From positions 1-64,000 of IMG/VR virus record IMGVR_UViG_3300003316_000080: a DNA stretch of 64,000 bases; one strand, 5' to 3'. A model generated the notes under the pieces. It did no database searches, had not been told where the DNA came from, and worked only from the letters and a program-made list of their open reading frames with translations. Below, piece by piece: positions 1 through 64,000 of this stretch. Position numbers and translations under genes: made by a program. Origin of the DNA: a virus. Positions within the stretch are counted from its first letter, which is position 1. Each line of letters begins with the position of its first letter.

Positions 1-127
1 AGCCGGAGCCGTCGCCGTCGCCGTAGCCGGAGCCGTAGCCGGAGCCGTAGCCGTCGCCGTCGCCGTCGCCGTAGCCGGAGCCGGAGCCGGAGCCGTAGCC
101 GGAGCGGAAGACCTTACTTGCAGGCAT
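1..127 (-). CDS. Gly/Tyr/Ser/Asp-rich low-complexity repeat protein, N-terminal part only (continues past left edge)
   Basis: minus-strand ATG at 125-127 with AAGGAG 7 nt upstream; reads MPASKVFRSGYGSGSGSGYGDGDGDGYGSGYGSG...; no stop before coordinate 1. Confidence 0.5.
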   Translation of the reverse strand, partial: MPASKVFRSGYGSGSGSGYGDGDGDGYGSGYGSGYGDGDGSG

Positions 128-413
128 CGATTTGCTCCTTCACGCCTTCGGCGGTCGGGATCAGCTCGCAGACGCCGGTCAAGTACAGCTCAGGATTCAT
201 GACATCGACCTTGCTGGCCTTGGCGTTGATGCCGTGCTGTGCCAGGCCAGACAGCGCGACACCATCCGCAGCGCGCCACGACCACAGACGGCGCGAGTTC
301 TTCAGTACGACGTTTTCGCCGTCGACAGCGACCACCTCGCCGGCGTGGACGCCTGCGGAGTAGCAACGCGCGATGACATAGCGGCCGATGAGAGATTGGG
401 CAATTTGGCTCAT
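114..413 (-). CDS. hypothetical protein (99 aa)
   Basis: ORF track 114..461; internal ATG at 411-413 with AAAGGA SD; protein-like sequence MSQIAQSLIGRYVIARCYSAG... Confidence 0.5.
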   Translation of the reverse strand: MSQIAQSLIGRYVIARCYSAGVHAGEVVAVDGENVVLKNSRRLWSWRAADGVALSGLAQHGINAKASKVDVMNPELYLTGVCELIPTAEGVKEQIDACK

Positions 414-484
414 GTTTTCCTTTCGTTGCGTGTCGTCGTTTGACTCCACTCGCAAGCCCACGAGGGTGGGCTTAGCGGCTGGGG

Positions 485-880
485 TCAGGCGGCCCGCGCT
501 GCCTTGAACTCAGCCCACTGGCGCGCCCCCAAGAGGCGCGCAAACTGGGCTTCCGGGATTTGCGTCGCCTTGGCCATGGCGCGCTGCGCCATCGCGACGA
601 CGGCCATGGTGGATGCCTCTTCCTTGCCGAAGCGCTCCTGGTAGTCGCCGACGATCTCCTGAAGAGCAAACAGCAGGTTCGGGGCGGCGGACATGGCGAG
701 GCCGATGGCCACGTTGTCGTGATCGGGGCCGCAGAAAGGGAGGGATGCGATGCAGCCAATGCCGTCCTCGACAATGACGGAGGGAAGCATGTGGACGAGG
801 CCGGTTGCCTCGTCACGGTGTTCCATGGCCGGCACGAAAGACCATTCGCGGCGCTCGCGGATTGGGGTGAAGCTGCTCAT
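485..880 (-). CDS. hypothetical protein (131 aa)
   Basis: ORF track 485..1120; ATG at 878-880 (MSSFTPIRE...) with GGAG upstream; lies just downstream of leftward promoter. Confidence 0.5.
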   Translation of the reverse strand: MSSFTPIRERREWSFVPAMEHRDEATGLVHMLPSVIVEDGIGCIASLPFCGPDHDNVAIGLAMSAAPNLLFALQEIVGDYQERFGKEEASTMAVVAMAQRAMAKATQIPEAQFARLLGARQWAEFKAARAA

Positions 881-905
881 GTCGTCTGCTCCGTCTGAAG
901 TTGAT

Positions 906-941
906 GGAGAGATTGTATATAAACTTCTTACTGGTCCGCAA
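906..941 (-). promoter_or_regulatory. sigma70-like leftward promoter (TTGCGG-N18-TACAAT) with embedded CCAGTAAGAAGTTT motif
   Basis: -10 TACAAT = revcomp of 912-917, -35 = revcomp of 936-941; same TATATACAATCTC element recurs at 28783 and 62654. Confidence 0.35.
921..934. repeat. CAGTAAA-palindrome motif copy (CCAGTAAGAAGTTT, minus orientation)
   Basis: inside leftward promoter spacer. Confidence 0.5.
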
Positions 942-1132
942 GCACTTTTCGCGGTGTCTTCAGCACGTGGCGCGGTGTGTTGCGTAGCTGATGGCGGGGA
1001 CGCGTCTGTGCGCCACCGAACACAAGAGGCTCTGTACCCGTCTTGCTGGGTGTGTTCACAGCCAGCCCCTTCCCAGGAACCACGCTGTACTTGAACGGCC
1101 ACGGTGTGGCACGTAGCCACACGCCGTTCTTC

Positions 1133-1840
1133 TTAGCCACGACGCCCGCCCAGTTGACGCGCCACCATGACAGCAAGGCCAGAGCGCAGATAGCCGGGGA
1201 ATGCAGCATCGAACAGTGATGCCACATTAGCCTGACACGTCGACAACAGCTTTGCTCCCAGTGGCACTTCCATGCGACGGCTGATGCGCCGCGCATGTGC
1301 AACCACCAGTTCAGCCAACAGGTGATATACGGACACTCGTGTTGTGACTGGTTGCTCCAGCAACTTGCTTTGCTTCATGAAGTCGAGCACTGGAGTGAAG
1401 ACCGCACCAGAGGCCGCAGTACGCTTCATCGTGTGCACCGAGCCACCCGCCCCCACCGAGCCTCCGAGAGTGTCGTGTAGGGCCTTGTGTAGCGCCACAG
1501 CCCACATGTCCGAATCACGAGCCGGTGCAGCTTCGTTGACTTCGAGACTTAGCTGAGCAAGCAGCTGCTTTTTCTGGTCGAGGCTCAGACGATTTATGTT
1601 GGTCGAGTCTTCATCATCTTCAACAACCAAAACATGTCGAGCAGTTTTGTGTTGTGTTGATTTATGTAGACCCTGTCCGGGGTAATCACCACACCCACCC
1701 CCCTCCCCTAAAGGGAGGGGTGGGGTGGTGTGTGTTGTTCCCTGGCGCTTTTTTTGAGAAGTGCCAGACGACACTGAAGCACTCGCCACTGGTGGATAGT
1801 GGCGAACTGGCCTTGTCAGAGAAACCTTGCTACGCGCCAT
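1133..1840 (-). CDS. hypothetical protein; start uncertain
   Basis: ORF track; ATG at 1838-1840 with GAGG upstream, but ORF contains GC-rich palindrome 1687-1734; C-terminal two thirds protein-like. Confidence 0.35.
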   Translation of the reverse strand: MARSKVSLTRPVRHYPPVASASVSSGTSQKKRQGTTHTTPPLPLGEGGGCGDYPGQGLHKSTQHKTARHVLVVEDDEDSTNINRLSLDQKKQLLAQLSLEVNEAAPARDSDMWAVALHKALHDTLGGSVGAGGSVHTMKRTAASGAVFTPVLDFMKQSKLLEQPVTTRVSVYHLLAELVVAHARRISRRMEVPLGAKLLSTCQANVASLFDAAFPGYLRSGLAVMVARQLGGRRG

Positions 1841-1867
1841 AAGTGCCTCAGTATCGATTTGTGGGCG

Positions 1868-2371
1868 TCAGGTGGCCCGGGAGTGCACCTTGCCTTGTTT
1901 CGCGGGCTTGTGCGGCTTCTGTGCGGTTTTGCTCTTGCTGGCGGCAGAGACAGCCTTGCCGCGCGCAGCTTTCGCGTACAGACCTTCTTGCTTGTCTTGC
2001 TGCGGCGCAGACTGTTCACGCTTGGTCGGCGTCTTGATGGGCGGCTTGGGGTCACTGGACTCGCTGCCGTCGTCAGTTGCGCGCACAGCGCCCTTCTTGT
2101 TCTTCACCGGCTTCGTCTTCGCGACGGGCCCGGGTTGCTTGTTGGGCTCAGACGCGGCGGGCGGATTGAACTTCACGCCGTGATCCTTGGCCCACTTGGC
2201 AACTTCGCTCAGCTGGTACACCAGCTTGCCGTCGTCGCCGGTCGTGTAGGGCAGCGGCGCCTTGGTCGGCGTCCCGTTGCGCCAGTTATAGACGGTCATG
2301 TTTGCGACGCCGAACGCCTTCAGGATGTCCTTGTGCGTCAGCGTCTTCACGCCGTTCTTTTGCTTTGCCAT
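1868..2371 (-). CDS. HTH DNA-binding protein with Lys/Pro-rich basic tail
   Basis: ATG at 2369-2371 with AAGGAG 8 nt upstream; N-terminus MAKQKNGVKTLTHKDILKAFGVANMTVYNWRNG looks like a helix-turn-helix; tail KPVKNKKG...KPHKPAKQGK. Confidence 0.55.
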   Translation of the reverse strand: MAKQKNGVKTLTHKDILKAFGVANMTVYNWRNGTPTKAPLPYTTGDDGKLVYQLSEVAKWAKDHGVKFNPPAASEPNKQPGPVAKTKPVKNKKGAVRATDDGSESSDPKPPIKTPTKREQSAPQQDKQEGLYAKAARGKAVSAASKSKTAQKPHKPAKQGKVHSRAT

Positions 2372-2481
2372 GGGGTGCTCCTTCTTCATAGATGAAATGG
2401 CACGAGGATTATATATGAACTCGTTTGCGCTCTGTATATAGGCGCACGGCTACACTGCCGCCTTCCCACAGGAGAACTCAC
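2372..2481. promoter_or_regulatory. divergent intergenic region with AT-rich boxes (ATTATATATGAA, TGTATATAGG)
   Basis: 110-bp gap between leftward gene ending 2371 and rightward gene starting 2482; TATAAT readable on minus strand. Confidence 0.3.
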
Positions 2482-3132
2482 ATGAAGAACGCCAGATACG
2501 AGTTGGCCGGCCTGACGCTGCCTGTTCTGGGCATCGGCCGAGGCCAAGTGCTGCACGTAGGACCCAATGCCGGGTTCATGTGCATCAACCTTTTACTGGG
2601 ATCCTTGCCGAAAGCAGACGGGACCTTGAAGGAGATCACGACGGAAGCAGACCAGGTGTTGCACGAACTGATCGCCGCCTTCAACAAGTACCAGCACATC
2701 AACATCCTGCGTGTCCACTCGTCCGGCGATGCGATCGATCCGCTGCAGTGTGGCACCTTGTACGACCTGCATAAAGCGCTGCTCGCGTGGAGCCGTGAGC
2801 AGGGGCGTTCCTTCCAGATGCAGATCGAGACGAATGGGAAGCACGAGCACCCGAAGTTCCACGGCGCTGTGTCGATGATCCACGCACGGGCTGAGTCCCT
2901 GCTGTTCCTTGTCTTCGTGCACGGAAAGCCAGTGACTCAGATGCAGAACCTGTGCAAGCACTGGGTCTACACGTGTCAGGAACTGCTGGGCGAGCACTGG
3001 TCACATCTGTCACTGCCCTGGAAGACTTCGGCCTATGTCACGTACACACTCGATGACATCGTGTCGGACAAGGCCGCTCTCTTCACTGCCGCGAACAGGG
3101 AGGGCGTTCGTCTCCAGAAGGTGGTGGGCTGA
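2482..3132 (+). CDS. hypothetical protein
   Basis: ATG 2482 with AGGAG upstream; ORF track frame. Confidence 0.5.
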   Translation: MKNARYELAGLTLPVLGIGRGQVLHVGPNAGFMCINLLLGSLPKADGTLKEITTEADQVLHELIAAFNKYQHINILRVHSSGDAIDPLQCGTLYDLHKALLAWSREQGRSFQMQIETNGKHEHPKFHGAVSMIHARAESLLFLVFVHGKPVTQMQNLCKHWVYTCQELLGEHWSHLSLPWKTSAYVTYTLDDIVSDKAALFTAANREGVRLQKVVG

Positions 3133-3134
3133 TC

Positions 3135-3419
3135 ATGACGCTTTCGCTAACAGCAATGTCAGGGTGTGTGCCGCCTTGGGACATCTCCATCGTGGCGGCA
3201 CACCAGATCAGTGTGATTCGCGGCATGACCAAGCCCGGCGTGTGGACTGGTGCACAAATCATCCGTCCCCACCTGTACAGACAGGTGGACACGTGGTTTT
3301 GCCAGGACGGCGTACAACTGGGCATCGGGCGCTCACCACAAGAAGCGTGGGAGGACCTGGATTACCACCGGTTGTTTTCTGGTCGCGATTCTCTCCACCT
3401 TTACTTCTATCAACGCTGA
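3135..3419 (+). CDS. hypothetical protein (94 aa)
   Basis: ORF track; start and stop overlap neighbours (translational coupling). Confidence 0.4.
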   Translation: MTLSLTAMSGCVPPWDISIVAAHQISVIRGMTKPGVWTGAQIIRPHLYRQVDTWFCQDGVQLGIGRSPQEAWEDLDYHRLFSGRDSLHLYFYQR

Positions 3420-4276
3420 TGCAAGGCACTATTCACCTTCCCCGCCCGCGCGTCCTGCTGCTCGCGGACATGAGCTATGCCCTGCACCGCGCTGCAGCAA
3501 TCCACAAAGACCTTCAGTACGAGGGCACGTACACAGGTGGCCTGTTCGGACTCATGGGCACACTCGCTAAGCAGATACGCGAGATCAACGCGACGCACGT
3601 GGTCATGTGCACGGATCAGCCGCCGTATGAGCGCTCGCGCGAGTACCCGCAGTACAAGATGGTTCGCAAGAAGGCGGCCGATCCTGAACTGAAGGAACGC
3701 GTGAGGCTGTCTAAGCCATTGGCTGAGGAGTTCTGCCGGACGGTGGGGATTCCCATCGTGGGTGTGCAGGGCTTTGAAGCTGACGACTGCTCGGGGATGA
3801 TCGTCAAGATGCACCGGGCCCGCTTCGACGAAATTTACCTGGGTGCCAAGGACTCTGATCTGTACCAACTGCTTGTGCACTCGAATGTTCGAGTGATGAA
3901 GGGTTCTGAGCGTGAAGACATCGTCACGCGTGAAAGCCTCGCTGTGGGCAAGTTGGGCATGACGCCTGATGAATACGTGTTGTCGCAATGCCTTCAGGGC
4001 ACGCACAACGACGTGGAAGGCATTGATGGTGTTGGACCGGTGTCGGCCTACAAGGCTGTGAAACAGCCGGGCTACATGGCAGCACTACGCGCCAAGCATG
4101 CTGACCTGATCGACAGGAACTTGGCTCTGTCAAAGCTGCCACACACCAAGATGCCGTATCTGCCACTCCCTGAGCGCGGCCACTTCGATGCACGGGCTCT
4201 GTATAGATTCGCGGGAGCGCTGGGCATCGAGGTCACGATCTCCGTGCTGGACGCGCTCAAGCAGATCTCGAAATAA
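3419..4276 (+). CDS. 5'-3' exonuclease / flap endonuclease (FEN, PIN-like + H3TH)
   Basis: ATG 3419 overlapping upstream stop; motifs GFEADD, IDGVGPVSAYKAV typical of T5/T4 RNase H-type 5' nucleases. Confidence 0.8.
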   Translation: MQGTIHLPRPRVLLLADMSYALHRAAAIHKDLQYEGTYTGGLFGLMGTLAKQIREINATHVVMCTDQPPYERSREYPQYKMVRKKAADPELKERVRLSKPLAEEFCRTVGIPIVGVQGFEADDCSGMIVKMHRARFDEIYLGAKDSDLYQLLVHSNVRVMKGSEREDIVTRESLAVGKLGMTPDEYVLSQCLQGTHNDVEGIDGVGPVSAYKAVKQPGYMAALRAKHADLIDRNLALSKLPHTKMPYLPLPERGHFDARALYRFAGALGIEVTISVLDALKQISK

Positions 4277-4285
4277 GGACACGTT

Positions 4286-5737
4286 GTGGAGATTCAAACC
4301 ACGCTAGACGCAAGTCTGGCTGAGAACCTGTTGACGCTTCTGTGCTTTGACGACGAGCACTGCAAGCTGATCCGGTATGGGCTGACGCCGCAGATGTTTG
4401 AATCGGCGGTGCTCAAGCAGATTGCCGGCGTCGCAATCGACTTCATCGATCAGTTTGGTGTCGCGGTCAAGGAGCACTTGCCCGACCACCTAGAAGACAT
4501 CCTGAACGGTGAAGACCAGCGCAAGGCGAAGTCGTATCGGATGGTGCTGGAAAAGCTGTATGACTCGAAGGACGCGGTGAATGCCGAGTTCGTCATGTCG
4601 CAGTTGCATGCATTCGTTCGCGCAGCCACGCTGAAGAGCGGACTGATGGACGCCGTTGCTCACATGGAGTCGGGCCGGATCGCGGAGTGCGAAACAGCCA
4701 TGACGACAGCCTTGAGCCGTCAGGTGATTTCGTTCGAAGTGGGCACGCGACTGGACAATGCAGACAGCTTGTCGGAAGCGCTGACCAATCTGGAAGAACC
4801 GGGCTTCAACCTCGACATTGACGCTTTCGATCGCGTTGGTGCGATTCCACGCCGCAAGCAGCTGTCTGTGTTCTTGGCAGCACGTGGCCGTGGTAAGTCA
4901 TGGTGGTCGATCTACATGGGCAAGCAGGCGCTGCTGCAGCGCTGGTCCGTGCTGATTGTCACGTTGGAGTTGTCTGAGGCGTACTACACGAAGCGCTTTC
5001 TGCAGTCGTTCTTCTCAATCTCGGACCGACAAGCCAAGGTGCTGGTGTCGGAGTTCAAGCGCGGACGTGATGGCTCGATCGTGGACGTCGTTCAGTCGGA
5101 ACTGCACCGACGCACACTGCGTGACGATGACTCCTTGGAGTACATCGCAGCGCGAGCACGGCGCGAGTTCAAGCAACGCCCCCCGCTGATCATCAAGAAC
5201 TTTCCTACAGCGACACTGACAGCTGAGACGCTGGAAGCGTATCTGGACGGTCTGCAGCGCCATCAGAACTTCACACCGGACCTGATCCTTGTCGACTATC
5301 CAGGCTTGATGAAGCTCGATCCCAAGAACAAGCGCATTGAGCTGGGATCGGCGGTGGAGCGTCTACGCGGCATTGCCGTAGCCCGCAACGCCCACATGGG
5401 GATCATGGCTCAGGGCAATCGTGAGTCGGAGACGGCACACACGGTCACGGCGGACATGACCGCCGAGGACATCTCGCTGTTGGCTACGGCTGACTTGTTC
5501 TTCACCTACAGCCAGACCAAGCTGGAGGAAAAGCTTAACCTCGCCCGCATCTTGTGTGAGAAGAACCGTAATGGTGTGGACGGCTTCGGGGCTCTGATCA
5601 CACAAAGCTATGAGATCGGCCAGTTCTGCCTGGACTCCAGTCCGCTAGAAACTTCTTACTGGGAACTGGACGTGCACGAGCAGGAAGACGAGGACCGGCC
5701 GCGCCGCAAGAAGCGTCGCAACGAGGACGAAGAATGA
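4286..5737 (+). CDS. dnaB: DnaB-like replicative DNA helicase
   Basis: GTG start; Walker A AARGRGKSW, Walker B LILVDYPG, C-terminal EKNRNG as in DnaB family. Confidence 0.75.
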   Translation: MEIQTTLDASLAENLLTLLCFDDEHCKLIRYGLTPQMFESAVLKQIAGVAIDFIDQFGVAVKEHLPDHLEDILNGEDQRKAKSYRMVLEKLYDSKDAVNAEFVMSQLHAFVRAATLKSGLMDAVAHMESGRIAECETAMTTALSRQVISFEVGTRLDNADSLSEALTNLEEPGFNLDIDAFDRVGAIPRRKQLSVFLAARGRGKSWWSIYMGKQALLQRWSVLIVTLELSEAYYTKRFLQSFFSISDRQAKVLVSEFKRGRDGSIVDVVQSELHRRTLRDDDSLEYIAARARREFKQRPPLIIKNFPTATLTAETLEAYLDGLQRHQNFTPDLILVDYPGLMKLDPKNKRIELGSAVERLRGIAVARNAHMGIMAQGNRESETAHTVTADMTAEDISLLATADLFFTYSQTKLEEKLNLARILCEKNRNGVDGFGALITQSYEIGQFCLDSSPLETSYWELDVHEQEDEDRPRRKKRRNEDEE

Positions 5738-7314
5738 TTCTGGTGTCGCGCCATGCCATCACACGCTACCTTGACCGAGAGCTAGAAACACACAAGTGGG
5801 TCAAGAAGCTGACAGAGCGTCAGCTGTGGCAGGAACTGAAGCAGCTGCGCACTGTCCCTCAGTTCAAGACTGACCCATGGCTGCACCAACTGGCGTGCTT
5901 CTATCTGGGCCTGCACTACCTGCGCTTCCTGTTCATCCTAGACATGGGGCTGGGCAAGTCGAAGTTGGTGATTGACCTGATCGAGCACCGTTTTCGGCAG
6001 AAGCGTCTCAGCATGCGCCGCGACGGACGCACAGCGCTGGTGATCGTTCCAGGCGTGCTGAATACGGTTGGATGGGGTGAGGACATCGAGCGCCATTCAC
6101 TCATGGAACCGCACCTGATCACGTGCGAGAACATTGAGCAGAAGCGCTATGAACTGCTGCACCCACAAGGTGAAGTGACCGTGATCGACATGCCGTCGCT
6201 TGCCCTAGCACTGTCCACCAAGAAGAAAGGCAAGGGTCGTGGCAAGTTGCTGGCAGACAAGCAGGCGATTGCACGCGCTCAGCAGTTGTACGGTTTCATT
6301 GGCGTTGATGAGACGCACAAGTACAAGAACCACGAAACCCTGTGGTACGACGTGCTCGATCCTCTGTGTGCAGCAGCCGACGAGGTGAAGGGGCTGACTG
6401 GAACCATCTTCAGTGCAAGTCCGATCGAGATGTGGCCGCAGTTTAATCTCGTCGACCGAGGTGAGACGTTCGAGAACCGTGGACTCTTCCAGGCGGCCTT
6501 CTTCGACTCGAAGTCAGATCATGTGAAGGGGACTGTGTACACCTTCAGGCCTGAGAGGACACGTACTCTCAACAGGATGATGCAGCACCGCTCGATTCAG
6601 TATGACGAATCGGAGGTGCACGAACTTCCAGAGCGCGTCTATCGTCCGATCAGGATGGAACTGGCAGGCGAAGCGGACGAGCATTACCGTCGCGCTCTGG
6701 AAGGTGTCATTAATGTTGGCGCCGCCGAGAGTAGCAAGCTAGATGGAGGCTGGGTGCGCATGCGCCAGATCTGCGGTGGCTACCTGAAGTGGTCTGATGC
6801 ACACGGAGCGCACAAGCTCATCTTTGCACAGAACCCGAAGTTGGACATGCTGATGCGCCTGCTGGAGGACATCGGAAGTAAGAAGGCTGTTGTGTGCCAT
6901 GACTACACCGACAGCGCGGAACTGATCGAAGCGCGGTTTAAGAAGGAGGGCATCAAGTACGCCACGTGCTCAGGGCGGACGAAGGACAAACCGGCAGAAC
7001 GCGCTCGCTTTCTCGATGATCCAACCTGCCGCGTCTTCTTGATGCAGAACGCGGCTGGGGGAACAGGCACTGACGGCCTGCAGAAGGTGTCCAACTACAT
7101 GATCTTCTTTGAGTCGCCAGCCTCCCCGGGTCTGCGCAAGCAAGTAGAAAAGCGCATACATCGTCCAGGTCAGACACAGAGGGCGTTCTACTACGATTTG
7201 ACATATGGGCGCACCGTCGATAGCGGCATCCGTGAAGCACACAAGCAGGGTTTTGACCTATACGAAGCCGTGATGTCTGGACGCTCTTCGACCTTGAGAG
7301 GGCTCATGAGTTGA
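5734..7314 (+). CDS. SNF2/SF2-family DNA helicase
   Basis: motif I LDMGLGKS, motif II VDETHK, motif VI HRPGQTQ. Confidence 0.75.
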   Translation: MILVSRHAITRYLDRELETHKWVKKLTERQLWQELKQLRTVPQFKTDPWLHQLACFYLGLHYLRFLFILDMGLGKSKLVIDLIEHRFRQKRLSMRRDGRTALVIVPGVLNTVGWGEDIERHSLMEPHLITCENIEQKRYELLHPQGEVTVIDMPSLALALSTKKKGKGRGKLLADKQAIARAQQLYGFIGVDETHKYKNHETLWYDVLDPLCAAADEVKGLTGTIFSASPIEMWPQFNLVDRGETFENRGLFQAAFFDSKSDHVKGTVYTFRPERTRTLNRMMQHRSIQYDESEVHELPERVYRPIRMELAGEADEHYRRALEGVINVGAAESSKLDGGWVRMRQICGGYLKWSDAHGAHKLIFAQNPKLDMLMRLLEDIGSKKAVVCHDYTDSAELIEARFKKEGIKYATCSGRTKDKPAERARFLDDPTCRVFLMQNAAGGTGTDGLQKVSNYMIFFESPASPGLRKQVEKRIHRPGQTQRAFYYDLTYGRTVDSGIREAHKQGFDLYEAVMSGRSSTLRGLMS

Positions 7315-7322
7315 TATACAAT
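7294..7322 (+). promoter_or_regulatory. sigma70-like promoter TTGAGA-N17-TACAAT
   Basis: -35 7294-7299, -10 7317-7322 within TATACAATCT element shared with leftward promoters; 32 nt upstream of primase start. Confidence 0.4.
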
Positions 7323-7353
7323 CTGCTGCAAGATAAACAAGAAGGCGGCAAAC

Positions 7354-8424
7354 ATGACTGGGCGGGTCTTTCGTTGGCGTGAACTATTTGACGAACATCA
7401 CGTTCGTTACATAGAGCGCGGCGCCAACGTGAAGCGCGGGGAGATCAACATCAAGTGTCCGTTCTGTGGCGCAGCTGATCCCAGCTACCACATGGGCGTC
7501 AACCTTGAATCAGGCTTTTGGGCCTGTTGGCGTAATGAGAACCACCGGGGCAAGTCGCCGCTGCGTCTCATCGTCACGCTGCTCAAGGTGTCGTACTACA
7601 GGGCCCGCGAGATCGCTGGCTTTGGTGACGACTACATCGATCCCGAGGGCTTCTCTGCTATGGCTGCACGCGTGCTGGGCCGCGACGGCCTGCTCGCTGG
7701 TGGCCGCACGGTTGACGAGGACCGGCAGCACCTGAAGTTCCCGCGTGACTTCGACACGCCACGCCGTCAGCGTGGATCGCGCGTGTGGAATTACCTCGCA
7801 CGTGAACGCGGTTTCGGTGTCTTCACAGATGAGTTGATCGACTACTACAGCATCAAGTGGACTCAAGGCGCTGAAGTCAACGAGAAAGATCCCGACGCGT
7901 GGAAGAAGAAATACGCCTGGACGGATCGCGCCATCATTCCGTATTACCTCGACCACAAGCTGATGACCTGGACAGGCCGCACGGTAAACGGTCATGCGAT
8001 CCGCTACAAGGATCTCTCAGTGGACGAGTCCATCAAGCCCCCCAAACAGACGCTGTTCAACTTTGATCGCACGATCAAGGGCGGTCGGGTGCTGCTGGCT
8101 GTCGAAGGTCCCATTGATGCACTGAAGGTCGATTTCTTCGGTGCAGAGGTCAAAGTGCGCGCTGTGGCGATGAGCACCAACAGCATGACGGATGAGCAGG
8201 TATATATGCTGGCCGACGCTGCCGAACGCTTTGACCGCCTGTTGTTCATGCTCGACAACAAAACGCAATTCGGCATCGTCGATTCGATGAAGATCAAAGC
8301 CAAGCTGAGCCACATCCCGAACGCGGGTGTGATCAGTGTTCCCTACGGCTTGGGGGATGCTGGGGCGCTCAGTCCCAAACAAGCAACGGAATGGACGGAC
8401 AAACTTTCTTCGGGGGAGCTATGA
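7354..8424 (+). CDS. dnaG: DNA primase (zinc-ribbon + TOPRIM)
   Basis: CPFCG...H zinc finger near N-terminus; TOPRIM-like LLAVEGPIDALK. Confidence 0.75.
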   Translation: MTGRVFRWRELFDEHHVRYIERGANVKRGEINIKCPFCGAADPSYHMGVNLESGFWACWRNENHRGKSPLRLIVTLLKVSYYRAREIAGFGDDYIDPEGFSAMAARVLGRDGLLAGGRTVDEDRQHLKFPRDFDTPRRQRGSRVWNYLARERGFGVFTDELIDYYSIKWTQGAEVNEKDPDAWKKKYAWTDRAIIPYYLDHKLMTWTGRTVNGHAIRYKDLSVDESIKPPKQTLFNFDRTIKGGRVLLAVEGPIDALKVDFFGAEVKVRAVAMSTNSMTDEQVYMLADAAERFDRLLFMLDNKTQFGIVDSMKIKAKLSHIPNAGVISVPYGLGDAGALSPKQATEWTDKLSSGEL

Positions 8425-8741
8425 GGTTCAATCACGAGATGAACACGCATTTCCGCGACTGCACGTTGATCGCGGAAGCCTACGACAGTCACCGCGATCG
8501 CCACGTGACGCTGCACATCCTGCCGGGCACTGAAGATTGCGTGGGTGTCACGGACGGCACAGACGCGTGGCTGTGCCCGATCAGCGTGGATGCGTTCGGC
8601 ATCAACATCGCCAAGGCGCGCTCAGACGTGCGCGACGGCAAAGACCCCATCCGACGACAGAAACCGGCCGCGCGCCGCAAGCTGTTGCTGGAGGATCAAC
8701 CCACCAGCAAGACCCGTCGTGCTTTGCTGGTGGAGGTGTGA
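8421..8741 (+). CDS. hypothetical protein
   Basis: ATGA overlap with primase stop; ORF track frame. Confidence 0.4.
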   Translation: MRFNHEMNTHFRDCTLIAEAYDSHRDRHVTLHILPGTEDCVGVTDGTDAWLCPISVDAFGINIAKARSDVRDGKDPIRRQKPAARRKLLLEDQPTSKTRRALLVEV

Positions 8742-8742
8742 A

Positions 8743-9330
8743 ATGCGCAAGCAACTCGTTGCACACAAGGTGGCTCCGTTGCCGTTCGAGGGCAAGATAG
8801 CCGGCTACGTCGTGAACAACCTGGAGATGTGGAAGTACGAACCGCTCTTCACGTACAACGACATGATCCAAGAAGCCACGCTGGTGTGGCTGAAGTGCGG
8901 ACAGGAATACCCGCACGTCGTCAGTAAACACTTTATGGCCCTGTTCAAGACGGCGTGGTATCGGCGCTGTGTCGATCTCGCCTATGAAGCATCGGAGTGC
9001 CGCGCACAGATCGCGATCACTTTCGGCGATACATACGGTTCGGATGACGAAACCATTGCGCTGGCTAAAGAACCGATGGGCGATGAAGAGAACGCGGGCT
9101 ACATGCGCACCCTGATCCGTCAGATCACGGAGCAGGCACCGGAAGAAGTCGTCAGCGTGTTCACGCTGATGCTCAATGCGCCGGTTGAACTGCTTGAACT
9201 GGCGTCGAACGCACTGGGACGTCGCAACAAGAACAACTCCAACATGATGGTTGCTCGTTGTCTGGGCCTGCCCGATGACAGCAAGCCTGTAGACGCAGCA
9301 AAAAGTTATGTACGCAGCGCACTGAAATAA
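8743..9330 (+). CDS. hypothetical protein; weak resemblance to ECF-type sigma factor
   Basis: ATG 8743 with GGAGGTG SD; DMIQEATLVWLKC (region-2-like) and MMVARCLGL (region-4-like); similarity weak. Confidence 0.45.
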   Translation: MRKQLVAHKVAPLPFEGKIAGYVVNNLEMWKYEPLFTYNDMIQEATLVWLKCGQEYPHVVSKHFMALFKTAWYRRCVDLAYEASECRAQIAITFGDTYGSDDETIALAKEPMGDEENAGYMRTLIRQITEQAPEEVVSVFTLMLNAPVELLELASNALGRRNKNNSNMMVARCLGLPDDSKPVDAAKSYVRSALK

Positions 9331-9403
9331 GCAAAGCGCTACGTATACTTGTCCAGCTGCACAGAGCAGCAATTTCCAACCCCCTCCAAAACAAGGAGTT
9401 CCC

Positions 9404-10387
9404 GTGAGCAAGATCCAGAAAGAACTGCAGGACGTGACCGGCGTGAATCCGGCCGAGGACCAGTCGATCATCGACCCGGCCTACATGAAGAAGGTCGTCA
9501 AGGCCGCTTCGAAGGACATTCCCGAGAAGGACTGGGACAAGCTGTCCGAGGAAGCCAAGGACTGGGTCAACGCGGCTGTGGACGCGATGAACGAGCGCGA
9601 AGACATCAAGCCGTATCCCGACTACAAGGAACCGGCAAAGGAAGAGAAGAAGTCGACCCGCCGCCGCACCGATGATGACGAAGGCGACAAGCCGGCCGCT
9701 GCCGCCTACGCCGTCGGCGACGAGGTCGAAGTGACCAAGACCAACGGCAAGACCGTGGCCGGCGTCGTCAAGAACCTCGATGATGACGGCGACCTCGTCC
9801 TCGAAGACGAAGAAGGTGAACTGGCCGTGCAGCTGAGCAAGATCGAGGCGGTCGTCGTGACCAAGGCCGCGAAGCCGGCCAAGGAGGAGAGCAAGCGTCG
9901 CCGCAACGATGACGACGAGGACGATGCGAAGGATGCGGGCCCCGGCGTCGGCGACGAGGTCAAGATCGTCAAGACCAACGACCGCACCAACGAGGGTGTG
10001 ATCACCTCGATCGACGAAGACGACATCGTCATCAAGGACGAAGACGGCGACGAGATCACGATCGCCCGCAGCAAGGTCAAGACCGTCGAGATCATCAAGA
10101 AGGCGAAGAAGGCGTCTGCCAGCAAGTCCGACGTGAAGGACGACGCCAAGGACGACGAAGGCGACGGCAAGCGCAAGCGCGCCGGCAAGGGCGAGGATGG
10201 CGTGTCCGCCGCGCAGCGCGTCTTCGAGATCATGTGCGAAGACCCGCTGGACCCGCCCTCGCTGGAAGAACTGACCAAGCAGATCCAGAAGGAAGGCCGC
10301 GACTGCAACGCCAACACGCTGAAGATCAACCACACGACCGCGTCGAAGATCTTCACGCTGCTGAAGGCCGGCAAGCACCTGAAGTGA
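9404..10387 (+). CDS. highly acidic protein with two internal repeats
   Basis: GTG start with AAGGAG 5 nt upstream; repeats VGDEVEVTKTNGKTVAGVV... and VGDEVKIVKTNDRTNEGVI...; D/E-rich. Confidence 0.55.
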   Translation: MSKIQKELQDVTGVNPAEDQSIIDPAYMKKVVKAASKDIPEKDWDKLSEEAKDWVNAAVDAMNEREDIKPYPDYKEPAKEEKKSTRRRTDDDEGDKPAAAAYAVGDEVEVTKTNGKTVAGVVKNLDDDGDLVLEDEEGELAVQLSKIEAVVVTKAAKPAKEESKRRRNDDDEDDAKDAGPGVGDEVKIVKTNDRTNEGVITSIDEDDIVIKDEDGDEITIARSKVKTVEIIKKAKKASASKSDVKDDAKDDEGDGKRKRAGKGEDGVSAAQRVFEIMCEDPLDPPSLEELTKQIQKEGRDCNANTLKINHTTASKIFTLLKAGKHLK

Positions 10388-10422
10388 TCGCCACACGGCA
10401 GCGCCCGCAAGGGCGTTGAACA

Positions 10423-10459
10423 GAGGGGCCCTGTATATTGCGGGGCCCCTTTTCTTTTG
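10423..10459 (+). terminator. rho-independent terminator
   Basis: stem 10424-10431 / 10443-10450 (GGGGCCC), loop TGTATATTGCG, T-tract 10450-10459; followed by GGAGAA and ATG 10471. Confidence 0.6.
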
Positions 10460-10470
10460 TCGGAGAACCC

Positions 10471-11637
10471 ATGACCACAATCGACAGAAGCTCGATCATG
10501 CGAGCGTGCGCCCAGGTGCGCCCCGCAGTGAGCAAACAGCCGTTCATTCCCGCGTTCACGCACTTCTGCTTCAACGAGGGTGCCGTGTTCGCATACAACG
10601 ACACGCTGCTGCTCATGATGTCGTTGCCTGACGACGCGGCCGAGATGCCATCTTGCTGCGCGCCTGCCGACGTACTGACAGAAGCCCTGCGCAGCATGGG
10701 CGGCGACACAATGGAGGTGCAGCACGACACTGACTCTCGCGAACTGCACATCAAGGCCGGCCGCTCGAAGTTCAACCTCAAGACGCTGCCGACGGAAGAC
10801 TTCCAGATGCACCTGGAGCTACCCACGGCCGAAGAGAAGAAGCGCGGCTGGAAGTTTGATGCGTCTGCCGACTTCATCGAAGGCTTGCGGGCCTGCCGTA
10901 TGGCCGTAGGCAACAACCCCAACCATCCGGCCTCCATGGGCATCACGCTGGGTAGTGTGAGCGGCAATGCGGTGCTGTACGCAACGGACAACGTGACCAT
11001 CACGCGCTATGCCGTCGACATGGAACACGATGGAGAAGATGACGCGATCCTGCCCACACCATTCTGCGATGCCCTGCTCAGCTTCGCAAAGGCCATGCCC
11101 AACGACAGGATCGAGATCTCTGTGCTGCGCGGCGTGGTGAGCGCCACATTCCACGATAAGCGGGACAAGCACGGGATCGGCGGCGTCATCGTCACGAAGA
11201 CACTGACAGACTTGGCCGCCCTCGACTATGAGCAGATCATGCGCAAGCACGTGGACATGAAGCGCGTGGCGGACATTCTGTCACCGCTGCCGGCAGACAT
11301 GGGTGCTGTGTTCGAGCGTGCCGCCGCAGTCGGCGTGGATGAGCCGCGCACCACACTGCGCCTTGTGTCGGGCTCCGATAACGAGGTCAGCGTCAGCGCA
11401 TCGGGCGTGGGTGCTCAAGCGTCAGACGTGCTCGTGTTCGATGGCAAGCGCTCAGACGAAGCTTTGGCCGCGCTCGACGAAGAAGCGGAAGACGTCAATG
11501 CTGCGCATGTGCTGCGCGCGGTCAAACACACTGACCGACTGGCTTTCGTCAAGAACGCGCTGCTGTTCGGAGACGCTAAAGCGAAGCTCCTTCACCTCGT
11601 GGGGTATATGGCACCCATCAAGAAGTCCAAGAGGTAA
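10471..11637 (+). CDS. dnaN: beta-clamp-like DNA polymerase sliding clamp
   Basis: IKAGRSKFNLKTLPTEDF matches DnaN VRSGRSRFSLSTLPAADFP; ~388 aa. Confidence 0.65.
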   Translation: MTTIDRSSIMRACAQVRPAVSKQPFIPAFTHFCFNEGAVFAYNDTLLLMMSLPDDAAEMPSCCAPADVLTEALRSMGGDTMEVQHDTDSRELHIKAGRSKFNLKTLPTEDFQMHLELPTAEEKKRGWKFDASADFIEGLRACRMAVGNNPNHPASMGITLGSVSGNAVLYATDNVTITRYAVDMEHDGEDDAILPTPFCDALLSFAKAMPNDRIEISVLRGVVSATFHDKRDKHGIGGVIVTKTLTDLAALDYEQIMRKHVDMKRVADILSPLPADMGAVFERAAAVGVDEPRTTLRLVSGSDNEVSVSASGVGAQASDVLVFDGKRSDEALAALDEEAEDVNAAHVLRAVKHTDRLAFVKNALLFGDAKAKLLHLVGYMAPIKKSKR

Positions 11638-11640
11638 GGC

Positions 11641-14274
11641 ATGTCGTTTTTCTTCGCAGAGACAAAGCGCGCCAAGAAGACAGGCGCTCCGTCGAAGAAG
11701 GCCGTGATCCCCATCGCAAGCCTGCAGCGTGCCGGCTGCACTGTATGTCCGCGCAAGGCAGACTGGGACGACGGCATCAAGACGCCACAGATGAAACCGG
11801 CCGGCCATCAGTCGCCGACGGTGTATCTGCTAGGCACGGCCCCGTCTGAGAAGGAAGACCGACTGGACGAGCCCTTTGTGTCCACAGCCTATGAAGAGGT
11901 GCTGTCGAAGTTGCCGGCGTCTCTGAGGCGGTATAGCCGCGTCGGCTATCTGACGCAGTGCAAGGCCGCCAGTAAAAACTTGATGCTGGAGATGTCGCCG
12001 GACCACGCGGAGATCGAGTGCTGCCGTCCTCGCGTGATCGCAGACATCGAAGAGACGAAGCCGATTGTCGTGATCGGCATCGGCGACAAAGCGCTTAATT
12101 GGGCCCTCCCCTTCTCATCGGGCGTCACCTCGATCACGCATCGAGGCACCTTGTTTCCGGTGAAGTTCGGGACGCACACGTGCTGGTTTTACAGCGTCAT
12201 GTTCCCGGCATATGTGCACCGAGAAAAGCGCAAGTATCCGACTGAGTACGAGATCGCGCTGACGCACGACCTACGCAATCTCGCTAAGTTGATCAACAAC
12301 GAAGAGATTGGTGTTCCGAAGATCTACGCAGACAAGTGGGAAGAGGGTATCGAGATCGTGACAGGTCACGATGCCGGAGACTTCCAGCGTGTGGAGCGCG
12401 CACTTGCAGACATGGCAGCGCTGCCCGATGTCGCACTCGACATCGAAACCAATGGCCTGCGGCCCTGGCACTTGAACAAGCCCAGGTTGTGGACTGCCGC
12501 AGTAGGCACATTCGAGCGTGTGATCGCCTTCCCGATTGATCATCCTGACGGCTGGGGCGCTGACGCGCGCATCCGCAAGATGCACGGTCTGTTCGCTGAG
12601 TGGCTGTGGCAATCGCGCCGGAAGTGGGCACATAACCTTGCAATGGAACTGGAGTGGTTTAACTGGTTCTACAGTCCGCACGCGATCATGGGCAATGAGT
12701 GGGGCGACACGATGGCCCTTGCCCATGTACTCGACGAGCGCAAGGGCACGAAGTCATTGGAGGTGCAGACGATCATTGGCGCCGGCTTCAACCTGAAGTC
12801 CATGAGTCCAGTTGATCCGTCGTTGCCTGACTGGATCAGTAAGTACCCGATTAAGACGGTGCTGAAGTACAACGGTGGAGACTCGAAATGGACGGACTTC
12901 CGTCGCCGCCAGCTGCAGCCGATCGTGGAGGCCGACGAAAAGCTCCATGACGTCTATCAGCACAAGATTCGAATGGCGCCGGCTTTGATCCTCACAGAGG
13001 CCAAGGGCCTACCGGTGTCTGTGCCGCGTGCTGAGAAGATGAATCGCGCACTGACGGAGCAACTGCACAAGATTGAAGACAAGCTGCGGGCTGATGTGGC
13101 TGTGCGCCGCCATACAACGCAGTTCGGCCAGTTCAGCCCGACGAACTCCGATCATGTGCTCGCGCTGATGGAAAAGACCCTCAAGCGCGATGAGATCTAC
13201 ATCATTGAGAAAGACGGGTCTGAGTCGAAGTCAGTCGCTGAAGAAGTGCTGGCGCTGATGCCTGAAGATGAGGTGCCATCAGCGAAGTTGATCCTGGAGC
13301 ACCGGGGCATCTCCAAGCTGAAGTCGACGTATCTGGAGCCAGTGATCAAGGGCACGATGATCAGCGTCGATGGCTATGTGCACTCGAAGTACAGCAGTCT
13401 GTTCGCCGCGACCCACCGCCTGAACTCTGAAGATCCCAACGCGCAGAACTGGCCTAAGCGCAAGCACAAGGAAGTTCGCTCGATCTTCTACGCGGAAGAT
13501 GATGAAGAGATTCTGGCGTGCGACTACGGCCAGATCGAGTTCCGCGTCGTGGGCATGTGCTCGGAGGACGACAACCTGTGCCGGGCCGTGTGGACCGGGT
13601 ACGACGTGCACTTGCACTGGGCAGAGCGGATCGTCGCCCTGTATCCCAAGATCAAGGACTGGATCAGATCAGAGTTCGAGGTGGACTGGGATGAGAAGGG
13701 CATCAAGACGCTGCGCCAGGAGGCCAAGAACAAGTGGGTGTTTCCGCAGTTCTTCGGTGCCTCGATCAAGTCGTGTGCAGCCTCTCTGCACTTGCCTGAA
13801 GAGGTCGCGCAGGATCTGGCTGATGAACTATGGGATGAGTTCCGAGGCGTCAAGCGCTGGCAAGACAAGTTGATGGAGTCGTTTGCGCGCAAGCTCTACG
13901 TGGAGACGCTGGACGGTGCGCGCCGTCGTGGGCCCATGACCAAAAACGAGATCATCAACATGCCGATCCAGGGCACAGCGGCCCGCATCGTGCAGACCGC
14001 GCATGCAGCTTTGGCTGAACGCGGCTTCATCATGGATCGCGGCGTGTATATCCCATCGCTGAACGTACATGATGACCTCTCAACCTGGAGCAAGAAGGCA
14101 GAGCGGGAGGCCAACGTGAAGATCATCGTCGAAGAGATGTGCAAGCACCGATTTGACTGGATCAACGTGCCGCTGCTGGTGGAAGTGTCGGCCGGGCCTG
14201 ACTGGTCCGACCTGACCGAGATCGGCAAGTACAGCAGCCATGAGCTGTTCAACATCAGGAACCCTTACCAATGA
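11641..14274 (+). CDS. polA: family-A DNA polymerase with N-terminal UDG-like (family 4) domain and 3'-5' exonuclease domain
   Basis: Exo I LDIETNGL; motif A DYGQIEFRV; motif C VHDDL; N-terminus YLLGTAPSEKEDRLDEPFV with Cys cluster resembles Fe-S UDG. Confidence 0.85.
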   Translation: MSFFFAETKRAKKTGAPSKKAVIPIASLQRAGCTVCPRKADWDDGIKTPQMKPAGHQSPTVYLLGTAPSEKEDRLDEPFVSTAYEEVLSKLPASLRRYSRVGYLTQCKAASKNLMLEMSPDHAEIECCRPRVIADIEETKPIVVIGIGDKALNWALPFSSGVTSITHRGTLFPVKFGTHTCWFYSVMFPAYVHREKRKYPTEYEIALTHDLRNLAKLINNEEIGVPKIYADKWEEGIEIVTGHDAGDFQRVERALADMAALPDVALDIETNGLRPWHLNKPRLWTAAVGTFERVIAFPIDHPDGWGADARIRKMHGLFAEWLWQSRRKWAHNLAMELEWFNWFYSPHAIMGNEWGDTMALAHVLDERKGTKSLEVQTIIGAGFNLKSMSPVDPSLPDWISKYPIKTVLKYNGGDSKWTDFRRRQLQPIVEADEKLHDVYQHKIRMAPALILTEAKGLPVSVPRAEKMNRALTEQLHKIEDKLRADVAVRRHTTQFGQFSPTNSDHVLALMEKTLKRDEIYIIEKDGSESKSVAEEVLALMPEDEVPSAKLILEHRGISKLKSTYLEPVIKGTMISVDGYVHSKYSSLFAATHRLNSEDPNAQNWPKRKHKEVRSIFYAEDDEEILACDYGQIEFRVVGMCSEDDNLCRAVWTGYDVHLHWAERIVALYPKIKDWIRSEFEVDWDEKGIKTLRQEAKNKWVFPQFFGASIKSCAASLHLPEEVAQDLADELWDEFRGVKRWQDKLMESFARKLYVETLDGARRRGPMTKNEIINMPIQGTAARIVQTAHAALAERGFIMDRGVYIPSLNVHDDLSTWSKKAEREANVKIIVEEMCKHRFDWINVPLLVEVSAGPDWSDLTEIGKYSSHELFNIRNPYQ

Positions 14275-15236
14275 CACGACGCAAACTGGCCGATGAAGTC
14301 ACGCACGGTAAAGACCTCGCGCAGCGCTGGCGACCTCGCAATCTGGGTGAGGTGGTCGGACAAAGCGCAGTGGTTCGCTCGCTCGAAGCGATGCTGAAGC
14401 GCGAGACGCGTCCGCACTGCTTCATCTTCACTGGACCCTCGGGCGTGGGCAAGACCACACTGGCGCGGATCGTCGCTCAGGAGTTGGGGGCACAGCACAA
14501 CATTGTGGAGATCGACGCTGCGACCAACACGGGCGTTGACGCAATGCGTGATGTGCTGGCAGGCACGATCTACAGCGGCTTTGGCAGCAACTCCAAGTTC
14601 TATCTGATCGACGAGGCACACATGCTCTCGAAGGCAGCGTGGAACTCGATGTTGAAGACGCTGGAGGAACCACCCGACCACGTTTACTTCGCGATCTGCA
14701 CGACGGAGCCAGAGAAGCTGCCGGCAACGATCAGCACACGCGGTCCTGTCTATGCACTGAAGTCTGTGCCGCGCAAGGACATCAGCAACCACCTGATCCT
14801 GATTGCTGAAGAAGAGAGCCTGGAAGTCACAGATGAGGGGCTGGATAGGATCGCAGAGGCTGCTGGCGGCTCGCTGCGCGCTGCGATCAACATGATGGTT
14901 GCAGCAGACGGTGTGAGGGGTGATGACCTGGATGACATCATCGAACGTGCAGATGCGGGCGGCAACAAGCAGGTCATTGATCTGGCCCGCGCATTGGTCA
15001 ACGACCAACTGACGTGGACGAAGCTGACGGGCATCCTGAAGGATCTGGAGGGCCAGAGCGCGGAGGGCGTCCGCATTGTTGTGGTCAACTTCACAGCTGC
15101 GTGCTTGATGAAGGCCACATCAGACAAGCAGATCGCACGGCTGTTGAACGTGCTGCACGCCTTCTCCACCCCATACACCACAGCCGACAAGATGGCACCC
15201 TTGCTCCTCTCGTTCGGCAACCTTCTGTATAAGTGA
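14271..15236 (+). CDS. dnaX: clamp-loader AAA+ ATPase (DNA pol III gamma/tau-like)
   Basis: Walker A GPSGVGKTT, Walker B LIDEAHML, KTLEEPP, SRC-like SLRAAIN. Confidence 0.8.
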   Translation: MTRRKLADEVTHGKDLAQRWRPRNLGEVVGQSAVVRSLEAMLKRETRPHCFIFTGPSGVGKTTLARIVAQELGAQHNIVEIDAATNTGVDAMRDVLAGTIYSGFGSNSKFYLIDEAHMLSKAAWNSMLKTLEEPPDHVYFAICTTEPEKLPATISTRGPVYALKSVPRKDISNHLILIAEEESLEVTDEGLDRIAEAAGGSLRAAINMMVAADGVRGDDLDDIIERADAGGNKQVIDLARALVNDQLTWTKLTGILKDLEGQSAEGVRIVVVNFTAACLMKATSDKQIARLLNVLHAFSTPYTTADKMAPLLLSFGNLLYK

Positions 15237-15238
15237 TC

Positions 15239-15739
15239 ATGGACATCGCCTATTTCCGCTCGCGCATCAAGGTCAGCCAGCACACGCTGGCGGAAGATCT
15301 GGAGATCCATGCTGACCATATGGAGAAGATCGGCCGTAAGTCAGCAGCAGCAGCCCGGGCAGAGGCCAAGGCCAAGCAGGCGCGCGACGAGACAGAGGCG
15401 AGGTTGATAAAAGATTTACTGGAGGACAACGAGCGCATGGCGCTCAACAAGGCGCAGGCGACTGCCAAGGCGTCGCGCGAGTATCAGCAGGCCCAGTCCG
15501 TATATCTCGACGCACAGAACGAACTTGCCGAATGGCAAGAGGTGGAGAAGGCGTGGTATCAGCGTGGCTTCGATCTGCGGGCGCTCGTCGAGTTGTTCTC
15601 GGCCCAGTACTTCCAGATCGATCCCACTGCCGGCGCAGGCCGGGCTGAATCGCGCCGCTCCGTGTCTGAATACATGAGCAATCGAGACAAGGGCGAAGAG
15701 AAGCGCAACCGCCAACGACGGAGCTTGAACGATGAGTGA
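15239..15739 (+). CDS. hypothetical coiled-coil protein
   Basis: ORF track; Ala/Glu/Lys-rich helical sequence. Confidence 0.45.
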   Translation: MDIAYFRSRIKVSQHTLAEDLEIHADHMEKIGRKSAAAARAEAKAKQARDETEARLIKDLLEDNERMALNKAQATAKASREYQQAQSVYLDAQNELAEWQEVEKAWYQRGFDLRALVELFSAQYFQIDPTAGAGRAESRRSVSEYMSNRDKGEEKRNRQRRSLNDE

Positions 15740-15857
15740 ATTTTTGGCATTGGTAGTGGGCGCAGTCGGCGGCGTGCTGGCGGTCTACATCTGTGTGCGG
15801 GTCGCCTCAGCCGCATATTTCAAGTCACTGAGGCAACACAATGAGGAAACCAAATGA
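15732..15857 (+). CDS. small membrane protein (41 aa)
   Basis: ATG 15732 and stop 15855-15857 both overlap neighbours; single hydrophobic helix FLALVVGAVGGVLAVYICV. Confidence 0.35.
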   Translation: MSEFLALVVGAVGGVLAVYICVRVASAAYFKSLRQHNEETK

Positions 15858-17083
15858 GAAACCGTGACGATGATGACCGTGGTTCGCGCCGTGGTCGCGA
15901 TGATGACGATGACCGCCGCAGCAGCCGTGGCCGTGACAGCGGTTCGAGCCGTGGCGGTTTCGTCTACAAGCAGCGCAGCGCCGAAGAGAACCGCAAGCGC
16001 GCCGAGAACACCGGACGAGACTTCGAGTCGATTTACAAGGACGGTGTCAACCTATACAAGGTCAAGGACGGCGACAACAGCGTCCGTGTGCTGCCGCCGA
16101 CGTTCAAGGGCGCCCAGCACTACGGACTCGACATCCAGGTCCACTTCGGCATCGGGCCCGACCGCGCGACGTACCTGTGCCTCAACAAGATGCTGGACAA
16201 GCCGTGCCCGATCTGCGAGGCACGCCAAGAAGCGCAGCGTGACGGGGACGACGAACTGGCGAAGGAACTGGCACCCAAGCAGCGTGTTCTCGTCGCCCTG
16301 ATCGATCGTGATGATGAGAAGGCCGGTGTGCAGATCTGGGGCATGCCCTGGACCGTCGACCGTGACCTGGCCCAGGTTGCCGTCGATCGCAAGACCAAGG
16401 AAGTGCTGCCGATCGACCATCCTGAAGAAGGGTATGACGTCTTCTTCACGAAGACGGGCAAAGAGCGCAACACGAAGTACGGCGGCATCTCTGTGGACCG
16501 GCAGCCGTCAGAACTCGGCCGGCGCGGCGACGAGTGGCTGGACTGGATTCAGGAACACCCGCTGGACACGCTGCTGAACTACGCCAGTTACGATGACATC
16601 GCCAAGGCGTTCAACGGCGGCGGCTCTGGTGGCGGTTCGCGTCGTCGCGATCGCAGCGATGACGACGATGACCGCTCTTCGCGTCGTGGCCGTGATCGTG
16701 ACGATGACCGCAAGAAGGACGATGTCCTGTCGTGGGATGACGTTCACGGCATGAAGCCGCGCGAACTCGAAGACCTCGCAGCTGAGCACGGCATTAAGTC
16801 GTCCAAGTACGACGATGACGAAGAACTGGCTGACGCGATCTGTGAAAAGCTGGACATCAGCAAGCCCAAGCCGCGACGCTCGCCTGGACGTGATGGCGAT
16901 GACGACGATGACCGCTCTTCGCGTCGTGGCCGTGATCGTGATGACGATTCCAATGAGAAGACGGCGCGTCGTCGGTCCAATGATGACGACGAGGACGACA
17001 CCCCGCGCACCCGTCGCCGTGAGGCCAATGACGACGATGACGCGGAAGAAGGTCTGCGCAAGATGCGCCGCCGCGCGGAGTGA
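15854..17083 (+). CDS. ssDNA-binding protein, T4 gp32-like Zn site, with Arg/Asp-rich repeat tails
   Basis: H-x12-C-x8-C-x2-C (HFGIGPDRATYLCLNKMLDKPCPIC) resembles gp32 Zn ligands; three DDDDDRSSRRGRDRDDD repeats. Confidence 0.55.
   Translation: MRNRDDDDRGSRRGRDDDDDRRSSRGRDSGSSRGGFVYKQRSAEENRKRAENTGRDFESIYKDGVNLYKVKDGDNSVRVLPPTFKGAQHYGLDIQVHFGIGPDRATYLCLNKMLDKPCPICEARQEAQRDGDDELAKELAPKQRVLVALIDRDDEKAGVQIWGMPWTVDRDLAQVAVDRKTKEVLPIDHPEEGYDVFFTKTGKERNTKYGGISVDRQPSELGRRGDEWLDWIQEHPLDTLLNYASYDDIAKAFNGGGSGGGSRRRDRSDDDDDRSSRRGRDRDDDRKKDDVLSWDDVHGMKPRELEDLAAEHGIKSSKYDDDEELADAICEKLDISKPKPRRSPGRDGDDDDDRSSRRGRDRDDDSNEKTARRRSNDDDEDDTPRTRRREANDDDDAEEGLRKMRRRAE
16658..16940 (+). repeat. two identical 43-bp direct repeats 240 bp apart inside SSB gene
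   Basis: GATGACGACGATGACCGCTCTTCGCGTCGTGGCCGTGATCGTG at 16658-16700 and 16898-16940; degenerate third copy near 15890-15940. Confidence 0.7.
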
Positions 17084-17085
17084 TC

Positions 17086-18189
17086 ATGGCAGCACGCAAA
17101 ACGACCAAGCCTGCGGTGAAGCAGGCAGCGCCCAAGTCGGTCGCGGCTCGCAAGCGTGCTGTTCTCCGTGATGTGGATGAGGGCTCTGACGAGTTCGTCG
17201 AGCCCTCCTACTTCTCTGCGGGGGACAGCAAAACCAACATCGAGTTCATCTCAACTGGATGCACGATCCTGGACGAGGCGCTGGGTGGGGGTGTCGCTGA
17301 AGGACGTGTGCTGAATGTCGTCGGTGACTCGTCCACGGGCAAGACACTGCTGGCAATGGAGATCGCGGCCAACTTCGCGCTGAAGCATGCGGAAGGACTC
17401 GTCCGTTACGCTGAAGCAGAACTGGCCTTCGACGATGATTATGCGGAAGCGATGGGCATGGACCTGTCGCGTGTCGAGCGCAACAGCGGCTCGCGCCTCG
17501 TGGGCACCGTCGAGCAGTGGCACGATGATCTCGTCGACTTCATGAAGAGGCTGAAGGGTCGTCCTGGCCTGTACATCCTCGACAGCCTCGACGCGATCTC
17601 CGATGACGATGAGGTGAAGGCCGAGTTCGGTGAAGCCAGCTACGGCGGCAAGAAGCCCAAGCTGATCTCCCAGCTGTTCAGGCGCACGATCAATGATCTG
17701 CATGCGGCCAACGTGACGCTGATGATCGTCTCGCAGACGCGAGACAAGATCGGTGTGACCTTCGGGCCGACGAAGACGCGATCAGGCGGCAAGGCGCTGG
17801 AGTTCTATTCGTCACAGATCGTTTGGCTGGCGCATGTCGGCAAGATGGACAAGACGATCGATGGCATCAAGCGCGTGATCGGTCATGAGGTCCGCGCCAA
17901 GGTCAGCAAGAACAAGTGCGGACTGGCGCACCGGACTGTCGACTATCCCGTGCTGTATGGCTACGGAATCGACGACATGATGGCGGGCGTGACGTGGCTG
18001 ATCGAGAACAAGTGCGATGAAGCTCTGGAAGAACTCGAACTGACCAAGGCCGGTGCGAAGACTTCAGTGGCGGCCATGCGCAACAAGCCGGAGCGCGCTC
18101 GCGAGTTTCGTCCGAAGATGCGCAAGATCGTGCGTAGGGAATGGGCGCGCATCGAAAACCTGTTCTTGCCTAAGGCCCGTAAATACTGA
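17086..18189 (+). CDS. recA: RecA-like recombinase
   Basis: TGCTILDEALGGGVAEGRVLNVVGDSSTGKTLLA matches RecA core and Walker A. Confidence 0.75.
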   Translation: MAARKTTKPAVKQAAPKSVAARKRAVLRDVDEGSDEFVEPSYFSAGDSKTNIEFISTGCTILDEALGGGVAEGRVLNVVGDSSTGKTLLAMEIAANFALKHAEGLVRYAEAELAFDDDYAEAMGMDLSRVERNSGSRLVGTVEQWHDDLVDFMKRLKGRPGLYILDSLDAISDDDEVKAEFGEASYGGKKPKLISQLFRRTINDLHAANVTLMIVSQTRDKIGVTFGPTKTRSGGKALEFYSSQIVWLAHVGKMDKTIDGIKRVIGHEVRAKVSKNKCGLAHRTVDYPVLYGYGIDDMMAGVTWLIENKCDEALEELELTKAGAKTSVAAMRNKPERAREFRPKMRKIVRREWARIENLFLPKARKY

Positions 18190-18193
18190 CGAT

Positions 18194-18239
18194 GTGAAAC
18201 GCCATGCGGTCTTGACCTACAAGACAACGTGGCGTTCAC
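18194..18239. promoter_or_regulatory. 46-bp nested imperfect palindrome
   Basis: GTGAAACGCCA...GTCTTG-ACCTA-CAAGAC...TGGCGTTCAC directly after RecA stop; no T-tract. Confidence 0.3.
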
Positions 18240-18299
18240 CTACTGTCTGTTACCGCAGGTCGTGGCAAAAGGTCTATACCGTCGGACAAAGGAGTCTCT

Positions 18300-18470
18300 A
18301 TGCAAACCCGTCACGCACACACAAGCCTGTCTCTGAAGGAACTGATTACCAAGCACACCCAGCCTTGCTGGAAGTTTTGGCACCCAGGCTCCGGCCTCGT
18401 CGGTGGCCTGATCACCTCAGTCCTTCTGCTGGTGATCGTGCCTGCACTGTGGCAAACCTTCTTCAAGTGA
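18300..18470 (+). CDS. small membrane protein (56 aa)
   Basis: ATG 18300 with AAAGGAG 5 nt upstream; C-terminal helix GLVGGLITSVLLLVIVPALW. Confidence 0.4.
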   Translation: MQTRHAHTSLSLKELITKHTQPCWKFWHPGSGLVGGLITSVLLLVIVPALWQTFFK

Positions 18471-18471
18471 C

Positions 18472-19071
18472 ATGACCAGTAAAAAGTTACTGTGTGGAAT
18501 CGATCCGGGCGCCAAGGGCGCCTTGGTCGTTTTGGATGAAGACGGCACGGTGATCGCGTGGTTGCTGATGCCCATGATCAAGCAGGGAACTCAGGAGCGT
18601 GTGAACGCTGCGGCTGTGGCGGCATTCCTGAAGCCCTATGCCGCCAACATCACAGCGAATCTCGAACTGGTCGGAGCAATGCCGGGTCAGGGCGTCGCCA
18701 GCATGTTCAGCTTTGGTCACTCGGCCGGCGTAGTTACTGGGGTACTGGGCGCACTGGAGATCCCTGTCACGCTGATCACGCCTCAGAAGTGGACGAAGCA
18801 CTTCAACCTGGGTTCGAAGACAAAGAGCCCAGACCAAGCACGCGGCCTCGCAGCACGCTTCTGGCCCGCGTGGCGTGAACTTGACTTCAAGGGCAAAGGC
18901 GGTGCACTGGCAGACGCGGCGTTGATCGCGCGCTACAGCCTCGGACTCAATCGGGAAGCCATCGCGTATAACTCGGCACCGCGCAAGACGCGTCATGTGC
19001 TGAAAGAACTCGATGAAACTCCCCGCACTGCTGGTCGCCGACCTGCACCTGACGGCAAGCCCAGCCGATGA
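18472..19071 (+). CDS. ruvC: RuvC-like Holliday junction resolvase
   Basis: N-terminal LCGIDPGAKGALVVL and C-terminal ADAALIA catalytic-type motifs. Confidence 0.7.
   Translation: MTSKKLLCGIDPGAKGALVVLDEDGTVIAWLLMPMIKQGTQERVNAAAVAAFLKPYAANITANLELVGAMPGQGVASMFSFGHSAGVVTGVLGALEIPVTLITPQKWTKHFNLGSKTKSPDQARGLAARFWPAWRELDFKGKGGALADAALIARYSLGLNREAIAYNSAPRKTRHVLKELDETPRTAGRRPAPDGKPSR
18476..18492. repeat. CAGTAAA-palindrome motif copy (CCAGTAAAAAGTTACTG)
   Basis: overlaps first codons of ruvC-like gene, just after upstream stop. Confidence 0.5.
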
Positions 19072-20008
19072 GTACCGGTGGGATCTTTTCCCCTGGCTGC
19101 TTCACACGCTGCAGCAAGAGCGTGTAGCAACACTGAACATCCTTGGCGACATCACTGACGCCAAGGACTACCACCCGGCCAAGTTGGCAAACAGGCTGGT
19201 GGGTGAAGTCCAAAAGTTGTCCCAGGTGGTGCCCGATGTGCGCATCCTGATGGGCAATCACGATTACCTGAAGCGCCAGGAGGCGTACTTTTCTTTCCTG
19301 TCCTATCTGCCCGGCGTGCGCTACATCGATACGGCCTGGGAGGACACACTAGACGACGGCCCGTCTGTCTACTACCAGCCCCACACGAAAGACCCTGTGA
19401 AGGATCTGGCTGGCGACTTCACTCATTACGACTACCTGTTTATGCATCAGACAGTGAAAGGGTCTGTTGCATCGAACGGTCAGGAGATGCCGGGCTACGG
19501 AGACAGTCGCATCAAGGCGCTGAAGATCTACAGTGGTGACATCCACGTGCCCCAGATCATCAATGGCGTCGAGTACGTCGGCTCGCCCTACCACGTTCAC
19601 TTCGGCGATGACTTCAAGCCACGTGCAGTGCTGCTCGACAAGAAAGGTCGCGCCCATGATCTGCACTTTGACTCACCACGGCGCGTGATGCTTAAGGTGG
19701 GATCGCTGAAGCAGTTGCGTGCTCTCCAACTGGACAAGGGTGATCACGTCAAGGTCACGTTCAACCTGGAACCGTCTGATGCGGCGGATTGGTCGCAGAT
19801 TCGCCGTGCTGCTGCACGCGTGCTGGGCGACAGAGGTGTGATCACGCATGAACTCAAGATGTCCATGAACAAATCGGATCGCCGTATATCGAGCCAGCAG
19901 GCCACGCAGATGGCGCTGCTGCGGCCGGAGGACATCATGACGCGCTGGGTTGAGCGCGAAGAACTGGGCGGCGAGGCCCTTGAGATCGGATTGGAGCTAC
20001 TGAAATGA
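19013..20008 (+). CDS. sbcD: SbcD/Mre11-type metallophosphoesterase nuclease
   Basis: LVADLHL, GDITD, GNHD phosphoesterase motifs. Confidence 0.8.
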   Translation: MKLPALLVADLHLTASPADEYRWDLFPWLLHTLQQERVATLNILGDITDAKDYHPAKLANRLVGEVQKLSQVVPDVRILMGNHDYLKRQEAYFSFLSYLPGVRYIDTAWEDTLDDGPSVYYQPHTKDPVKDLAGDFTHYDYLFMHQTVKGSVASNGQEMPGYGDSRIKALKIYSGDIHVPQIINGVEYVGSPYHVHFGDDFKPRAVLLDKKGRAHDLHFDSPRRVMLKVGSLKQLRALQLDKGDHVKVTFNLEPSDAADWSQIRRAAARVLGDRGVITHELKMSMNKSDRRISSQQATQMALLRPEDIMTRWVEREELGGEALEIGLELLK

Positions 20009-20322
20009 GGCAACCGCCGAAGCGCTTCCAGAAGATGGGAGGGGGTCACACGCGCAAGTACGTGGTGCAAGGCGTGTGCGCCAACGGTGAAACGCACGCT
20101 GTAGCTGTCTTCACCTATGCCATCGACGCAGAGGCGTTCTCACTCGTCTGCTATGCCGCCCAGATTGAGGCGCCAGTGCCCAGTGACAAGCTGCCGGCGA
20201 ACAGTGATGCATACCGGCGTGCTGTGCAGACGTGGCGAGGAAAGCACCCTCTCGGCCGCACCGCCAACCCTCGACATGACCACTTCGAGGTGCATCCAGC
20301 GCCTCTGATGATTGGGTACTGA
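20005..20322 (+). CDS. hypothetical protein
   Basis: ATGA overlap with sbcD stop. Confidence 0.4.
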   Translation: MRQPPKRFQKMGGGHTRKYVVQGVCANGETHAVAVFTYAIDAEAFSLVCYAAQIEAPVPSDKLPANSDAYRRAVQTWRGKHPLGRTANPRHDHFEVHPAPLMIGY

Positions 20323-20323
20323 T

Positions 20324-20515
20324 ATGCAAGACTCTCGGCGCCGAATGCCCTCATACATCAAGCCTCACATCTTCCTTCACCACAACGGCTTTTGGTACGT
20401 GACGAAGTGCCGCACGCCATTTCGGAGGCGCACGGATTCACAAGTGAAGATGTGGGACGCTGCTTATCGTGCCGTGATGGCTTTGAACGCCGGCAGAAAG
20501 ATCCCACGAGAATGA
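20324..20515 (+). CDS. hypothetical protein (63 aa)
   Basis: ATG 20324; stop overlaps sbcC start. Confidence 0.3.
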   Translation: MQDSRRRMPSYIKPHIFLHHNGFWYVTKCRTPFRRRTDSQVKMWDAAYRAVMALNAGRKIPRE

Positions 20516-22479
20516 TCCCGCTGTCCATCACCATCAAGGATTGGGGCCCGTTCGTGGGCTCCCACACCTTCAAGTTCTCTGAGGCACCGGGCCTCTATTT
20601 CCTGTGGGGAGAGAACCGCGCAGAACCGCGCCTAGGCTCCAACGGCGCCGGCAAATCTCGCCTGTGGCAGGCGCTCACGTGGGTCTTTCATGGCAAGGAT
20701 CTCGACGGCAAGAAGGCTGGTGACGTCGCGAACTGGAAGGTGGGTAAAGGCGCCTCCGTCGAGTTCTGCTACAGCATGGGTGGTGAGCAGTGGGTGATCG
20801 TCCGCCGCTGGTCGCCGAACGCATGGGAACTGCTGAGCGAGCACGGAGAGGTGTTTGACCTAGCAAAGGACAACACCAATTTGGCGCTGGTTCACGTCAA
20901 GTTGTCCTTTACGGCTTGGAAGCAGACCGTCATGCTCGGACAGGACCAAGACCTGTTCCTGGATCTCGGCGCTGAGCAGAAGGCAGCACTCTTCGCCGAG
21001 TTGATGAACCTCGATCATTGGCTGGATCTGGCCGCCAAGGCGTCGAAGAAGTCGACGGAAGAGGATGGACGGGCCCGCACGCTAGAAGCGCACATGGGTC
21101 GCTTGGAAGGGCAGTTGCAGCAACTGGATAACGACACGGGCGCGGAAGCCTCGCGTATCTGGGAGGAAGACCGCCAGAAGCGCCTGGGCGTCTACACACA
21201 CGAGTTCGAGGCTGGAGCAACACGCCAAGCAAAGATGAAGGACGGTCTGAAGGCTGTGGAGGCCCAGGCAAATGAAATGCGCGAGCGGGCACGCAAGGCG
21301 CGTGAGCAGGAAGACAGCATTAGGCTCATGTACACGGAGTTGGACAAGACAGAGCCTGATGCGCGAGCAGAGGTGACTTTGCTTCAGTCACAGCTGGATG
21401 CGCTGATCAAGCACGAAGCAATGCTGGATGAGATGGACGACTGCCCAACGTGTGGTCAGACGATCGACACCAAGCACAAGCGCAAGGAACAAGAGGCCGT
21501 GTCCAAACAGGTCTTCGCCCTTGATCGTGATTTGGCAGCGGCCAAGCGCCACCACTCTGACGTCAAGGCCAAGGCGCGCGAATGGGAAGACGCCTTTAAC
21601 AAGGCAGTAGAGGAAACAGAGAAGCTAACTCAGCGCGTGCGTGAGCTTGAGCAGGACATCAAGGACCGCACACGCTCGATCACACTGATGGATCGGGACC
21701 TGGACGATATCGAGATGCGCGTAGAGCGTCTGGAAGCACAGACGAACCCTCACGCTGCCGCAGACACCAAGCGTGCTGAAGAGCGTGAGCGTTTGACAGA
21801 AGCTGTACGAGCGACAAGGCGCCACCTCGACCAAGCCTCGAACCGCGCTGCGTACTTCAGCTACTGGGCACGCTGGTGCAAAGACATCCGCCTGATGTTG
21901 ATCTCTGAGGCGCTGGCCCAGCTGGAGATCGAGGTCAATAACGAGTTGCACGCGGCCGGCCTCGATGAGGGGTGGGCCCTGCAGTTTGCTGTGGATCGCG
22001 AGACGAACGCCGGCACGGTGAAGCGCGGGTTCAACGTGCTTGTGCTATCGCCACACAACGATCGTGCAGTGCCCTGGGAGATGTGGTCAGGTGGAGAGGC
22101 TCAGCGACTGCGTGTTGCAACTCAATGCGGCCTTGCCAACCTCGCCCGGGCACAGACAGGGGCATCCATCAACCTAGAGGTGTGGGATGAACCCACCAAC
22201 GGGCTGTCGGAACAGGGCATCAACGATTTACTGACGATGCTCGCGCGTCGGGCAGAAGACGAGCAACGTGCGATCTGGGTTATCGACCATCGATCGCACA
22301 GCTTCGGCGGTTTCGCCGGATCGTCTGGCGTGATCAAGACAGACGCCAGTTCTTCGTTTGACCAGACCGGTCTGTATAACGGAGGGGGCAATGTCGAAGT
22401 ACATGAACAGCCCGTATCTGAGGCAAGCAATCGTGCGGCACATGATGTCCGCCGAATCGGACGCAAGGAACTCACATGA
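20512..22479 (+). CDS. sbcC: SbcC/Rad50-type ATPase
   Basis: Walker A GSNGAGKS, long coiled coil with CPTCGQ zinc hook, signature SGGEAQRL, Walker B LEVWDEPTNGL. Confidence 0.8.
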   Translation: MIPLSITIKDWGPFVGSHTFKFSEAPGLYFLWGENRAEPRLGSNGAGKSRLWQALTWVFHGKDLDGKKAGDVANWKVGKGASVEFCYSMGGEQWVIVRRWSPNAWELLSEHGEVFDLAKDNTNLALVHVKLSFTAWKQTVMLGQDQDLFLDLGAEQKAALFAELMNLDHWLDLAAKASKKSTEEDGRARTLEAHMGRLEGQLQQLDNDTGAEASRIWEEDRQKRLGVYTHEFEAGATRQAKMKDGLKAVEAQANEMRERARKAREQEDSIRLMYTELDKTEPDARAEVTLLQSQLDALIKHEAMLDEMDDCPTCGQTIDTKHKRKEQEAVSKQVFALDRDLAAAKRHHSDVKAKAREWEDAFNKAVEETEKLTQRVRELEQDIKDRTRSITLMDRDLDDIEMRVERLEAQTNPHAAADTKRAEERERLTEAVRATRRHLDQASNRAAYFSYWARWCKDIRLMLISEALAQLEIEVNNELHAAGLDEGWALQFAVDRETNAGTVKRGFNVLVLSPHNDRAVPWEMWSGGEAQRLRVATQCGLANLARAQTGASINLEVWDEPTNGLSEQGINDLLTMLARRAEDEQRAIWVIDHRSHSFGGFAGSSGVIKTDASSSFDQTGLYNGGGNVEVHEQPVSEASNRAAHDVRRIGRKELT

Positions 22480-22829
22480 AAGACCAGAAGCAAGAGCCGA
22501 TGTTTCCGGAGATCGACTTGGAGAACATCGACGCGGGGGATCTGATCGGCGTGACCGATTGGCAGTTTCCACGAGGTGGGGAGATCCCGACGCAGAACGG
22601 TTGGTATGAGGTCAATGACTTCAACAGCGCTGTGGGATCACCTGAAGAGGTGGAGCGGCGCCAACTTGCACAGCGTGCTTTCTGGTCCGACGGAACCTGG
22701 ATGTTTCCCAGTGAGAAGTATGCGGTCACCGGTTTTCAACTGCTCCAGGCCGGCCAGCCCTACGGCCACATCACTGTGGCGAACATCGTCTGGCGTGGCC
22801 TGAAGGCACCGTGGCCGACGCAGGAATGA
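22476..22829 (+). CDS. hypothetical protein (GWYEV motif)
   Basis: ATGA overlap with sbcC; shares GWYEV with next gene. Confidence 0.4.
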   Translation: MKDQKQEPMFPEIDLENIDAGDLIGVTDWQFPRGGEIPTQNGWYEVNDFNSAVGSPEEVERRQLAQRAFWSDGTWMFPSEKYAVTGFQLLQAGQPYGHITVANIVWRGLKAPWPTQE

Positions 22830-23179
22830 AGCCGCTGCCGGAGGGGATGTCAGACTGGTTCCCCTTCCCTCCTACGCTGCCCGGTTGGTACGAGGTGCTG
22901 CCACTCTTGTCTGTGGGATGGACGCCGGCACACGGCGCTCGCTGGAAGAAGCTCTACGGCTACACGCCAAGGCTGCAGACGATCGCACAGCGCCACTGGG
23001 ATGGGTCAAGCTGGTCAGACCCTGTCGAGCCTGATGCAACGCACCAGCAGCGCGTCCAGGCGTGCCAGCGTCGACGTCTGCCAAGACAACTGAACACCAG
23101 CACGCTATGGCGCGGTCGGTTGCAAGATGGCTGGCCTCCGCGTCCCCTGATCATTAGGGAGGTTCTACGCGATGCGTAG
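22826..23179 (+). CDS. hypothetical protein (GWYEV motif paralog)
   Basis: ATGA overlap; TLPGWYEVLPL. Confidence 0.4.
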   Translation: MKPLPEGMSDWFPFPPTLPGWYEVLPLLSVGWTPAHGARWKKLYGYTPRLQTIAQRHWDGSSWSDPVEPDATHQQRVQACQRRRLPRQLNTSTLWRGRLQDGWPPRPLIIREVLRDA

Positions 23180-23191
23180 ACAATCCACGTC

Positions 23192-24133
23192 ATGACTGTC
23201 TATTACAACGAGTTCAATCTGCACGCAGCCAAGTGGATTAGCAATCTGATCAAGGCAGGTTTGATAGCACCCGGGATTGTCGACACAAGGAGCATTGAGG
23301 ATGTCAGACCGCGAGACTTGCGAGGGTTCAAGCAGTGTCATTTCTTCGCCGGAGTGGGCGTGTGGAGCTATGCACTCCGACAAGCGGGATGGGCAGATGA
23401 CAGAGAGGTCTGGACAGGTAGTTGCCCCTGCCAACCTTTCAGCTCGGCAGGCGCAAAAGCTGGGTTTGATGACGAGCGGCACTTGTGGCCCCACTTCCAC
23501 TGGCTCATCGGCGAGTGCCGACCTACAGTCATTTATGGAGAGCAGGTTGCAAGCAAGAACGCGGACCCTTGGATCGACCTTGTATGTTCTGACCTGGAAG
23601 CCTTGGGTTACGCCTTCGGGGCGGTCCCGTTTGCGTCAGCGGGCGTCGGCGCCCCGCACGCGCGAGAGCGTACGTACTGGATGGCCCACACCAACAACAA
23701 GGGACTGGAAGGACGGCAAGGGTTGCGACAACGTACCGGCGAACGCGCTGCTGGGGCGTGTGGTGTGGCTGGCCGGTTGGGCAACGCCGACTACGTTGCA
23801 CAACAAGCGGACGGAGGCTTTCGCGGCGGGCCGCACTCCGACGCCTTCGGAAGTGCTGCCGACCTGCCAGCCGGCCCGACTAACGGCTACTGGAAAACTG
23901 CTGACTGGCTCTTCTGCCGGGATGAGCAGTGGAGGCCCGTTGAACCCGGCACATTCCCGTTGGCTGATGGCGCTGTTGCCAGAATGGGACGCGTGCGCGC
24001 CTATGGAAACGCTATCAATGCTGAGCAAGCCCGAATCTTTATTGAAGTGGGCATGGAAGCCTTGCACGCCCAGACACAAGCTGAGAACACCTCGGCATCA
24101 ACTGCGCGGAAGCAACTGAGAGGCCCTACGTGA
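23192..24133 (+). CDS. DNA (cytosine-5) methyltransferase
   Basis: motif I FFAGVGVWS, motif IV GSCPCQPFSSAG, motif X AYGNAINAEQARI. Confidence 0.7.
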   Translation: MTVYYNEFNLHAAKWISNLIKAGLIAPGIVDTRSIEDVRPRDLRGFKQCHFFAGVGVWSYALRQAGWADDREVWTGSCPCQPFSSAGAKAGFDDERHLWPHFHWLIGECRPTVIYGEQVASKNADPWIDLVCSDLEALGYAFGAVPFASAGVGAPHARERTYWMAHTNNKGLEGRQGLRQRTGERAAGACGVAGRLGNADYVAQQADGGFRGGPHSDAFGSAADLPAGPTNGYWKTADWLFCRDEQWRPVEPGTFPLADGAVARMGRVRAYGNAINAEQARIFIEVGMEALHAQTQAENTSASTARKQLRGPT

Positions 24134-24363
24134 AGATCACTGACGTGTCCAACAAGAAGACAGTGGTGTGTGGCTTCACATGCTGGCATTGCCGCCGCGT
24201 GGTGTTATCTGGTGGCGCCGCTGAAGTCGTCGAGATCTCGATCAAGTTGCGGCCGGGCGCTGACAGACGTGAGCGTGCAAACCGCCTGAGAATGGCCCGT
24301 GCTGAACTGCGCCATGCCCTTGCTATATTCCGCGCCAACAAAGAACTTGAGGACCTCGCATGA
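24130..24363 (+). CDS. hypothetical small Cys-containing protein
   Basis: GTG start overlapping upstream stop; VVCGFTCWHC. Confidence 0.35.
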   Translation: MKITDVSNKKTVVCGFTCWHCRRVVLSGGAAEVVEISIKLRPGADRRERANRLRMARAELRHALAIFRANKELEDLA

Positions 24364-26852
24364 GTGTGCGTTGTGTTGACTGCCTTGTGGGCCTGCGCCA
24401 GCTTCCAGATGCATCCGTTGATGCCATCGTCACGGATCCGCCCTACGGCCTGAGCGAGCAGAAGCCAGCGGAACTCGCTGCTTGCATCGCTGCATGGCTG
24501 GCCGGCGAGGTCTACCAGCCGAAGGGCAAGGGCTTCATGGGCAAGTCCTGGGACGCCTGGGTGCCTGGGCCCGAAGTCTGGCGCGAGTGCTTCCGCGTTC
24601 TCAAGCCGGGCGGACACATCCTGGCCTTCGCCGGCACGCGCACGCAGCACTTGATGGCGCTGTCGATGGCCCTGGCTGGATTCGAAATCAGGGACATGAT
24701 CGCCTGGGTGTATGGCTCCGGGTTTCCGAAGTCGCTGGACGTGTCGAAGGCGGTCGACAAGGCAGGCGGAGCCTCGCCCGTCGAGCAGGCTGAACTGCTG
24801 CGCCGCAAGCGCGTGGCGGCCGGCCTGACGCGAGAGCAGGTCGCGGAACACTGCGGGTGCACTCCATCGAGCGTTCGAGACTGGGAAGAAGGCCGAGCGC
24901 GCGCCGTCGGTGCCGCCGTTGAGTTCATCGTCCCGAGCGACGAGTACCGCACCAAGCTGGCCGACTTGCTCGGTTACAGCGTGGACGAGCGCAAGCTGAT
25001 TGGAACCTCGGCTGACCGGCGCGGCGATGGCACCGTCTACGGGGTGGGCCACAGCGGAGAGTTGCGCGCTGGCGGCAACACCGACGCTGCCCGCCAGTGG
25101 GAAGGCTGGGGCACCGCCCTGAAGCCGGCCCTTGAAACGGTTACTTTCGCTTCAAAGCCGTATACCGAAGAGCAGGAACGGAGTATAATTCAATCGAACC
25201 TAATTCGATTGGAGGCCCGTTTATGGTTGCTGTCGTCTGCGAGTGCTGCGGAAAAGAGTTCAACGTCAAGCCAAAGCGAGTACGGCGCGGCGTGCGCTAT
25301 TGCTCAATGGAGTGCCGACGAAATCACCAGTACACGGGCCGCTTTGTGCGGTCAGATGGATACGTCGCTGTTCGAGTGGGCAGCGACTACCAGCTTGAGC
25401 ATCGTGTCGTCATGGAGGCGCACATTGGTCGAAAGCTGGAGCGATGGGAGCACGTCCACCACCGAAACGAAGTCAAACACGACAACCGACTCGAGAACCT
25501 TGAAATTCTCACTGTCGCAGATCACGCCGAGCACCATCATCAAGGCCTGCAGCCTTCCCGGTGGGTTCAATGCGAATGCCTCCACTGCGGAAAGCCACTT
25601 CAACGCCTCGCTGTTGTTGTTGCAAAGCATCCGCACACTTTCTGCGACCGAGCCTGCTATATCGCAGGCGCAGCACGAACACCTGGGCGCGGGCGTAAAG
25701 CCGAACCTTGATCCATGCATCATGGCGCGCAAGCCGCTGGTCGGAACGGTCGCGGCCAACGTTCTGGAGCACGGGACGGGGGCGCTGAATATCGACGGGT
25801 GCCGCGTGGGCGATGAGGAGCGGGTGAACGGCGCCGGATCTGTGACCTCGCTTCAGCGTCAATCACGGGTCGCGGCGGGATACCGCGATGATGCTGGCGT
25901 TGGCCCAGGCTCTGACGCGAAGACCGTTGTTGGCCGTTGGCCCGCCAACCTGATCCACGACGGCAGCGACGAGGTGCTGGCGGCGTTCCCGAACGCGCCT
26001 GGTCAACTCGCGACGGCGAGCACCAGCGACACGCAGCGCTCCGGACAGAACACCTACGGTGCGATGACCCGTGGCAGCACGGGACAAGAACCGCGCGACG
26101 AGCTCGACAAGAGCGCCGCCCGATTTTTCAAGGAGTGTGCATGGGACGAACCTCGATCTGTTGCGAGCACTGCCGCGCAGCCTTTGTGCCTGCAAAACCA
26201 AGTCGCCGATTCTGTTCAGAGCGCTGCAGCAACTTGGGCCAGCCTCGCGGGAATACTCTCAAACGATTCGAAGGAACGTTCTATGAACGTAACTCCGATC
26301 GAGTCAAGAGCGATCGCAGAAACCGTTATCACTGCGACGACGAGTATCGCAAGCGGGTTCTCGCTCGAGTCGCAGCACGAAAGGCTCACCCCGTGCCGCA
26401 GCCTTGTGAAGACTGTGGTGCGCCGAACGCCGATCGGCATCACGACGATTACGACAAGCCTCTCTCGATCCGATGGAAGTGCCGGAGCTGCCACGTTCAC
26501 CATCACGCCGACGAGCTTGGATCGTGGGGATCTGGGCTCGCGGTTTGAGTACTGCGCCAAGGCTAGCAAGAAGGATCGCGGCGAGGGTAACAACCACCCT
26601 ACTGTCAAGCCGACCGCGCTGATGCGGTATCTCGTCCGCCTTGTTACCCCTCCGGGTGGCACTGTACTTGATCCTTACACGGGCTCTGGTTCAACAGGAG
26701 TGGCCGCGCAAGCGGAAGGCTTCAAGTTCATCGGATTTGAGAATGACCCTGCTTCTTGTGCGATTGCAAACAGGCGAATGGGACTCACGGGCCTGCTTGC
26801 TGTGAACAAAGAGCGCCGCCAGCTGCGTCTTCGCAAGCAGTTGATTGAGTGA
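24360..26852 (+). CDS. N6-adenine/N4-cytosine DNA methyltransferase (DPPY...FxGxG order), interrupted by two HNH cassettes; 830-aa open frame
   Basis: N-terminal AIVTDPPYG, VLKPGG; C-terminal HPTVKPTALMRYLVRLVTPPGGTVLDPYTGSGSTG; intervening frame is S/T-rich. Confidence 0.65.
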   Translation: MSVRCVDCLVGLRQLPDASVDAIVTDPPYGLSEQKPAELAACIAAWLAGEVYQPKGKGFMGKSWDAWVPGPEVWRECFRVLKPGGHILAFAGTRTQHLMALSMALAGFEIRDMIAWVYGSGFPKSLDVSKAVDKAGGASPVEQAELLRRKRVAAGLTREQVAEHCGCTPSSVRDWEEGRARAVGAAVEFIVPSDEYRTKLADLLGYSVDERKLIGTSADRRGDGTVYGVGHSGELRAGGNTDAARQWEGWGTALKPALETVTFASKPYTEEQERSIIQSNLIRLEARLWLLSSASAAEKSSTSSQSEYGAACAIAQWSADEITSTRAALCGQMDTSLFEWAATTSLSIVSSWRRTLVESWSDGSTSTTETKSNTTTDSRTLKFSLSQITPSTIIKACSLPGGFNANASTAESHFNASLLLLQSIRTLSATEPAISQAQHEHLGAGVKPNLDPCIMARKPLVGTVAANVLEHGTGALNIDGCRVGDEERVNGAGSVTSLQRQSRVAAGYRDDAGVGPGSDAKTVVGRWPANLIHDGSDEVLAAFPNAPGQLATASTSDTQRSGQNTYGAMTRGSTGQEPRDELDKSAARFFKECAWDEPRSVASTAAQPLCLQNQVADSVQSAAATWASLAGILSNDSKERSMNVTPIESRAIAETVITATTSIASGFSLESQHERLTPCRSLVKTVVRRTPIGITTITTSLSRSDGSAGAATFTITPTSLDRGDLGSRFEYCAKASKKDRGEGNNHPTVKPTALMRYLVRLVTPPGGTVLDPYTGSGSTGVAAQAEGFKFIGFENDPASCAIANRRMGLTGLLAVNKERRQLRLRKQLIE
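25137..25712 (+). mobile_element. 576-bp HNH endonuclease cassette inserted in MTase, flanked by ~42-bp imperfect direct repeats
   Basis: flanks 25119-25160 and 25695-25736 (AAGCCGGCCCTTGAA vs AAGCCGAACCTTGAT); AT-rich leader with TATAAT 25184-25189 and hairpin 25191-25211. Confidence 0.6.
25223..25711 (+). CDS. HNH homing endonuclease (HNH_3-like)
   Basis: ATG 25223 with GGAGG SD; DGYVAVRVG...YQLEHRVVMEAH...HHRNEVKHDNRLENLEILT; different frame from MTase. Confidence 0.8.
   Translation: MVAVVCECCGKEFNVKPKRVRRGVRYCSMECRRNHQYTGRFVRSDGYVAVRVGSDYQLEHRVVMEAHIGRKLERWEHVHHRNEVKHDNRLENLEILTVADHAEHHHQGLQPSRWVQCECLHCGKPLQRLAVVVAKHPHTFCDRACYIAGAARTPGRGRKAEP
26130..26548 (+). mobile_element. second HNH endonuclease cassette inserted in MTase
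   Basis: flanked by degenerate copies of MTase RFF(Y)CAKAS segment (SAARFFKECAW upstream, GSRFEYCAKAS downstream). Confidence 0.5.
26141..26548 (+). CDS. HNH endonuclease (small, zinc-ribbon N-terminus)
   Basis: ATG 26141 with AAGGAG 5 nt upstream; CEDCGAPNADRHHDDYDKPLSIRWKCRSCHVHHH. Confidence 0.7.
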   Translation: MGRTSICCEHCRAAFVPAKPSRRFCSERCSNLGQPRGNTLKRFEGTFYERNSDRVKSDRRNRYHCDDEYRKRVLARVAARKAHPVPQPCEDCGAPNADRHHDDYDKPLSIRWKCRSCHVHHHADELGSWGSGLAV

Positions 26853-26964
26853 CACAATGAACACTCTTTCGTGACCTCTCGATGGAACAGATCAACCGAC
26901 CGGAAAGGATGGGTAGGCGCATGCGTTGAAGCGAACAGGACACGCCCACGTGGGCATTTAGGCA

Positions 26965-26995
26965 AAAGGCCCCTGACTCAACATCAGGGGCCTTT
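26965..26995. terminator. bidirectional rho-independent terminator between convergent genes
   Basis: 12-bp stem AAAGGCCCCTGA / TCAGGGGCCTTT, 7-nt loop, A-run before and T-run after. Confidence 0.6.
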
Positions 26996-27020
26996 ATGCT
27001 TTCGAGCGGAGGGGAGGGTG

Positions 27021-27443
27021 TCAGAACGTGACACCCATGCGCTTCAATTTCACCTTGATCTCATCCACCGTGTGGATCACCTCGGGTCGAGAGAACAAAC
27101 CCCAGCGATCTTTGTGCACCATGCACGACACGTCGTCGACGATCAGTGACGCATTGGCAACGAGGGCAAACGGCAGGTCCATCACCTTGGTGTTGGTTGC
27201 GAAGGCTGCTGTCTGTCCGTTGAGGCAGAACAGCAACCGTGTGAGTTGTGGTTGCTCAGAGCGACGCTTGCGCTCGTCCACATCACGCTTGACCGCGCGC
27301 AGCAGATGGTGGACGACGGCCACAGCACGGCGCTGATCAGGTGTGCTCTGGCGAGCCACCATACAGTCAAGCTCATGCACCCACCACTGGCCCTCTTGGA
27401 AGTCCTCCAGTGGACTTGTCCCGTCACACTTGTCATTGCTCAT
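27021..27443 (-). CDS. hypothetical protein (140 aa)
   Basis: ATG 27441-27443 with AAGGAG upstream; ends at terminator. Confidence 0.5.
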   Translation of the reverse strand: MSNDKCDGTSPLEDFQEGQWWVHELDCMVARQSTPDQRRAVAVVHHLLRAVKRDVDERKRRSEQPQLTRLLFCLNGQTAAFATNTKVMDLPFALVANASLIVDDVSCMVHKDRWGLFSRPEVIHTVDEIKVKLKRMGVTF

Positions 27444-27633
27444 CGCTTTTCTCCTTTGATGCTGCGAAGCTCTTGGTGTCCGCAGGAATGTCGTCCATGA
27501 GTGGACCCAGACCGAATGCGTCTGCTATCACCCGAGTGAATGGCTGAACCGGGCAGTGCACGTACCAGTGACCGCGCTGGCCGCAAGTGACGCACTCGCG
27601 CTCCGGGTTGAGTTGTTGTGGATCAGCTGGCAT
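27433..27633 (-). CDS. small CCHC zinc-knuckle protein (66 aa)
   Basis: ATG 27631-27633 with GGAGG 6 nt upstream; CVTCGQRGHWYVHC = C-x2-C-x4-H-x4-C. Confidence 0.45.
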   Translation of the reverse strand: MPADPQQLNPERECVTCGQRGHWYVHCPVQPFTRVIADAFGLGPLMDDIPADTKSFAASKEKSDEQ

Positions 27634-27772
27634 TGGTGCCTCCGATGAAGTCCGCTGGATCAGGCCGGCGCTCGTCGAACTCACGGCCGTCGCGGGCGGC
27701 TGCGAACATGCGCGCGTACCATGACTCCAGCGCTGCTCGATAGCGCATCAGCGCGCGGAACTCGGCGCTCAC
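27623..27772 (-). CDS. small hypothetical protein (49 aa)
   Basis: GTG start with GGGAGG SD; overlaps both neighbours. Confidence 0.3.
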   Translation of the reverse strand: MSAEFRALMRYRAALESWYARMFAAARDGREFDERRPDPADFIGGTNAS

Positions 27773-27891
27773 GATCCGCCTCCCTGGGACAGCGCGGCAC
27801 TATCGGTTTCAGCCATGTAGCGATGCGCTGCGGATTGCGCTTTCAAGCGTTCGATCAGCGCTTCCAGCGCCTGGGTGCGTGAGGTGGTCAT
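27769..27891 (-). CDS. small hypothetical protein (40 aa)
   Basis: ATG 27889-27891 with AAGGA SD; overlaps downstream GTG. Confidence 0.3.
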   Translation of the reverse strand: MTTSRTQALEALIERLKAQSAAHRYMAETDSAALSQGGGS

Positions 27892-27940
27892 GGGTGTCCT
27901 TGGTGCGGGAATGTGGAATGTGGATAGGACTTAAGCCGTG

Positions 27941-28228
27941 TCAGGCGGGTCGAACAGCGTCAGGTGACACCGTGGCGAAGCGGCTCCGAGGGCTTTTGTA
28001 GTAGTCCATTTCAACGCGAAGTTGAATGCTGGCAGTCGTGCCGCTGCCAAAGTTCCAAGTGTGTACGGTGCAGCCCCAGATAGTGGCCGGTGACGGATTG
28101 ACTTGGCGGCTGCTGAGTAGCACCCCGACACGTGTTCCAACTGGATAGAGGTCTGCGGCCAGGGCGAGTGCGTCGTCATGGGCTTTACCAACGGCGCCCA
28201 GTAGTTGGTTCAGGGCCTTTTCGTTCAT
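27941..28228 (-). CDS. hypothetical protein (95 aa)
   Basis: ORF track; ATG 28226-28228 with AAGGAG SD. Confidence 0.5.
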   Translation of the reverse strand: MNEKALNQLLGAVGKAHDDALALAADLYPVGTRVGVLLSSRQVNPSPATIWGCTVHTWNFGSGTTASIQLRVEMDYYKSPRSRFATVSPDAVRPA

Positions 28229-28425
28229 GTCAGTTCTCCTTCACGATAGATTGCTTCAGTTGGGGATACTTTTCCTCCAAGTCGTCCAGCTGCTCGCGGG
28301 CGTGTTCACGTGTTTTCTCAAACACGGAGGTGAGCATGCTGGTCCATAGTGCATGACGCCGGCACGCCGACTCCCACATGCGCTGGTCGAAGGATTGGGC
28401 GAAGTCTTTGGGCACGGTGGTCCTG

Positions 28426-28752
28426 TCAGCGCGCTCTGATGCGCACCAGTATTCCCAAGCCACTGCCGCAGTACGTTGCGTGCACGCGGCATGCCTCTTC
28501 CAACGAGGCGCATTGCTGCAGGCGCGACCACGGGTGAAACCTGGACACACGCACTTGGACCTCCCAAGGAAACTGAAAGATGTGTTGCCGCTTGCGTTCA
28601 GCTTCACGATGCAATCGCTCCACAGCCTCAGTGGAGGATGGAAACCAGTCCTCCCACGAGGTGGGCTTGTGTGACGTGCCCCATGCACCAGAGATCAGTG
28701 TCTGGATGTCCGCCAGGATTTGGTCACGCGATTTTTCGTCCCAGGTGGTCAT
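28426..28752 (-). CDS. hypothetical protein (109 aa), first gene of leftward operon
   Basis: ATG 28750-28752 about 30 nt downstream of leftward -10. Confidence 0.45.
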   Translation of the reverse strand: MTTWDEKSRDQILADIQTLISGAWGTSHKPTSWEDWFPSSTEAVERLHREAERKRQHIFQFPWEVQVRVSRFHPWSRLQQCASLEEACRVHATYCGSGLGILVRIRAR

Positions 28753-28776
28753 GTCTTGTTTCAGTGCGCTGTAGAT

Positions 28777-28848
28777 GTGGAGATTGTATATAAACTTCAA
28801 GCCAGAACGCAAGCACTTTCTTAGAAACTTTTTACTGCCCTCTACAAT
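28777..28848. promoter_or_regulatory. divergent promoter/operator region
   Basis: leftward TTGCGT-N18-TACAAT (-10 revcomp of 28783-28788, -35 revcomp of 28807-28812); CAGTAAA motif 28824-28838; rightward TACAAT 28843-28848. Confidence 0.4.
28824..28838. repeat. CAGTAAA-palindrome motif copy (GCAGTAAAAAGTTTC, minus orientation)
   Basis: between divergent promoters. Confidence 0.5.
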
Positions 28849-29008
28849 GAGCCACCTGACCTGCTGCGCGTGGCGGTCTGGGGTGGAAGGTGATCCAGCA
28901 TCAGGCTGGTGACTACAGGGGCGCCAGCTTCTAACGAACTTCCACGCTCACGTGTGCCCGGCGGTGGGTTGCCGTCGGGCTCTTTTACACAGAATCGTTG
29001 GGGGTTGT

Positions 29009-29422
29009 ATGCACCACATCAAGGGGAACTTGTACGCGGCGCGTCTCAACGAACGAGGCGACGTCCGCTTGGTCAAACTGACCAGTCAGGCGGGTACGCG
29101 GGAGGTGGACTTTGACAAGCCCCTGCCTCCGCAGATCGTCGCGGTAGACACCATCCTAGACGCTGGCACATTCGCGGCCTTGGTAGTTGCTGTCAGCGCC
29201 CGTGGTGATGATTACAAACATACGCACTACCATCAGGTTCTTGCGAACCACCAGAAGCCGCAGTCAGCCGCTAGGCGCTACCTTGATGCCATCGTGTCGG
29301 CGTATAACGTAGCGGGTGAGTACGCTAAGGCGCGCGCAGTGGAGAGCATGGGAGAAGGTGATCTGCACCGTGCGATCGACATGCTGCTTGCTGACTATGT
29401 GAACCGCCAGGAGTCAACATGA
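29009..29422 (+). CDS. hypothetical protein
   Basis: ORF track; ATG 29009. Confidence 0.45.
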   Translation: MHHIKGNLYAARLNERGDVRLVKLTSQAGTREVDFDKPLPPQIVAVDTILDAGTFAALVVAVSARGDDYKHTHYHQVLANHQKPQSAARRYLDAIVSAYNVAGEYAKARAVESMGEGDLHRAIDMLLADYVNRQEST

Positions 29423-29631
29423 ACGAATACAACGCACTGGAGCGCCGGTGCCGCGAGGTGAACCAGTTGCCGGCATCGCCGGAGCGGGACAGGCTGGCGC
29501 GCGAACTCCAGATTGATCTGGGCGCAGCTTACTGCGAGATGGAAGCGCGACGCATCCGCACGACGAATCGAGTGCTCGTTCTGATCATCGCTGCTGTGAT
29601 GGCAGCGGTGTACATCCTCCTGGAGGGCTGA
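29419..29631 (+). CDS. small protein with C-terminal TM helix
   Basis: ATGA overlap; C-terminal VLVLIIAAVMAAVYILL. Confidence 0.45.
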   Translation: MNEYNALERRCREVNQLPASPERDRLARELQIDLGAAYCEMEARRIRTTNRVLVLIIAAVMAAVYILLEG

Positions 29632-29632
29632 C

Positions 29633-29779
29633 ATGCTTCTACGCCACTACACCAAGGTGTCTGACAACCCGGAGCGCTGGGAATACCAGTGGATCACGCT
29701 GGAGGAATTCCAGCAGCGTGTGCAGCAACGAGTGGAGCAATCTGTACAGGAGGTGCCAAATGATCAAGTGGATCGGTGA
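29633..29779 (+). CDS. small hypothetical protein (48 aa)
   Basis: ATG 29633 two nt after upstream stop; below ORF-track size cutoff. Confidence 0.3.
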   Translation: MLLRHYTKVSDNPERWEYQWITLEEFQQRVQQRVEQSVQEVPNDQVDR

Positions 29780-29867
29780 CGTGTTCGAACTCGTGTGCAC
29801 CTTCCTGATGGCAGTCGTCACTGTCTGCATCGGTGGAGACGAATATGACGACGAAGAGGATCTGTGA
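29760..29867 (+). CDS. small membrane protein (35 aa)
   Basis: ATG 29760 with CAGGAGGTG SD; hydrophobic core plus acidic tail. Confidence 0.3.
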   Translation: MIKWIGDVFELVCTFLMAVVTVCIGGDEYDDEEDL

Positions 29868-30045
29868 GTGCGCGGTGTGCATTGCAGTGGACCTGCAGTA
29901 CCAGCGCGAATGTGCACGCAACGAAGCGCGCCCGGCCGCCGTGCTGACTGATGCTGAGCGTGAACACGTCAGCTTCGAGGGCATGGACGACATGGCTGAG
30001 TACCAGCGTCTGGAACTGCAGATCAAGAAAGAACTGGGGTGGTGA
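29845..30045 (+). CDS. small Cys-rich hypothetical protein
   Basis: ATG 29845 with GGAG upstream; RICECAVC. Confidence 0.35.
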   Translation: MTTKRICECAVCIAVDLQYQRECARNEARPAAVLTDAEREHVSFEGMDDMAEYQRLELQIKKELGW

Positions 30046-30199
30046 CCAGAACCAAGAGAACACCAAAGTCACCTCACACAGGGTGGCCGCCTGGACTTCT
30101 GCAAGACGATTGCCGCGAACTCTCGATCTGGTTCGCAAGCAAACCTGAAGCCCGCTACCTAGTTAGACAGGTCGCAGCAGAGATCAAACGGAGCAAACA

Positions 30200-30442
30200 A
30201 TGAGCAAGAAGGCAAAGAAGTTCAAGGCCAAAGAGTCGAAGTTGACACCTTGGTTTTCCGCACACGAATTCCCCAGCCGTCCTGGGTACTACCAGCGTGA
30301 GTACGAAAGCGGGCGGCACACGGAAGAGGCACCAGACTACTGGGACGGTCAGTGCTGGATCCTGTGCGACTTCTTTGGAAACTTCTTGCATGAGTCTAGT
30401 GTCTGGCGCCGTTGGCGCGGCTACACCACACGTCAGGAGTGA
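30200..30442 (+). CDS. hypothetical protein
   Basis: ORF track; GGAG upstream. Confidence 0.45.
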   Translation: MSKKAKKFKAKESKLTPWFSAHEFPSRPGYYQREYESGRHTEEAPDYWDGQCWILCDFFGNFLHESSVWRRWRGYTTRQE

Positions 30443-30444
30443 AC

Positions 30445-30663
30445 ATGATCGACAGACGCACGCTGAGGCAAAGTGACCCCAACAGTCTGGCGTCGCGTAT
30501 CTGTGCCTTCTTCTCCAACAATCCCGACGAGATGCTCACGTACAGCGACATTGCTGTGAAGTTTGACTGTACGGTTGAACAAGCTCGCAATGCTGTGAAT
30601 GATCTACGCAAGAGGAAGAAGGGCGTAGACACCAGTCACATCGTACACAGAGCGGGTCAGTAA
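30445..30663 (+). CDS. small putative DNA-binding (winged-helix-like) protein
   Basis: ATG 30445 with AGGAG SD; LTYSDIAVKFDCTVEQARNAVNDLRKRKKG. Confidence 0.4.
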   Translation: MIDRRTLRQSDPNSLASRICAFFSNNPDEMLTYSDIAVKFDCTVEQARNAVNDLRKRKKGVDTSHIVHRAGQ

Positions 30664-30674
30664 AAACTTTCTGG
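30658..30674. repeat. CAGTAAA-palindrome motif copy (CAGTAAAAACTTTCTGG)
   Basis: contains stop codon TAA of upstream gene and GGAG of next gene. Confidence 0.5.
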
Positions 30675-30681
30675 AGCAGAC

Positions 30682-30891
30682 ATGGCAGAACAACTCACAC
30701 ACGAGCAGTTGGAGCAACTGGCAGACAAGATCACAGCACTGAGCGAGCAGCGTCTAGTTGCAGTCCGTGAACGTAACTGGAAGGCAGCACGCGATATGAC
30801 AGAGCAGATGAAGGACTTGCACAAGCAGTATCTGGAGCAGTTTGACATGCTGTCTGCACAGGCACGTGTACTGCGTGTACTGAACAAGTAG
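30682..30891 (+). CDS. hypothetical protein
   Basis: ORF track; immediately follows CAGTAAA motif and GGAG. Confidence 0.45.
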   Translation: MAEQLTHEQLEQLADKITALSEQRLVAVRERNWKAARDMTEQMKDLHKQYLEQFDMLSAQARVLRVLNK

Positions 30892-30983
30892 CAAGACACT
30901 CGCACTGAACAACAAGTAAAAACCCAACAGACAAACACCACACTGATCAGGAGGCCCCTAGCAAACCTACATGAGATTTTGAT

Positions 30984-31403
30984 ATGGACGAAAAACGCAA
31001 ACGTGGTCGGCCGGCTGGAGCAATGAACAAGCTCAGTCAGGAGGCTGTCAACCTCGCAAAGCAGACAGGTAAGTTGCCCCATGAGATCTTGCTAGAGATC
31101 GCACGGGGCAATCCCATTTGTGTGCTGAGTATGGAAGAAGGCGTTCTGAAGCCTGTCTATGTCATGACAGATCCTGCACAGGTGCTTGATGCAGCAAAGG
31201 CAGCAGCACCGTACTTCGCGCCGAAGATTTCTACAGTTGAAGTGATTGCAGGGGTATCTGACCATGAACTTGATCGCATCATTGCGCTCGCTGCCGCCGA
31301 AGCAGGCATTAGCCTTGGCGCTAGCGGAGAAGGCGAAGAGACAGAGGAAGAGGAACCAACTGAGCGAAGCAGCCGAAAGGGCCGTAGACAGCTACGCGAG
31401 TGA
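30984..31403 (+). CDS. putative terminase small subunit
   Basis: position directly upstream of terL; N-terminal basic KRKRGRPAG; 3' end overlaps terL by ~158 nt, so true end uncertain. Confidence 0.4.
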   Translation: MDEKRKRGRPAGAMNKLSQEAVNLAKQTGKLPHEILLEIARGNPICVLSMEEGVLKPVYVMTDPAQVLDAAKAAAPYFAPKISTVEVIAGVSDHELDRIIALAAAEAGISLGASGEGEETEEEEPTERSSRKGRRQLRE

Positions 31404-33111
31404 AGCAGAGGGGCCTCCTGTCCCTCTGCAGGTTTCCTCAGTCGTACTAGACGACACGCACGTAATCAGCCAACTGCTTACAACAGGCAAGTTGTGTGCG
31501 GGTCCGTCTGCACAGCACATCCGCTACAAGATCTACTGGGGCGGTCGTGGTGCTGTGAAGTCGTGGGGCATGGCAGAAGCACTAGTACGTCTGGCAGCTG
31601 CCAAGCCTCTACGCATACTGTGCTGCCGTGAGTTTCAGAACTCGATCAAGGACAGTGCACACAAACTGCTGAAAGACACGATCGAGAGACTTGGTCTGTC
31701 TACGTGGTTCACTGTCACTGCCGACAGCATCAAGTCTCGTGTCGGTGCAGAGTTCATGTTCAAAGGCCTGCACAACAACGAGAACGGCATCAGGTCGACT
31801 GAAGGCGTAGATATCTGCTGGGTGGAAGAAGCACACAGCGTTACTGCACTTAGCTGGCAGAGCCTACTGCCCACGATCCGTGGTGACGAGTCAGAGATCT
31901 GGATCTCGTTCAACATGGTCGAAGAGAGTGATGCTACGTACCAGATGTTCGTAGCAAATGAACGCCCTCACTCGATCGTTCACCACATCAATTACGACAG
32001 CAATCCGTTCCTACCGAAAGTGCTCCGTGATGAAATGGAGCACGACAAGAAGACGGACTACGCGCTGTACGAGCACATCTGGCTGGGCAAGCCTCGCAAG
32101 CGTAGTAACGCAATCGTCCTCAACGGCAAGTACCGCATTGAGGAATTCCCAGATGATCTGTACGAACACGCAGATAGGTTGTTCTTCGGTGCTGACTGGG
32201 GCTATGCAGAAGATCCGTCCACGCTGGTGCGTTGCTTCATCCTGAACAACAAGCTGTACATCGAGTACGAGGCATACGGCAAGCACATCGAACTGAACGA
32301 CTACGCTGCGTTCTATGACCAAGTGCCCGGGTCACGTGACTGGCCTATCTATGCCGACAGCGCGTTGCCAGCAACGATCTCGCATGTGCGCGGTCTGGGC
32401 TTTGCGATCGATGCGGCAGAGAAGTGGCCGGGCAGTGTCGAAGACGGCATCAAGCATCTGCGGGGGTACGACGAGATCATCATTCACCCGCGCTGCAAGA
32501 TGGCGGCCGACGAGGCTTACAAGTGGCGGTACAAGGTCGACAAGAAGGTGCTGGATGCCAACATGCAGCCACTCGTACTGCCCACGCTGGTAGACGCACA
32601 CAATCACTGCATTCCGGCTGGCGTGCTTGTGTCTACTGCGTGTGGCGATGTGCCTATTGAGCAAGTACAAGTAGGCGACCTCGTGTGGACGCGTGTTGGT
32701 CTGCGTCCTGTGTTGTGGGCAGGTGCCACAGACACGAACCGTGAAGTGCTGGAGATCACGTTGTCATCTGGTCATGTAGTGCGCTGCACTCCTGACCACG
32801 AAGTCTTCGTGAATGGTGAGTTCATTCGTGCAGACGCTGCTCAGGTGTCTGACAACATGAACACACTCGACAGCACGGCACATGGCAGGCGAATTGGCAC
32901 TGCGTCTGTAGTCTCTATCACTCGCATCGCGGAAAAGGCTGATGTTGTCTATGACGTAACGGTCGATGGACAACACGAGTTCTTCGCGAATGGTGTGCTG
33001 GTTCACAACTGCTGGGACGCGGTCCGGTACGCCCTACATGGCTACATCCCCAGATCGGGTGAGATGGGCGTGTGGAACAGACTAGGCGCCCAAGCTCTGG
33101 GACAATCCTGA
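31246..33111 (+). CDS. terL: terminase large subunit carrying a 134-aa mini-intein
   Basis: Walker A GGRGAVKSWG, Walker B DICWVEEAH; intein between DAHNH and CWDAV; exact start uncertain. Confidence 0.8.
   Translation: MQGYLTMNLIASLRSLPPKQALALALAEKAKRQRKRNQLSEAAERAVDSYASEAEGPPVPLQVSSVVLDDTHVISQLLTTGKLCAGPSAQHIRYKIYWGGRGAVKSWGMAEALVRLAAAKPLRILCCREFQNSIKDSAHKLLKDTIERLGLSTWFTVTADSIKSRVGAEFMFKGLHNNENGIRSTEGVDICWVEEAHSVTALSWQSLLPTIRGDESEIWISFNMVEESDATYQMFVANERPHSIVHHINYDSNPFLPKVLRDEMEHDKKTDYALYEHIWLGKPRKRSNAIVLNGKYRIEEFPDDLYEHADRLFFGADWGYAEDPSTLVRCFILNNKLYIEYEAYGKHIELNDYAAFYDQVPGSRDWPIYADSALPATISHVRGLGFAIDAAEKWPGSVEDGIKHLRGYDEIIIHPRCKMAADEAYKWRYKVDKKVLDANMQPLVLPTLVDAHNHCIPAGVLVSTACGDVPIEQVQVGDLVWTRVGLRPVLWAGATDTNREVLEITLSSGHVVRCTPDHEVFVNGEFIRADAAQVSDNMNTLDSTAHGRRIGTASVVSITRIAEKADVVYDVTVDGQHEFFANGVLVHNCWDAVRYALHGYIPRSGEMGVWNRLGAQALGQS
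32608..33009 (+). mobile_element. mini-intein (Hint domain, no endonuclease domain) within terL
   Basis: starts with Cys (CIPAGVLV), block B TPDH, ends VYDVTVDGQHEFFANGVLVHN followed by +1 Cys; 402 nt in frame. Confidence 0.8.
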
Positions 33112-33136
33112 ATGTTTTCAACGAAGGGGAACTGAA

Positions 33137-35374
33137 ATGCCACGTGTCTTGACACCATCGCCTCTCACCGCCGAACTGCGTGCGGCAGGGTTTCCATGGG
33201 CAGATGATTCCGGTGTACTGCGCGCTGCCGATGGCACTGTCATCAGTAGCGGTGGGGGTGCGTCGACCTTCACTGCGCTGACGGATAGTGCGAGTGCAGA
33301 CATTCCTGCCACCAATGCACCGACAGCAGCAGCACTCGCTCTGAAGGCTAGTCTGGTGAATGGCGGTGTACCGACATCGCAACTGCCGCGATCCACTGCA
33401 GCCGTGACGCTCTCTGCAACGACGAGTGCAACTCCCACAGACGGCACCTTTGCTGCGCTGCCGGCGCAGGCGTGTACGGAACTGGAGGTATTCAACGACA
33501 GCCAAGTGCCCGTCGAGTACCGCCGTAATGGCGCCGGCAACGTCGTCACACTCCTGGCGAATCAGCGTCGCCGCATCCTCGGCATCACCGACGCCAGCCA
33601 GATCGCATTCCGGCGCTCTGACTACGCAGTGGCCGGCCGGACGCAGCCGACGACGATCTCTGTCCGTGCTCGCACGAACACGGACACGTACACGCTTGCC
33701 GGCACGCTGTCGATGGTGCTCAGTGGTGGTTCGTACACGGCGTTTAGCAGCCTCGCGTGTACGTCCATGGAGATCTTCAACAACTGCAACCACGACATCC
33801 TCTTCACGATCGACAGCGGCACGGCGTACAAGCTGCGTCACGGTGAGTCGGCTGTGATTCTGGGCATCGCCAACGCCAACCAAGTGCGTGTCAAGACCTA
33901 TGATTCGATCGCTCGTCAATCTCGCAATCTCGAGGCCGAGTGCTGGACGGTAGGTCTGGGTCGGGAGACGCTGAGTCCGTACCGTGCAGACGCCATCACG
34001 GCTGAAGCCGACATTCTCAACGGCGAGCCCAACTATCCGAACCTTCAGCCAATCGGCGCGGTCCTGACGCTGGGCAACCTGCGTCCTGTGCCGCGTCTGC
34101 GCAAGAAGCCGGTGGAGTTGGCGAAGTGGGATCTGGCGGCCAATGTGGTCACCAACCGTGCGGCTGACTTCGCTGACATCACACCGGCCGCTGTGGGCAA
34201 GGACGAGATTACCTTCGGCACCACGATCGTCGAGTACACGCAGTCTCAGACGGCGGAAGTACTGATCGCTCCTGCTGGTGTGCAGTCCACACCGGTCGAC
34301 GTCTCCAATGGCTCGATCCACTTCACGCATGTGTGGCCGGACAACGCCGGCAACAACTACGGCGTGAACGGGCCTTCCAGCTTCATCATCGAACTGCACA
34401 GCGCGGGCTCGCCGTCAGCGCCCACGGCCAACTACCACACCAGTGGCGTACTGAACTCGCTGAATGCGGGCTTCATGGGCGCGTCCACGCTGGGCTATAA
34501 CCTGCAGCGCTGCTTCTCTCTGCCGATCAACGCATTCACTGCGGCTGGCACGGGTGCTACGCTGACGGCGATCACCTGGGCCCGCATTCGCATCACGGGC
34601 CCGTCGGCGTCCAACGGCTGCAAGTTGCGCCCTGTCCGCCTCGACTTCGTGCCCAACGCGTTGACGAAGGGGACGGTGATCTTCACCTTCGACGACCTGC
34701 ACGCGGGCGCCTGGACCAACGCGCTGCCGATCATGTCGAAGTACTCGTACCCGGGCGTCCTGTGCATGGACACCACGGTCAAGATGGGCCAGTCAGGCTT
34801 CCTGACACCCGAGCAGATCATTCAGATGCACCAGACGTACGGCTGGGAGGTCGGCTATCAGGTCTATCAGAACGAAACGGGGTTCAACCTCAACTCCGAA
34901 TCCTGGATGCGCCAGGTCGGCAAGTGGGTGCTGGAGATGAACCGTCTGGGCATCCACGAGACGTACAACGGCTCGTACGGCTCGGGCACTGTGACGAACG
35001 TCGACGAAGAACGGCTGATGGCTGCTCGCCGTGCACTGTCGACGATGCGTCGCTTCACCAGTGGCACGAACACGTCCCCGCCCTTCAAGAACCCGGAGAC
35101 GGTGCCCTACGGCGACCCGTACAACCTGCGGTGCCTCAACATGAGCAGTGGCTTCACGGCCGGCACGATCTACGATCGCTGGAAGGATCACGTCGATCAG
35201 GCCGTTGCTGCAAAGGGCGTGGCGATCTTCGCGTGTCACAGTGAATTCAACGGCGCCGGTGAAGCGCTGACGGCACTCGGTACGCTCTGCGCGTACATCC
35301 GCACGCTGGAACTGGCCGGCAACTGCCAAGTGACCACCTTCGCCGGTCTGAACAAGCAGGCTTACGGGGTCTGA
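33137..35374 (+). CDS. large (745 aa) putative virion/host-interaction protein with beta-rich repeats and C-terminal polysaccharide-deacetylase-like region
   Basis: AAGGGGA SD; two internal repeats (ACTELEVFND..., ACTSMEIFNN...); C-terminal TFDDLHAG...PYG resembles NodB/CE4 motifs weakly. Confidence 0.5.
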   Translation: MPRVLTPSPLTAELRAAGFPWADDSGVLRAADGTVISSGGGASTFTALTDSASADIPATNAPTAAALALKASLVNGGVPTSQLPRSTAAVTLSATTSATPTDGTFAALPAQACTELEVFNDSQVPVEYRRNGAGNVVTLLANQRRRILGITDASQIAFRRSDYAVAGRTQPTTISVRARTNTDTYTLAGTLSMVLSGGSYTAFSSLACTSMEIFNNCNHDILFTIDSGTAYKLRHGESAVILGIANANQVRVKTYDSIARQSRNLEAECWTVGLGRETLSPYRADAITAEADILNGEPNYPNLQPIGAVLTLGNLRPVPRLRKKPVELAKWDLAANVVTNRAADFADITPAAVGKDEITFGTTIVEYTQSQTAEVLIAPAGVQSTPVDVSNGSIHFTHVWPDNAGNNYGVNGPSSFIIELHSAGSPSAPTANYHTSGVLNSLNAGFMGASTLGYNLQRCFSLPINAFTAAGTGATLTAITWARIRITGPSASNGCKLRPVRLDFVPNALTKGTVIFTFDDLHAGAWTNALPIMSKYSYPGVLCMDTTVKMGQSGFLTPEQIIQMHQTYGWEVGYQVYQNETGFNLNSESWMRQVGKWVLEMNRLGIHETYNGSYGSGTVTNVDEERLMAARRALSTMRRFTSGTNTSPPFKNPETVPYGDPYNLRCLNMSSGFTAGTIYDRWKDHVDQAVAAKGVAIFACHSEFNGAGEALTALGTLCAYIRTLELAGNCQVTTFAGLNKQAYGV

Positions 35375-35379
35375 TCGCC

Positions 35380-35721
35380 ATGGCAACAACACCCACTCCA
35401 GCAGCACGCACTCTTGTGGTGGGCCCGAGTGCTTTCCGCGTCATCGACTTCGGCAAGCAGGCTCAACTCGATCTGTGCTTTGACTGGTCGCAGACGACGT
35501 GGCTGACTGCGATCACGTCGTACACGCTGTCAGTTCCTTCTGGGCTCACCATCGAAGCAGAGAGCTTTGCCGACAAGAAGGTGACGGTCACACTGAAGTT
35601 CACTGATCCCACTGCGCTGTACGAAGGGCAGCTGTTCGATGTGGAGTGCGAGGTGATCACGAACGACACCCCTCCCCTGTCTGACACACGCAGCATCACC
35701 GTGCGTGCAGTCAGTCGCTAG
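35380..35721 (+). CDS. hypothetical protein
   Basis: ORF track. Confidence 0.45.
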   Translation: MATTPTPAARTLVVGPSAFRVIDFGKQAQLDLCFDWSQTTWLTAITSYTLSVPSGLTIEAESFADKKVTVTLKFTDPTALYEGQLFDVECEVITNDTPPLSDTRSITVRAVSR

Positions 35722-35943
35722 CGTGCGTATACTGGGAGCGGGCGGACCGGAACGCCGCCCCTCCTAGTCTTGTCTCCTCCTGCGATATAGAGCAAAGGGC
35801 TCCTCCTCACGGTGGGGCCCTTTCAATTTGTGCGTCTGACAGTTCGCCACTCCCCCAAAAGGGGGATGTAATGTCTTACAGGTTGACGCCGGACAATTCT
35901 CACGTTCCTTCAACGAACGTGCTCTATGAACAGGAGAACTGCC

Positions 35944-36054
35944 ATGAAATGGATGTACCGCTTCGGCCTCGCGGCCGTGCTCGCCTTCGTCTCTTCCCTC
36001 GGGCATGTCCAGGCCACGGACGCACACCCACAAGCACAGACAGCGCGGCAGTAA
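35944..36054 (+). CDS. small signal-peptide-like ORF (36 aa)
   Basis: ATG 35944 with AGGAG 7 nt upstream; MKWMYRFGLAAVLAFVSSLGHVQA; stop shared with CAGTAAA motif. Confidence 0.3.
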   Translation: MKWMYRFGLAAVLAFVSSLGHVQATDAHPQAQTARQ

Positions 36055-36065
36055 ACAGTTTCTGC
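36048..36065. repeat. CAGTAAA-palindrome motif copy (GCAGTAAACAGTTTCTGC)
   Basis: contains stop codon of small ORF; precedes terminator. Confidence 0.5.
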
Positions 36066-36073
36066 CGTATATA

Positions 36074-36108
36074 GGGCGCGGGAGCGATCTTGCGCCCTTT
36101 CCTTTTGG
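36074..36108 (+). terminator. rho-independent terminator
   Basis: stem GGGCGC 36074-36079 / GCGCCC 36092-36097, T-tract TTTCCTTTT; followed by GGAGAA and ATG 36116. Confidence 0.55.
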
Positions 36109-36115
36109 AGAACTC

Positions 36116-36721
36116 ATGAGCTACTCATTCACCAAGCGTGCTGCGACACGCTCAGCCTTGCTGGCGCTGGTCTGCCGTGAACTCGATGTGATCGCGAAGC
36201 AGCAACCCCTGCATGAACACGATTTCGACCAGATCCTGAGCAACTTCGCCAATGCCGCGTCACTGGTGGCGCCGGACAAGGATCGTCCCTACTCCGGCCA
36301 CATGCTGCAAGCCGCGCTGAACGGATATGTGTCGTGGCGCAGCCGCAAGCATGAAGGTATCGAAGAGCCCGAGATCGTCGGCGTCAACATCTCGTGCAGC
36401 GTGTCGTGGTGCCAGATGACGCAAGCCGAACTGGCGGACGAGGCTGCGACGCGTGTGAGCGACCCCAGCGTGTACGGCTCCGGCGAGGGTGCGAATCCCC
36501 AAGTGGGCAATCCGCCTTACGGACAGGAAGAAGGCAGCGCTTACACGCCGCCGATCAACACGCAGATGTCGGCCATGGAAGCTGCCATCACCCGTTCTGG
36601 CCCGGCGCACCAGCCCCGTGATGAAGGCCCCTGCGGCATCACGAACTGCGATGCTTCGTGTGACAACCACAAGGGCTGCAGTGGCCTGACTGACACCGGC
36701 ACCGGCCTGGGCACGGACTGA
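36116..36721 (+). CDS. hypothetical protein
   Basis: ORF track; ATG 36116 after terminator-RBS module. Confidence 0.5.
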   Translation: MSYSFTKRAATRSALLALVCRELDVIAKQQPLHEHDFDQILSNFANAASLVAPDKDRPYSGHMLQAALNGYVSWRSRKHEGIEEPEIVGVNISCSVSWCQMTQAELADEAATRVSDPSVYGSGEGANPQVGNPPYGQEEGSAYTPPINTQMSAMEAAITRSGPAHQPRDEGPCGITNCDASCDNHKGCSGLTDTGTGLGTD

Positions 36722-36723
36722 CC

Positions 36724-37107
36724 ATGGTCACTGGTGAGTACCCAGTGCCTGGGACGGGCACCAAGGCGGCTGGTGTGGACGTCGGCGCCATCGTGCAGTC
36801 GCGTGACGCTCAGTACGGCGGCTTCGCGAACGTGGCGCGTGTCACGCAGACGATCAAGCACATCATTCGCGAGGAAGCGGAAGGCAGTCGTTTCCGTGCG
36901 ATGACTGCCGACCAGCAAGAAGCCCTCGATATGATCGCTCACAAGATGGCGCGGATCATCTGTGGTGACGCTAACTGCATCGACTCGTGGGCTGACATCG
37001 CCGGCTATGCGAAGCTGGTGGCTGATCGTCTGCAGTCAAGCGACAAGCCGGCCTGCGGCAGCGCAAGGCCGATGACGCGTCCTCACGACATCGGCACCGA
37101 CCACTGA
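36724..37107 (+). CDS. hypothetical protein
   Basis: ORF track. Confidence 0.5.
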   Translation: MVTGEYPVPGTGTKAAGVDVGAIVQSRDAQYGGFANVARVTQTIKHIIREEAEGSRFRAMTADQQEALDMIAHKMARIICGDANCIDSWADIAGYAKLVADRLQSSDKPACGSARPMTRPHDIGTDH

Positions 37108-37124
37108 TCGACACTTGACCACCG

Positions 37125-37157
37125 AGGGCCCGTATACCTGCGGGCCCTTTTCATTTG
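37125..37157 (+). terminator. rho-independent terminator
   Basis: stem AGGGCCCG 37125-37132 / CGGGCCCT 37141-37148, loop TATACCTG, T-tract TTTTCATTT; followed by GGAGAAA and ATG 37168. Confidence 0.55.
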
Positions 37158-37167
37158 GAGAAACAAG

Positions 37168-37371
37168 ATGAACGAGAGGCTCACGGGACGGATACGACAT
37201 CGACTCGGGTATGAAAGTGCCGGAGGGTTTCGGCCGCCACGCGCTGTGTTGGTCCTGCAAGTTGAAGTGTCACGTGAGGACGGGCCGCCCGATGGACAGG
37301 GCATGCCTGCATATCTGGCTGCTGTCTATTGGCGTGATGCCCGTGTCGAAGACATGCACCTGATCACATGA
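37168..37371 (+). CDS. hypothetical protein
   Basis: ORF track. Confidence 0.45.
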   Translation: MNERLTGRIRHRLGYESAGGFRPPRAVLVLQVEVSREDGPPDGQGMPAYLAAVYWRDARVEDMHLIT

Positions 37372-37659
37372 ACATGCCAACCTGGGCTGACGTGGCGACC
37401 CTCGTCGCCTTCATCATTGCGGTTGCTGTCGTGGACCGCTTACTAGACTGGATGGACGAATGAACACACATGCTGCGGAAGGGCGCGCTCTTCAGTTGCG
37501 CTGCGCGTGTGAAGGCTGCGCAGAGGTTGCTGCCACACGGCGCCAACTGACTGCATATCATAACGACGATAGCAACTGGAACTAGTTGTGCTTGTGGCAC
37601 CAAGCTGAAGCCGATGCGTACTGGCAGGAACGCTGGGCTGACTACTATGGAGGTCTGCT

Positions 37660-37854
37660 ATGACTGAACTGACACGTGTCCGCAACGAAGAACGATGCAA
37701 GGCTGTGCCGGGCGCGTACATCACTGATGACGGACACGTGCTTGTGGACAGCACCAACGCAACGTCACCACTTGAAGTGCTGTGCGCGATCGCAGTGCTG
37801 GTGACTGCAAGGACAATGCGTCGGATGAAACACCCGCCCGTGCCGACACGATGA
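37660..37854 (+). CDS. hypothetical protein
   Basis: ATGGAGG SD; stop overlaps HNH start. Confidence 0.4.
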   Translation: MTELTRVRNEERCKAVPGAYITDDGHVLVDSTNATSPLEVLCAIAVLVTARTMRRMKHPPVPTR

Positions 37855-38306
37855 AGCTCACCAAGAAACAACGTGAAGCCCTTAAACAGAAGTTCGGGGG
37901 CTTTTGTGCATATTGCGGCTGCAAACTTGGTGAGCGCTGGCAGGCGGATCACATACAGGCCGTTCAGCGCAGTGTGCAGGGACATTGGGTGCGCCAAGAC
38001 CCTAGCAAGCGCTGGTCGCCGATGGTGTTCAAGCGCACCGGCGTCACTGTGGGTCGGCCGGAACTGGACATCCTTGACAATCTTGCACCAGCGTGCGGAC
38101 CTTGCAACGGCGATAAGTCCGATATGGACCTAGAGACGTGGCGCCATCGCCTCTCTCAAACATTGACCGTGCTGGGCAACAACTACGGTCGGTACAAAGA
38201 CGCCCTGCGCTTCGGGTTGATCGTCGAAACCCCCAAGCCCATAGAATTCCACTTCGAGCGGTGGCAACGGACCCCGCGCCGCCAACTGAAAGAGGACACC
38301 CTATGA
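37851..38306 (+). CDS. HNH endonuclease (packaging-associated position upstream of portal)
   Basis: CAYCGC...WQADHIQAV...NLAPACGPCNGDKSD. Confidence 0.8.
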   Translation: MKLTKKQREALKQKFGGFCAYCGCKLGERWQADHIQAVQRSVQGHWVRQDPSKRWSPMVFKRTGVTVGRPELDILDNLAPACGPCNGDKSDMDLETWRHRLSQTLTVLGNNYGRYKDALRFGLIVETPKPIEFHFERWQRTPRRQLKEDTL

Positions 38307-39865
38307 GCAACAAGGTATCCGTGCGCGCTGCCAAGCAAGCTGCCGTCCGGGAGGACACGCGGGCCCGTAAACAACTTACTGGTGATGCTCAGCCACAGCT
38401 AGGTGCAGTCACCACGATCGACAGCTTCCAGAACCTCGCTCATCGTCTGGGCGTCGGTGCGGATAACGTGCTGTCCTACGGCTCATATGCCTTCAACCCC
38501 CTCACACGCAACCGCGTGCTGCTGGAGTGGATCCACCGGGGCTCGTGGATCGGCGGGCAGGCGATCGACATCATCCCGGAGGACATGACGAAGAACGGGA
38601 TTGAGATCGAAGGCGAGATGGACCCGGCTGATGTGCAGCACATCGAGCGCATCGCCACTGCAACTGATGTGTGGGGGCAGATCAACGAAACGCTGCAGTG
38701 GGGACGCCTGTACGGTGGCGCTATCTGTGTGGCGCTGATCGACGGACAGGATCTGCGCACGCCCCTCAATCTCGATACCGTCGGCACTGGGCAGTTCAAG
38801 GGCCTGCTGACGCTGGACCGGTGGATGGTGGAACCTACACTGGAAGACCTCGTGACGGAGATGGGCCCTCATCTGGGTCTGCCGAAGTACTACCGCGTCA
38901 ACGACAGTGCCCCGGCCCTGCGTGGCCGTGTCGTGCACTACACGCGTGTGATGGTGCGGCATACGGGCATCAAGTTGCCGTACCAGCAGCGCCTGCAAGA
39001 GAACCTGTGGGGCATCTCGGAACTGGAGCGCCTGTATGACCGCATGCTGGCCTTCGACACAGCCACCATGGGCGCAGCACAACTCGTGTCCAAGGCGTTC
39101 TTGCGCACGCTGTCGGTGGAGAACCTGCGCGATGTGGTCGCTGCTGGTGGCAAGCCTCAAGCAGGTCTGTACAGCTACGTCGAGATGATGAGGCGCTTCC
39201 AGGGCGTAGAAGGCATCACGCTGATCGACGCCAAAGACAAGTTCGAGGCACAGGCAGGCGCCCTCACCGGCATGACGGGCATCAAGGAAGTGCTGCTGAG
39301 CCTTGCTGAGCAACTCGGCGGCGCGCTGCAGATGCCACTGACGCGATTGCTGGGCCAGTCGCCTGGTGGCCTGAACAGTGACGGCGACGGCGAGATGCAG
39401 ACGTACTACAGCGGCATCAAGCGGCGCCAGGAAAGAGATCTGCGCTTCGGCGTCAACACGATTTATCACCTGATCGCACGCTCGATCGGCATCAAGATTT
39501 CTGACGACGTCAACATCAGTTTCTGCGATCTGTTCGAGCAGTCTGACGACAAGAAGTCGGATATCGCCACGAAGACGGCGACGGCAGTCACGGAAGCCTA
39601 TGACGCCGGCTTGATCAATCAGCAGGTCGCTATGAAGGAACTGCGTCAGTCCTCGCGCCGTACTGGTCTCTTCTCCAATATCACCGCCGAGATGATCGAG
39701 AACGCAGACGAAGAGATCCAGGCGCCCGGCATCGAGGAACTGCAAGCGGCCATGAAGGCTGGAGGTACGGAAGATGGCAACAACACCCCGCCGAATGGGC
39801 AGCAGCAAGAGAAGCCGGTGGGAGCCGAAAAGACACCTCGCAAACAGCTACTACAAGCAACTTGA
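38303..39865 (+). CDS. portal protein
   Basis: ~520 aa, ATGA coupling to HNH, followed by MuF-like gene; assignment mainly by size and synteny. Confidence 0.65.
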   Translation: MSNKVSVRAAKQAAVREDTRARKQLTGDAQPQLGAVTTIDSFQNLAHRLGVGADNVLSYGSYAFNPLTRNRVLLEWIHRGSWIGGQAIDIIPEDMTKNGIEIEGEMDPADVQHIERIATATDVWGQINETLQWGRLYGGAICVALIDGQDLRTPLNLDTVGTGQFKGLLTLDRWMVEPTLEDLVTEMGPHLGLPKYYRVNDSAPALRGRVVHYTRVMVRHTGIKLPYQQRLQENLWGISELERLYDRMLAFDTATMGAAQLVSKAFLRTLSVENLRDVVAAGGKPQAGLYSYVEMMRRFQGVEGITLIDAKDKFEAQAGALTGMTGIKEVLLSLAEQLGGALQMPLTRLLGQSPGGLNSDGDGEMQTYYSGIKRRQERDLRFGVNTIYHLIARSIGIKISDDVNISFCDLFEQSDDKKSDIATKTATAVTEAYDAGLINQQVAMKELRQSSRRTGLFSNITAEMIENADEEIQAPGIEELQAAMKAGGTEDGNNTPPNGQQQEKPVGAEKTPRKQLLQAT

Positions 39866-40547
39866 GCAGATCGTCAGGGTCGTGCGCCAGTTGATCACTG
39901 GCATCGATCCTGACGGCGATCTGAGGCTTGCTGGTGAGGTGTCGCGGGCGCTGACCACCTACGCTCAGGTGCTCACGCCCTGGGCAGAGGCTGTGGCCGG
40001 CCAGATGATTGCTCAGGTCGCACAGTCCAACTGGAACCAATGGGACCAGTGGATGAACCACAGTCGTGACATCAGCCGGGCCCTGAAGCACGAAATCGAG
40101 TTCGCTCCTACGGGTGTCACGCTGCGTGCGCTGCAGGCTGAGCAGGTCAAACTGATCAAGTCCCTGCCCCTCGATGCAGCAGAGCGTGTACAGGATCTCG
40201 CACTGGGCAATCTGTACTCTGGTGAGCGCGCAGACGTGCTGCGTAAGCATTTACTGGAGACATCAGAGATCACAGAGAACCGGGCCAAGTTGATCGCTCG
40301 CACGGAGACATCTCGTGTGCACACCAATCTGATCAAGGCACGTGCTGAATACGCGGGGTCAGTGGGCTTTATCTGGCGCACCAGTCGTGACGGCGATGTG
40401 AGGCACTCTCACAAGGAGCAAGAAGGCAAGTTCTTCCAGTGGGATAACCCGCCCAAAACCGATGCTGGATTGGCCCCATACGTTGCAGGCGCAGGTCCGA
40501 ACTGCAGATGCTGGCCTCAGCCAGTGTGGCCTGACGACGATGACTGA
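39774..40547 (+). CDS. head morphogenesis protein (Mu F / SPP1 gp7 family)
   Basis: RTETSRVHTNLIKARAEY...WRTSRDGDVRHSHKEQEGKFF...GPNCRCW. Confidence 0.75.
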   Translation: MATTPRRMGSSKRSRWEPKRHLANSYYKQLEQIVRVVRQLITGIDPDGDLRLAGEVSRALTTYAQVLTPWAEAVAGQMIAQVAQSNWNQWDQWMNHSRDISRALKHEIEFAPTGVTLRALQAEQVKLIKSLPLDAAERVQDLALGNLYSGERADVLRKHLLETSEITENRAKLIARTETSRVHTNLIKARAEYAGSVGFIWRTSRDGDVRHSHKEQEGKFFQWDNPPKTDAGLAPYVAGAGPNCRCWPQPVWPDDDD

Positions 40548-40621
40548 TACACTGGCGGCGCCTGCGGTGGTCTGAACAGCGCCGCAGGCTGTTTGTCTCC
40601 AATGTGGCTAATCACCACTTC

Positions 40622-40652
40622 AGCCCGGTGCAACACACCGGGCTTTTTCTTT
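40622..40652 (+). terminator. rho-independent terminator
   Basis: stem AGCCCGGTG / CACCGGGCT, loop CAACA, T-tract TTTTTCTTT; weaker hairpins at 40560-40589 and 40741-40764. Confidence 0.65.
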
Positions 40653-40806
40653 GCTACGATGCTTACGCTTTCACGAGCAGACTCCGAGAGAAGGGGAATA
40701 GACGTGAACCGGGGCCGATACCGGTGATCGTCGGCTAGGGCCGGTTGACACGTGGGGTCACCGGCCCTTGTTTTATGTTCTCGCGGGATATCTATAATCC
40801 CTGCCA

Positions 40807-40824
40807 CCAGTAAAAAGATTCAGG
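40807..40824. repeat. CAGTAAA-palindrome motif copy (CCAGTAAAAAGATTCAGG)
   Basis: between TATAAT (40793-40798) and scaffold-gene RBS. Confidence 0.45.
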
Positions 40825-40835
40825 AAGCTCCCTAC

Positions 40836-42335
40836 ATGAAGCTCTTGGTCAAATCCTCTTGGTGGAGGTCACTTGTGACACGAAAACGAGTTCGCACCAT
40901 TGACCGCGCTGCCGGGGATTTCCACACTCCCCTGCAACTAGGCCCGAAGCGCCGTATGACGCCGGAAGGCTTCCTACTCTGTGAAGACGTCCCCATTGGA
41001 CGCACAGGTGAACTGCTCTATGCAGCTGGTGAAGTTCCGGTGGAACCTGACCGGCGCGGTCTCATCACCATCACCCGGGATGCCGCCGCCCTCTTCCACC
41101 CCGACACGATCGCCAGTTTCAACGGCAAGCCGGTTACCGACAATCACCCGCCCGGTATGGAGGTAAGCCCGGACAACTACCTGATGTACGGCAAAGGCTT
41201 CACGGTGAATGCCCGCCGTGGTGAAGGTGAGTACAGCGACTGCATCGTGGCAGACCTACTCATCATGGATAAGCACACCATCGCGAAGATCATCGCGGGG
41301 AAGGTCGAAGTCTCGTCGGGATACAAGGCAGACTACGAAGACAACGGCGGCGGCTTCGGCCGTCAAATCGCCATCCTGGGCAATCATGTAGCGCTGGTCG
41401 ATAAAGGTCGCTGTGGCCCGCGCTGTGCTATCGGCGACCATGACACCACTGAAGGAGAAGAGGAAATGCCAACACCGAACGCCAAACCGGCGAACAAGGG
41501 TCAGCGTGCGCAACTGCTCGCACACGCGCTCAAGGCTGCTCTGACCGCCGACGAGGCGGGCGAGTTGGCCGATCAACTGGCCGGCGACAACGCGGGTGAT
41601 CCCGTCGACGGCGCCACCCACATCCATTTCCACAGCAGCGGCGCCACGCTGAGCCCCACGGGCGCTGACGGCGGCGCTGCCTCGAAGACCGGCACCACGA
41701 CCGGCGACGAGCGCATGGACAAGCTGGAGAAGATCGTCGGCGACATGGGCACCACGCTCAAGACTGTCGGCGATTCCGTCGCTGAACTCATGAAGAAGTT
41801 CGGCGGCCCCGGTGGCGACAGCGCCGCGACGACCGAAGAAGACGGCAAGAAGACGGGCGACGAAGGCTCCGGCGAGGATGACAAGTCCAAGACGGGCGAT
41901 TCCGCCGCTCTGGCGACCAGCTATGCCAAGCTGGCCCAGGACTGCGAGATTCTCGTGCCGGGCTTCAAGCCGCCGACGCTGGACACCAAGGCCAAGCGCA
42001 GCGCTACCGTGGACAGCATGTGCGCGATCCGTCGCAACGCGCTGGGCCACTTCGCGATGGCTCCCGGTGCCGCCCAGGTGATCCAGGCCGCGTCGGGTGA
42101 TGCCCAGTTCAACGTGGCAACCGCCGACTGCGCCACCGTCGCTGAGGTGTTCAGCGCCTCGGTGATGGCGAAGCGGATGGCGAACAACCAAGCCGCCACC
42201 GGTGACGCTGCCAAGATCCCGGCGCTGCTCAAGCCTGTCGGTGTCTCGTCGTCTGGCGCTCCGGCGTCCCTGAGCCCTGCTGACCTCAACAAGCAGTACT
42301 CGGACTTCTGGGCCAAGCAGAACCGCATGAACTGA
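40836..42335 (+). CDS. putative scaffolding / prohead protein
   Basis: position between MuF-like and capsid genes; Ala-rich acidic C-terminal half. Confidence 0.5.
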   Translation: MKLLVKSSWWRSLVTRKRVRTIDRAAGDFHTPLQLGPKRRMTPEGFLLCEDVPIGRTGELLYAAGEVPVEPDRRGLITITRDAAALFHPDTIASFNGKPVTDNHPPGMEVSPDNYLMYGKGFTVNARRGEGEYSDCIVADLLIMDKHTIAKIIAGKVEVSSGYKADYEDNGGGFGRQIAILGNHVALVDKGRCGPRCAIGDHDTTEGEEEMPTPNAKPANKGQRAQLLAHALKAALTADEAGELADQLAGDNAGDPVDGATHIHFHSSGATLSPTGADGGAASKTGTTTGDERMDKLEKIVGDMGTTLKTVGDSVAELMKKFGGPGGDSAATTEEDGKKTGDEGSGEDDKSKTGDSAALATSYAKLAQDCEILVPGFKPPTLDTKAKRSATVDSMCAIRRNALGHFAMAPGAAQVIQAASGDAQFNVATADCATVAEVFSASVMAKRMANNQAATGDAAKIPALLKPVGVSSSGAPASLSPADLNKQYSDFWAKQNRMN

Positions 42336-42336
42336 A

Positions 42337-42354
42337 GCAGTAAACAGTTACTGC
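42337..42354. repeat. CAGTAAA-palindrome motif copy (GCAGTAAACAGTTACTGC, perfect 7+7 inverted repeat)
   Basis: 2 nt after stop of scaffold gene. Confidence 0.55.
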
Positions 42355-42380
42355 AACACCTTCAACTCCAAGGAACCGAA

Positions 42381-43076
42381 ATGAAAAACGTGCTCAAGCG
42401 CTTCGACGCGATCCTGCTGGTGGGTCTGGCCGCCGTCGTTGCGACCATTTCCACCGTTGTGCAGACGGTGGCCGGCTTCGCTGCCTACGTCGTCCACACC
42501 CTGAAGGAAACCGGCCTGCGCATCGTGTGCGGCCCGCAAGTCTCCCTGACCCCGACTGGCGATGTCGCCATCACCTACCGCATGGGTGGCGGCACCCCCG
42601 GTGACGTGAACCGCACTCATCCGTTCTCTGTGCTGCCCTGCCTGATGGACGCGGCCAACCCGGTGCTGTTCTACGGTGATGCTGTCTTCGTCGGCACTGC
42701 CTCGAACGTGCGTCGTGTGGCGACCACCGACGGTTCTGCGACGGCTGGTCCGCTGTACGGTGTGGCGGCCCGTCCGTACCCGATCCAGCAGACCAGCGGC
42801 GGCATGTCGTCGTCGTTTGGCGTGGCCCCTGTGTCGTCCAATCAACCGCTCGACGTGGTGCGCCAAGGCTTCGTGATCGTGAAGCTGCCTGCTGGCGCTG
42901 TCGTCAAGAAGGGTGATCCGGTGCAAGTGTGGGCGGCTGCTTCGGCGGGTGCCAACGTGCAAGGTCAGTTCGTCGCTGCGGCGTCGGGCACCAACACTTT
43001 CACCGCGACCAACGCGAAGTACAACGGCCCGGCCGATGCCGACGGCAACGTCGAAATCGAAATCTGGGCCGCCTGA
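42381..43076 (+). CDS. capsid-associated structural protein
   Basis: AAGGAA SD; position between scaffold and major capsid. Confidence 0.45.
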   Translation: MKNVLKRFDAILLVGLAAVVATISTVVQTVAGFAAYVVHTLKETGLRIVCGPQVSLTPTGDVAITYRMGGGTPGDVNRTHPFSVLPCLMDAANPVLFYGDAVFVGTASNVRRVATTDGSATAGPLYGVAARPYPIQQTSGGMSSSFGVAPVSSNQPLDVVRQGFVIVKLPAGAVVKKGDPVQVWAAASAGANVQGQFVAAASGTNTFTATNAKYNGPADADGNVEIEIWAA

Positions 43077-43117
43077 TCCGCCTCGGCGTCACCTCAGCAA
43101 CTACCAAGGAATCCATC

Positions 43118-44338
43118 ATGAAATTCCCGAAGATCTTCACGCCGAAGCGCTCCATCGTGCGCGTGGTGCGTGGTCACATGACTGGCGACAACGGCAGCGC
43201 CCTTGCGGCACTGCTGGCCGGCGCCGGTCACAACACCTTCGACGCCAACGCGGTCGGCGCGCTGCTGGCCGCTCCGACGGCCTCGATCGATCTGTACGGC
43301 AACCAGCGCGGCCACACCCTGCAACACCCGGTGCAGATCAAGACCGCTGACGGCCAGATGCGCACGGTCGACTCGACCGGCGCCTTCATGGTCGGTGAGC
43401 TGGAGCGCCTCGACCCGACCATGAACATGCCGCTGGTCGACGTGTCATGGTCGCGTGACATCGACCTGCGCGAAGACGTGTCGCTGGCCGACGAACTGTC
43501 GTCGTACACGCTGAGCCAGATCGCGGCGGCTGGTGGCCTCGCTGCCGGCGCCGGCATCCGCAACGGTAAGGCGTGGATCGGTAAGGTGTCCAACCAGATC
43601 GGCGGCGTGTCCGTCGACATCTCGAAGATCACCAACCCGCTGACGCTCTGGGGCATGGAAGTCAAGTACTCCATCCCGGAACTGGAGAGCGCCGCGCGCG
43701 CCGGTCGTCCGATCGATGAACAGAAGCTGGAGGGCCTGCGCCTGAAGCAGCAGATGGACGTCGACGAGCAGGTCTACGTGGGTGACGCCCAGATCAACGT
43801 GGGCGGCCTGTGCAACCACTCGCTGGTCACCAACGTCGCCAACCTGCCCAACGGTGCGGGCGGCTCGCCGCGCTGGTCCCTGAAGACGGCCGATGAGATC
43901 CTGACGGACGTCAACGCGATCCTGACCTCCGCGTGGCGCGCGTCAGGCTACGCGCAGATCCCCAACCGCCTGCTGCTGCCGCCCACCGTGTTCGGCATGC
44001 TGACGACCCGGATCGTGTCGTCTGCCGGCTCCGTCTCGATCCTGCGGTACCTGCTGGAGAACAACATTCTTACCAAGCAGGGCAAGGGTGATCTGGAGAT
44101 CTTCCCGGTCAAGTGGCTGGTCGGCTGCGGCGTCGGCGGCACCATCGGCACGGAAGGCGGTGTCGACCGCATGGTGGCGTACCGCAAGGACAAGCGTCTG
44201 GTGCGCTTCCCCATGACCGGCCTGCAGCGCACCCCGGTGCAGTTCTCGTCGATCTACCACAGCACGACGTACTTCAACCGCCTCGGCGTCGTCGAGTTCG
44301 TCTACCCGGAGACGGCGGCCTACAGAGACGGTCTCTAA
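43118..44338 (+). CDS. major capsid protein
   Basis: 406 aa, position after scaffold; ATG 43118. Confidence 0.6.
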   Translation: MKFPKIFTPKRSIVRVVRGHMTGDNGSALAALLAGAGHNTFDANAVGALLAAPTASIDLYGNQRGHTLQHPVQIKTADGQMRTVDSTGAFMVGELERLDPTMNMPLVDVSWSRDIDLREDVSLADELSSYTLSQIAAAGGLAAGAGIRNGKAWIGKVSNQIGGVSVDISKITNPLTLWGMEVKYSIPELESAARAGRPIDEQKLEGLRLKQQMDVDEQVYVGDAQINVGGLCNHSLVTNVANLPNGAGGSPRWSLKTADEILTDVNAILTSAWRASGYAQIPNRLLLPPTVFGMLTTRIVSSAGSVSILRYLLENNILTKQGKGDLEIFPVKWLVGCGVGGTIGTEGGVDRMVAYRKDKRLVRFPMTGLQRTPVQFSSIYHSTTYFNRLGVVEFVYPETAAYRDGL

Positions 44339-44355
44339 TGTGAATTCATAGTGTA

Positions 44356-44389
44356 CCATGGGGACCTTTTCACAAGGAGGTCCCCATGG
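44356..44389 (+). promoter_or_regulatory. RNA hairpin sequestering RBS and start codon of GIY-YIG gene
   Basis: perfect 11-bp inverted repeat CCATGGGGACC (44356-44366) / GGTCCCCATGG (44379-44389); loop holds AAGGA; ATG 44386 inside right arm. Confidence 0.5.
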
Positions 44390-45051
44390 ACACAAGAGTT
44401 CGCAAGGTTTACGCGTTGATGGACCCACGTGGGGCTGTAACCAGCGTCCGATATGTCGGGTGCACGCTTCAGAAGATTCTGAACAGGTTGCAGTCCCACA
44501 TTTACGAAGCAGAGACGAGTCCTGATGTCACACCAAAGCTTGTGTGGTTGCGAGCGCTGGCCGACGCGGGTTTAAAGCCTCTGATCGTGCACTTGGAAAC
44601 AGTGGCACCTGAAGACGACTGGCAAGAGCGTGAGAAGTACTGGATCGCGAAATACAGCGGACCTGAATTGCTCAACACAACGACAGGTGGTATCGGGGCA
44701 CAGGGTTTAGCCCAAGATGTTCGTGATCGAATTTCGGAAGCGCTGCGCGGTCGTAGCCTGAGTGAAGAGCACAAAGCAAAGCTACGGAAGAACGCAGCAG
44801 AGAACCCATACAAGCACACAGAAGAAGCGAAGCGCGCTATCTCGGAGTCCAAGAAAGGTCTGAAGTTAGGACCCTTGTCCAACGAAGCCAAGCAGAAACT
44901 GCGTGATGCCATGGGCTCTCTGGTGTGGATCACCAACGGGCGGGAAAACCGACGTGTGAAAGCAGATGCCATTCCGGCTGGGTGGCAGAAGGGGCGAGCC
45001 CCAAAGGACCAGCCAAAGCAATCACGCCGCGTACTTCGCGACGACCTTTAA
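44386..45051 (+). CDS. GIY-YIG homing endonuclease with NUMOD3-like repeats
   Basis: KVYALMDPRG...VRYVGCT, conserved Glu in QEREKYWIAKY, repeated S-E-E-H-K-A-K-L motifs; free-standing between capsid and tail genes. Confidence 0.8.
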   Translation: MDTRVRKVYALMDPRGAVTSVRYVGCTLQKILNRLQSHIYEAETSPDVTPKLVWLRALADAGLKPLIVHLETVAPEDDWQEREKYWIAKYSGPELLNTTTGGIGAQGLAQDVRDRISEALRGRSLSEEHKAKLRKNAAENPYKHTEEAKRAISESKKGLKLGPLSNEAKQKLRDAMGSLVWITNGRENRRVKADAIPAGWQKGRAPKDQPKQSRRVLRDDL

Positions 45052-45067
45052 CCCAAGGAGAGCCGAA

Positions 45068-45355
45068 ATGGCAAAAGCCCCGACGAACACCAACAAGTCG
45101 ACGAAGTCCACGGCGCGCAACACGCTGCTGACCACGGACAAGTCGCCGATTCCGCAGCCGGAAGGCCATGGCCCGACGGAGACGGAGAAGCTGGCCGCTG
45201 AAGACAAGGTGCGTGTCTTCGTGCCCAAGGCGTTCAAGATCACGCTGGACGATGGCGACATGGTCGACATCGCGGCCGGTGAACAGAAGATGCCCAAGTC
45301 GCTCGCCGAGCACTGGTACTCCAAGGTCAACGGCGTCGAGATCGCTGAAGACTGA
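45068..45355 (+). CDS. hypothetical structural protein
   Basis: ORF track; GGAGAG SD. Confidence 0.45.
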   Translation: MAKAPTNTNKSTKSTARNTLLTTDKSPIPQPEGHGPTETEKLAAEDKVRVFVPKAFKITLDDGDMVDIAAGEQKMPKSLAEHWYSKVNGVEIAED

Positions 45356-45384
45356 GGACACGTCGCACTGCTGCAGGAGATCGT

Positions 45385-45855
45385 ATGGACTGCTCTACCT
45401 CGGATGTGGTTGTCACGGTGACGGGCTTTCGGGAGACGTTTCCCGAGTTCGTCAACGACGTGGCGTACCCGGCGTACATGATCGAGCCGCTGCTGACACT
45501 GAACAAGCAGCTGGTGAACCAAGCGCGCTTCGGGGATCTGACGGCCTACATGATCTACCTGCGCACTGCGCACATGCTGGTGATCCAGAAGCAAAGCATG
45601 AACGCGGCGGCACGCGGGGGTGTGCCGGGGATGTCGGTCGGACCCATGAGCAGCAAAGGCGCTGAAGGCATGTCGGCTTCGTATGAGGTCGGTGCCGTCA
45701 TGGAAGACGGTGCGGGATGGTGGAATGGCACCGTCTACGGCCGTATGTGGTGGTCGTACAAGAACCTGTTTGGCGCAGGTCCCATGCAGGTCGGTGGCCC
45801 CGGTCCTGCTGTGCTGACGGCGTGGCCGGGCCCAGGTGGTTTCTTCCCTGTGTGA
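45385..45855 (+). CDS. hypothetical structural protein
   Basis: ORF track. Confidence 0.45.
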   Translation: MDCSTSDVVVTVTGFRETFPEFVNDVAYPAYMIEPLLTLNKQLVNQARFGDLTAYMIYLRTAHMLVIQKQSMNAAARGGVPGMSVGPMSSKGAEGMSASYEVGAVMEDGAGWWNGTVYGRMWWSYKNLFGAGPMQVGGPGPAVLTAWPGPGGFFPV

Positions 45856-45861
45856 GGCCAC

Positions 45862-46461
45862 ATGGCAAACAGCAAACGCGATGTGCCCAAGGAGTTACCC
45901 TCGTCCCTGAGTGTCACCAAAGACAACATGGCGGCGCTCTTCAGTGGACTCTCGCGTCTGGTGAGCCGTGAGGTGCTGGTGGGCTTTCCCGAGGGGGAAG
46001 ACAACGAGCGCAAGCCTGAGCCTGGTGAGCCCGAAGGTCTGACCAACGCGGCACTGGGCTACATCCACGACAACGGATCTGAAGACGCACATATCCCTGC
46101 GCGTCCGTTCATGGTGCCCGGTCTGGAGTCTGTGAAGGAAGAGACTTCCAGCGCACTGGGCGGCGCTGCACGTGTAGCTCTGTCGGCGCGCGGGGGTGAT
46201 GCTGTCGAGCAGCGTCTGCACCGTGCCGGCAGCATCGCAGCCAACGGTATCAAGGCCAAGGTCAATGAAGGTGTGCCCCCTCCACTTGCAGACGCCACCG
46301 TGCGTGCACGTGCTCGTCGCGGCCGCAAGGGCGCCAAGGAGGAATTGGAGCGCCGCAGTCAAGGTGAAGCCCCCGGCACTGATCTCGCGAAGCCCTTGGT
46401 CGACACAGCCCAGATGCGCAACGCGATCACCTACGCAATCCGCAACAGGGAGGCCGAATAA
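45862..46461 (+). CDS. head-tail joining protein (HK97 gp10-like)
   Basis: ARPFMVPG ... KPLVDTAQMRNAITYAI resembles gp10 family. Confidence 0.5.
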   Translation: MANSKRDVPKELPSSLSVTKDNMAALFSGLSRLVSREVLVGFPEGEDNERKPEPGEPEGLTNAALGYIHDNGSEDAHIPARPFMVPGLESVKEETSSALGGAARVALSARGGDAVEQRLHRAGSIAANGIKAKVNEGVPPPLADATVRARARRGRKGAKEELERRSQGEAPGTDLAKPLVDTAQMRNAITYAIRNREAE

Positions 46462-46871
46462 TGGGCACCTTGGACATGACCGACGTGTTTATGTCGGAAG
46501 AGTTCTGCGATGACGCGGGCTTCTACGTCATTCAGCGCTTCGAGACGATCAACGACAAGGGACGCAGTGTCGTCAACGAAGTGCGCACGGGGCCTCACTT
46601 CGGAACGTGTGTCTACGGCAAGATGCCAACCAGCCGGGCTGAAGATCACCAATCGACGTGGGCACCTCTGATCATCATCACGCAGTTCCAGCTGAATGGC
46701 GCGTCTGAGGGCCGCCAGCCTGATCAAGTCGAATACAACGGGCGTCTGCACACGCTGATCGAGGTCAAGCCCTACGACCGCTTCGGGCAGGGCTTCTGCC
46801 GCGCAATCTTGGTGGTGCAGCAGTCCAACACACCGCCCACACAACAGCCAGGGGAAGATGATGGCGAGTGA
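46461..46871 (+). CDS. hypothetical structural protein
   Basis: ORF track; ATGA-type coupling. Confidence 0.45.
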   Translation: MGTLDMTDVFMSEEFCDDAGFYVIQRFETINDKGRSVVNEVRTGPHFGTCVYGKMPTSRAEDHQSTWAPLIIITQFQLNGASEGRQPDQVEYNGRLHTLIEVKPYDRFGQGFCRAILVVQQSNTPPTQQPGEDDGE

Positions 46872-47448
46872 TTCGTCAGTGGCCGGCTACCTGCCGTTTA
46901 CGACCGACAACGGTCTGTATGACGACGCGCTGGAGGACTTCTATCACGACGTGCTGGTGGGGCTAACTGGTCTGCCCAACAACCTCGTGCGTCCGAAGTT
47001 CATTCAGGAGCCCTCGCAGCAACCTGGGTTCGAGGTCAACTGGATGACGTTCTCCTTGCTGCAGACGTCCGCAGACTCGCAGCATTACGAGGGTCATGAT
47101 CCTGAAGACGAGGGCACCACCACGATCGAGCGCGATCGCATCATCACGGCGCGGCACACCTTCTACGGGCCCAACATGACGCAGTACGCAGAGCGCCTGC
47201 GCACGATGCTCAGCCTGAGCCAAAATCGCGACCAACTGATTGGCGCGGGCTTCGGCTGGATCTCGACAGGTGACCTGATCCCACTGCCGGCGCTGATCAA
47301 GGAACGCTGGGTACACAAGTGCGAGATCCTTGTGCGCTACCGGTTCCGTGCCGCTACTCTCTTCCGTGTTCTCAACCTTCTGTCGGCACAAGCGACAATC
47401 AACACAGACGAGCCGCCGCGCTCAGTCAGCATCGAAGTCAACCCGTAA
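46858..47448 (+). CDS. hypothetical structural protein
   Basis: ORF track. Confidence 0.45.
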   Translation: MMASDSSVAGYLPFTTDNGLYDDALEDFYHDVLVGLTGLPNNLVRPKFIQEPSQQPGFEVNWMTFSLLQTSADSQHYEGHDPEDEGTTTIERDRIITARHTFYGPNMTQYAERLRTMLSLSQNRDQLIGAGFGWISTGDLIPLPALIKERWVHKCEILVRYRFRAATLFRVLNLLSAQATINTDEPPRSVSIEVNP

Positions 47449-47457
47449 GGAGCCAAC

Positions 47458-48963
47458 ATGGCAACCACGCCCGTTCAATTACCGCTGTCTCGTCTGATCA
47501 ACGTCGCTGTTGTTCTGACCGCAGCAGCTGCTCAAGCGCAGAACCTGTCGACCCTGCTCATCCTGGGCACGTCATCTGTGATCGACACCGTGACGCGCCA
47601 GCGCGATTACGAATCCCTCACCGATGTCGGCGCCGATTTCGGCAGCAGCGCACCTGAATATCTGGCCGCCCAGATCTACTTCGCGCAGTCGCCTCAGCCC
47701 ACCACGCTGAAGATCGGCCGCTGGTTCCTGACGGCCGCTGCGGGCTCGCTGGTGGGTAAGACACTGAGCGCGGCTGAACAGACACTGGCGAACTTCACTG
47801 CCGTGACCTCGGGTGGTTTCACCTACACCAAGAACGGCGGCGCTCCGACCAACGTGACGGGCATCAATCTGTCCACGGCAACCAACCTCAACGCGGTTGC
47901 CTCGCTGATCACGGCGGCGCTCACGGGTGCCACGATGGTCTGGAATGCGCAGTACCAGCGCTTCGAACTGACTTCGGCCGCCACCGGCGCGACTTCAGCG
48001 ATCAGCTTTCTGACGGCGCCGGGCTCTGGCACCGACATCAGTGCACTGCTGGGCATGACGGCCGCATCGTCGGGTGCCTACCAAGCGCCCGGTGCTGACG
48101 CAGAAACGCCGATCGCCGCAGTAACGTTGTTCGAGCAGAACTGGGGCCAGACGTGGTACGGCCTGCAGATGCTGGGTATCAGCGGTGGCGGCGCAACTGC
48201 TGACCATCTCGCTGTCGCTCAGTTCATCGAAGGCACGAACACGAAGCACGTGTACGGCATCACGACTCAGGATGCAGCGGCCCTCGTGCAGGGCAACACC
48301 ACCAACGTCGGTGCGGTCATGAAGGCCAACGGCCTAGACAAGACGATGGTGCGCTATTCGTCGAAGTCGCCGTATGCGGTCGCAACTGACTTCGGCCGCA
48401 TGCTGACGGTGAATTACAACGGCGAAAACACCGTCATCACGATGATGTACAAGCAGACGCCGGGGCTGGAGGCTGAGGCCATCAACAGCACGCAGGCGAA
48501 CGCGCTGCAGTCCAACAACATCAACGTGTCGGCGGGCTACTCGAACGGCACCGCAATCACGCAGTACGGCGTCATGTCGTCGGGTGAATACATCGACACG
48601 ATCTTTGGCATCGACTGGCTCGCGGTGACCGTGCAGACGAATCTGTACAACGCCCTGTACACGACGACCACGAAGATCCCCCAGACCGACGCCGGTCAGA
48701 ACCTCCTGAACACCAAGGTGGAAGAGGTCTGCCAACAGGGTGTGACCAACGGTCTGCTGGCACCGGGCGTGTGGAACGCAACAGGCTTCGGCACGCTGAA
48801 GCAAGGCGACTACATGGAGAAGGGCTACTACGTGTACAGCGCTCCGATGCGCACGCAGAACCAGTCCGATAGGCAAGCACGCAAGTCGATGCCGATCCAG
48901 GCCGCTGCCAAGCTCGCTGGTGCGATCCACACGGTGCAACTGACCGTTACCGTCAACCAGTAA
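47458..48963 (+). CDS. contractile tail sheath protein
   Basis: 501 aa immediately upstream of tube and frameshifted chaperone genes. Confidence 0.6.
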   Translation: MATTPVQLPLSRLINVAVVLTAAAAQAQNLSTLLILGTSSVIDTVTRQRDYESLTDVGADFGSSAPEYLAAQIYFAQSPQPTTLKIGRWFLTAAAGSLVGKTLSAAEQTLANFTAVTSGGFTYTKNGGAPTNVTGINLSTATNLNAVASLITAALTGATMVWNAQYQRFELTSAATGATSAISFLTAPGSGTDISALLGMTAASSGAYQAPGADAETPIAAVTLFEQNWGQTWYGLQMLGISGGGATADHLAVAQFIEGTNTKHVYGITTQDAAALVQGNTTNVGAVMKANGLDKTMVRYSSKSPYAVATDFGRMLTVNYNGENTVITMMYKQTPGLEAEAINSTQANALQSNNINVSAGYSNGTAITQYGVMSSGEYIDTIFGIDWLAVTVQTNLYNALYTTTTKIPQTDAGQNLLNTKVEEVCQQGVTNGLLAPGVWNATGFGTLKQGDYMEKGYYVYSAPMRTQNQSDRQARKSMPIQAAAKLAGAIHTVQLTVTVNQ

Positions 48964-48989
48964 GAACTTTCATCTGAAGGAGAGCCACC

Positions 48990-49433
48990 ATGGCTGCAAA
49001 AACCTACTCGTTCGCGGATGTGGTTGCCGCGCTGTCGGGCCCCGGTGGCTTGATCAACGTCGGCGCCGGCGCGGGCCCGTCGAAGGAAGGTGTGACCGTC
49101 ACCCCGGGCGCGGACGCCAACATCATGCAGATCGGCGCTGACGGCGGCGGCCAGCACAGCATGACGTCCGATTTCTCCGGCACGATCACGATCCGTCTTC
49201 TGAAGACGTCGCCTACTAACGCACTGCTGGCGGCGATGCTGAGCTTCCAGCGCGCGTCGGCGGCCAACTGGGGTCAGAACACCTTCAGCCTCGCGGACAA
49301 GAACCGCAACGACATCGTGACGGCCTCGCAAGTCGCTTTCAAGAAGTGGCCTGACCTGACCTTCGCGGAAGAAGCCGGCGTCAACGAATGGGTGTTCGAC
49401 GCCGTGCGTATCTCGATGGCACTCGGCGCCTGA
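48990..49433 (+). CDS. tail tube protein
   Basis: 147 aa between sheath and chaperone genes. Confidence 0.55.
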   Translation: MAAKTYSFADVVAALSGPGGLINVGAGAGPSKEGVTVTPGADANIMQIGADGGGQHSMTSDFSGTITIRLLKTSPTNALLAAMLSFQRASAANWGQNTFSLADKNRNDIVTASQVAFKKWPDLTFAEEAGVNEWVFDAVRISMALGA

Positions 49434-49468
49434 TCCACCTCCCCTTCTCTCCCTGTCAAAGCAAAATC

Positions 49469-49954
49469 ATGAGCAACATCGTAGAAGTCCAAGGTCAGAG
49501 GTACTCCATCGGAAGACTCGACGTGTTTGTGCAGATGCACATTGCACGTCGAGTCGGTACCGTCATCAACGAGATCGAAGCGGCCAAGTACGAGATGTAC
49601 CAAGACGGCACGCTGGCAGAACTGATCGAAGGCGAAGATCCGGTGCTGAGGGCCTCGCGAATCATGCATGGCATGGTAAAGGCAGGCTGGCGCGCAATGG
49701 GCGCCATGGCACAAGATGACGCCGACTACGTGATGTTCGAGTGCCTGAAGGTCGTCCAGCGCGAGCAGCAAGGTGGCGACTGGGCCAAGGTCGTCACGGG
49801 CAAGCAAGCACTTTTCGCGGACATGACGGGACAGGTGCTGATGCGTCTGGTCGTCGAAGTCTGCAAGGAGAATCTGGCCGATTTTTTTCCTTTGCTGAGC
49901 GGCATGCAAGATTCCTCGGAGAGTGCCGACACATCGTCGGCGACGGGGGCGTGA
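49469..49954 (+). CDS. tail assembly chaperone (short product)
   Basis: position upstream of tape measure; slippery run near 3' end. Confidence 0.6.
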   Translation: MSNIVEVQGQRYSIGRLDVFVQMHIARRVGTVINEIEAAKYEMYQDGTLAELIEGEDPVLRASRIMHGMVKAGWRAMGAMAQDDADYVMFECLKVVQREQQGGDWAKVVTGKQALFADMTGQVLMRLVVEVCKENLADFFPLLSGMQDSSESADTSSATGA

Positions 49955-50139
49955 CGCTCATAGGGCTGGAAGGAGGTGAGCAGTTCCTTCTCCAGCCCGT
50001 GCACGCAGGGATGTGCACATATCTGGATCTGAAGAACGGTTCTCTGTCCCTCTATGACGTGGCTCTGCTCAATGAGTACCTGGAAATGGAGGCAGAGAAC
50101 AGAGCCCGCCTAGAAGCGGCACGACCAACAAGGAGTTGA
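49469..50139 (+). CDS. tail assembly chaperone, -1 frameshift-extended product
   Basis: -1 shift at T7 run 49882-49888 joins frame of ORF 49741..50139, which ends 2 nt before tape-measure ATG. Confidence 0.5.
49882..49888 (+). promoter_or_regulatory. programmed -1 ribosomal frameshift slippery heptamer T-TTT-TTT
   Basis: GAT TTT TTT CCT in zero frame; -1 frame open for 83 codons with protein-like sequence. Confidence 0.5.
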
Positions 50140-50140
50140 C

Positions 50141-51586
50141 ATGGCAGCTGGTTCCTCTGAAGTCCTGCGCGAGTATCTGATTCGTCTGGGCTTCCAGATC
50201 GACCAGCGCGGCCAACGCAACTTCGACACGGCAACGGTCAACATCCAGAAACGCGTGATGGGAATCGCGCAGGCTGTGACCGCCGTGACGGGTGCTGCAA
50301 CCGCAATGGTTGTCTCGTACACCCGCGACATGGAGAAGATGTATTACGCCTCCCGTAAAGCGGAGGCGCCTGTCGCAGCGCTGAACAACCTCGCATACGG
50401 ATACCGTCAGATCGGACTGGATGGTAAACAGGCGATTGCCACAGTCGAAGGCATTGCACGCAGCATGCGCAGCAACCCGGGCTTGACGGCATTGCTGAAG
50501 GACCTGGGAGTGCCCGTGCAGGGCCGCACCAAAGATCAGGTACTGCTGGACCTCGTCGGTGCCTTGCGCAAGATGCCTGAGCACATCGCCATCCAGTACG
50601 GCAACCTGTTTGGGATCGACCCTGATCAGCTGAAACTTCTTACTGAAGGCTATGACAAGTTGCTGGCTGCTGAGAAGCAGCGCCAGATGATGACGCAGGG
50701 TCTGAACATCGATACAGAGGCAGCGGCAAAGGCTGCTGTCGAATATGCGAATGCACTCGACAAGGTGACGGAGCGCGCCAAGATCCTGTTTAGCGTCATT
50801 TCCGTTGGCATGCTGCCTTACTTCAAGCAGATGACGTCCAATCTGGACGAGATGCTGAAGAGCATGACACGCGTCGCTGCTTTTGCTCAAAAGGCCACGC
50901 CTGCTGAATTCTGGGCAGAGACGAAGAATCAGGCCCGGCTGCTGTGGGAGACGCTGTCGGGCAGTCGCGGCAGTGTGACGCTGAGCCCGCGAGCCCAGGC
51001 GCAGAAGGACACAGCAGGCTTGTCGGGCCTCCCCGCCCTCCCACCAGGGCCGCCAGCGCCAGCTGGCAATTTGCCCCTAGGCCTGCGGAACAACAATCCT
51101 GGCAACTTGCGCGCCGGCTTGGGTCAGACGGGCATGAACCGGGGGTTCGCAACTTTCGACACGCCGGAGCAGGGCCTTGCTGCAATGGCGCGGCAGCTAC
51201 TGCTGTACCAGAACCGCGACGGCCTCAAGAACATCTCGCAGATCATCAAGAAGTACGCACCGGCCAGCGAGAACAACACACAGGCATACATCGACGCAGT
51301 AACGAAGGCGACAGGCTTCAACTCTCAGGAGTACATTGACCTCAACGCGACAGGCAATCTGGCCGCGATCATGGAGGCCATGGTCAAGCACGAGAATGGG
51401 CGCAATCCGTTCTCGTCTGCCCAGTTTGAGACAGCGGCACGTCAGGGTGCCGCCTTCCAGCAGCAGACCAATATCACCGTCTATGGCGCCACAGACCCCA
51501 CAGCAACGGCAAATGCCATCGGCGGTCAGCAGCGCTCTGTCAACTCCGATCTGATGCGTCAGATGGGCACACGCAAGGTGGAATAA
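50141..51586 (+). CDS. tail tape measure protein (short) with C-terminal conserved LRNNNPGNLR region
   Basis: position after chaperone; helical N-terminus. Confidence 0.5.
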   Translation: MAAGSSEVLREYLIRLGFQIDQRGQRNFDTATVNIQKRVMGIAQAVTAVTGAATAMVVSYTRDMEKMYYASRKAEAPVAALNNLAYGYRQIGLDGKQAIATVEGIARSMRSNPGLTALLKDLGVPVQGRTKDQVLLDLVGALRKMPEHIAIQYGNLFGIDPDQLKLLTEGYDKLLAAEKQRQMMTQGLNIDTEAAAKAAVEYANALDKVTERAKILFSVISVGMLPYFKQMTSNLDEMLKSMTRVAAFAQKATPAEFWAETKNQARLLWETLSGSRGSVTLSPRAQAQKDTAGLSGLPALPPGPPAPAGNLPLGLRNNNPGNLRAGLGQTGMNRGFATFDTPEQGLAAMARQLLLYQNRDGLKNISQIIKKYAPASENNTQAYIDAVTKATGFNSQEYIDLNATGNLAAIMEAMVKHENGRNPFSSAQFETAARQGAAFQQQTNITVYGATDPTATANAIGGQQRSVNSDLMRQMGTRKVE

Positions 51587-52222
51587 ATGTCAGGTGTCGG
51601 CATCATCGCAGCGGGGGCCCAACTGGGCCTCCAGTCCATTGTGGTTAAGCCCCGCCGCTCCATCGGCACACTAAGTCCACAGGTGACGATCTCTGAACTG
51701 CACACGGATGAACTCGACATCACGGACCATCCTGTCGAGCGTGGTTCTGTGATCACCGATCATTCGTACAAGCGACCGGCCGAGGTGGTCATTGAGTGCG
51801 GGTGGAGCAACTCGCCGTCGGAAACGGGCTACTTCAATGGGCTGCTCTCGGGCCTTGCCGGCACTGTGACTGGCGTTCAGTCACTGCTGTCAGGCAACTC
51901 GGCGAGTCAGGTGCGCGAGTGGTACACGAAGTTGCTCAAACTGCAGGCCGATCGCGAGCCCTTCGATGTGTACACGGGCAAGCGCGTGTACAAGAACATG
52001 CTGATTCGTCAGATCATCACCCGCACCGATAAGAACACAGAAAACGTGTTGATGGTCACGGTGACTCTGCGTGAGGTGCTGCTGGTCAGCACCAAGGTGG
52101 TCACGCTGGCTGCTGACAAGAGCGCACAGAAGACACCGGACAAGACGCAGCCCACATCTGATCGCGGCACACAGGCCCTGGGTCCCGGATCGAGCTACAC
52201 GACCCCAGGCCCGTCTAACTGA
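51587..52222 (+). CDS. tail/baseplate protein (Mu DNA-circularisation-protein-like position)
   Basis: synteny with Mu-like tail module. Confidence 0.4.
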   Translation: MSGVGIIAAGAQLGLQSIVVKPRRSIGTLSPQVTISELHTDELDITDHPVERGSVITDHSYKRPAEVVIECGWSNSPSETGYFNGLLSGLAGTVTGVQSLLSGNSASQVREWYTKLLKLQADREPFDVYTGKRVYKNMLIRQIITRTDKNTENVLMVTVTLREVLLVSTKVVTLAADKSAQKTPDKTQPTSDRGTQALGPGSSYTTPGPSN

Positions 52223-52229
52223 GGTGGCT

Positions 52230-52538
52230 ATGACTCCCTACGAAATTCCGTTGGTCAACGATCCGCAGACGCTGCAGATCCCGCTGGGCGGCGTCGTGTA
52301 CACGCTCACGGTGCAATTCAACAGCATTGCCGGTTCGTGGACCCTCGACATCGCTGATGCGCAGCGCGTTCCTATCGTGTCTGGAATTCCACTGGTCACA
52401 GGTGTGGATCTGCTGGAACAGTACGAGTACCTGGGCATCGGCGGCCGGCTGGAGGTGCAGTCGGACGGTGATGTGACGGCTGTGCCCCAGTTCAACGACC
52501 TGGGAGTCACCGGTCGCCTCTTCTTCGTGGTGGAGTGA
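52230..52538 (+). CDS. hypothetical tail protein
   Basis: GAGGTGG SD; synteny. Confidence 0.4.
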   Translation: MTPYEIPLVNDPQTLQIPLGGVVYTLTVQFNSIAGSWTLDIADAQRVPIVSGIPLVTGVDLLEQYEYLGIGGRLEVQSDGDVTAVPQFNDLGVTGRLFFVVE

Positions 52539-53479
52539 TGGCGAACTCTGATCTTCAGTACAAGCGCAAGTGCACCTTGGTCGTGACCGAGGGTGAGAAA
52601 GGTCTGGACCTTTCTGAACTGCGCATTACCTTCGCCACGCAGCAGCAGGACGTGGAAAGCCCTTCCAATGTGCTGATCCGCGTGTACAACCTCGCAGACG
52701 ACACGGAGAAGCGCATCCGGGGCGAGTTCTCACGTGTGACGCTACAAGCTGGCTATGACGCTGCGTTTGGCGTCATCTTCCAAGGCCAGATCAAGCAATT
52801 TGGCATGGGCCGTGTCGATGCCAAGAACAAGTATCTGGACCTGCTTTGCGCGGATGGCGATGAGGCATACAACTTCGCTTACGTCAACAAGACGTTGGCG
52901 GCAGGATCGAATGCGCGCGATGAGGTCAACGCGGCAGGTGCTGCCATGAAGCCCCACGGCATTGATATGGGCTACATCGCTGATGCGACGGGCGGTGTGC
53001 TGCCGCGCGGCAAAGTGCTGTTCGGCCTCGCACGTGCGTCCATGCGCCGGGCAGCGCGCAACATGGGCACAAGCTGGACGATCAATAACGGTCAGGTGAA
53101 CGTGGTGCCGCTTGACGGCTACCTGCCTGGGGAAGCTGTCGCACTGAACTCGCAGACCGGCATGATCGGTGTGCCCCAGCAGACGGAAAACGGACTGATC
53201 GTCACGTGCCTACTGAACCCAAAGATTGTGGTGGGTGGCCTCATCCAGATCAACGAGCGGGACATCAATCGCGTGATTGGTGCTCCTGGCAACACGGCTA
53301 ACGTCGCTTACAACACGTACACAGGCGTGCAGCGCTTTGCGACCACGACCTTCGACGGCTTCTATCGTGTGATCGTTGCGGAACACCGAGGCGACACGCG
53401 CGGCCAAGAGTGGTACACGACAATGACCTGCCTCGCAGTCAACCGTGACACGCTGAAGATTGCACCGGAGACGACATGA
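52535..53479 (+). CDS. baseplate hub protein (P2 gpD / Mu gp44-like)
   Basis: size and position upstream of gpV-like spike. Confidence 0.45.
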   Translation: MMANSDLQYKRKCTLVVTEGEKGLDLSELRITFATQQQDVESPSNVLIRVYNLADDTEKRIRGEFSRVTLQAGYDAAFGVIFQGQIKQFGMGRVDAKNKYLDLLCADGDEAYNFAYVNKTLAAGSNARDEVNAAGAAMKPHGIDMGYIADATGGVLPRGKVLFGLARASMRRAARNMGTSWTINNGQVNVVPLDGYLPGEAVALNSQTGMIGVPQQTENGLIVTCLLNPKIVVGGLIQINERDINRVIGAPGNTANVAYNTYTGVQRFATTTFDGFYRVIVAEHRGDTRGQEWYTTMTCLAVNRDTLKIAPETT

Positions 53480-54216
53480 GCGACCGCCGCGAACGCATTG
53501 ACGATCTGCCCACTGTCATGCAGGGCATGCTGGAGCAGTTCCAGTCCACCCTGTGGACGGCCATGCCGGCGCGGATCGTCAGCATCACCTCGATGCGAGA
53601 CAAGATCATCGTGGATTGCCAGCCAACCCTGCGCTGCAAGTTCAACAACAAGGATGGTGGCTTTGAGTGGGTCGACATGCCAGTGCTCGCAGACGTGCCA
53701 GTTGTCTTTCCGTCAGGTGGTGGCTTCATGCTGGCCTTTCCACTGAAGATCGACGATGAGGTGCTGGTTGTCTTCGCCAATCGATGCATTGATGCTTGGT
53801 GGCAGAGCGGTGGTGTTCAGAACCAGATCGAGTTCCGTACCCACGACCTTTCTGATGGCTTCGCACTGCCGGGTCCTTTCTCACAGCCACGTGTGCCCCC
53901 TCAACCACTGAACAGCAACAATGTGCAGTTGAGGAACATGGAAGGTGACACTTTCGTGGAGATCACACCAAGCGGAACGGTGCGCATCAAGGCGACAGAG
54001 AGCTTGGAAGTACAGACACCGGTGGTGACTATCGCTGCTACTGACCATATCCTTCTGAGCGCGCCGACGATCCAGATCAGCGGCGACGTCCAACAACTTG
54101 GCGGTGATGTGTCCTTCGCTGGCGGCACCCTCACCCACCAAGGTGTCAATGTGGGCAGTACCCACAAGCACAGTGGTGTGGCGCCGGGCAGCAGCAACAC
54201 AGGAAACCCAGTATGA
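53476..54216 (+). CDS. baseplate assembly protein V / central spike
   Basis: C-terminal THQGVNVGSTHKHSGV motif typical of gpV. Confidence 0.55.
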   Translation: MSDRRERIDDLPTVMQGMLEQFQSTLWTAMPARIVSITSMRDKIIVDCQPTLRCKFNNKDGGFEWVDMPVLADVPVVFPSGGGFMLAFPLKIDDEVLVVFANRCIDAWWQSGGVQNQIEFRTHDLSDGFALPGPFSQPRVPPQPLNSNNVQLRNMEGDTFVEITPSGTVRIKATESLEVQTPVVTIAATDHILLSAPTIQISGDVQQLGGDVSFAGGTLTHQGVNVGSTHKHSGVAPGSSNTGNPV

Positions 54217-54569
54217 AGTACCGCAAACAAGATGCTGACGGCGACTACATCTTTGGGCGTGGTGACGCCCAGTTGTTTGTCGATTCACCTGAAGGCGTTG
54301 CCCAGGCCATCAAGACGCGGCTACTGCTCGCCACTGGTGAGTGGTTCTTGGACGTCGACGCTGGCACGCCCTACAAGGAAAGCATTCTGGGCTACGGCAC
54401 GCAGGGTTCGCGGGATCTCGCCGTCAAGGCGCGCATCCTCGAAACACCCGGAGTGTCTGAGATCCTAGAATACTCATCGGACGTGACGAACCGTCAATTC
54501 ACTGTGTCTGCCCGGGTGCAGACGATCTACAGCACCACGGTTCTGCCCACGATCAACGTGACCTTTTAA
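54213..54569 (+). CDS. baseplate protein W (gp25-like)
   Basis: 118 aa; FGRGDAQLFVDSPEGVAQAIKTRLLLATGEW matches GPW/gp25 pattern. Confidence 0.6.
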   Translation: MKYRKQDADGDYIFGRGDAQLFVDSPEGVAQAIKTRLLLATGEWFLDVDAGTPYKESILGYGTQGSRDLAVKARILETPGVSEILEYSSDVTNRQFTVSARVQTIYSTTVLPTINVTF

Positions 54570-54578
54570 GAGGGCCGC

Positions 54579-55769
54579 ATGGCAACCTACCCGCTTTCCA
54601 CGCTCGCCGCACAGGTCACAGCGACCGGCATCTCCGCTCCGTCCTATGCCGACATCTTCGAGTCGCTGAAGGCGTCGGCGCGCAACATCTTCGGACCGGA
54701 TCTGTATCTCGAAGAGGACAGCCAGGACGGCCAACTGCTGGCTGTGTTTGCCTTGGCGATTCACGATGCCAACCAGACGGCGATCAAGGTGTACAACGGC
54801 TTTAGTCCGCAGACGGCCCAGGGTGTGGGCCTGTCCAACGTGGTCAAGATCAATCACATCAAGCGAGCCCCTGCCTCAAATTCACAAGTTCTGCTAGAAC
54901 TGACAGGCGTCGCCGGCACGACTATCAACACTGGTGTGGTGTCGGATGTCTTCGGCAATAAGTGGAACCTGCCAGGGGTTGTGGTGATTCCACCAGCCGG
55001 CACTATCACCGTGACGGCCGCGGCACAAGAGGTCGGCGCACTCAGTACCGGAATCGGCACGATTACTCAGATCGTCACTCCCGTCGCTGGCTGGCAGACA
55101 GTGACGAACCCAGCAGTACCCTCGCCGGGTCAGGCTGTCGAGTCTGATGCCGAGTTGCGCGCCCGTCAAGAGATCGCACCGGCACTGAACTCGTACACAG
55201 TATTGGATGGCCTTACCTCCAACCTGGAGGCGCTCACTGGTGTTGACTACGTGCGTGTGTACGAGAACGACACCAACGCGACCGATTCCATGGGACTGCC
55301 AGCACACTCGATCGCTGCCGTGGTGCGCGGTGGTGACCTGCAAGACATTGTGGAGACGATCTACAAGTTGAAGGGACCCGGCGTCTATACGCATGGCACT
55401 ACCAGTGGCACCGTGACTGACGTGAGCGGCACCGTCCACACGATCAGATACTTCGAGCCCACTGAAGAACCAATCAAGGCGGTGATCAACATCACGGCAC
55501 TGACCAACTACACCAGTGTGACGGGCGACCGCATCAAGCAGGCGTTGGTTGACTATGTGAACGGCATGGACGTGGGTGAAGACCTCGTGGTTAACCGCCT
55601 GTACACGCCAGCACTCCTGAATGGCGACCAGATCAACGAGACGTACAAGATCACGTCTCTGACAGCCTCGTTGTCTTCTGGAACGCCTGGTACTGCCGAC
55701 GTGCCCATCGCCTTCAATGAAAAGGCCATCTCTGATCTGTCTCAGATCACCCTTAACGTGACGGTCTGA
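54579..55769 (+). CDS. baseplate protein J
   Basis: 396 aa following gpW-like; synteny V-W-J-I. Confidence 0.6.
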   Translation: MATYPLSTLAAQVTATGISAPSYADIFESLKASARNIFGPDLYLEEDSQDGQLLAVFALAIHDANQTAIKVYNGFSPQTAQGVGLSNVVKINHIKRAPASNSQVLLELTGVAGTTINTGVVSDVFGNKWNLPGVVVIPPAGTITVTAAAQEVGALSTGIGTITQIVTPVAGWQTVTNPAVPSPGQAVESDAELRARQEIAPALNSYTVLDGLTSNLEALTGVDYVRVYENDTNATDSMGLPAHSIAAVVRGGDLQDIVETIYKLKGPGVYTHGTTSGTVTDVSGTVHTIRYFEPTEEPIKAVINITALTNYTSVTGDRIKQALVDYVNGMDVGEDLVVNRLYTPALLNGDQINETYKITSLTASLSSGTPGTADVPIAFNEKAISDLSQITLNVTV

Positions 55770-55771
55770 TC

Positions 55772-56413
55772 ATGTTCAATTACACGAGTCTGATCACGAG
55801 CGAGCACCAGAAGCCGAAATTTACGGCGTGGGTGGAGGCGCTGACACAGCCATTCAACGACATCAACACCACGCAGGAAAAGATTCAGGCCGGCTTTGAC
55901 GTTGACGTGGCTGTGGGCGAACAACTGGACATGGTCGGCCTCTGGGTGGGCCTCAGCCGCGTTCAACAGGTGCCAATCGACGGCGTCTTCTTCACCTGGG
56001 ACGATGCAGACCTGGGCTGGAACTTTGCTGTGTGGAAAGGCCCATTTGAGCCGACTCAAGGTGTTGTGTCGCTCGATGATGAGTCCTACCGCGCCGCAAT
56101 TCTGGGCAAGATCGCCAGTAACTATTTTCTGGGCACCATCCAATCTGCAAACGAAATCGCGATGAACAGCTTCACGCTTTTTGGCGTGAATTACTTTTTC
56201 ATCGATCACCAAGACATGAGCATTGACATCTACATCGCTGGTGGTGCATCGGCGGTGTTGATTGAAATGATCAGGCGTGGTGACATCATCCCTAAGACGG
56301 CTGGTGTGCGCATCAATAGCATCACAGTTGCTCCGGGCCCGTTCTTTGCCCTCGATGCGCCCACAACACCTTTCAGCGCTGGCCTCGACGTTGGCGTCTT
56401 CAGCACCACCTAA
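55772..56413 (+). CDS. baseplate/tail protein I-like
   Basis: position after J-like gene. Confidence 0.45.
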   Translation: MFNYTSLITSEHQKPKFTAWVEALTQPFNDINTTQEKIQAGFDVDVAVGEQLDMVGLWVGLSRVQQVPIDGVFFTWDDADLGWNFAVWKGPFEPTQGVVSLDDESYRAAILGKIASNYFLGTIQSANEIAMNSFTLFGVNYFFIDHQDMSIDIYIAGGASAVLIEMIRRGDIIPKTAGVRINSITVAPGPFFALDAPTTPFSAGLDVGVFSTT

Positions 56414-56422
56414 GAGGAAACT

Positions 56423-57133
56423 ATGGCTACCACTGAGTATGTACCTTTCGCTAATGATCCGGCCGCGAATACACAGACGCCGGCTACATACACCGCAGAC
56501 AGTCAGCGCACGATCGGCAACCAGCCCGGTATTGCTCGCAGTGAGTTCGTCAATACATCCTTGCGACAAGCATGCACAGGTGTGGCTGGCGTGGCTCAGT
56601 TTGCCGTCACAGAAGGCACGTTGGATCTGCCAGATGACGGTGATCCTGCCACTTTTGCGGCGGCGCTGAAGAATGCTATTCAGGCCCTCATCACCGGTGC
56701 GCAGTTCTGGAAGCCCGGTGATGTGAAAGCCACGATGGATTCAGGTGCGCAAACTGGTTGGCTCGAACTGAACGGCCAATTCATCTTGCAAACGTCCTAT
56801 CCAGCGCTGTATGCCATTGGTGTTGCGAATGGTTGGGCCACTACCGGCACTGGCCCGACAGCTGCTGTGCAGCTTCCTGATGGCCGCGCTGAATTCCTGC
56901 GTGGTGCTGATCTAGGTCGTAATGTGGATCCTGGGAGAACGTTGGGCAGTGCTCAAGGCTTTGCTATCCAGTCGCATACCCACCAGATCATCGGTCTGCG
57001 TGATGCTGGGTCGGGTGGCCTTGACATCAACGGAGGCACTGGCCCTGTTGACGCTACTGGCAACACACAGGCCACTGGTGGCAGCGAAACGCGCCCCCGC
57101 AACATCACCGTCCGTTATCTGATCAAGACTTAA
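56423..57133 (+). CDS. tail fibre protein with tail-collar domain
   Basis: GWLELNGQFILQTSYPALYAIG collar motif; QSHTHQ. Confidence 0.6.
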   Translation: MATTEYVPFANDPAANTQTPATYTADSQRTIGNQPGIARSEFVNTSLRQACTGVAGVAQFAVTEGTLDLPDDGDPATFAAALKNAIQALITGAQFWKPGDVKATMDSGAQTGWLELNGQFILQTSYPALYAIGVANGWATTGTGPTAAVQLPDGRAEFLRGADLGRNVDPGRTLGSAQGFAIQSHTHQIIGLRDAGSGGLDINGGTGPVDATGNTQATGGSETRPRNITVRYLIKT

Positions 57134-57142
57134 GGAGCCGTT

Positions 57143-59227
57143 ATGGCGACCAATGAATTTCTGCCCTTTGCCACAGACGCTGGCGCCGAGGTTGATACTC
57201 AGGCTGTGTGGGCTTCTCCTAGTGGTTACCGCCCGGTAGGTTATGGACCTGGGATTCTGACGAAAGAAAAGCTGAACAAGGCTCTTCGTCAGAGCACCTC
57301 TATCGCCTCTGCCGTCGCTCAATTGATGGCAGAGAACCTGCCCAGTGAAGACATCCTGGATAACGGTGACATCAACACGTTGGTGGACCAACTCTCGCGG
57401 GCTGTGATCACCGGTACATTCCTGAGTGGCACTGCCAGCACGCAGGGCTCGAACGCCGTTGGCACGCGTCAGAACTTGGCAGGGGCTGTCGATCGCACAC
57501 AACATGAAAAGAACGCCGACTTCATCAGCGTGAAGGATTTCGGTGCTGTTGGTGACGGTGTGCACGATGACACGACGGCTTGCGTGGCCGCAGCCACGGC
57601 CGCTCTTGCAGTTGGAGCGGGTCTGTATTTTCCAGACGGCCGCTATTACATCAACGGACTTTTCAGTGTCCCGAACAAAGTATCTTTGTATGGGTCTGGT
57701 AAGACTACCAGCGAGATCCAGTTCGGTTCCTCTGGAAGCCTTCGTGTGGTCGGCACATCACCCAGCTACGTGGGGCGTTTGTCTATCAGTCGACTAGGCT
57801 TGACCAATCAGGGCGCGGGTTCCCCCTTCGGCATTCAGTTCACGTATGCGACTCGCATCACGATGTACGACTGTGTCGTCTATAACACCAGCATTCAACT
57901 GTCTGCGTTCTCGTACATCACCTTTGAAAACTGTGACCTGTTTGGTGGCAGCATTCAAGGCGACCACCCCACAGTCAACGAGATCAGTGAAGCACTGAAG
58001 ATCATCGGCTGCAACGGCAGCAACTTTGCGATTAACGTGAAGGACACTGCCGACGTTCTCGTGTCACGTACACATCTGCTTGGGCCCACCTCACAGATCA
58101 TGATCCAGCGTGGCGAGCAAAACAGCGCGTTTTACCCACCTGTACAGATTGCCAATTGCATTGTGGATTCTGGTGATGATGAAGGCATTTATCTGATTGG
58201 CGTTGCGCCAAGAATTTCGGATACCTTCGTCAGCAGTGGTCGCACCAACCTGAAGTCAGGTGTGCGCTTGAATGATTGCATTGAAGGCAGCTTGATCGGT
58301 GTTACGGCGCGCTTTTGCGGCAATCATGGTCTGCATGTTGGCTTCAGCAAGCAGATCAAGGTTTTGGGGGGCCATTTTGACGACAACAAGGTGTCGGGTG
58401 TGCGTATCGGTGATTCGTCAGATCTGACTTTCATCGGCAATACGATGATGAACCAGCCATCGTGGTTCGGTGGTAGCTACCCACAGGTAAACGGCATCAC
58501 GGATGAGCCCTCGAACTGCACGAACATCACATGCATCGGAAATCAGACGGTGGGCAACACGAGTGCTCAGGTGTACCTGCCGTCTGCTACCAACATCATC
58601 CACAGCAACGTCGGATACAACGAAGGTCGCCTGACCTGTGATAGCTGGCGCAACAACACGGACAATGCGGCGTCTCTTGGGACTGCCGGCGCTAGATACA
58701 CCGTGGTGCATGCGGTCAGTGGCACCATCAACACGTCAGATGCCAATGAAAAGCAGGATATCGAAGATATTCCTGTGGAGTGGTTAGAGGCATGGTCCTC
58801 CGTAAGGCGTGTGCGCTTCAAATGGAAGGACGCTGTGCAGAAGAAAGGCACCGGTGCCCGTTGGCACATCGGTCTGATTGCACAAGAGATCTGGGAGGCT
58901 TTCGCCGCTCGCGGTATCGACGCGTTCGAGATTGGTCTTCTGTGTTATGACGCGTTCGAAGAAGTACCAGAGCGCACGGTGGAAGTGCCTGAAATCCCGG
59001 CACTCGTCATCGAGCACCCAGAAGTTCCTGAAGTGCTGGATGAAGACGGCCGTGTCATACAAGAATACAAGCCAGGATGGCACGAAGTGGTCGAAGAAGC
59101 GCAGCCAAGCCGTGTAGTAGTCGTCCAGGAGTACAAGCCTGCTGGTGGTCGCTATGGTGTGCGTTACGAAGAGGCTGAGGCACTAGAGGCCGCTTGGGTT
59201 CGCTGGAAATTGGAATCTCTTCAGTAA
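57143..59227 (+). CDS. tailspike, right-handed beta-helix (pectate-lyase-like) with C-terminal intramolecular chaperone domain
   Basis: ISVKDFGAVGDGVHDDTTAC; C-terminal SDANEKQDIEDIP (S74-like); N-terminal ~50 aa similar to preceding fibre. Confidence 0.65.
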   Translation: MATNEFLPFATDAGAEVDTQAVWASPSGYRPVGYGPGILTKEKLNKALRQSTSIASAVAQLMAENLPSEDILDNGDINTLVDQLSRAVITGTFLSGTASTQGSNAVGTRQNLAGAVDRTQHEKNADFISVKDFGAVGDGVHDDTTACVAAATAALAVGAGLYFPDGRYYINGLFSVPNKVSLYGSGKTTSEIQFGSSGSLRVVGTSPSYVGRLSISRLGLTNQGAGSPFGIQFTYATRITMYDCVVYNTSIQLSAFSYITFENCDLFGGSIQGDHPTVNEISEALKIIGCNGSNFAINVKDTADVLVSRTHLLGPTSQIMIQRGEQNSAFYPPVQIANCIVDSGDDEGIYLIGVAPRISDTFVSSGRTNLKSGVRLNDCIEGSLIGVTARFCGNHGLHVGFSKQIKVLGGHFDDNKVSGVRIGDSSDLTFIGNTMMNQPSWFGGSYPQVNGITDEPSNCTNITCIGNQTVGNTSAQVYLPSATNIIHSNVGYNEGRLTCDSWRNNTDNAASLGTAGARYTVVHAVSGTINTSDANEKQDIEDIPVEWLEAWSSVRRVRFKWKDAVQKKGTGARWHIGLIAQEIWEAFAARGIDAFEIGLLCYDAFEEVPERTVEVPEIPALVIEHPEVPEVLDEDGRVIQEYKPGWHEVVEEAQPSRVVVVQEYKPAGGRYGVRYEEAEALEAAWVRWKLESLQ

Positions 59228-59238
59228 ACTTCTTACTG
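59222..59238. repeat. CAGTAAA-palindrome motif copy (CAGTAAACTTCTTACTG)
   Basis: contains stop codon of tailspike gene; followed by hairpin 59239-59257. Confidence 0.5.
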
Positions 59239-59275
59239 GGCCGCTGAAGTGGCGGCCTTTACACAAAGGGCGGAC

Positions 59276-59635
59276 ATGAGCCATAACAGCTTGGAGGAGC
59301 CTTTCCGTTTGGGCAATGTGCCTGACGGACTGGCTTCTGGGGAGGCCAAGATCCTTGCGCAGATGATCATTGCCGTTGATCGTCGGTGCGAGCAGACGCA
59401 CGAGGATCTGCCCGACATGATCTCAACCGCAGTGGCACGGCACCTGGAGGAGCGTGCATTGACGCCGGAGCAGCGGCAGTTCCTGCTGATGCTGATCAAG
59501 CGTGAAGAGCGACGCGATGCCCTGCGCAAGGCAGTGATCGAAAAGACGGTGACGGGTCTAATGTGGTCCCTCGTCGTGGCTGCAGGCGTCATCCTGCGGG
59601 AGTGGTTTCAATCTCACATGGGGAAGACGCCGTGA
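59276..59635 (+). CDS. membrane protein, holin candidate
   Basis: single C-terminal TM (VTGLMWSLVVAAGVIL); immediately upstream of endolysin. Confidence 0.35.
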   Translation: MSHNSLEEPFRLGNVPDGLASGEAKILAQMIIAVDRRCEQTHEDLPDMISTAVARHLEERALTPEQRQFLLMLIKREERRDALRKAVIEKTVTGLMWSLVVAAGVILREWFQSHMGKTP

Positions 59636-60420
59636 GCAAACTCGACGATGCCATCGCGCGACTGAATGCGCGGAACTTCAACTGGCCCATTCCCTGGGAG
59701 GTCGTCGAGACGATGGCCCGCAAGGAGAACTGCTTTCTGGTCGCGTATCTGTGCCCTGCCGGCGTGTGGACGTGCGGCTGGGGCGAGACAGAAGGTGTGA
59801 CGGCTTCGACGCGCTGGACGGCTGATCAAGCTGACCAGCGCTTCTTCGATTCCGTCAGCAAGTTCGCGGCCAAGGTGGAAGCGCTGTGTGCCGACGCACC
59901 TACCACACCGAACCAGCTGGGCGCCATGACCTCACTAGCGTACAACATTGGACTGGCCGGCTTCAGCACCTCGTCTGTGCTGAAGGCCCACAAGCGTGGA
60001 GAGAGTGCTGCTGCGGCCCGCGCCTTCTCCCTGTGGAACAAGATGCGTGTGGGCGGCAAGGGTCCGCTGGTGGAAGCTCGGGGCCTGACGGCCCGGCGCG
60101 CCATGGAAGCGGCGTTGTACCTCAAGCCCGAAGATGAAGCACCGGCCGAACTGACCAGTCAAGCCGTTGCTGACGAGAGCAAGCTGACAGCCTCGCCGAT
60201 CAGCCAAGCCGGTGCTGCCACGGCGGCCACAGGTGTCGCGGCGACGCTGGCCTCCGTGAACGATCAGGCATCGACGGTGCAGACGCTGACGTCGACGGTT
60301 GCCGGTATCGCGACGTCGATCGGTGTCCAGCCTGGGGTGCTGCTGGGCGCGGTGCTGGTGGGTGCCGGCGCTGTCACGTTGTACTGGCGCTACCAGCAGC
60401 GCAAGGGTGGCTGGGCGTGA
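59632..60420 (+). CDS. endolysin, GH24 (T4-lysozyme-like) with C-terminal hydrophobic helix
   Basis: ENCFLVAYLCPAGVWTCGWGET; C-terminal GVLLGAVLVGAGAVTLYW; GTG start overlapping upstream stop. Confidence 0.7.
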   Translation: MSKLDDAIARLNARNFNWPIPWEVVETMARKENCFLVAYLCPAGVWTCGWGETEGVTASTRWTADQADQRFFDSVSKFAAKVEALCADAPTTPNQLGAMTSLAYNIGLAGFSTSSVLKAHKRGESAAAARAFSLWNKMRVGGKGPLVEARGLTARRAMEAALYLKPEDEAPAELTSQAVADESKLTASPISQAGAATAATGVAATLASVNDQASTVQTLTSTVAGIATSIGVQPGVLLGAVLVGAGAVTLYWRYQQRKGGWA

Positions 60421-60932
60421 TCTCAGCGCTTCTTTGGCTTGGCGGCCGTGCACTGAAGGTGTTGGGAAGCATCCCTGTGTGGGCGTACGCTGCGGCGGCA
60501 CTCTTTGCCTGGGGTGCTTACGGCCACCACAAGGCTACGAGCGCCAAGCTGGAGGCCGTTCAGCAGGAAGCGCGGGCCGAAGCCAAGTTGCGTGAGCAGC
60601 AGGAGAGCAACAGAAATGACGAGTGGACACGGAACGAATCGAATCGACTCATCGCTGCCAGTCTGGCAAAAGCAAGGGAGCATAGTCGGGCTGTTGAGCG
60701 TGATGCTGCTGGCCGGATGCGGGCACTTGCCGCAGCCTGGGCAGCAAGTGCAGCCAGTGCGGGTGCCGCCTCCTGCGCCGCAGCTGATGGAACCCCCGCC
60801 GTCGCAGTCCTTCGTGACGACGTTAGAGAAGTGCTTGTCAGCAACGCGGCCGTCGCGGACGGATTGCGAGATCAAGTGAAGGGTCTGCAGGACTACGTCA
60901 CCAACGTATGCCGGCCCGCCAGCGCTCCTTAG
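60417..60932 (+). CDS. i-spanin (Rz-like)
   Basis: N-terminal TM IPVWAYAAAALFAWGAY followed by coiled coil; hosts embedded o-spanin. Confidence 0.6.
   Translation: MISALLWLGGRALKVLGSIPVWAYAAAALFAWGAYGHHKATSAKLEAVQQEARAEAKLREQQESNRNDEWTRNESNRLIAASLAKAREHSRAVERDAAGRMRALAAAWAASAASAGAASCAAADGTPAVAVLRDDVREVLVSNAAVADGLRDQVKGLQDYVTNVCRPASAP
60616..60879 (+). CDS. o-spanin (Rz1-like lipoprotein) embedded in +1 frame of i-spanin
   Basis: ATG 60616 with AGGAGAG SD; lipobox LLAGC; Pro-rich mature part. Confidence 0.6.
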   Translation: MTSGHGTNRIDSSLPVWQKQGSIVGLLSVMLLAGCGHLPQPGQQVQPVRVPPPAPQLMEPPPSQSFVTTLEKCLSATRPSRTDCEIK

Positions 60933-61543
60933 TACCAGCCCTCCAGGCCGAGTCGAGTTCGCTGCTCACTCGGTAGACGCGCCTGCCCATCGGTGTAGTC
61001 GCGCAGCAGCTCCCGGGCCCGCGACAGATCGACCAGATCCTTTTCCGTGCTCAGGATCTCAGTCTGCTTGCCTTCAATCTTCTGTTGTATCAGGCCGCCG
61101 ATCACGTTCTCGCCTGTCTCCTTGAGAAACCGCACAGACGACGCCTTGCGTGTCAGAAACGCGAGATCTTGTTGCAGATGCCTGATGGCTCGCTGGACCT
61201 GCGTGATGCGGTCAGCGATCACGATGTCCGTTGACTCGATCACGTCCATCAGGCCGGGCGCGTTCATGTTGGCCGTCAGCACAGCACTGACAGCGTTCAG
61301 CATCACCTCGCGAGCATCAGTGTCCTTGTCGACCTGCTCGATGCGCTTTTCTTCATCCCATAGTCGGCGCTTCTCCGCGTCGAGCAGGATGCGCGCTGCC
61401 TCGTTGATCTGAACCATCACGGCCGGGTCGCCGCCGCGATCCGGGTGATTGTCCCAAGCGAACTTGCGCCGGGCCTTCTTGATGTCGTCCAGGCTGCAAT
61501 TCTTGTCGAGTTGCAGGATGCGATAAGGGTCGAAGTTGTCCAT
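60929..61543 (-). CDS. J-domain (DnaJ-like) protein
   Basis: DPYRILQLDKNCSLDDIKKARRKFAWDNHPDRGGD with HPD motif. Confidence 0.75.
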   Translation of the reverse strand: MDNFDPYRILQLDKNCSLDDIKKARRKFAWDNHPDRGGDPAVMVQINEAARILLDAEKRRLWDEEKRIEQVDKDTDAREVMLNAVSAVLTANMNAPGLMDVIESTDIVIADRITQVQRAIRHLQQDLAFLTRKASSVRFLKETGENVIGGLIQQKIEGKQTEILSTEKDLVDLSRARELLRDYTDGQARLPSEQRTRLGLEGWY

Positions 61544-61545
61544 GT

Positions 61546-61962
61546 TCAGCTTCCGTAGTTCTTGATCAGATAGTCACGCAGCGCTTCATAGCCGGCCATC
61601 CACTGGCCGTCCGCGCATGCATCCCGATTGCTCTTCAGGAATTCTTGTGCCGTGGGGATGTGTGCTGGGATCGTCATGGTGCGCGGCATGTTCTGGGAAT
61701 AGCCCGTGCCGGACACAGACCCTAGGCCAACTACGGCCTTGCGCATAGGCACGCCCTTGGAGTCTTTGCTGGAGGACCCGTCTTCGATCATCCAGTGTCC
61801 CGTTGCTTTGGGCACGTTGTCGCGGGCCCATTTCCAGCCGTTAAGCCAGGATTGGCGTTGCCCGTCAAAGAAACGATCAAATCTTGACGGTGGTGCCTCA
61901 TGAATGCCCTTGCCAGCCCGATAGGCGTCCACGCCCTGCTGCCACAAACTGATGCTGTTCAT
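61546..61962 (-). CDS. protein with N-terminal ribosome-modulation-factor (RMF)-like domain
   Basis: GVDAYRAGKG ... QRQSWLNGWKWA aligns with E. coli RMF GYQAGIAG ... QRSQWLGGWREA. Confidence 0.45.
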   Translation of the reverse strand: MNSISLWQQGVDAYRAGKGIHEAPPSRFDRFFDGQRQSWLNGWKWARDNVPKATGHWMIEDGSSSKDSKGVPMRKAVVGLGSVSGTGYSQNMPRTMTIPAHIPTAQEFLKSNRDACADGQWMAGYEALRDYLIKNYGS

Positions 61963-62159
61963 GTCTCTTCCCTCAGTTGCCGCCGCTCACGCAGTTGATG
62001 CCGGCGCTTGCGTGCTTGTTGTGATTCCGCCCACAGCCAGCCGTTGGTCCACGACCAGCTAGGTCGTCCGTCTTGCTCCCGTGGGGCATCACCACGCCCT
62101 TCCCCACGCCGGAAGGCATCACAGCCCTCCTGCCAACGAGAGACGAAACGATTCACCAT
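61959..62159 (-). CDS. small RMF-like protein (paralog)
   Basis: GCDAFRRGEG ... RPSWSWTNGWLWA; tandem with previous gene. Confidence 0.4.
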   Translation of the reverse strand: MVNRFVSRWQEGCDAFRRGEGRGDAPREQDGRPSWSWTNGWLWAESQQARKRRHQLRERRQLREET

Positions 62160-62623
62160 GACTTCGGCGGCGGGATAGGGGTGTCGTCGTCCAAGGGCAC
62201 AAAGAACCTGACCGCCGCTGGATTCGTTGCTTTGTGGAAAGCTGCTGACATTTCTTTCTGAAGTTGATGCTCGAAGTTCTTGACCTCGTCATTCGCTTCC
62301 CGCGCCACGCTCTCAGGATCGAGCAGCATGCGAAGTTGTTGGTAGTGGCTGGAGTGGCGGATCACAGACGAGTCGTACATCAGGTCACGGGCACGGTTCA
62401 GGCGCGCTTGCAGTTCCACGTTGGCGTGGCGCAGCTTGCCTGATTCATGTGCTTCCGCCAGCCGCAGAGAGCGGCACTCAGCGTGGTGCGTGCGCTCCGT
62501 GTCCAGATCCGCCTGCACGATCGCGACTTGATCCTTCGCACACATCCAGCCTATGAACAGACCCACGATTGCCCCGAAAAGCATGAGGGTCACCATCGCT
62601 CCACCGATCATCCAGTCCGACAT
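62153..62623 (-). CDS. membrane protein with N-terminal TM and coiled coil
   Basis: ATG 62621-62623 about 30 nt downstream of promoter -10; MSDWMIGGAMVTLMLFGAIVGLFIGWM. Confidence 0.45.
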   Translation of the reverse strand: MSDWMIGGAMVTLMLFGAIVGLFIGWMCAKDQVAIVQADLDTERTHHAECRSLRLAEAHESGKLRHANVELQARLNRARDLMYDSSVIRHSSHYQQLRMLLDPESVAREANDEVKNFEHQLQKEMSAAFHKATNPAAVRFFVPLDDDTPIPPPKSW

Positions 62624-62647
62624 GTTGTTGCTCCAATGAGAAAGGGT

Positions 62648-62683
62648 GCAGAGATTATATACAAACCTCTGCACCCTCTACAA
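62648..62683 (-). promoter_or_regulatory. leftward sigma70-like promoter (TTGTAG-N18-TATAAT) with -10 inside 10-bp inverted repeat
   Basis: -10 = revcomp of 62654-62659; inverted repeat GGGTGCAGAG 62644-62653 / CTCTGCACCC 62667-62676; CAGTAAA motif 62684-62698 adjacent. Confidence 0.35.
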
Positions 62684-62698
62684 GAAACTTTTTACTGG
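62684..62698. repeat. CAGTAAA-palindrome motif copy (CCAGTAAAAAGTTTC, minus orientation)
   Basis: abuts stop codon of leftward gene and -35 of leftward promoter. Confidence 0.5.
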
Positions 62699-63148
62699 TC
62701 AGCGCAGGAACAGCACATCTCGTAGATACCTCATGACGTGTTCCTGTATCACATCGTTGTAGCAGTCCAGCACCACGTGTGAAAAGCGCAGGCCACGCAG
62801 CATGGCGAGATCTTCCAGGCGATCGAAGGCGAAGGCCATCATGACGTTGGTCAGGTCGCTCTTCCGAGTCACGATGATCGGGTTGCTGTTGCGGTTGAAG
62901 CTAAAGCCCTCCCCGGCCAGTAGTCCCGTCGCGACCATACGACGCAGGTGCTGCTTGCCTTGGATCAGGAGCAGCATTTGCTCAGGCTCCGCGTGCCTCT
63001 TGGTCTGTTGCTCCAGAGCCTTCGCCGCCCTTTCCAGCGCCTGGGCGGCTGCTTCCTTGTTGCCGACGGCGAGGTCATCGGAAAGGATGCCGACGGCCAG
63101 TGCTCGAACGAGTTCCGCGTCGGTCACTTGGTTCTTCGCTTCAGTCAT
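62699..63148 (-). CDS. hypothetical protein
   Basis: ORF track; stop directly abuts CAGTAAA motif. Confidence 0.45.
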   Translation of the reverse strand: MTEAKNQVTDAELVRALAVGILSDDLAVGNKEAAAQALERAAKALEQQTKRHAEPEQMLLLIQGKQHLRRMVATGLLAGEGFSFNRNSNPIIVTRKSDLTNVMMAFAFDRLEDLAMLRGLRFSHVVLDCYNDVIQEHVMRYLRDVLFLR

Positions 63149-63375
63149 GTCTTGATCTCCATATGATGCAGTTGGTTGTTGATGTCCTGAAGCTCTTGCT
63201 TGATGCGAGCGATCTTCTCTCTGGTGCGCGTGGCTTCATCAGTAGACCACCCGAGGGTGCGCATGCGATCACACGCCTTCTGCAGGGCCTGGAGATCCAA
63301 GGCCCGGTGAATGTCCGATCGGATGGACGCGTGGCGCTGTAGTTCAAGCGCACTCAGTTGCTGGATCTTGCTCAT
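63145..63375 (-). CDS. hypothetical protein (76 aa)
   Basis: ATG 63373-63375 with GGAAGGA SD; a 23-aa hydrophobic micro-ORF (63372-63443) lies immediately upstream. Confidence 0.4.
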   Translation of the reverse strand: MSKIQQLSALELQRHASIRSDIHRALDLQALQKACDRMRTLGWSTDEATRTREKIARIKQELQDINNQLHHMEIKT

Positions 63376-63493
63376 TGCTTTCCTTCCGATTTGATGATGA
63401 CCCACAGCACAACGATGCTGCCCAACAGAATCACCCACGACATATAGCTCTCCAGGCGTATGCGAAAGGAGGCGCACAGACCTCCTTGATGCA

Positions 63494-63982
63494 TCAGCCC
63501 ATGAACGGCTCCGGCTGCGACATCACCTCCCGATGACGACGCACGTGCTCTTCCAGGACCGCCAGCATGTTGGGAGCGATGTAGTTCACACCCTTGATCC
63601 ACTTGCCGTCAGGTGTCTTGTCGATCTTGCCGGTCGCCGGGTTCGCCTTGGAGGCGTTTCCGCGATTGGCTTCGACGAAGGCTTCGCGCCCAGGCACACC
63701 GGCCGCGAGAGAGAAGCCAGCTGTGACCACGGCAACGTCAGCGGCGCCGTCGATGATCTCTTTGAACATGGACAGAGGCGGGACCGTACTCCAATGGTCG
63801 GACACGCTTTCCAGCAGTTTGCGGATCTTCTTGGATTGATAGCCCATGTTCGATCGAACTTGCTCAATCGAGATCACTGCATCTCGCAGGGCCGGTGCTT
63901 CGTTTCCACACCTCGACGCCAGGATTGCCACCAGCGCTTCACCCAGTTCACTGGCTTCTTCCAGGATCAGTGCGTAGTACAT
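63494..63982 (-). CDS. mazG: MazG-like nucleotide pyrophosphohydrolase (may extend past right edge)
   Basis: LILEEASELGEALVA resembles MazG/HisE EExxE motif; frame stays open upstream of ATG 63982 to window end. Confidence 0.45.
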   Translation of the reverse strand: MYYALILEEASELGEALVAILASRCGNEAPALRDAVISIEQVRSNMGYQSKKIRKLLESVSDHWSTVPPLSMFKEIIDGAADVAVVTAGFSLAAGVPGREAFVEANRGNASKANPATGKIDKTPDGKWIKGVNYIAPNMLAVLEEHVRRHREVMSQPEPFMG

Positions 63983-64000
63983 CAGCGCACCCTTGTTGAT

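Follow-up and report, generated by a model that had tools for sequence, protein, structure and literature searches.

An exchangeable cassette of small leftward genes between the methyltransferase and packaging genes of a phage

Extra genes present in one genome between conserved modules, each with its own promoter and terminator, were reportedly described as morons by Juhala and Hendrix in 2000 for lambdoid and HK97-type phages. In phage lambda, the exo-xis region (orf60a, orf63, orf61, ea22 and ea8.5) groups small non-essential genes expressed from an early promoter, and its products include the zinc-finger protein Ea8.5, the two-helix Orf63 and the modular Ea22 with a variable C-terminus (PMC7093339). 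The hyperplastic regions of T4-type phages contain clusters of non-essential ORFans between sigma70-like early promoters and stem-loop terminators, and recombination shuffles the genes of these PeSL cassettes between close relatives (PMC2839356, PMC4122927).

The locus studied here lies in a window of 64,000 nucleotides, which is the whole stretch of viral DNA that was analysed. Here, in a variable zone that separates the DNA-metabolism genes from the small-gene/packaging block, accessory genes form a cassette that is complete in itself and can be exchanged. We estimate at about three in four the probability that this leftward block is a cassette for early accessory genes at a hot spot of recombination, the inferred mechanism included; the "hot spot" reading draws on few genomes, the searched collections yielding only three to four relatives.

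Seven leftward ORFs and their products

The block consists of seven ORFs (g1 to g7) on the same strand, filling positions 27021-28752. Two independent gene callers agreed on this number; the sequence-only reading had rightly seen a run of small leftward genes but counted six. Its placement of a compact leftward block between the methyltransferase genes and the packaging side was also correct. The block is flanked by the genes of a C5 methyltransferase (23192-24133) and of an N6/N4 methyltransferase (24360-26852), the latter directly preceding it, and the packaging side comprises terS (30984), terL (31246) and the portal gene (38138). The orientation is indeed opposite to that of the neighbours, but further leftward genes are found at the ends of the window (485-2389 and 60929-63982). 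The GC content is 0.58-0.59 across 26-30 kb vs. about 0.59 for the genome, i.e. the composition is not atypical. No lysogeny genes were seen within the 64-kb window, in which no integrase, recombination or xis gene adjoins the block.

Codon-usage log-odds were above 0 for all seven ORFs and below 0 for every overlapping alternative. The dN/dS ratios of g2, g5, g6 and g7 (0.13-0.32) support the view that these four predicted ORFs are genes. A Shine-Dalgarno sequence (SD), attributed by the sequence-only reading to each ORF, is clear for five of them (g3 to g7), weak for g2 (AGGA) and lacking for g1. Similarly, in the series said to be translationally coupled, stop and start codons overlap or nearly abut at g2/g3 (1-nt gap), g4/g5 (4-nt overlap), g5/g6 and g6/g7 (11-nt overlaps each), and the gaps at g3/g4 and g1/g2 are of 49 nt and 10 nt.

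The promoter-proximal ORF, g1 (28426..28752, minus strand, as for all seven; 108 aa), is doubtful, being either a decaying gene or no gene. Its codon-usage score is positive in the N-terminal half only and poor in the C-terminal half, and no homologue was found in the genomes of the relatives or by tblastn against 50,697 phage records. The possibility that g1 and g2 form one frameshifted gene was rejected, the alternative 152-aa frame scoring negatively upstream of g2. This second gene (28230..28415; 61 aa, GTG start) has the best codon-usage score of the cassette and is the only one found in all three complete cassettes; it shares 77-85% identity with its homologues in the relatives L049 and L050 (dN/dS 0.13), and neither a family nor a PDB match was found for it.

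For g3 (27941..28228; 95 aa), an N-terminal helix followed by a Tudor/SH3-like beta-barrel is predicted. The model is confident and its five-stranded barrel can be superposed on Tudor, chromo or PWWP domains, with a sequence identity to these fold matches of only 10-19%. Found in this phage only, the gene has been inserted between g2 and the modular family to which g4 belongs. Matches of g3 to giant PKD-like repeat proteins were dismissed as motif-level only (W-x-F-G-x-G).

The 40-aa product of g4 (27769..27891, overlapping the start of g5) shows 88% identity, over residues 10-34, to an internal segment of proteins encoded by L047 and L048, two P22-like temperate contigs, and its N- and C-termini match the ends of the same proteins. 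By these alignments, g4 is a minimal derivative of a modular family of 354-459 aa, reduced to the N-terminal motif, one internal segment and the C-terminal SQGGGS tail. The next gene, g5 (27623..27772; 49 aa, GTG start; dN/dS 0.13), shows 90-92% identity (blastp/tblastn) to a 49-aa protein of the temperate contigs L046-L048, where it sits between YqaJ/RecT and AlpA/integrase.

The CCHC zinc knuckle reported for one product is present in g6 (27433..27633; 66 aa) with the C-x2-C-x4-H-x4-C pattern (CVTCGQRGHWYVHC), and this spacing is kept in the variants of L049 and L054 (CVTCGQRGHWYVHC, CITCGQRGHWYLHC and CITCGKCGHWYLHC; dN/dS 0.17). It resembles zf-CCHC knuckles of the retroviral nucleocapsid type by the exact spacing, by its Gly and aromatic residues and by its conservation in three variants. 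It differs by its score against Pfam zf-CCHC (PF00098; 12.3 bits, under the gathering cut-off of 20.8), the scores against the related models zf-CCHC_2 and zf-CCHC_3 being under their own cut-offs too, and by being a single knuckle in a 66-aa peptide of a bacterial virus. The best matches among PDB sequences, MoMuLV NCp10 and the TUT7 knuckle, are weak (E about 0.03). Judging from the motif, this knuckle probably binds nucleic acids.

The last gene, g7 (27021..27443; 140 aa, SD AGGAG), overlaps g6 by 11 nt and encodes two modules. It has 76% identity to the homologues of L049 and L054 (dN/dS 0.32) and only 4 matches among 5.8 billion clusters. The N-terminal module (DFQEGQWW..RAVAVVHHLLRA) also occurs in prophage proteins; in P0016, it lies within a run of small genes adjoining xis/int. 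The C-terminal 46 aa are common to L050, and the protein is a mosaic, with an N-terminal half at 91-95% identity to L049 and a C-terminal half nearer to L050. Its AF2 model is poor (pLDDT 51), too weak for a fold search.

No family of known function was found for g1 to g7 in Pfam, PHROGs, NCBIfam, PADLOC or PDB sequences, and neither the region nor the seven proteins matched the 50,697 phage records by megablast, blastn or tblastn, so that the sequence-only description of the small proteins as uncharacterised stands. The profile and structure searches that it had proposed gave no known family but did give the confident g3 model. Scans of IMG/VR with g7, g2 and r1 (the first gene of the rightward operon), and of metagenomes with g2 and r1, returned nothing. 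GTDB genomes scanned with g5 and with the junction linker A described below gave no match that would point to a host. The papers on DUF1643 and DUF6011, two families met in the cassettes of the relatives, assign no function to them.

Conserved ends, exchanged contents

We compared the block with those of two relatives of about 91% DNA identity with complete cassettes (L049 and L050) and of a fragment (L054). In all three, this position is occupied by a leftward cassette, whose gene set differs. Both flanks are 95-100% identical across relatives, and the homology stops about 7-12 nt downstream of the -10 element of the leftward promoter (P_L) on one side and at the terminator on the other. According to these alignments, the ends of the cassette (a predicted sigma70-type promoter and a predicted bidirectional hairpin terminator) are fixed in every relative, and the genes between them are replaced. 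Thus, g6 and g7 are present in two relatives (L049 and L054), g1, g3, g4 and g5 are in no relative's cassette and are unique to this phage, and the first gene after P_L differs in each of three related phages: the position of g1 is taken by an unrelated 163-aa gene in L049 and by an unrelated 324-aa DUF6011 gene in L050. Conservation in related phages, on which the sequence-only reading had made its proposal depend, was found for g2, g6 and g7, which are kept under purifying selection. The surroundings vary too: L049 has neither of the methyltransferases, and L050 has a split N6/N4 gene. Among the more distant relatives identified by their portal (about 50% identity, 44 loci), none possesses any of the cassette genes; the best portal match, Edwardsiella phage ZHS, has a different organisation.

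P_L (28779..28818, minus strand) reads AAAGTGC-TTGCGT(-35)-18 nt-TACAAT(-10), with an extended -10 element (GTTTATATACAAT), and is the right boundary of the cassette. The sigma70-like promoter announced at 28783-28812 was recovered there (TTGCGT-18-TACAAT at 28812..28783), with 8 of 12 consensus matches. This consensus match by itself is not above chance: a scan at 9/12 detected nothing at P_L, and sites were fewer genome-wide than in shuffled sequences. However, in the three relatives the -10 element of P_L is unchanged and the -35 element carries one change, and the 20-nt core of P_L recurs with one mismatch at 908-927 (0 expected, 100 shuffles). In this second copy (908..947, minus strand), the -35 element, the spacing and the extended -10 element align, and it stands about 27 nt upstream of an ATG at 880, at the same distance from its leftward gene as P_L from its own. 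Related extended -10 elements were found at 2420..2408 and 7310-7322. P_L is one of a small family of similar putative promoters in this genome.

Facing the other way, a rightward promoter-like site, P_R (28821-28848, plus strand), reads TTAGAA-16-TACAAT (TTGGAA in the relatives, 9/12). The back-to-back -10 elements that had been described are therefore two TACAAT hexamers in opposite orientation, about 55 bp apart and both unchanged in three relatives, with the -35 elements about 8 bp from each other. P_R is followed by a leader (28856..29008, plus strand) that precedes the ATG of r1 at 29009. The leader contains a terminator-like hairpin (28956-28980; -22.3 kcal/mol, z -3.3) with a T-run to 28990, which is among the best terminator-like sites of the region. 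Across three phages, about 28860-29040 shows a single difference (in the hairpin loop, in L049), and 28900-29099 is 99-100% identical vs. about 91% for the backbone.

At the left end, the bidirectional terminator predicted at 26965-26995 corresponds exactly to a hairpin with a 12-bp stem (AAAGGCCCCTGA/TCAGGGGCCTTT), which folds strongly on both strands (-27.3 kcal/mol, z -5.3 on the minus strand; -26.5 kcal/mol, z -4.9 on the plus strand). Transcription of the leftward cassette and of the rightward operon that converges on it would both end there. The window, L049, L050 and L054 have the same stem, and the loop is inverted in L054. Between the stop codon of the methyltransferase and the terminator, a non-coding spacer (26853..26964) is near-invariant in four relatives (95-100% vs. 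about 91% for the backbone), and it is retained even in L049, whose upstream gene differs. Over the whole window, Rfam gave no family at gathering score; a sub-threshold Thr-leader-like match was observed on the terminator hairpin.

Inside the block, two short sequences recur at gene junctions. Linker A (27767..27798, minus strand; GCCGCGCTGTCCCAGGGAGGCGGAnCrTGAG) encodes a ..ALSQGGG[AS] tail together with an SD and an overlapping start, and 26-31 nt of it recur unchanged between six different pairs of genes, in phages of two types, the genes to the left and right being unrelated; it was not found in IMG/VR. Linker B (27610..27649, minus strand; ..GGAGGCnCCA ATGCCAGCTGATCCnCAACAAC) encodes a ..NAS* tail and an MPADPQQ start, and is common to g5/g6, to the 49/138 pair of L046, to the DUF1643/66 pair of L049 and to the 66/66 pair of L054. 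Part of this conservation could come from the constraint on the SD and start codon instead of recombination. In the temperate contigs, the homologues of g4, g5 and the g7 N-module have xis/int on one side and YqaJ/RecT, or several small genes in a row, on the other: in L046 they follow the recombination genes, and in L046, L047 and L051 xis/int comes immediately after them.

From these observations, a mechanism can be proposed, for which we infer the promoter, the transcription start, the timing and the termination all from sequence. Early in the infection cycle, the host RNA polymerase would produce from the block a single short, leftward polycistronic mRNA, and the translation of g4 to g7 would be coupled by SDs located in the upstream C-terminal tails and by overlapping stop and start codons. 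Genes would be gained and lost through homologous recombination, both in the conserved flanks and in the 26-31-nt linkers between genes. Rearrangement shows in the 40-aa g4, in an out-of-frame fusion to the g7 tail in L050 and in the mosaic g7. As the same linkers occur in the early-left, exo-xis-like regions of temperate phages, g4, g5 and the g7 N-module have probably come from there. The products would be individually dispensable small binders, such as the CCHC knuckle of g6 and the Tudor/SH3-like barrel of g3, and, by their sequence alone, g2 and g5 are taken for short helical peptides. These products most likely tune host physiology or phage development and are not virion or replication components.

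Alternative readings of the block

The block may be an anti-defence or host-takeover island, whose small early proteins would act against the restriction, CRISPR, abortive-infection or transcription systems of the host and whose turnover would reflect an arms race. We regard this as possible but tentative. It fits the hypervariable content among phages about 91% identical, the vicinity of two orphan DNA methyltransferases that are themselves variable, the early-type promoter common to other leftward units, and the folds of g6 and g3, which are typical of nucleic-acid or protein binders. However, searches of Pfam, PHROGs and NCBIfam matched no known anti-defence protein and no HTH Aca-like regulator; PADLOC was also empty, though it covers defence proteins only. 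Moreover, the temperate homologues sit in an exo-xis-like position, and the characterised lambda genes of that position affect lysis/lysogeny and host survival, not defence (PMC7093339). A further proposal, which we hold to be unlikely, is that a plug-in slot with standard 26-31-nt linkers (SD and overlapping start) lets the lytic and temperate phages of a single, poorly sampled host clade swap genes for small effectors; at least g6 and g3 would then represent novel effector classes, which bind the nucleic acid or the RNA polymerase of the host for takeover or counter-defence.

Alternatively, the block would be the decaying relic of a temperate exo-xis-type module, captured once and drifting without function. 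The reduction of proteins of 354-459 aa to the 40-aa g4, the out-of-frame fusion to the g7 tail in L050, the state of g1 (no SD, poor C-terminal codon usage) and the absence from the window of adjoining integrase, recombination and xis genes all point this way. This is nevertheless quite improbable, given the dN/dS of 0.13-0.32 for g2, g5, g6 and g7, the retained SDs and overlapping starts, the intact and conserved promoter and terminator, and the different yet intact ORF set of each relative.

The sequence-only reading had described a switch-like architecture, in which a regulator encoded by the cassette would act at operators between divergent promoters and choose between leftward and rightward (late) transcription. 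The promoters are back to back, with their -35 elements about 8 bp apart, and the extreme conservation of the rightward leader, together with its terminator-like hairpin, suggests that the rightward operon is probably regulated. A switch is, however, very unlikely. No HTH, repressor or other DNA-binding family was found in g1 to g7 or r1 by searches of Pfam, PHROGs and NCBIfam. The control region holds no palindromic or repeated operator, its only inverted pairs being two weak ones of 9 nt, 68-96 nt apart, and the CAGTAAA motif, said to be palindromic, is a single copy (28831-28837, minus strand) that is not palindromic. Furthermore, the promoter-proximal gene is unrelated in three phages that share the same control region, while a cis/trans pair would be expected to co-vary. 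In all likelihood, the leftward block is an ordinary, rapidly reshuffled accessory cassette and no switch. Finally, the idea that the ORFs are chance open frames in non-coding, GC-rich DNA, which the many long spurious ORFs of the window at 59% GC and the family searches without match might suggest, has a negligible probability, and is effectively refuted already for g2, g3, g5, g6 and g7, in view of the codon-usage scores, dN/dS far below 1, the SDs and overlapping starts, the independent agreement of the gene callers, protein-level homologues elsewhere for these five and the confidently modelled g3 fold.

Read as an exchangeable accessory cassette, the locus marks where this phage lineage holds disposable, fast-changing genes, and it is usually in slots of this kind that genes for countering defence or manipulating the host come to light. 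With its conserved promoter, terminator and linkers, the cassette offers defined points at which it could be removed or exchanged. It also illustrates, clearly and on a small scale, a flow of genes between a phage that seems to be lytic and temperate phages, in the exo-xis-type regions of the latter. It leaves the present view of how phage genomes are organised unchanged.

Comparison with described loci

The lambda exo-xis region is a published analogue, being a series of small early genes with a zinc-finger protein among the products, and it resembles the cassette through the homologues of g4, g5 and the g7 N-module, which occupy the equivalent position in temperate L046-L048 and L051. The block differs in lying between methyltransferase and packaging genes, not by exo, xis or int, and in bearing a putative promoter and terminator of its own. 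No sequence homology links g1 to g7 detectably with the lambda genes: Pfam, PHROGs and NCBIfam gave none to orf60a, orf63, orf61, ea22 or ea8.5, and tblastn found no match to g1-g7 in the 50,697 phage records, among which lambda is presumed, unchecked, to be included. Unlike Ea8.5, a homeodomain/zinc-finger hybrid, g6 appears to be a retroviral-type CCHC peptide.

As in loci that associate acr and aca genes, small and fast-evolving early genes occupy a variable locus under a strong promoter, here a predicted one; in contrast, searches of Pfam, PHROGs and NCBIfam found neither an HTH gene of the Aca kind nor a homologue of any known inhibitor. Compared with a CI/Cro-type switch, there is no DNA-binding regulator by the divergent promoters, no repeated palindromic operators and no conserved first gene.

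The block resembles the T4-type PeSL cassettes by its conserved ends around a variable content; its promoter motif recurs in the genome, and a predicted terminator stem-loop bounds the far end. The phage is unrelated to T4; no composite unit of promoter and stem-loop is repeated between its genes, and the internal shuffling points would be coding junction linkers with an SD and an overlapping start. Compared with morons, the nucleotide composition is not atypical for the genome, and the locus is a replaceable slot for several genes vs. a single insertion. Like a moron, however, the cassette is replaced at one position between conserved neighbours (L049, L050, L054) and has, at the sequence level, its own putative promoter and terminator (P_L conserved and repeated; hairpin z -5.3). 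The cassette is another example of an already known type of locus.

Seven small leftward ORFs

The + strand of the window (about 59% GC) carries convincing genes from about 2.4 kb to about 60.9 kb, with the exception of one leftward cassette, located between an N6/N4 methylase gene (stop at 26852) and small rightward genes preceding terS. Genes for replication and repair (5'-3' exonuclease, DnaB, SNF2, PolA and Mre11/Rad50-like proteins) were identified in the window, along with C5 and N6/N4 DNA methyltransferases, terS, terL with an intein, portal, tailspike and lysozyme. The cassette consists, in transcription order on the - strand, of g1 (28426-28752, 108 aa), g2 (28230-28415, 61 aa, GTG start), g3 (27941-28228, 95 aa), g4 (27769-27891, 40 aa), g5 (27623-27772, 49 aa, GTG start), g6 (27433-27633, 66 aa) and g7 (27021-27443, 140 aa). 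Gaps of 10, 1 and 49 nt separate g1/g2, g2/g3 and g3/g4, while g4/g5 overlap by 4 nt and g5/g6 and g6/g7 by 11 nt each. We infer that these genes are translationally coupled. The sequence-only reading had described six coupled leftward ORFs, each with a Shine-Dalgarno (SD) sequence; the leftward block stands, but there are seven ORFs, and the SD sequence is clear for g3 to g7, weak for g2 (AGGA) and lacking for g1.

The same seven ORFs were called by two independent gene callers in public copies of the window DNA. Codon-usage log-odds, modelled on the window's long genes, were positive for g1 to g7 and negative for all overlapping alternative frames, g1 being positive in its N-terminal half only. 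Comparisons with homologues gave dN/dS values of 0.13 (g2), 0.13 (g5), 0.17 (g6) and 0.32 (g7), i.e. purifying selection. From 1.84 billion representative proteins, g3 retrieved 8 matches at E<=0.001, five of them small homologues, and its AlphaFold model is confident (pLDDT 90.5). Given this codon usage, these dN/dS values and what was found for g3 (homologues and model), we conclude that g2, g3, g5, g6 and g7 are real genes. The status of g1 as a gene is doubtful. Over residues 2-28 (28672-28749, -), it bears a weak resemblance to part of the interior of major capsid proteins (PF09950, E 0.042; phrog_264, E 0.009; tblastn matches of 24-27 aa in L017, L036 and L037); this capsid-like N-terminus is either a chance resemblance or a captured gene fragment.

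None of the seven proteins has an above-threshold match in Pfam, PHROGs, NCBIfam or PADLOC, nor any match to PDB sequences or to 50,697 phage records. The zinc-knuckle peptide announced from the sequence was found in g6, as an exact CCHC motif kept in the g6 variants; its matches to the knuckles of retroviral nucleocapsid and of TUT7 fall below threshold. The predicted model of g7 is poor.

Conserved ends and variable content

Three to four relatives were found across all the collections searched. Two sister-phage contigs (L049 and L050; backbone DNA identity of about 91%) were reached via the protein of r1, the first rightward gene across the control region (ATG at 29009), and a fourth fragment, L054, via g7. 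All three carry a leftward cassette in the same position, with the same promoter region and terminator as the window and with a differing gene set. In transcription order, these encode proteins of 163, 61, 459, 83, 164 (DUF1643), 66 and 141 aa in L049, of 324 (DUF6011), 73, 61 and 148 aa in L050, and, after the truncated end of L054, of 66, 66, 66 and 141 aa. The only gene present in all three complete cassettes is g2 (77-85% identity); g6 and g7 are also found in L049 and L054, and g1, g3, g4 and g5 are specific to the window among the compared cassettes. The best-supported reading is that the locus is an exchangeable accessory-gene cassette. A role in anti-defence or host takeover is plausible for it, in view of its hypervariable content, of the adjoining methylases, which are also variable, and of binder-like folds.

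At the downstream end, the hairpin of the predicted bidirectional terminator was recovered at 26965-26995: it folds strongly whichever strand is read (-27.3 kcal/mol, z -5.3; -26.5 kcal/mol, z -4.9) and is flanked on both sides by A/U tracts, as expected for a terminator common to the cassette and the convergent methylase operon. Identity over 26853-26999 reaches 95-100%, above that of the backbone. The 110-nt non-coding spacer upstream of the terminator (26853-26964) hardly varies among four relatives, one of which has a different upstream gene; it may act as a recombination flank or represent a 3'UTR-derived RNA.

At the other end, the back-to-back -10 elements and the leftward sigma70-like promoter were both recovered. 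The leftward site, P_L (TTGCGT-18-TACAAT, 28812..28783), has 8 of 12 consensus matches, which is under the scan threshold, and sigma70 consensus sites are not enriched in the window compared with shuffles. P_L is a credible promoter because both hexamers sit in the sole AT-rich gap between the divergent genes, three relatives keep its -10 element unchanged and its motif recurs at 908-947. A copy of its 20-nt core with one mismatch lies at 908-927 (0 expected from 100 shuffles). The wider motif AAAGTGCTTGCG-N9-GAAGTTTATATACAATCTC can be aligned there too (947..908, -), upstream of another leftward gene and as far from it as P_L is from the cassette. This copy implies that the true start of ORF 485..1120 is the ATG at 880. 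With related extended -10 elements at 2420..2408 (-) and 7310-7322 (+; site 7294-7322), P_L and its copy would define a small promoter family, the extended -10 of the motif copies being GTTnATATAyAAT. The opposite-facing site, P_R (28821-28848, +), reads TTAGAA-16-TACAAT, with TTGGAA in the relatives. Homology to the relatives ends 7-12 nt downstream of the P_L -10, about where transcription should start.

The switch-like architecture proposed earlier is not supported, as there is no regulator, no operator-like palindrome was found in the control region (CAGTAAA, thought to be palindromic, occurs there once and is not), and the first gene varies whereas the control DNA is conserved.

The untranslated rightward leader from P_R to r1 (28856-29008, +) shows one difference among three phages over about 28860-29040 (in the hairpin loop, in L049), and identity over 28900-29099 is 99-100% vs. 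about 91% for the backbone. A hairpin (28956-28980) followed by a T-run, among the best terminator-like hairpins of the region, lies just 5' of the r1 SD and ATG. No Rfam match was obtained for the leader. These features suggest that the head of the operon leading to terS and terL holds an attenuator or a target of antitermination, or yields a terminated RNA of about 130 nt. Alternatively, the high identity might result from recent recombination, since the tract runs about 90 nt into r1.

Other loci in the window

In the N6/N4 methyltransferase ORF (24360-26852, +; 830 aa), methylase halves at the two ends enclose a low-complexity middle, and the N-terminal part includes an HTH. Two alternative-frame ORFs lie in this middle (25223-25711 and 25937-26548), one encoding an HNH_3 endonuclease (E 3e-9), the other being Cys/His-rich and without a significant Pfam match. 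A NUMOD3 ORF divides the L050 methyltransferase gene into parts of 385 and 177 aa, and L049 has neither methyltransferase. It looks as though a variable methylase gene had been invaded by homing endonucleases; Rfam detected no group I intron. The intein of terL (31246-33111, +; Hint and Intein_splicing domains, residues ~455-588) is also present in L050 and absent from the L049 terminase (481 aa). Between terL and portal, a 745-aa protein (33137-35374, +), 97% conserved in L049, is replaced in L050 by a largely unrelated 510-aa protein; this is a second variable slot, within the structural region. In addition, we observed a PolA whose N-terminus bears a uracil-DNA-glycosylase-family domain (11641-14274, +) and a Mre11/Rad50-like pair (19013-22479, +) whose 695-aa ATPase also matches Lamassu LmuB models (PADLOC). 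The leftward block at the right end encodes a DnaJ-domain protein (60929-61543, -).

Modules and junctions shared with temperate phages

A 49-aa protein encoded in P22-like temperate contigs (L046-L048) shares 90-92% identity with g5. In L046, this g5 homologue lies downstream of YqaJ and RecT genes; it is followed by an AlpA-like gene and an integrase in L046 and L047, L048 stopping short of that point. The gene upstream encodes a modular protein of 354-429 aa, whose N-terminus, internal 25-aa segment (88% identical) and C-terminal tail make up the whole of g4, a 40-aa derivative. The modular family (148-459 aa; L046-L048, L049 7672-9051 and L050 7857-8303) has interchangeable modules linked by repeated Ala/Pro-rich peptides (SSAAPSAAEPV, AAPPAPQAASEPVA, GLSGDAEREALT and ALHSTGKPD). 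All members start with MT..ITQALEAL, and the C-terminus is ALSQGGGA in L046-L048 and ALSQGGGS in g4. Modules of the relatives' large proteins match many PHROGs without assigned function at differing positions, as is typical of domain-shuffled proteins. The N-terminal module of g7 is present in other proteins, one of them within a small-gene run directly before xis/integrase.

Moreover, identical sequences of 26-31 nt link unrelated genes. The linker GC(C/T)GCGCTGTCCCAGGGAGGCGGAnCrTGAG, which combines a ..SQGGG[AS] tail, a GGGAGG SD and an overlapping start, was found at six different gene pairs in two phage types, and the ..NAS*/MPADPQQ and CTGAC-ATGACC..CAGGCGCTGGAAGCGCTGA junctions behave in the same way. 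With g3 inserted between g2 and the modular family (directly adjacent in L049 and L050), an out-of-frame fusion to the g7 tail in L050, the mosaic g7 and a terminator loop exactly inverted in L054 (995-1160; stem and flanks unaltered), these linkers point to frequent recombination at the cassette flanks and junction linkers. In the best-supported reading, a fixed early sigma70-type promoter would drive the exchangeable cassette and a fixed bidirectional terminator would end its transcript, while the interior would be renewed through homologous recombination with exo-xis-type early regions of temperate phages infecting the same host clade.

The position of these temperate homologues corresponds to that of the lambda exo-xis region, whose small early genes, including those for zinc-finger, two-helix and modular variable-C-terminus proteins, affect lysis/lysogeny and host survival (PMC7093339). 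The lambda exo-xis genes, the T4-type hyperplastic regions (PMC2839356) and morons are the nearest known systems. Since the cassette lacks one or more of the features that define every one of them, we classify it as working like these systems without being a member of any.

Follow-up and report, generated by a model that had tools for sequence, protein, structure and literature searches.

What is the 134-codon segment that interrupts the large terminase (TerL) gene in the window analysed here, a stretch of 64,000 nucleotides (positions 1 to 64,000 of IMG/VR virus record IMGVR_UViG_3300003316_000080), and what does its position mean for the enzyme? We conclude that it is, very probably, a canonical class 1 mini-intein without a homing endonuclease, inserted in-frame between the metal-binding His and Asp of TerL and predicted to splice. 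The host gene lies in a gene-dense phage genome that also encodes polymerase, portal, protease, major head, and tailspike proteins. Its open reading frame matches Pfam Terminase_3 (5e-39) and the NCBIfam PBSX-family TerL profile TIGR01547 (1.6e-50); mechanically, this frame opens at a TTG at 31246, while we place the start at the ATG at 31264, and the TerL homologs have the N-terminus M-x-L-I-x-S-L-R-S-L-P-P-K-Q in common. The protein is thus of the PBSX / Terminase_3 type, with a Terminase_3 ATPase in its N-terminal part and, after excision of the intein, a Terminase_3C RNase H-like nuclease at its C-terminal end. It derives from a metagenomic phage of ~67 kb; an identical 615-aa protein (P0001) is encoded by a contig of 67,482 bp. 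When the TerL gene was compared by megablast with deposited phages, no match was returned, and thus no close relative of the phage is present among them. The features of the locus are collected in Table 1.

Table 1. Features of the TerL locus in window coordinates. A3 is an alignment of 8 homologous inteins; equivalences to SPP1 G2P are by alignment to 2WBN.
Feature	Position	Strand	Description	Basis
TerL precursor gene	31264..33111	+	615 aa plus stop	ORF, profiles, homologs
N-extein	31264..32607	+	448 aa; ATPase domain and most of the RNase H-like nuclease domain; ends ...LVDAHNH	
His448 codon	32605..32607	+	last N-extein codon; equivalent of SPP1 G2P His400 (Mn2+ ligand)	2WBN alignment; PMC2685612
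Predicted class 1 mini-intein	32608..33009	+	134 aa, Cys1 to Asn134	profiles, catalytic positions, fold, gap in homologs
Block A	32608..32646	+	CIPAGVLVSTACG; N-terminal nucleophile Cys1	Cys1 invariant in A3
Block B	32782..32811	+	RCTPDHEVFV; T61-x-x-H64	T61, P62, H64 invariant in A3; intein_Nterm residues 42-68
Blocks F and G	32944..33009	+	VVYDVTVDGQHEFFANGVLVHN; D116, penultimate H133, terminal N134	intein_Cterm residues 114-134
+1 Cys codon	33010..33012	+	TGC; first C-extein residue, predicted trans-thioesterification nucleophile	sequence
C-extein	33010..33111	+	33 aa, CWDAVRYALHGYIPRSGEMGVWNRLGAQALGQS, plus stop codon	intein-less homologs
Asp codon of C-W-D	33016..33018	+	equivalent of SPP1 G2P Asp403 (catalytic metal ligand)	2WBN alignment; PMC2685612

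Translation of the segment yields 134 codons in frame with TerL, running from CIPAGVLV (Cys1 codon TGC, 32608-32610) through RCTPDHEVFV to FFANGVLVHN. The first-pass annotation had proposed a mini-intein of this length on the basis of the initial Cys, a TPDH motif, the terminal ...FFANGVLVHN, and the Cys that follows; coordinates and frame prove correct, each of these features is found where it had been located, and profiles, fold, and homologs all agree with the assignment. Across A3, Y115, D116, and N134 are likewise invariant, and the +1 residue is Cys in seven of the eight inteins and Ser in one. When the 134 aa are searched alone, the top-scoring profile is Pfam Intein_splicing (PF14890; 53.9 bits, gathering cut-off 35.8, E 2.4e-14), and the curated thresholds of Hint_2 (33.9 bits, cut-off 28.4), PT-HINT, and the NCBIfam models intein_Cterm (26.1 bits, cut-off 15.6) and intein_Nterm (24.9 bits, cut-off 24.5) are also exceeded. 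Sequence searches further match the segment to the solved mini-inteins NrdJ-1, gp41-1, NpuDnaB, and RecA. The combination of intein features at this position is far beyond chance. Assignment to class 3 was considered and rejected, as the segment, read by eye, carries Cys1 and lacks a W-C-T pattern, with Asp116 at the V-Y-D position of block F.

Structure prediction points in the same direction. An AlphaFold2 model computed from an alignment of eight sequences reached a pLDDT of 92.3 and a pTM of 0.87; the good model depends on this alignment, the single-sequence prediction having a pLDDT of 38.5. As modelled, the intein adopts the HINT fold: Foldseek searches of the PDB returned 63 matches at E <= 0.001, nearly all of them, among the matches listed, inteins or HINT domains, and the top matches were the NpuDnaB (4o1r, TM 0.81), gp41-1, Ssp DnaB, and RecA mini-inteins. 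The solved mini-inteins NpuDnaB (4o1r), gp41-1 (6qaz, 6riz), Ssp DnaB (1mi8), and Mtu RecA share this fold with the window copy (TM 0.75-0.81, rmsd 2-3 Å), are of similar length (127-145 aa), and have their catalytic residues at equal positions, whereas their sequence identity to it is just 20-27% and they reside in other host proteins.

Intein-less TerL homologs define the insertion site. In Edwardsiella phage ZHS, Providencia phage PSTCR3, Nitratiruptor phage NrS-1, and the metagenomic P0002, P0004, and P0005, an exact in-frame gap of 134 aa (402 nt) falls between NH and (C/T/I)-W-D, and no residues align to the region. The flanks ...TLVDAHNH and CWDAVRYALHGY..., which the first-pass annotation had read as continuous without the segment, are accordingly contiguous in these proteins. 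For one intein-less relative, whose exteins are 85% identical, the gap is exact at the nucleotide level, too, as placed by an alignment anchored on the junction codons. In a comparison aimed at co-conversion, the flanks of the site were 83-87% identical to those of the intein-less relative and the gene overall 78%. The closest intein-less relative has an Ile codon (ATC) instead of Cys at the +1 position, and therefore the presence or absence of the intein between relatives may reflect either gain or precise loss.

Removing the intein in silico also restores a recognisable nuclease: Pfam Terminase_3C appears over the junction (30.9 bits, cut-off 26.7), which is undetected in the precursor. Spliced TerL aligns across the junction with the SPP1 G2P nuclease (2WBN), where DKDNH↓TIDATRYA of G2P corresponds to DAHNH↓CWDAVRYA of the window (arrow, insertion point), and the alignment takes in the equivalents of the three catalytic Asp residues D266, D321, and D403 and of H400. 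In SPP1 G2P, His400 and Asp403 bind Mn2+ and are required for nuclease activity, which is disrupted in the H400A mutant and absent in D403N (PMC2685612). Judged from this alignment, the insertion splits the putative H-x-x-D metal-binding dyad of the packaging nuclease, a point that goes beyond the first-pass annotation. The ATPase domain is not interrupted.

Following established intein chemistry, translation would yield a 615-aa precursor in which Cys1 undergoes an N-S acyl shift at the bond that links it to His448. The resulting thioester would be attacked by Cys+1 to form a branched intermediate, and cyclisation of Asn134, aided by His133, would free the 134-aa intein. An S-N shift would then leave His and Cys joined by a normal peptide bond within a mature TerL of 481 aa. 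Given that only the spliced protein would bring His448 and Asp451 (spliced numbering) to within three residues of each other, the unspliced precursor should, going solely by homology to SPP1 G2P, lack packaging nuclease activity.

It is tempting to read this arrangement as a switch, in which splicing responds to a redox, temperature, DNA, or assembly trigger and activates the packaging nuclease at a late stage of infection. Splicing would then serve as post-translational licensing that delays or conditions the nuclease and leaves the ATPase intact, and an endonuclease-less intein would be retained for its benefit rather than as a relic. The position exactly within the catalytic metal-binding dyad and the use of cysteines as junction nucleophiles fit this idea, and earlier work has suggested that TerL inteins may splice conditionally (PMC5050341; PMC7156551). 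However, C12, the second cysteine close to the N-terminus, is replaced even in a sister protein of 98% identity (C12L), and the closest relative manages without any intein. Homing endonucleases recognise conserved DNA, which is why inteins are generally found in conserved active sites, and position alone is consequently no evidence of regulation. In addition, all five mycobacteriophage TerL inteins that were tested spliced readily and gave mainly ligated exteins (PMC5050341). We therefore consider both the switch and a retention for benefit unlikely.

The mini-intein belongs to a large family, a second point not contained in the first-pass annotation. Relatives were gathered by full-length TerL protein search, by tblastn, and by scanning IMG/VR for a sequence pattern, whereas the 134 aa on their own gave no match in a word-indexed protein search. 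Related inteins, most of them ~316-343 aa long, are common at the TerL nuclease site in viral metagenomes, with 63 IMG/VR loci, and all 38 loci in which both junctions could be placed adjoin D/K-x-x-N/D-H. Large inteins of 308-343 aa account for 30 of these 38, and 29 of the 30, together with one intermediate of 175 aa, carry a nested HNH ORF in frame +2. In the large members, this conserved ORF of ~215 aa is located between blocks B and F and encodes an HNH_3 endonuclease with Zn-ribbon-like repeats (Pfam 6e-14, 3e-13). The window copy has a homologous splicing domain and the N-H↓C-x-D site of the family, and the nested ORF is absent. Pfam detects no endonuclease domain in it, in line with what had first been annotated, and an HNH profile built from the relatives has no match, and thus no endonuclease remnant, in any frame of 32608-33009. 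Endonuclease-less members also include P0003, P0110/P0117, L014, L015-L018, and L021, and the mini-inteins are scattered in a neighbour-joining tree of the splicing domains, calculated without support values. The window copy is thus apparently one among several independent endonuclease-less derivatives. During evolution, the region with the nested HNH homing endonuclease gene would have been lost, leaving an intein that would now be inherited vertically and be unable to home by its own means. The GC3 of the window copy, 0.545, falls within the lowest 0.8% of equal-sized windows from 21 genes of the same phage, which is consistent with either foreign origin or relaxed codon selection. No further intein of this family was found within the window. 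Separately, the DNA methylase gene at 24360-26852 is interrupted in frame by two inserts, which harbour nested HNH genes and in which no intein or intron was found; Rfam searches of this gene for group I introns were negative at gathering and at permissive thresholds.

A rival reading is that the insertion has decayed and is a HINT domain that no longer splices, in a dead TerL gene of a defective phage or remnant. Mini-inteins are without a homing function to maintain selection, and the sister TerL P0241 (98% identical, same intein) differs in 8 of 134 intein but only 6 of 481 extein positions (Fisher p = 0.004), so that the intein protein evolves ~5 times faster than the exteins. Nevertheless, in this protein-level comparison none of the intein changes affects a catalytic position, and all catalytic residues are intact in the window copy and kept in relatives of 40-55% identity. 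The ATPase and nuclease motifs of TerL are also intact, as judged from alignments to homologs and SPP1 G2P, and the surrounding genome is that of a gene-dense phage. TerL is essential, and a failure to splice at its H-x-x-D metal site would be lethal; that the insertion has been kept in two diverged genomes therefore speaks for splicing. Decay is, in our view, very unlikely.

Cleavage without ligation, as in a BIL or Hedgehog-type autoprocessing domain, would release TerL minus its last 33 residues. PT-HINT and Hint_2 do match the segment, and a BIL domain (2lwy) and BIL2 are among its sequence and fold matches. The best profile is, however, Intein_splicing, the terminal H-N followed by Cys+1 is an intein signature, and the invariant D-x-x-N-H / x-x-D-x-x-R-Y motif into which the segment is inserted belongs to a conserved enzyme rather than to a variable secreted protein. 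Given that the C-extein holds the essential Asp403 equivalent and the conserved D-A-x-R-Y, cleavage without ligation would destroy TerL function, which makes this reading scarcely credible. Finally, there is next to no chance of an assembly or chimera artefact: the window does stem from a metagenome assembly and no deposited phage has nucleotide-level similarity to the TerL gene, but the identical protein was recovered from two sources (JGI and Logan), the sister protein of 98% identity occurs on separate contigs, the longest of 66,225 bp, and the insertion is exactly in frame with canonical junctions.

A spliced mini-intein, as we prefer to read the segment, is a new but ordinary representative of an element type that is already well known. 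That terminase is an intein hotspot, as had been noted at the outset, is well documented: 293 TerL inteins are known from actinobacteriophages (Gosselin et al., 2025; bioRxiv 10.1101/2025.01.02.630785), and about 40% of mycobacteriophage inteins reside in TerL (Kelley et al., 2016; PMC5050341). These collections likewise contain class 1 examples as small as 134 aa and mini-inteins that arose via endonuclease loss. In contrast to the window copy, which interrupts the nuclease domain in a TerL of the Terminase_3 type, all seven mycobacteriophage sites map to the ATPase domain and are confined to Terminase_1, Terminase_6, and Pham3880 proteins; the out-of-frame endonuclease of these mycobacteriophage and actinobacteriophage inteins is endonuclease VII-like, whereas that of the window family is HNH_3.

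Closer counterparts exist. The second TerL intein of Microcystis cyanophage Mic1 (PMC7156551; MN013189) is also a class 1 mini-intein without endonuclease in the nuclease domain, is inserted within the same H-x-x-D-A-x-R-Y motif, has C1 and C+1, and is homologous to the window copy (30.6% identity, tblastn). It is, however, inserted one residue further downstream (DHL↓CD in Mic1, NH↓CWD in the window), ends in S-N rather than H-N, and is found in a TerL of another family that has an additional large intein in its ATPase domain. Caudoviricetes sp. vir335 (BK063680), a virus assigned to Methanomassiliicoccales, has a 132-aa mini-intein of 38% identity at the same insertion point (FNH↓CMDSLRYA), although the TerL of this archaeal virus is very divergent and the intein ends in S-N; the record does not describe the intein. 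Homologous splicing domains with 40-54% identity are present in the full-length members P0006, P0030, P0053, P0107, ~30 IMG/VR loci, and Acinetobacter phage vB_AbaM_Highwayman. The metagenomic members among these share the insertion site of the window copy and have Terminase_3 exteins, whereas the Highwayman intein is inserted four residues downstream (NHYIDA↓CRYA). The full-length members differ from the window copy in their length of 308-343 aa and in their +2-frame HNH_3 ORF, of which the window copy has no trace.

The window intein does not overturn current understanding, and given that a nuclease-domain TerL mini-intein has already been published from cyanophage Mic1, its interest is modest. 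For annotation, it means that the entry for this TerL should list a mature protein of 481 aa and an intein of 134 aa; as long as the intein is in place, Pfam does not detect the C-terminal nuclease domain. Small natural mini-inteins are useful raw material for protein engineering. While the best-studied phage TerL inteins are all located in the ATPase domain, the window copy adds a compact, 134-aa Cys1/Cys+1 mini-intein in the H-x-x-D dyad of a Terminase_3 nuclease. Together, the full-length inteins, the 175-aa intermediate, and the mini-inteins of this family provide a natural series in which endonuclease loss can be studied.

The 134-residue segment within the large terminase gene (TerL) is very likely a genuine and probably splicing-competent class 1 mini-intein. 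Translation gives the N-terminus CIPAGVLV, an internal RCTPDHEVFV and the C-terminus FFANGVLVHN, followed directly by a TGC codon for Cys, each where the first-pass annotation had placed it. The class 1 positions are Cys1, T61-x-x-H64 in block B, Y115-D116 in block F, H133-N134 in block G and Cys+1 (the first C-extein residue), of which Cys1, T61, H64, D116 and N134 do not vary when the intein is aligned with seven homologous inteins. Taken by itself, the segment scores 53.9 bits against Pfam Intein_splicing (cut-off 35.8) and also exceeds the cut-offs of Hint_2 and PT-HINT (Pfam) and of intein_Cterm and intein_Nterm (NCBIfam); among PDB sequences, phmmer matches it to NrdJ-1, a Clostridium BIL domain, gp41-1, NpuDnaB and a RecA mini-intein. 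A single-sequence AlphaFold model was unusable (pLDDT only 38.5). The model built from an 8-sequence alignment is all-beta (pLDDT 92.3, pTM 0.87), and its top Foldseek match in the PDB is NpuDnaB (4o1r; TM 0.81, rmsd 2.0 A), followed by gp41-1, Ssp DnaB and RecA.

When the window TerL is aligned with that of Edwardsiella phage ZHS, Providencia phage PSTCR3 or Nitratiruptor phage NrS-1, the sequences match on either side of the intein, and the intein itself faces a clean gap of 134 columns that separates ...NH from (C/T)WDA/IDA; the metagenomic homologs P0002, P0004 and P0005 show this gap at the same position. Together with the profile scores and class 1 residues, these contiguous flanks bear out the first-pass reading of the segment as a mini-intein. 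P0002 is the closest intein-less TerL, with exteins 85% identical to those of the window; at nucleotide level (contig L004) the gap measures exactly 402 nt, with identity to the window at 50/60 nt upstream and 89/102 nt downstream. The sole junction difference is ATC (Ile) in place of TGC (Cys+1); if invaded, this allele would be unable to splice and so may be immune to the intein. Either the intein was gained in the window lineage or it was precisely lost in that of P0002. An assembly artefact is ruled out by the sister TerL P0241, which is 98% identical, comes from separate contigs of as much as 66 kb and carries the same intein.

A 615-aa protein from a public collection (P0001), encoded on a 67,482-bp metagenomic contig, is identical to the window TerL and starts at ATG 31264; as the N-terminus from 31264 is also common to homologs, we take this as the TerL start. 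Two long antisense ORFs overlap the TerL end, the intein and the next gene, and are probably a by-product of the 58-61% G+C.

Coordinates of the features discussed (in the window unless a contig or locus, L-number, is named)
Feature	Position	Strand	Remark
Family A DNA polymerase	11641-14274	+	877 aa
N6/N4 DNA methylase ORF	24360-26852	+	830 aa
Methylase insert 1	~25136-25711		nested ORF 25223-25711, HNH_3 endonuclease; preceded by GGAGG
Direct repeat at insert 1	25109-25135 and 25685-25711		27 nt
Methylase insert 2	~26130-26555		nested ORF 26141-26548, HNH-like Zn-ribbon protein; preceded by AAGGAG
ORF upstream of TerL	30984-31403		139 aa
TerL ORF	31246-33111	+	uninterrupted translation
Intein segment	32608-33009	+	402 nt, 134 residues
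Antisense ORF	32764-33006	-	80 aa
Antisense ORF	32918-34399	-	493 aa
Stretch between TerL and portal gene	33137-38137		~5 kb
ORF in this stretch	33137-35374		745 aa
Portal gene	38138-39865		
P0002 gene, intein-less TerL	L004:1742-3184		
Nested HNH ORF, Acinetobacter phage Highwayman	L005:2121-2768		
Nested HNH ORF	L008:1979-2632		
Nested HNH ORF	L009:3081-3713		
Nested HNH ORF	L010:3045-3701		
Nested HNH ORF	L011:3069-3731		
Brucella phage R/C TerL	L077:404-2950		
Nested HNH gene in Brucella phage R/C TerL	L077:1227-1913		

Inteins occupy the window's site in 8 of the best 120 TerL homologs, and a pattern scan found related inteins encoded at 63 IMG/VR loci. At the 38 of these where both junctions were located automatically, 30 inteins measure 308-343 aa, seven 120-127 aa and one 175 aa. 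The large relatives hold no in-frame endonuclease domain, their in-frame middle region being a low-complexity linker, and a conserved ORF of ~215 aa is nested between blocks B and F in the +2 frame. Pfam identifies its product as an HNH_3 endonuclease (5.9e-14 and 2.9e-13), and the protein contains CxxC repeats. This ORF is found in 29 large IMG/VR inteins (E <= 1e-57, among loci L019-L075), in the deposited Acinetobacter phage Highwayman and in the homologs P0006, P0030, P0053 and P0107; in the 175-aa intein (L023) it is reduced to a truncated remnant (E 2e-19). Its last codons read G-V-stop (G-L-stop in P0006), the stop falling ~17 intein codons short of the intein C-terminus, and we infer that TAT-GAY of the block F V-Y-D makes its TGA stop. 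The window intein carries no trace of the nested HNH ORF in any frame, in agreement with its earlier description as endonuclease-less.

In a rough neighbour-joining tree of the splicing domains, built without support values, mini-inteins are scattered among large inteins, in agreement with recurrent loss of the endonuclease during the homing cycle. The window intein pairs there with the mini-intein P0003, adjoining the large P0006, P0030 and P0107, whose splicing domains are 50-54% identical to it. Among 402-nt windows taken from 21 genes of the phage, whose GC3 averages 0.737, the intein's value of 0.545 belongs to the lowest 0.8%, consistent with either foreign origin or relaxed codon selection.

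This kind of intein is already known, and the window copy is a new addition. The first-pass annotation had called terminase an intein hotspot, and indeed TerL hosts more inteins than any other protein in actinobacteriophages (293/784 inteins), where class 1 inteins range down to 134 aa (bioRxiv 10.1101/2025.01.02.630785). In mycobacteriophages, 7/7 TerL intein sites lie in the ATPase domain, the hosts are Terminase_1, Terminase_6 or Pham3880 proteins only, and five tested TerL inteins spliced readily (PMC5050341). A Terminase_3 host and a site in the nuclease metal dyad are somewhat unusual features. The published TerL mini-intein of cyanophage Mic1 also lies in the nuclease domain (PMC7156551), one residue downstream of the window's insertion point (DHL/CD, slash marking the junction); the record of Methanomassiliicoccales virus vir335 holds an unannotated mini-intein at exactly the window's site (FNH/CMD), and the large intein of Highwayman lies four residues downstream. 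The first out-of-frame homing endonuclease to be reported was endonuclease VII-like and in frame 3 (bioRxiv 10.1101/2025.01.02.630785). The window's large relatives resemble this 'non-canonical' actinobacteriophage architecture of 2025, but differ in their HNH_3 type, their TerL nuclease site and their occurrence on many non-actinobacterial viral contigs. Among cultured phages, those of Brucella likewise have an out-of-frame endonuclease inside a TerL intein: in their TerL (Terminase_6N type, 848 aa) the intein lies in the ATPase region, and ~40 records share this layout, annotating an overlapping out-of-frame 'putative HNH endonuclease' gene inside it.

An alternative-frame ORF that matches an HNH profile derived from the intein's relatives, as well as Pfam HNH_3 (4.4e-9), also lies inside the DNA methylase gene of the window. 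Relative to the mycobacteriophage Paphu methylase, which is uninterrupted, this gene has two in-frame low-complexity inserts, each with a nested ORF that has its own Shine-Dalgarno sequence; the second shows a CxxC...HH...CxxCH motif by eye and a weak Pfam Zn-ribbon match. Neither a Hint domain nor an Rfam intron was found in the methylase gene. In Cylindrospermopsis phage Cr-LKS3, the methylase gene matches insert 1 and its flanks (25078-25836) at 91% nt identity and the remaining alignable parts mostly at 76-79%, save one 60-nt stretch at 92%; this pattern speaks for a recent mobility of insert 1. Substitutions between the two phages fall mainly at third positions of the HNH frame within the insert and at third positions of the methylase frame in the flanks. 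Across the two inserts the methylase frame meets no stop codon (P = 0.003 and 0.04 when the nested ORFs are resampled synonymously), and it is open too in the diverged homologs P0122, P0169, P0230 and P0150. An imperfect direct repeat (74% identical) flanks insert 1 and duplicates the conserved LKPxxEP...ARKP target motif. The inserts look like mobile endonuclease genes seated in frame without intein or intron, and are either tolerated as loops in the translated protein or taken out by unrecognised means. P0150 (1007 aa) has, beside an in-frame HNH insert, an apparently true intein at another, third position (WVYG/CLSEDSEVLT...VFLTGN/SGFPKS; alignment A5, columns ~125-402), its middle being low-complexity in frame.

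Elsewhere in the window, the ORF upstream of TerL, whose sole match is a PHROG family of unknown function, is possibly a small terminase; in a different frame, it shares 140 nt with the conserved start of TerL, its acidic low-complexity tail covering the TerL N-terminus. The stretch between TerL and portal is unusually placed inside a packaging/head module and contains, besides several small ORFs, a 745-aa ORF matching a PHROG family of unknown function and, weakly, polysaccharide deacetylase. The DNA polymerase carries a fused N-terminal uracil-DNA-glycosylase-superfamily domain (Pfam UDG, 2.7e-6).

Class 1 inteins splice by an established four-step scheme. In the window copy, an N-S acyl shift at His448-Cys1 would be followed by trans-thioesterification to Cys+1, Asn134 cyclisation and, last, an S-N shift, releasing a 481-aa TerL and the free 134-aa intein. 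Between the window and P0241 the intein has changed ~5x faster than the exteins at the amino-acid level (8/134 versus 6/481; Fisher p = 0.004), with all catalytic residues kept. These residues, the intact TerL motifs and a dense, complete-looking genome (family A DNA polymerase, helicases, portal, protease/scaffold, major head and tailspike genes) support an intein that is probably still active. A conserved Cys1-Cys12 redox trap is unlikely, because the sister has C12L.

The intein leaves the TerL ATPase domain uninterrupted, and Pfam recognizes only the Terminase_3 ATPase domain in the unspliced precursor. Excision in silico yields a 481-aa product that gains a match to Terminase_3C, the RNase H-like nuclease domain (residues 311-458, 30.9 bits, cut-off 26.7), spanning the splice junction 448/449. 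The spliced protein aligns through this junction to the nuclease of the SPP1 large terminase G2P (2WBN; LVDAHNH-CWDAVRYA versus LEDKDNH-TIDATRYA), in which His400 and Asp403 coordinate Mn2+ and the substitutions H400A and D403N disrupt nuclease activity (PMC2685612). By this alignment the intein immediately follows the His400 equivalent and precedes that of Asp403 by three residues. Given this position, we infer that the TerL precursor would be unable to cut DNA and that splicing would be obligatory for packaging.

Follow-up and report, generated by a model that had tools for sequence, protein, structure and literature searches.

A hairpin closing the ribosome-binding site of a GIY-YIG endonuclease gene behind a phage major capsid gene, and its probable role in silencing the gene on read-through capsid mRNA

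A homing endonuclease gene has to keep the damage to its carrier phage small, and nearly all that has been learnt about how such genes are wired into the expression of the host phage comes from T-even phages. The locus described here raises the question of how an endonuclease gene is controlled when it is located directly behind a major capsid gene and its Shine-Dalgarno (SD) sequence and start codon lie within a hairpin. The locus was found in the window, i.e. the whole 64,000-nucleotide stretch of viral DNA that was analysed; all window coordinates given below are on the plus strand.

The gene at 44386-45051 encodes a protein of 221 amino acids, which Pfam, PHROG and the predicted structure assign to the free-standing GIY-YIG/NUMOD3 homing endonucleases, with a catalytic domain at residues ~1-105 and a helical DNA-binding region of the NUMOD3 type at residues ~110-205. 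The Pfam match to NUMOD3 (2.8e-6, 27.6 bits) exceeded its cut-off of 20.4 and the protein matched PHROG 314, annotated as 'homing endonuclease', while the match to GIY-YIG (18.6 bits) was under the cut-off of 22.6. As the catalytic domain was only marginally supported by sequence, the structure was predicted. In the model, based on an alignment of 44 sequences, the mean pLDDT was 85.9, with values above 90 over residues 1-100, and the GIY-YIG catalytic fold is predicted to be present. The model also has helices at 110-177, and there was a weak profile match to the DNA-binding domain of I-TevI (1i3j, E 0.84); the protein thus has a modular C-terminal DNA-binding region with NUMOD-type helices. 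Residues Y9, Y23, G25, E83 and N97 were invariant among the 44 homologues and R34 and H38 among the seven closest ones. Y9, Y23, R34, E83 and N97 are the presumed equivalents of I-TevI Y6, Y17, R27, E75 and N90, and the conserved catalytic motif residues of the GIY-YIG class appear to be in place. No paralogue of the endonuclease was found elsewhere in the window when all open reading frames were searched with phmmer.

The major capsid protein gene upstream (43118-44338, likely start ATG at 43118, stop TAA at 44336-44338) was identified by Pfam (PF09950 Major_capside, 1.1e-75) and PHROG (264, major head protein), and is itself preceded by genes for a DUF2213 protein and a cement/minor capsid protein. 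Only 16 nt separate the endonuclease stop codon from the ATG of a conserved gene of 95 amino acids (45068-45355), which has an SD of its own, AAGGAGA, and is followed by genes for a DUF4054/E217 gp27-like protein, neck and tail-terminator proteins and the tail sheath. GC content drops to 0.52-0.55 within the endonuclease gene, compared to 0.62-0.69 in the flanks. The endonuclease is absent from seven related contigs (L001-L006 and L008), the capsid proteins of which are 53-65 % identical, and from the cultured Edwardsiella phage vB_EpM_ZHS; in these relatives the capsid gene joins the homologue of the 95-aa gene directly. Homologous endonucleases, 32-78 % identical, are found at the same site and in the same orientation in 11 other loci (L020, L021, L022, L023/24, L025/26, L027/28, L068, L105, L106, L107 and L189). 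The initial annotation regarded the gene as a mobile insert between capsid and tail genes and proposed a comparison with relatives lacking it. Its view is borne out by the facultative occurrence, the dip in GC content and the shared site, and presence and absence at a fixed position of otherwise collinear genomes appear as expected from the life cycle of homing endonuclease genes.

Further variation was seen at and near this site. The copy in L068 (2338-3121) is frameshifted, with ~45 amino acids in frame 0 and the continuation in +1, and is either a pseudogene or an assembly indel. In L007 a GIY-YIG endonuclease of 305 amino acids (4933-5850, minus strand) occupies the same site between the capsid gene and the 95-aa gene in antisense orientation, and shares the C-terminal motif WITxG..NRR..P.GW. 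One or two extra genes of ~200 amino acids are placed between the 95-aa gene and the DUF4054 gene in L027 (4195-4803), L068 (3836-4471) and L007 (6435-7668); they are absent from the window, and this interval is a second variable spot of the head-neck module. The spacer after the capsid gene also differs between genomes with and without the endonuclease. An intrinsic terminator, GGGGGAAGGCA-TCAC-TGCCTCCCCC followed by TTTTTGTTTCTTTTT, is located directly 3' of the capsid gene in L002 (5104-5143) and in vB_EpM_ZHS (L185, 4005-4045), and the endonuclease-less L004 has another hairpin in this spacer. None of the endonuclease-bearing loci examined had the L002-type terminator; the insertion thus seems to have removed or replaced the terminator of the capsid gene.

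The hairpin at the start of the endonuclease gene consists of a 5' arm, CCAUGGGGACCUUUU (44356-44370), a CACA tetraloop (44371-44374) and a 3' arm, AGGAGGUCCCCAUGG (44375-44389), which contains the SD core and the AUG. The sequence itself holds an inverted repeat of 12 nt with 100 % complementarity (44356-44367/44378-44389, repeat search), which RNAfold extends to a stem of 15 bp by one U-A and two U·G pairs. In the predicted fold this core is flanked by outer helices at 44351-44354/44390-44393 and 44339-44347/44396-44404, the whole extended structure in the 111-nt fold spanning 44339-44404. The hairpin was very stable: a 61-nt fold had a free energy of -33.2 kcal/mol (z = -6.3) and the 111-nt fold -49.3 kcal/mol (z = -5.7), and none of 200 shuffled sequences was equally stable in either case. 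The initial annotation, which named RNA folding as a check, had described a perfect 11-bp stem with the SD in its loop and the ATG in the right arm. Its arms, CCATGGGGACC (44356-44366) and GGTCCCCATGG (44379-44389), are exactly located and form part of the longer repeat and stem, and the ATG (44386-44388) is indeed inside the 3' arm. The SD, however, is not in the loop. AAGGAGG (44374-44380), 5 nt 5' of the ATG, is almost entirely paired in the predicted fold, AGGAGG at 44375-44380 with CCUUUU, and the predicted sequestration is therefore more complete than had been described.

Perfect hairpins of at least 11 bp with loops of 3-15 nt are rare in this DNA, three distinct ones being present in the 64-kb window compared to a mean of 0.3 expected from 20 first-order Markov simulations. 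It is unlikely that a hairpin located exactly on an SD and an ATG arose by chance. The two others are AAAGGCCCCTGA-ctcaaca-TCAGGGGCCTTT followed by ATGCTTTCG at 26965-26995, and AGGGTGCAGAG-attatatacaaac-CTCTGCACCCT at 62643-62677. A search of the Rfam 15 covariance models gave nothing above the gathering score. The sub-threshold matches, HIV_FS2 (22 bits, compared to 44 required) and mir-361 (19.7 bits, compared to 70), were on the opposite strand and reflect generic hairpins only, and a known RNA family was thus rejected. The 5' arm also has an ATG of its own (44358), because CCATGG is self-complementary. This ATG opens an ORF of 55 codons (44358-44525) in another frame, which has no upstream SD. 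It is probably without significance, although scanning or terminating ribosomes could be caught there.

The predicted structure makes the ribosome-binding site (RBS) of the endonuclease exceptionally costly to open. Opening of positions -13 to +3 requires 26.6 kcal/mol, compared to 2.3-11.9 kcal/mol for 10 neighbouring genes of the window; for the 95-aa gene the value is 7.3 kcal/mol. In L021 the corresponding cost was 26.0 kcal/mol, compared to 3.4-14.0 kcal/mol for 14 neighbouring genes, and in other capsid-site homologues 12-22 kcal/mol. In the wider family, 103 non-redundant loci, many of them AT-rich and with automatically called start codons, the RBS opening cost was not shifted, the median being 5.6 kcal/mol compared to 6.5 kcal/mol for controls (Mann-Whitney p = 0.63). 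A tail of at least 15 kcal/mol was enriched among the homologues (9.7 % compared to 2.3 % of controls), but it was made up mainly of loci of the capsid-site clade. The medians speak against RBS sequestration as a trait of the whole family, which was rejected, and the hairpin is specific to the clade.

Within that clade the structure was maintained while its sequence changed. A 3' arm holding the SD was found in nine of the 12 loci (the window, L020, L021, L022, L025, L027, L068, L105 and L189), and in eight of these nine the A or U of the AUG was also paired; in the remaining three (L023, L106 and L107) the structures were weak or placed differently. The 5' and 3' arms are UAUGAGGGCUCC and GGAGCCCUCAUA in L020 (78 % identity), AUGGUUCGCUCCUU and AAGGAGCGAACCAU in L021 (42 % identity), AUGGAGG and CCUCCAU in L022 (37 % identity), where the UUUUCACAAGGAG centre is as in the window, AUCUCCGAAUC and GAUUCGGAGAU in L189, and AUAAUGUCUU and AAGGCAUUAU in L068, while L025, L027 and L105 have hairpins with sequences of their own. 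The frameshifted L068 copy keeps a 10-bp RBS hairpin, ATAATGTCTT/AAGGCATTAT. When the three closest homologues (L020, L021 and L022) were folded, z values were between -3.8 and -6.5. Since a MAFFT alignment of the hairpins was structurally inconsistent, each locus was folded by itself and its pairs were listed by their distance from the AUG. Each spacer position from -7 to -1 showed two to four types of Watson-Crick pair, with both sides changing, G·U pairs occurred in all 12 folds, and in 11 of the 12 loci the sense strand gave the more stable fold, the mean difference from the antisense strand being -2.7 kcal/mol. The register of the 3' arm is fixed to the endonuclease AUG, whereas between loci the spacing to the capsid stop ranges from 17 to ~50 nt. 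The covariation, the G·U pairs and the strand bias argue for a function of the sense strand at the RNA level and not for a DNA palindrome, and the pairing appears to have been preserved by compensatory changes across roughly a dozen divergent relatives.

Two loci with other arrangements may be mentioned here. A more distant homologue (P0010) in another context, L190 (2205-2262), has a perfect 14-bp hairpin, ATTAGTAATTGTGG/CCACAATTACTAAT, which ends 3 nt 5' of the SD AAAGGAGA and leaves it uncovered, an arrangement resembling that of the unusual seg43(25) of Aeromonas phage 25 (PMC2988022). The region upstream of the antisense endonuclease of L007 had no significant structure (z = -1.05), which agrees with the idea that a hairpin is required only where transcription from the capsid gene reads into the endonuclease gene.

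Since no terminator-like site was found in a scan of the plus strand from 43000 to 46000, the hairpin starts 17 nt past the capsid stop and only the 16-nt gap follows the gene, the endonuclease gene is expected to lie inside a late polycistronic mRNA that begins 5' of the capsid gene. The following course of events would account for the observations. In a myovirus of ~67 kb, a GIY-YIG gene would have inserted itself into the short gap that separates the major capsid gene from the head gene after it. Transcripts reading through from the highly expressed capsid gene would carry both arms of the hairpin, the RBS would be closed and the endonuclease would be translated poorly or not at all from this mRNA, while the downstream structural genes, having open RBSs of their own, would still be translated. 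We infer this repression from thermodynamics and from analogy with I-TevI of T4 and mobE of Aeh1, and give a probability of about three in four to the hairpin serving to silence translation of the endonuclease from capsid mRNA that reads through. The best explanation of the locus would then be that a potentially harmful nuclease is silenced on the most abundant late transcript, and the occurrence of the hairpin in the clade right behind the capsid gene fits this logic. In T4, mutants without the I-TevI hairpin suffered no endonuclease-mediated loss of viability (PMC2988022), an observation that weighs against this explanation.

Other roles of the structure were weighed against translational silencing. 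The hairpin might mainly serve the capsid mRNA, as a 3' stabiliser, a pause site or an attenuator that replaces the lost terminator, with the cover of the RBS being incidental. Endonuclease-less relatives do have a hairpin right after the capsid stop (L002, vB_EpM_ZHS and L004), and in the endonuclease-bearing genomes the RBS hairpin is the only strong structure after the capsid gene. Yet the stem is not followed by a U-tract in L020, L021, L022 or the window, where ACACAAGAGUUCG follows instead, and together with the empty plus-strand terminator scan this rejects a Rho-independent terminator. Moreover, the 3' arm keeps its register with the SD and AUG of the endonuclease rather than with the capsid stop, and the presence of the hairpin follows that of the endonuclease and not that of the capsid gene. 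We therefore consider it unlikely that the capsid mRNA is the main beneficiary, but such a role could coexist with translational repression and is plausible as a secondary one.

Processing by an RNase III-type enzyme is less probable still. The extended stem at 44339-44404, ~28 bp with bulges, is long enough in the window (15 + 4 + 9 bp with small interruptions) to resemble the substrates of such enzymes, of which the processing sites of T7 and lambda are well-known examples, and cleavage would separate the capsid mRNA from the downstream mRNA and either destroy or activate the endonuclease RBS. However, in the homologues only a core of 8-15 bp is conserved, shorter than typical substrates, and the outer helices are not; conserved internal-loop features were not seen among them and no Rfam match was above threshold. 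The least probable of the alternatives, to which we give very little weight, is a signal in the DNA, i.e. a protein-binding site, a recombination or cruciform site or an operator of the endonuclease, or else chance complementarity around two NcoI-like CCATGG sites. The arms do form a perfect palindrome pair in the DNA, and I-TevI binds an operator that overlaps its own promoter (PMC2988022). Against this, the homologues keep the pairing and not the sequence, the G·U pairs would turn into A·C mismatches in the complementary strand, which folded less well in 11 of the 12 loci, and the stem keeps a constant register with the SD and AUG; as for chance, the 0.3 hairpins expected per window could fall anywhere, and far fewer would be expected on an RBS.

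If the RBS is closed on the read-through mRNA, the endonuclease could be made from a shorter transcript that lacks most of the 5' arm, started by a -10-like element in the arm, on which the RBS would stay open. In the window the candidate promoter (44349-44359) is weak, consisting of the -10-like hexamers TAGTGT (44349-44354, 3/6 matches) and TACCAT (44354-44359, 4/6 matches), which abut or overlap the 5' end of the left arm and have neither a TG nor a -35 element. A TAnnnT hexamer with at least 4/6 matches to TATAAT overlaps the 5' end of the arm in 10 of the 12 loci. It is a perfect TATAAT in L022 and L068 (at 2338-2343 in the latter, overlapping the 5' arm), TATGAT in L025, TATACT in L023, TAAAAT in L027, TACAAT in L105, TAGTAT in L020 and TACCAT in the window, none of these with a TGn, and TATGAT in L189 and TATGGT in L021, both with a TGn. 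Altogether four loci have an upstream TGn, which is on the arm-overlapping hexamer in two (L021 and L189), and in L020 an adjacent TAGTGT has an upstream TG. The predicted start, ~7 nt past the hexamer, is 8-15 nt into the arm, and in transcripts truncated at this position the RBS opening cost fell to 2.4-7.2 kcal/mol.

Some resemblance to a -10 element is inevitable, as the arm has to complement the AUG. In null simulations in which the arm was the plain complement of SD, spacer and AUG, such a hexamer was obtained in 8-17 % of cases per locus, and the probability of at least 8 of 10 is ~1e-5 to 1e-7 if the loci are treated as independent, which, being homologous, they are not. The window element is the weakest of the set. 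A consensus scan of 43000-46000 found no sigma-70 promoter, and CATAGTGTAC, with up to 2 mismatches allowed, occurred 25 times compared to 28 expected, by which a repeated phage-specific promoter motif of this sequence was rejected. With the evidence pointing both ways, a T4-style internal promoter overlapping the 5' arm is possible, although the odds are against it. Similarly tentative is the wider proposal that the capsid-site clade carries a portable cassette, in which a -10-only sigma-70-like promoter lies inside the very hairpin arm that locks its own RBS; that the arrangement persisted while the proteins diverged by more than 60 %, in phages without T4-type late transcription, belongs to this proposal and is equally doubtful.

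The endonuclease gene itself appears to be mosaic. When the window (44307-45960) was compared with L020 (1-1650), DNA identity was ~58-62 % over the hairpin and the catalytic domain, up to ~44750, and 92-100 % from ~44800 through the DNA-binding domain, the 95-aa gene, the protein of which is 100 % identical, and the DUF4054 gene. The shift suggests an approximate recombination breakpoint at 44750-44800, i.e. recombination or a domain swap at the linker between the catalytic and DNA-binding domains, or the end of a co-conversion tract. Nuclease genes have been reported to mark exchange boundaries between phages (PMC10055350), and the intragenic boundary is in line with this.

Repression by an RBS hairpin has, according to two reviews, been demonstrated for mobE of Aeh1 and I-TevI and proposed for I-TevII, I-TevIII and segB (PMC2988022, PMC3014915). 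As in endonucleases controlled in this way, a stable local hairpin in the window pairs both the SD and the start codon. The likeness to T4-type repression drawn by the initial annotation is thus supported in silico, by the hairpin over RBS and ATG and by the compensatory changes in the homologues, and as far as analysis of sequences goes its interpretation holds. The control proposed here would be one already known from phage T4, with no new mechanism involved. The closest parallels are Aeh1 mobE and T4 segB, likewise free-standing endonuclease genes located between host genes in the same orientation, on a polycistronic message, with a hairpin that occludes the RBS; for mobE this has been shown experimentally, again as given in PMC2988022 and PMC3014915, where the primary papers are cited (Gibb and Edgell 2007, 2009; Brok-Volchanskaya 2008). 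The enzymes and sites are different, mobE being an HNH enzyme at the ribonucleotide reductase locus and segB being in a tRNA region, whereas the window gene is of the GIY-YIG/NUMOD3 type beside a capsid gene. The evidence also differs in kind, from experiments with mobE to comparative covariation over ~12 divergent loci here.

Compared to I-TevI of T4 there are several differences. I-TevI is intron-encoded and the window gene is free-standing, so the rationale given for I-TevI, protection of intron folding and splicing, cannot apply. The T4 late promoter ahead of I-TevI is placed so that late transcripts lack the 5' arm (PMC2988022), while the candidate promoter of the window is sigma-70 -10-like and not a T4 late promoter (TATAAATA). 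The upstream transcript of I-TevI is early or middle, whereas that of the window, the capsid transcript, is late, and the temporal logic of the two may be reversed. The lineages are unrelated, the window having head and neck genes of the E217/XM1 type and a GC content of ~63 %. T4 segD is also a free-standing GIY-YIG endonuclease gene in the spacer after a major capsid gene (gene 23/gene 24, PMC2988022), but it is antisense and flanked by terminators, with no RBS hairpin described, whereas the window gene is in the sense orientation and has one; the L007 relative shares the antisense orientation of segD. The T4 genes e, soc and 49, with RBS hairpins that are relieved on late transcripts, resemble the window gene in that a long transcript hides the RBS and a short one leaves it free, but they are ordinary phage genes and not mobile endonuclease genes.

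What the locus adds is a clear instance of an RBS hairpin outside the T-even phages, supported by comparison, a defined hot spot for endonuclease genes after the capsid gene in a head module of the E217/XM1 type, a candidate promoter within the hairpin arm, and an intragenic boundary between catalytic and DNA-binding domains. For annotation, the lesson is that a strong SD need not mean strong translation. Genomes with, without, antisense and frameshifted copies, together with the domain-boundary recombinant, form a natural series, suited for testing why repression is selected without an intron and whether the -10 element is a real promoter. The same solution, a locked RBS, appears to be in use in an unrelated, GC-rich lineage of myoviruses, directly behind the most strongly expressed late gene. 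If the tentative cassette proposal is true, the timing would be opposite to that of T4: the abundant late capsid mRNA would yield no endonuclease, which would be made only from a short transcript of its own, presumably at an earlier time and by the host RNA polymerase, and the hairpin would also replace the capsid terminator displaced by the insertion. A promoter within a hairpin would then be a general design, convergent or ancient, and not a peculiarity of the T-even phages.
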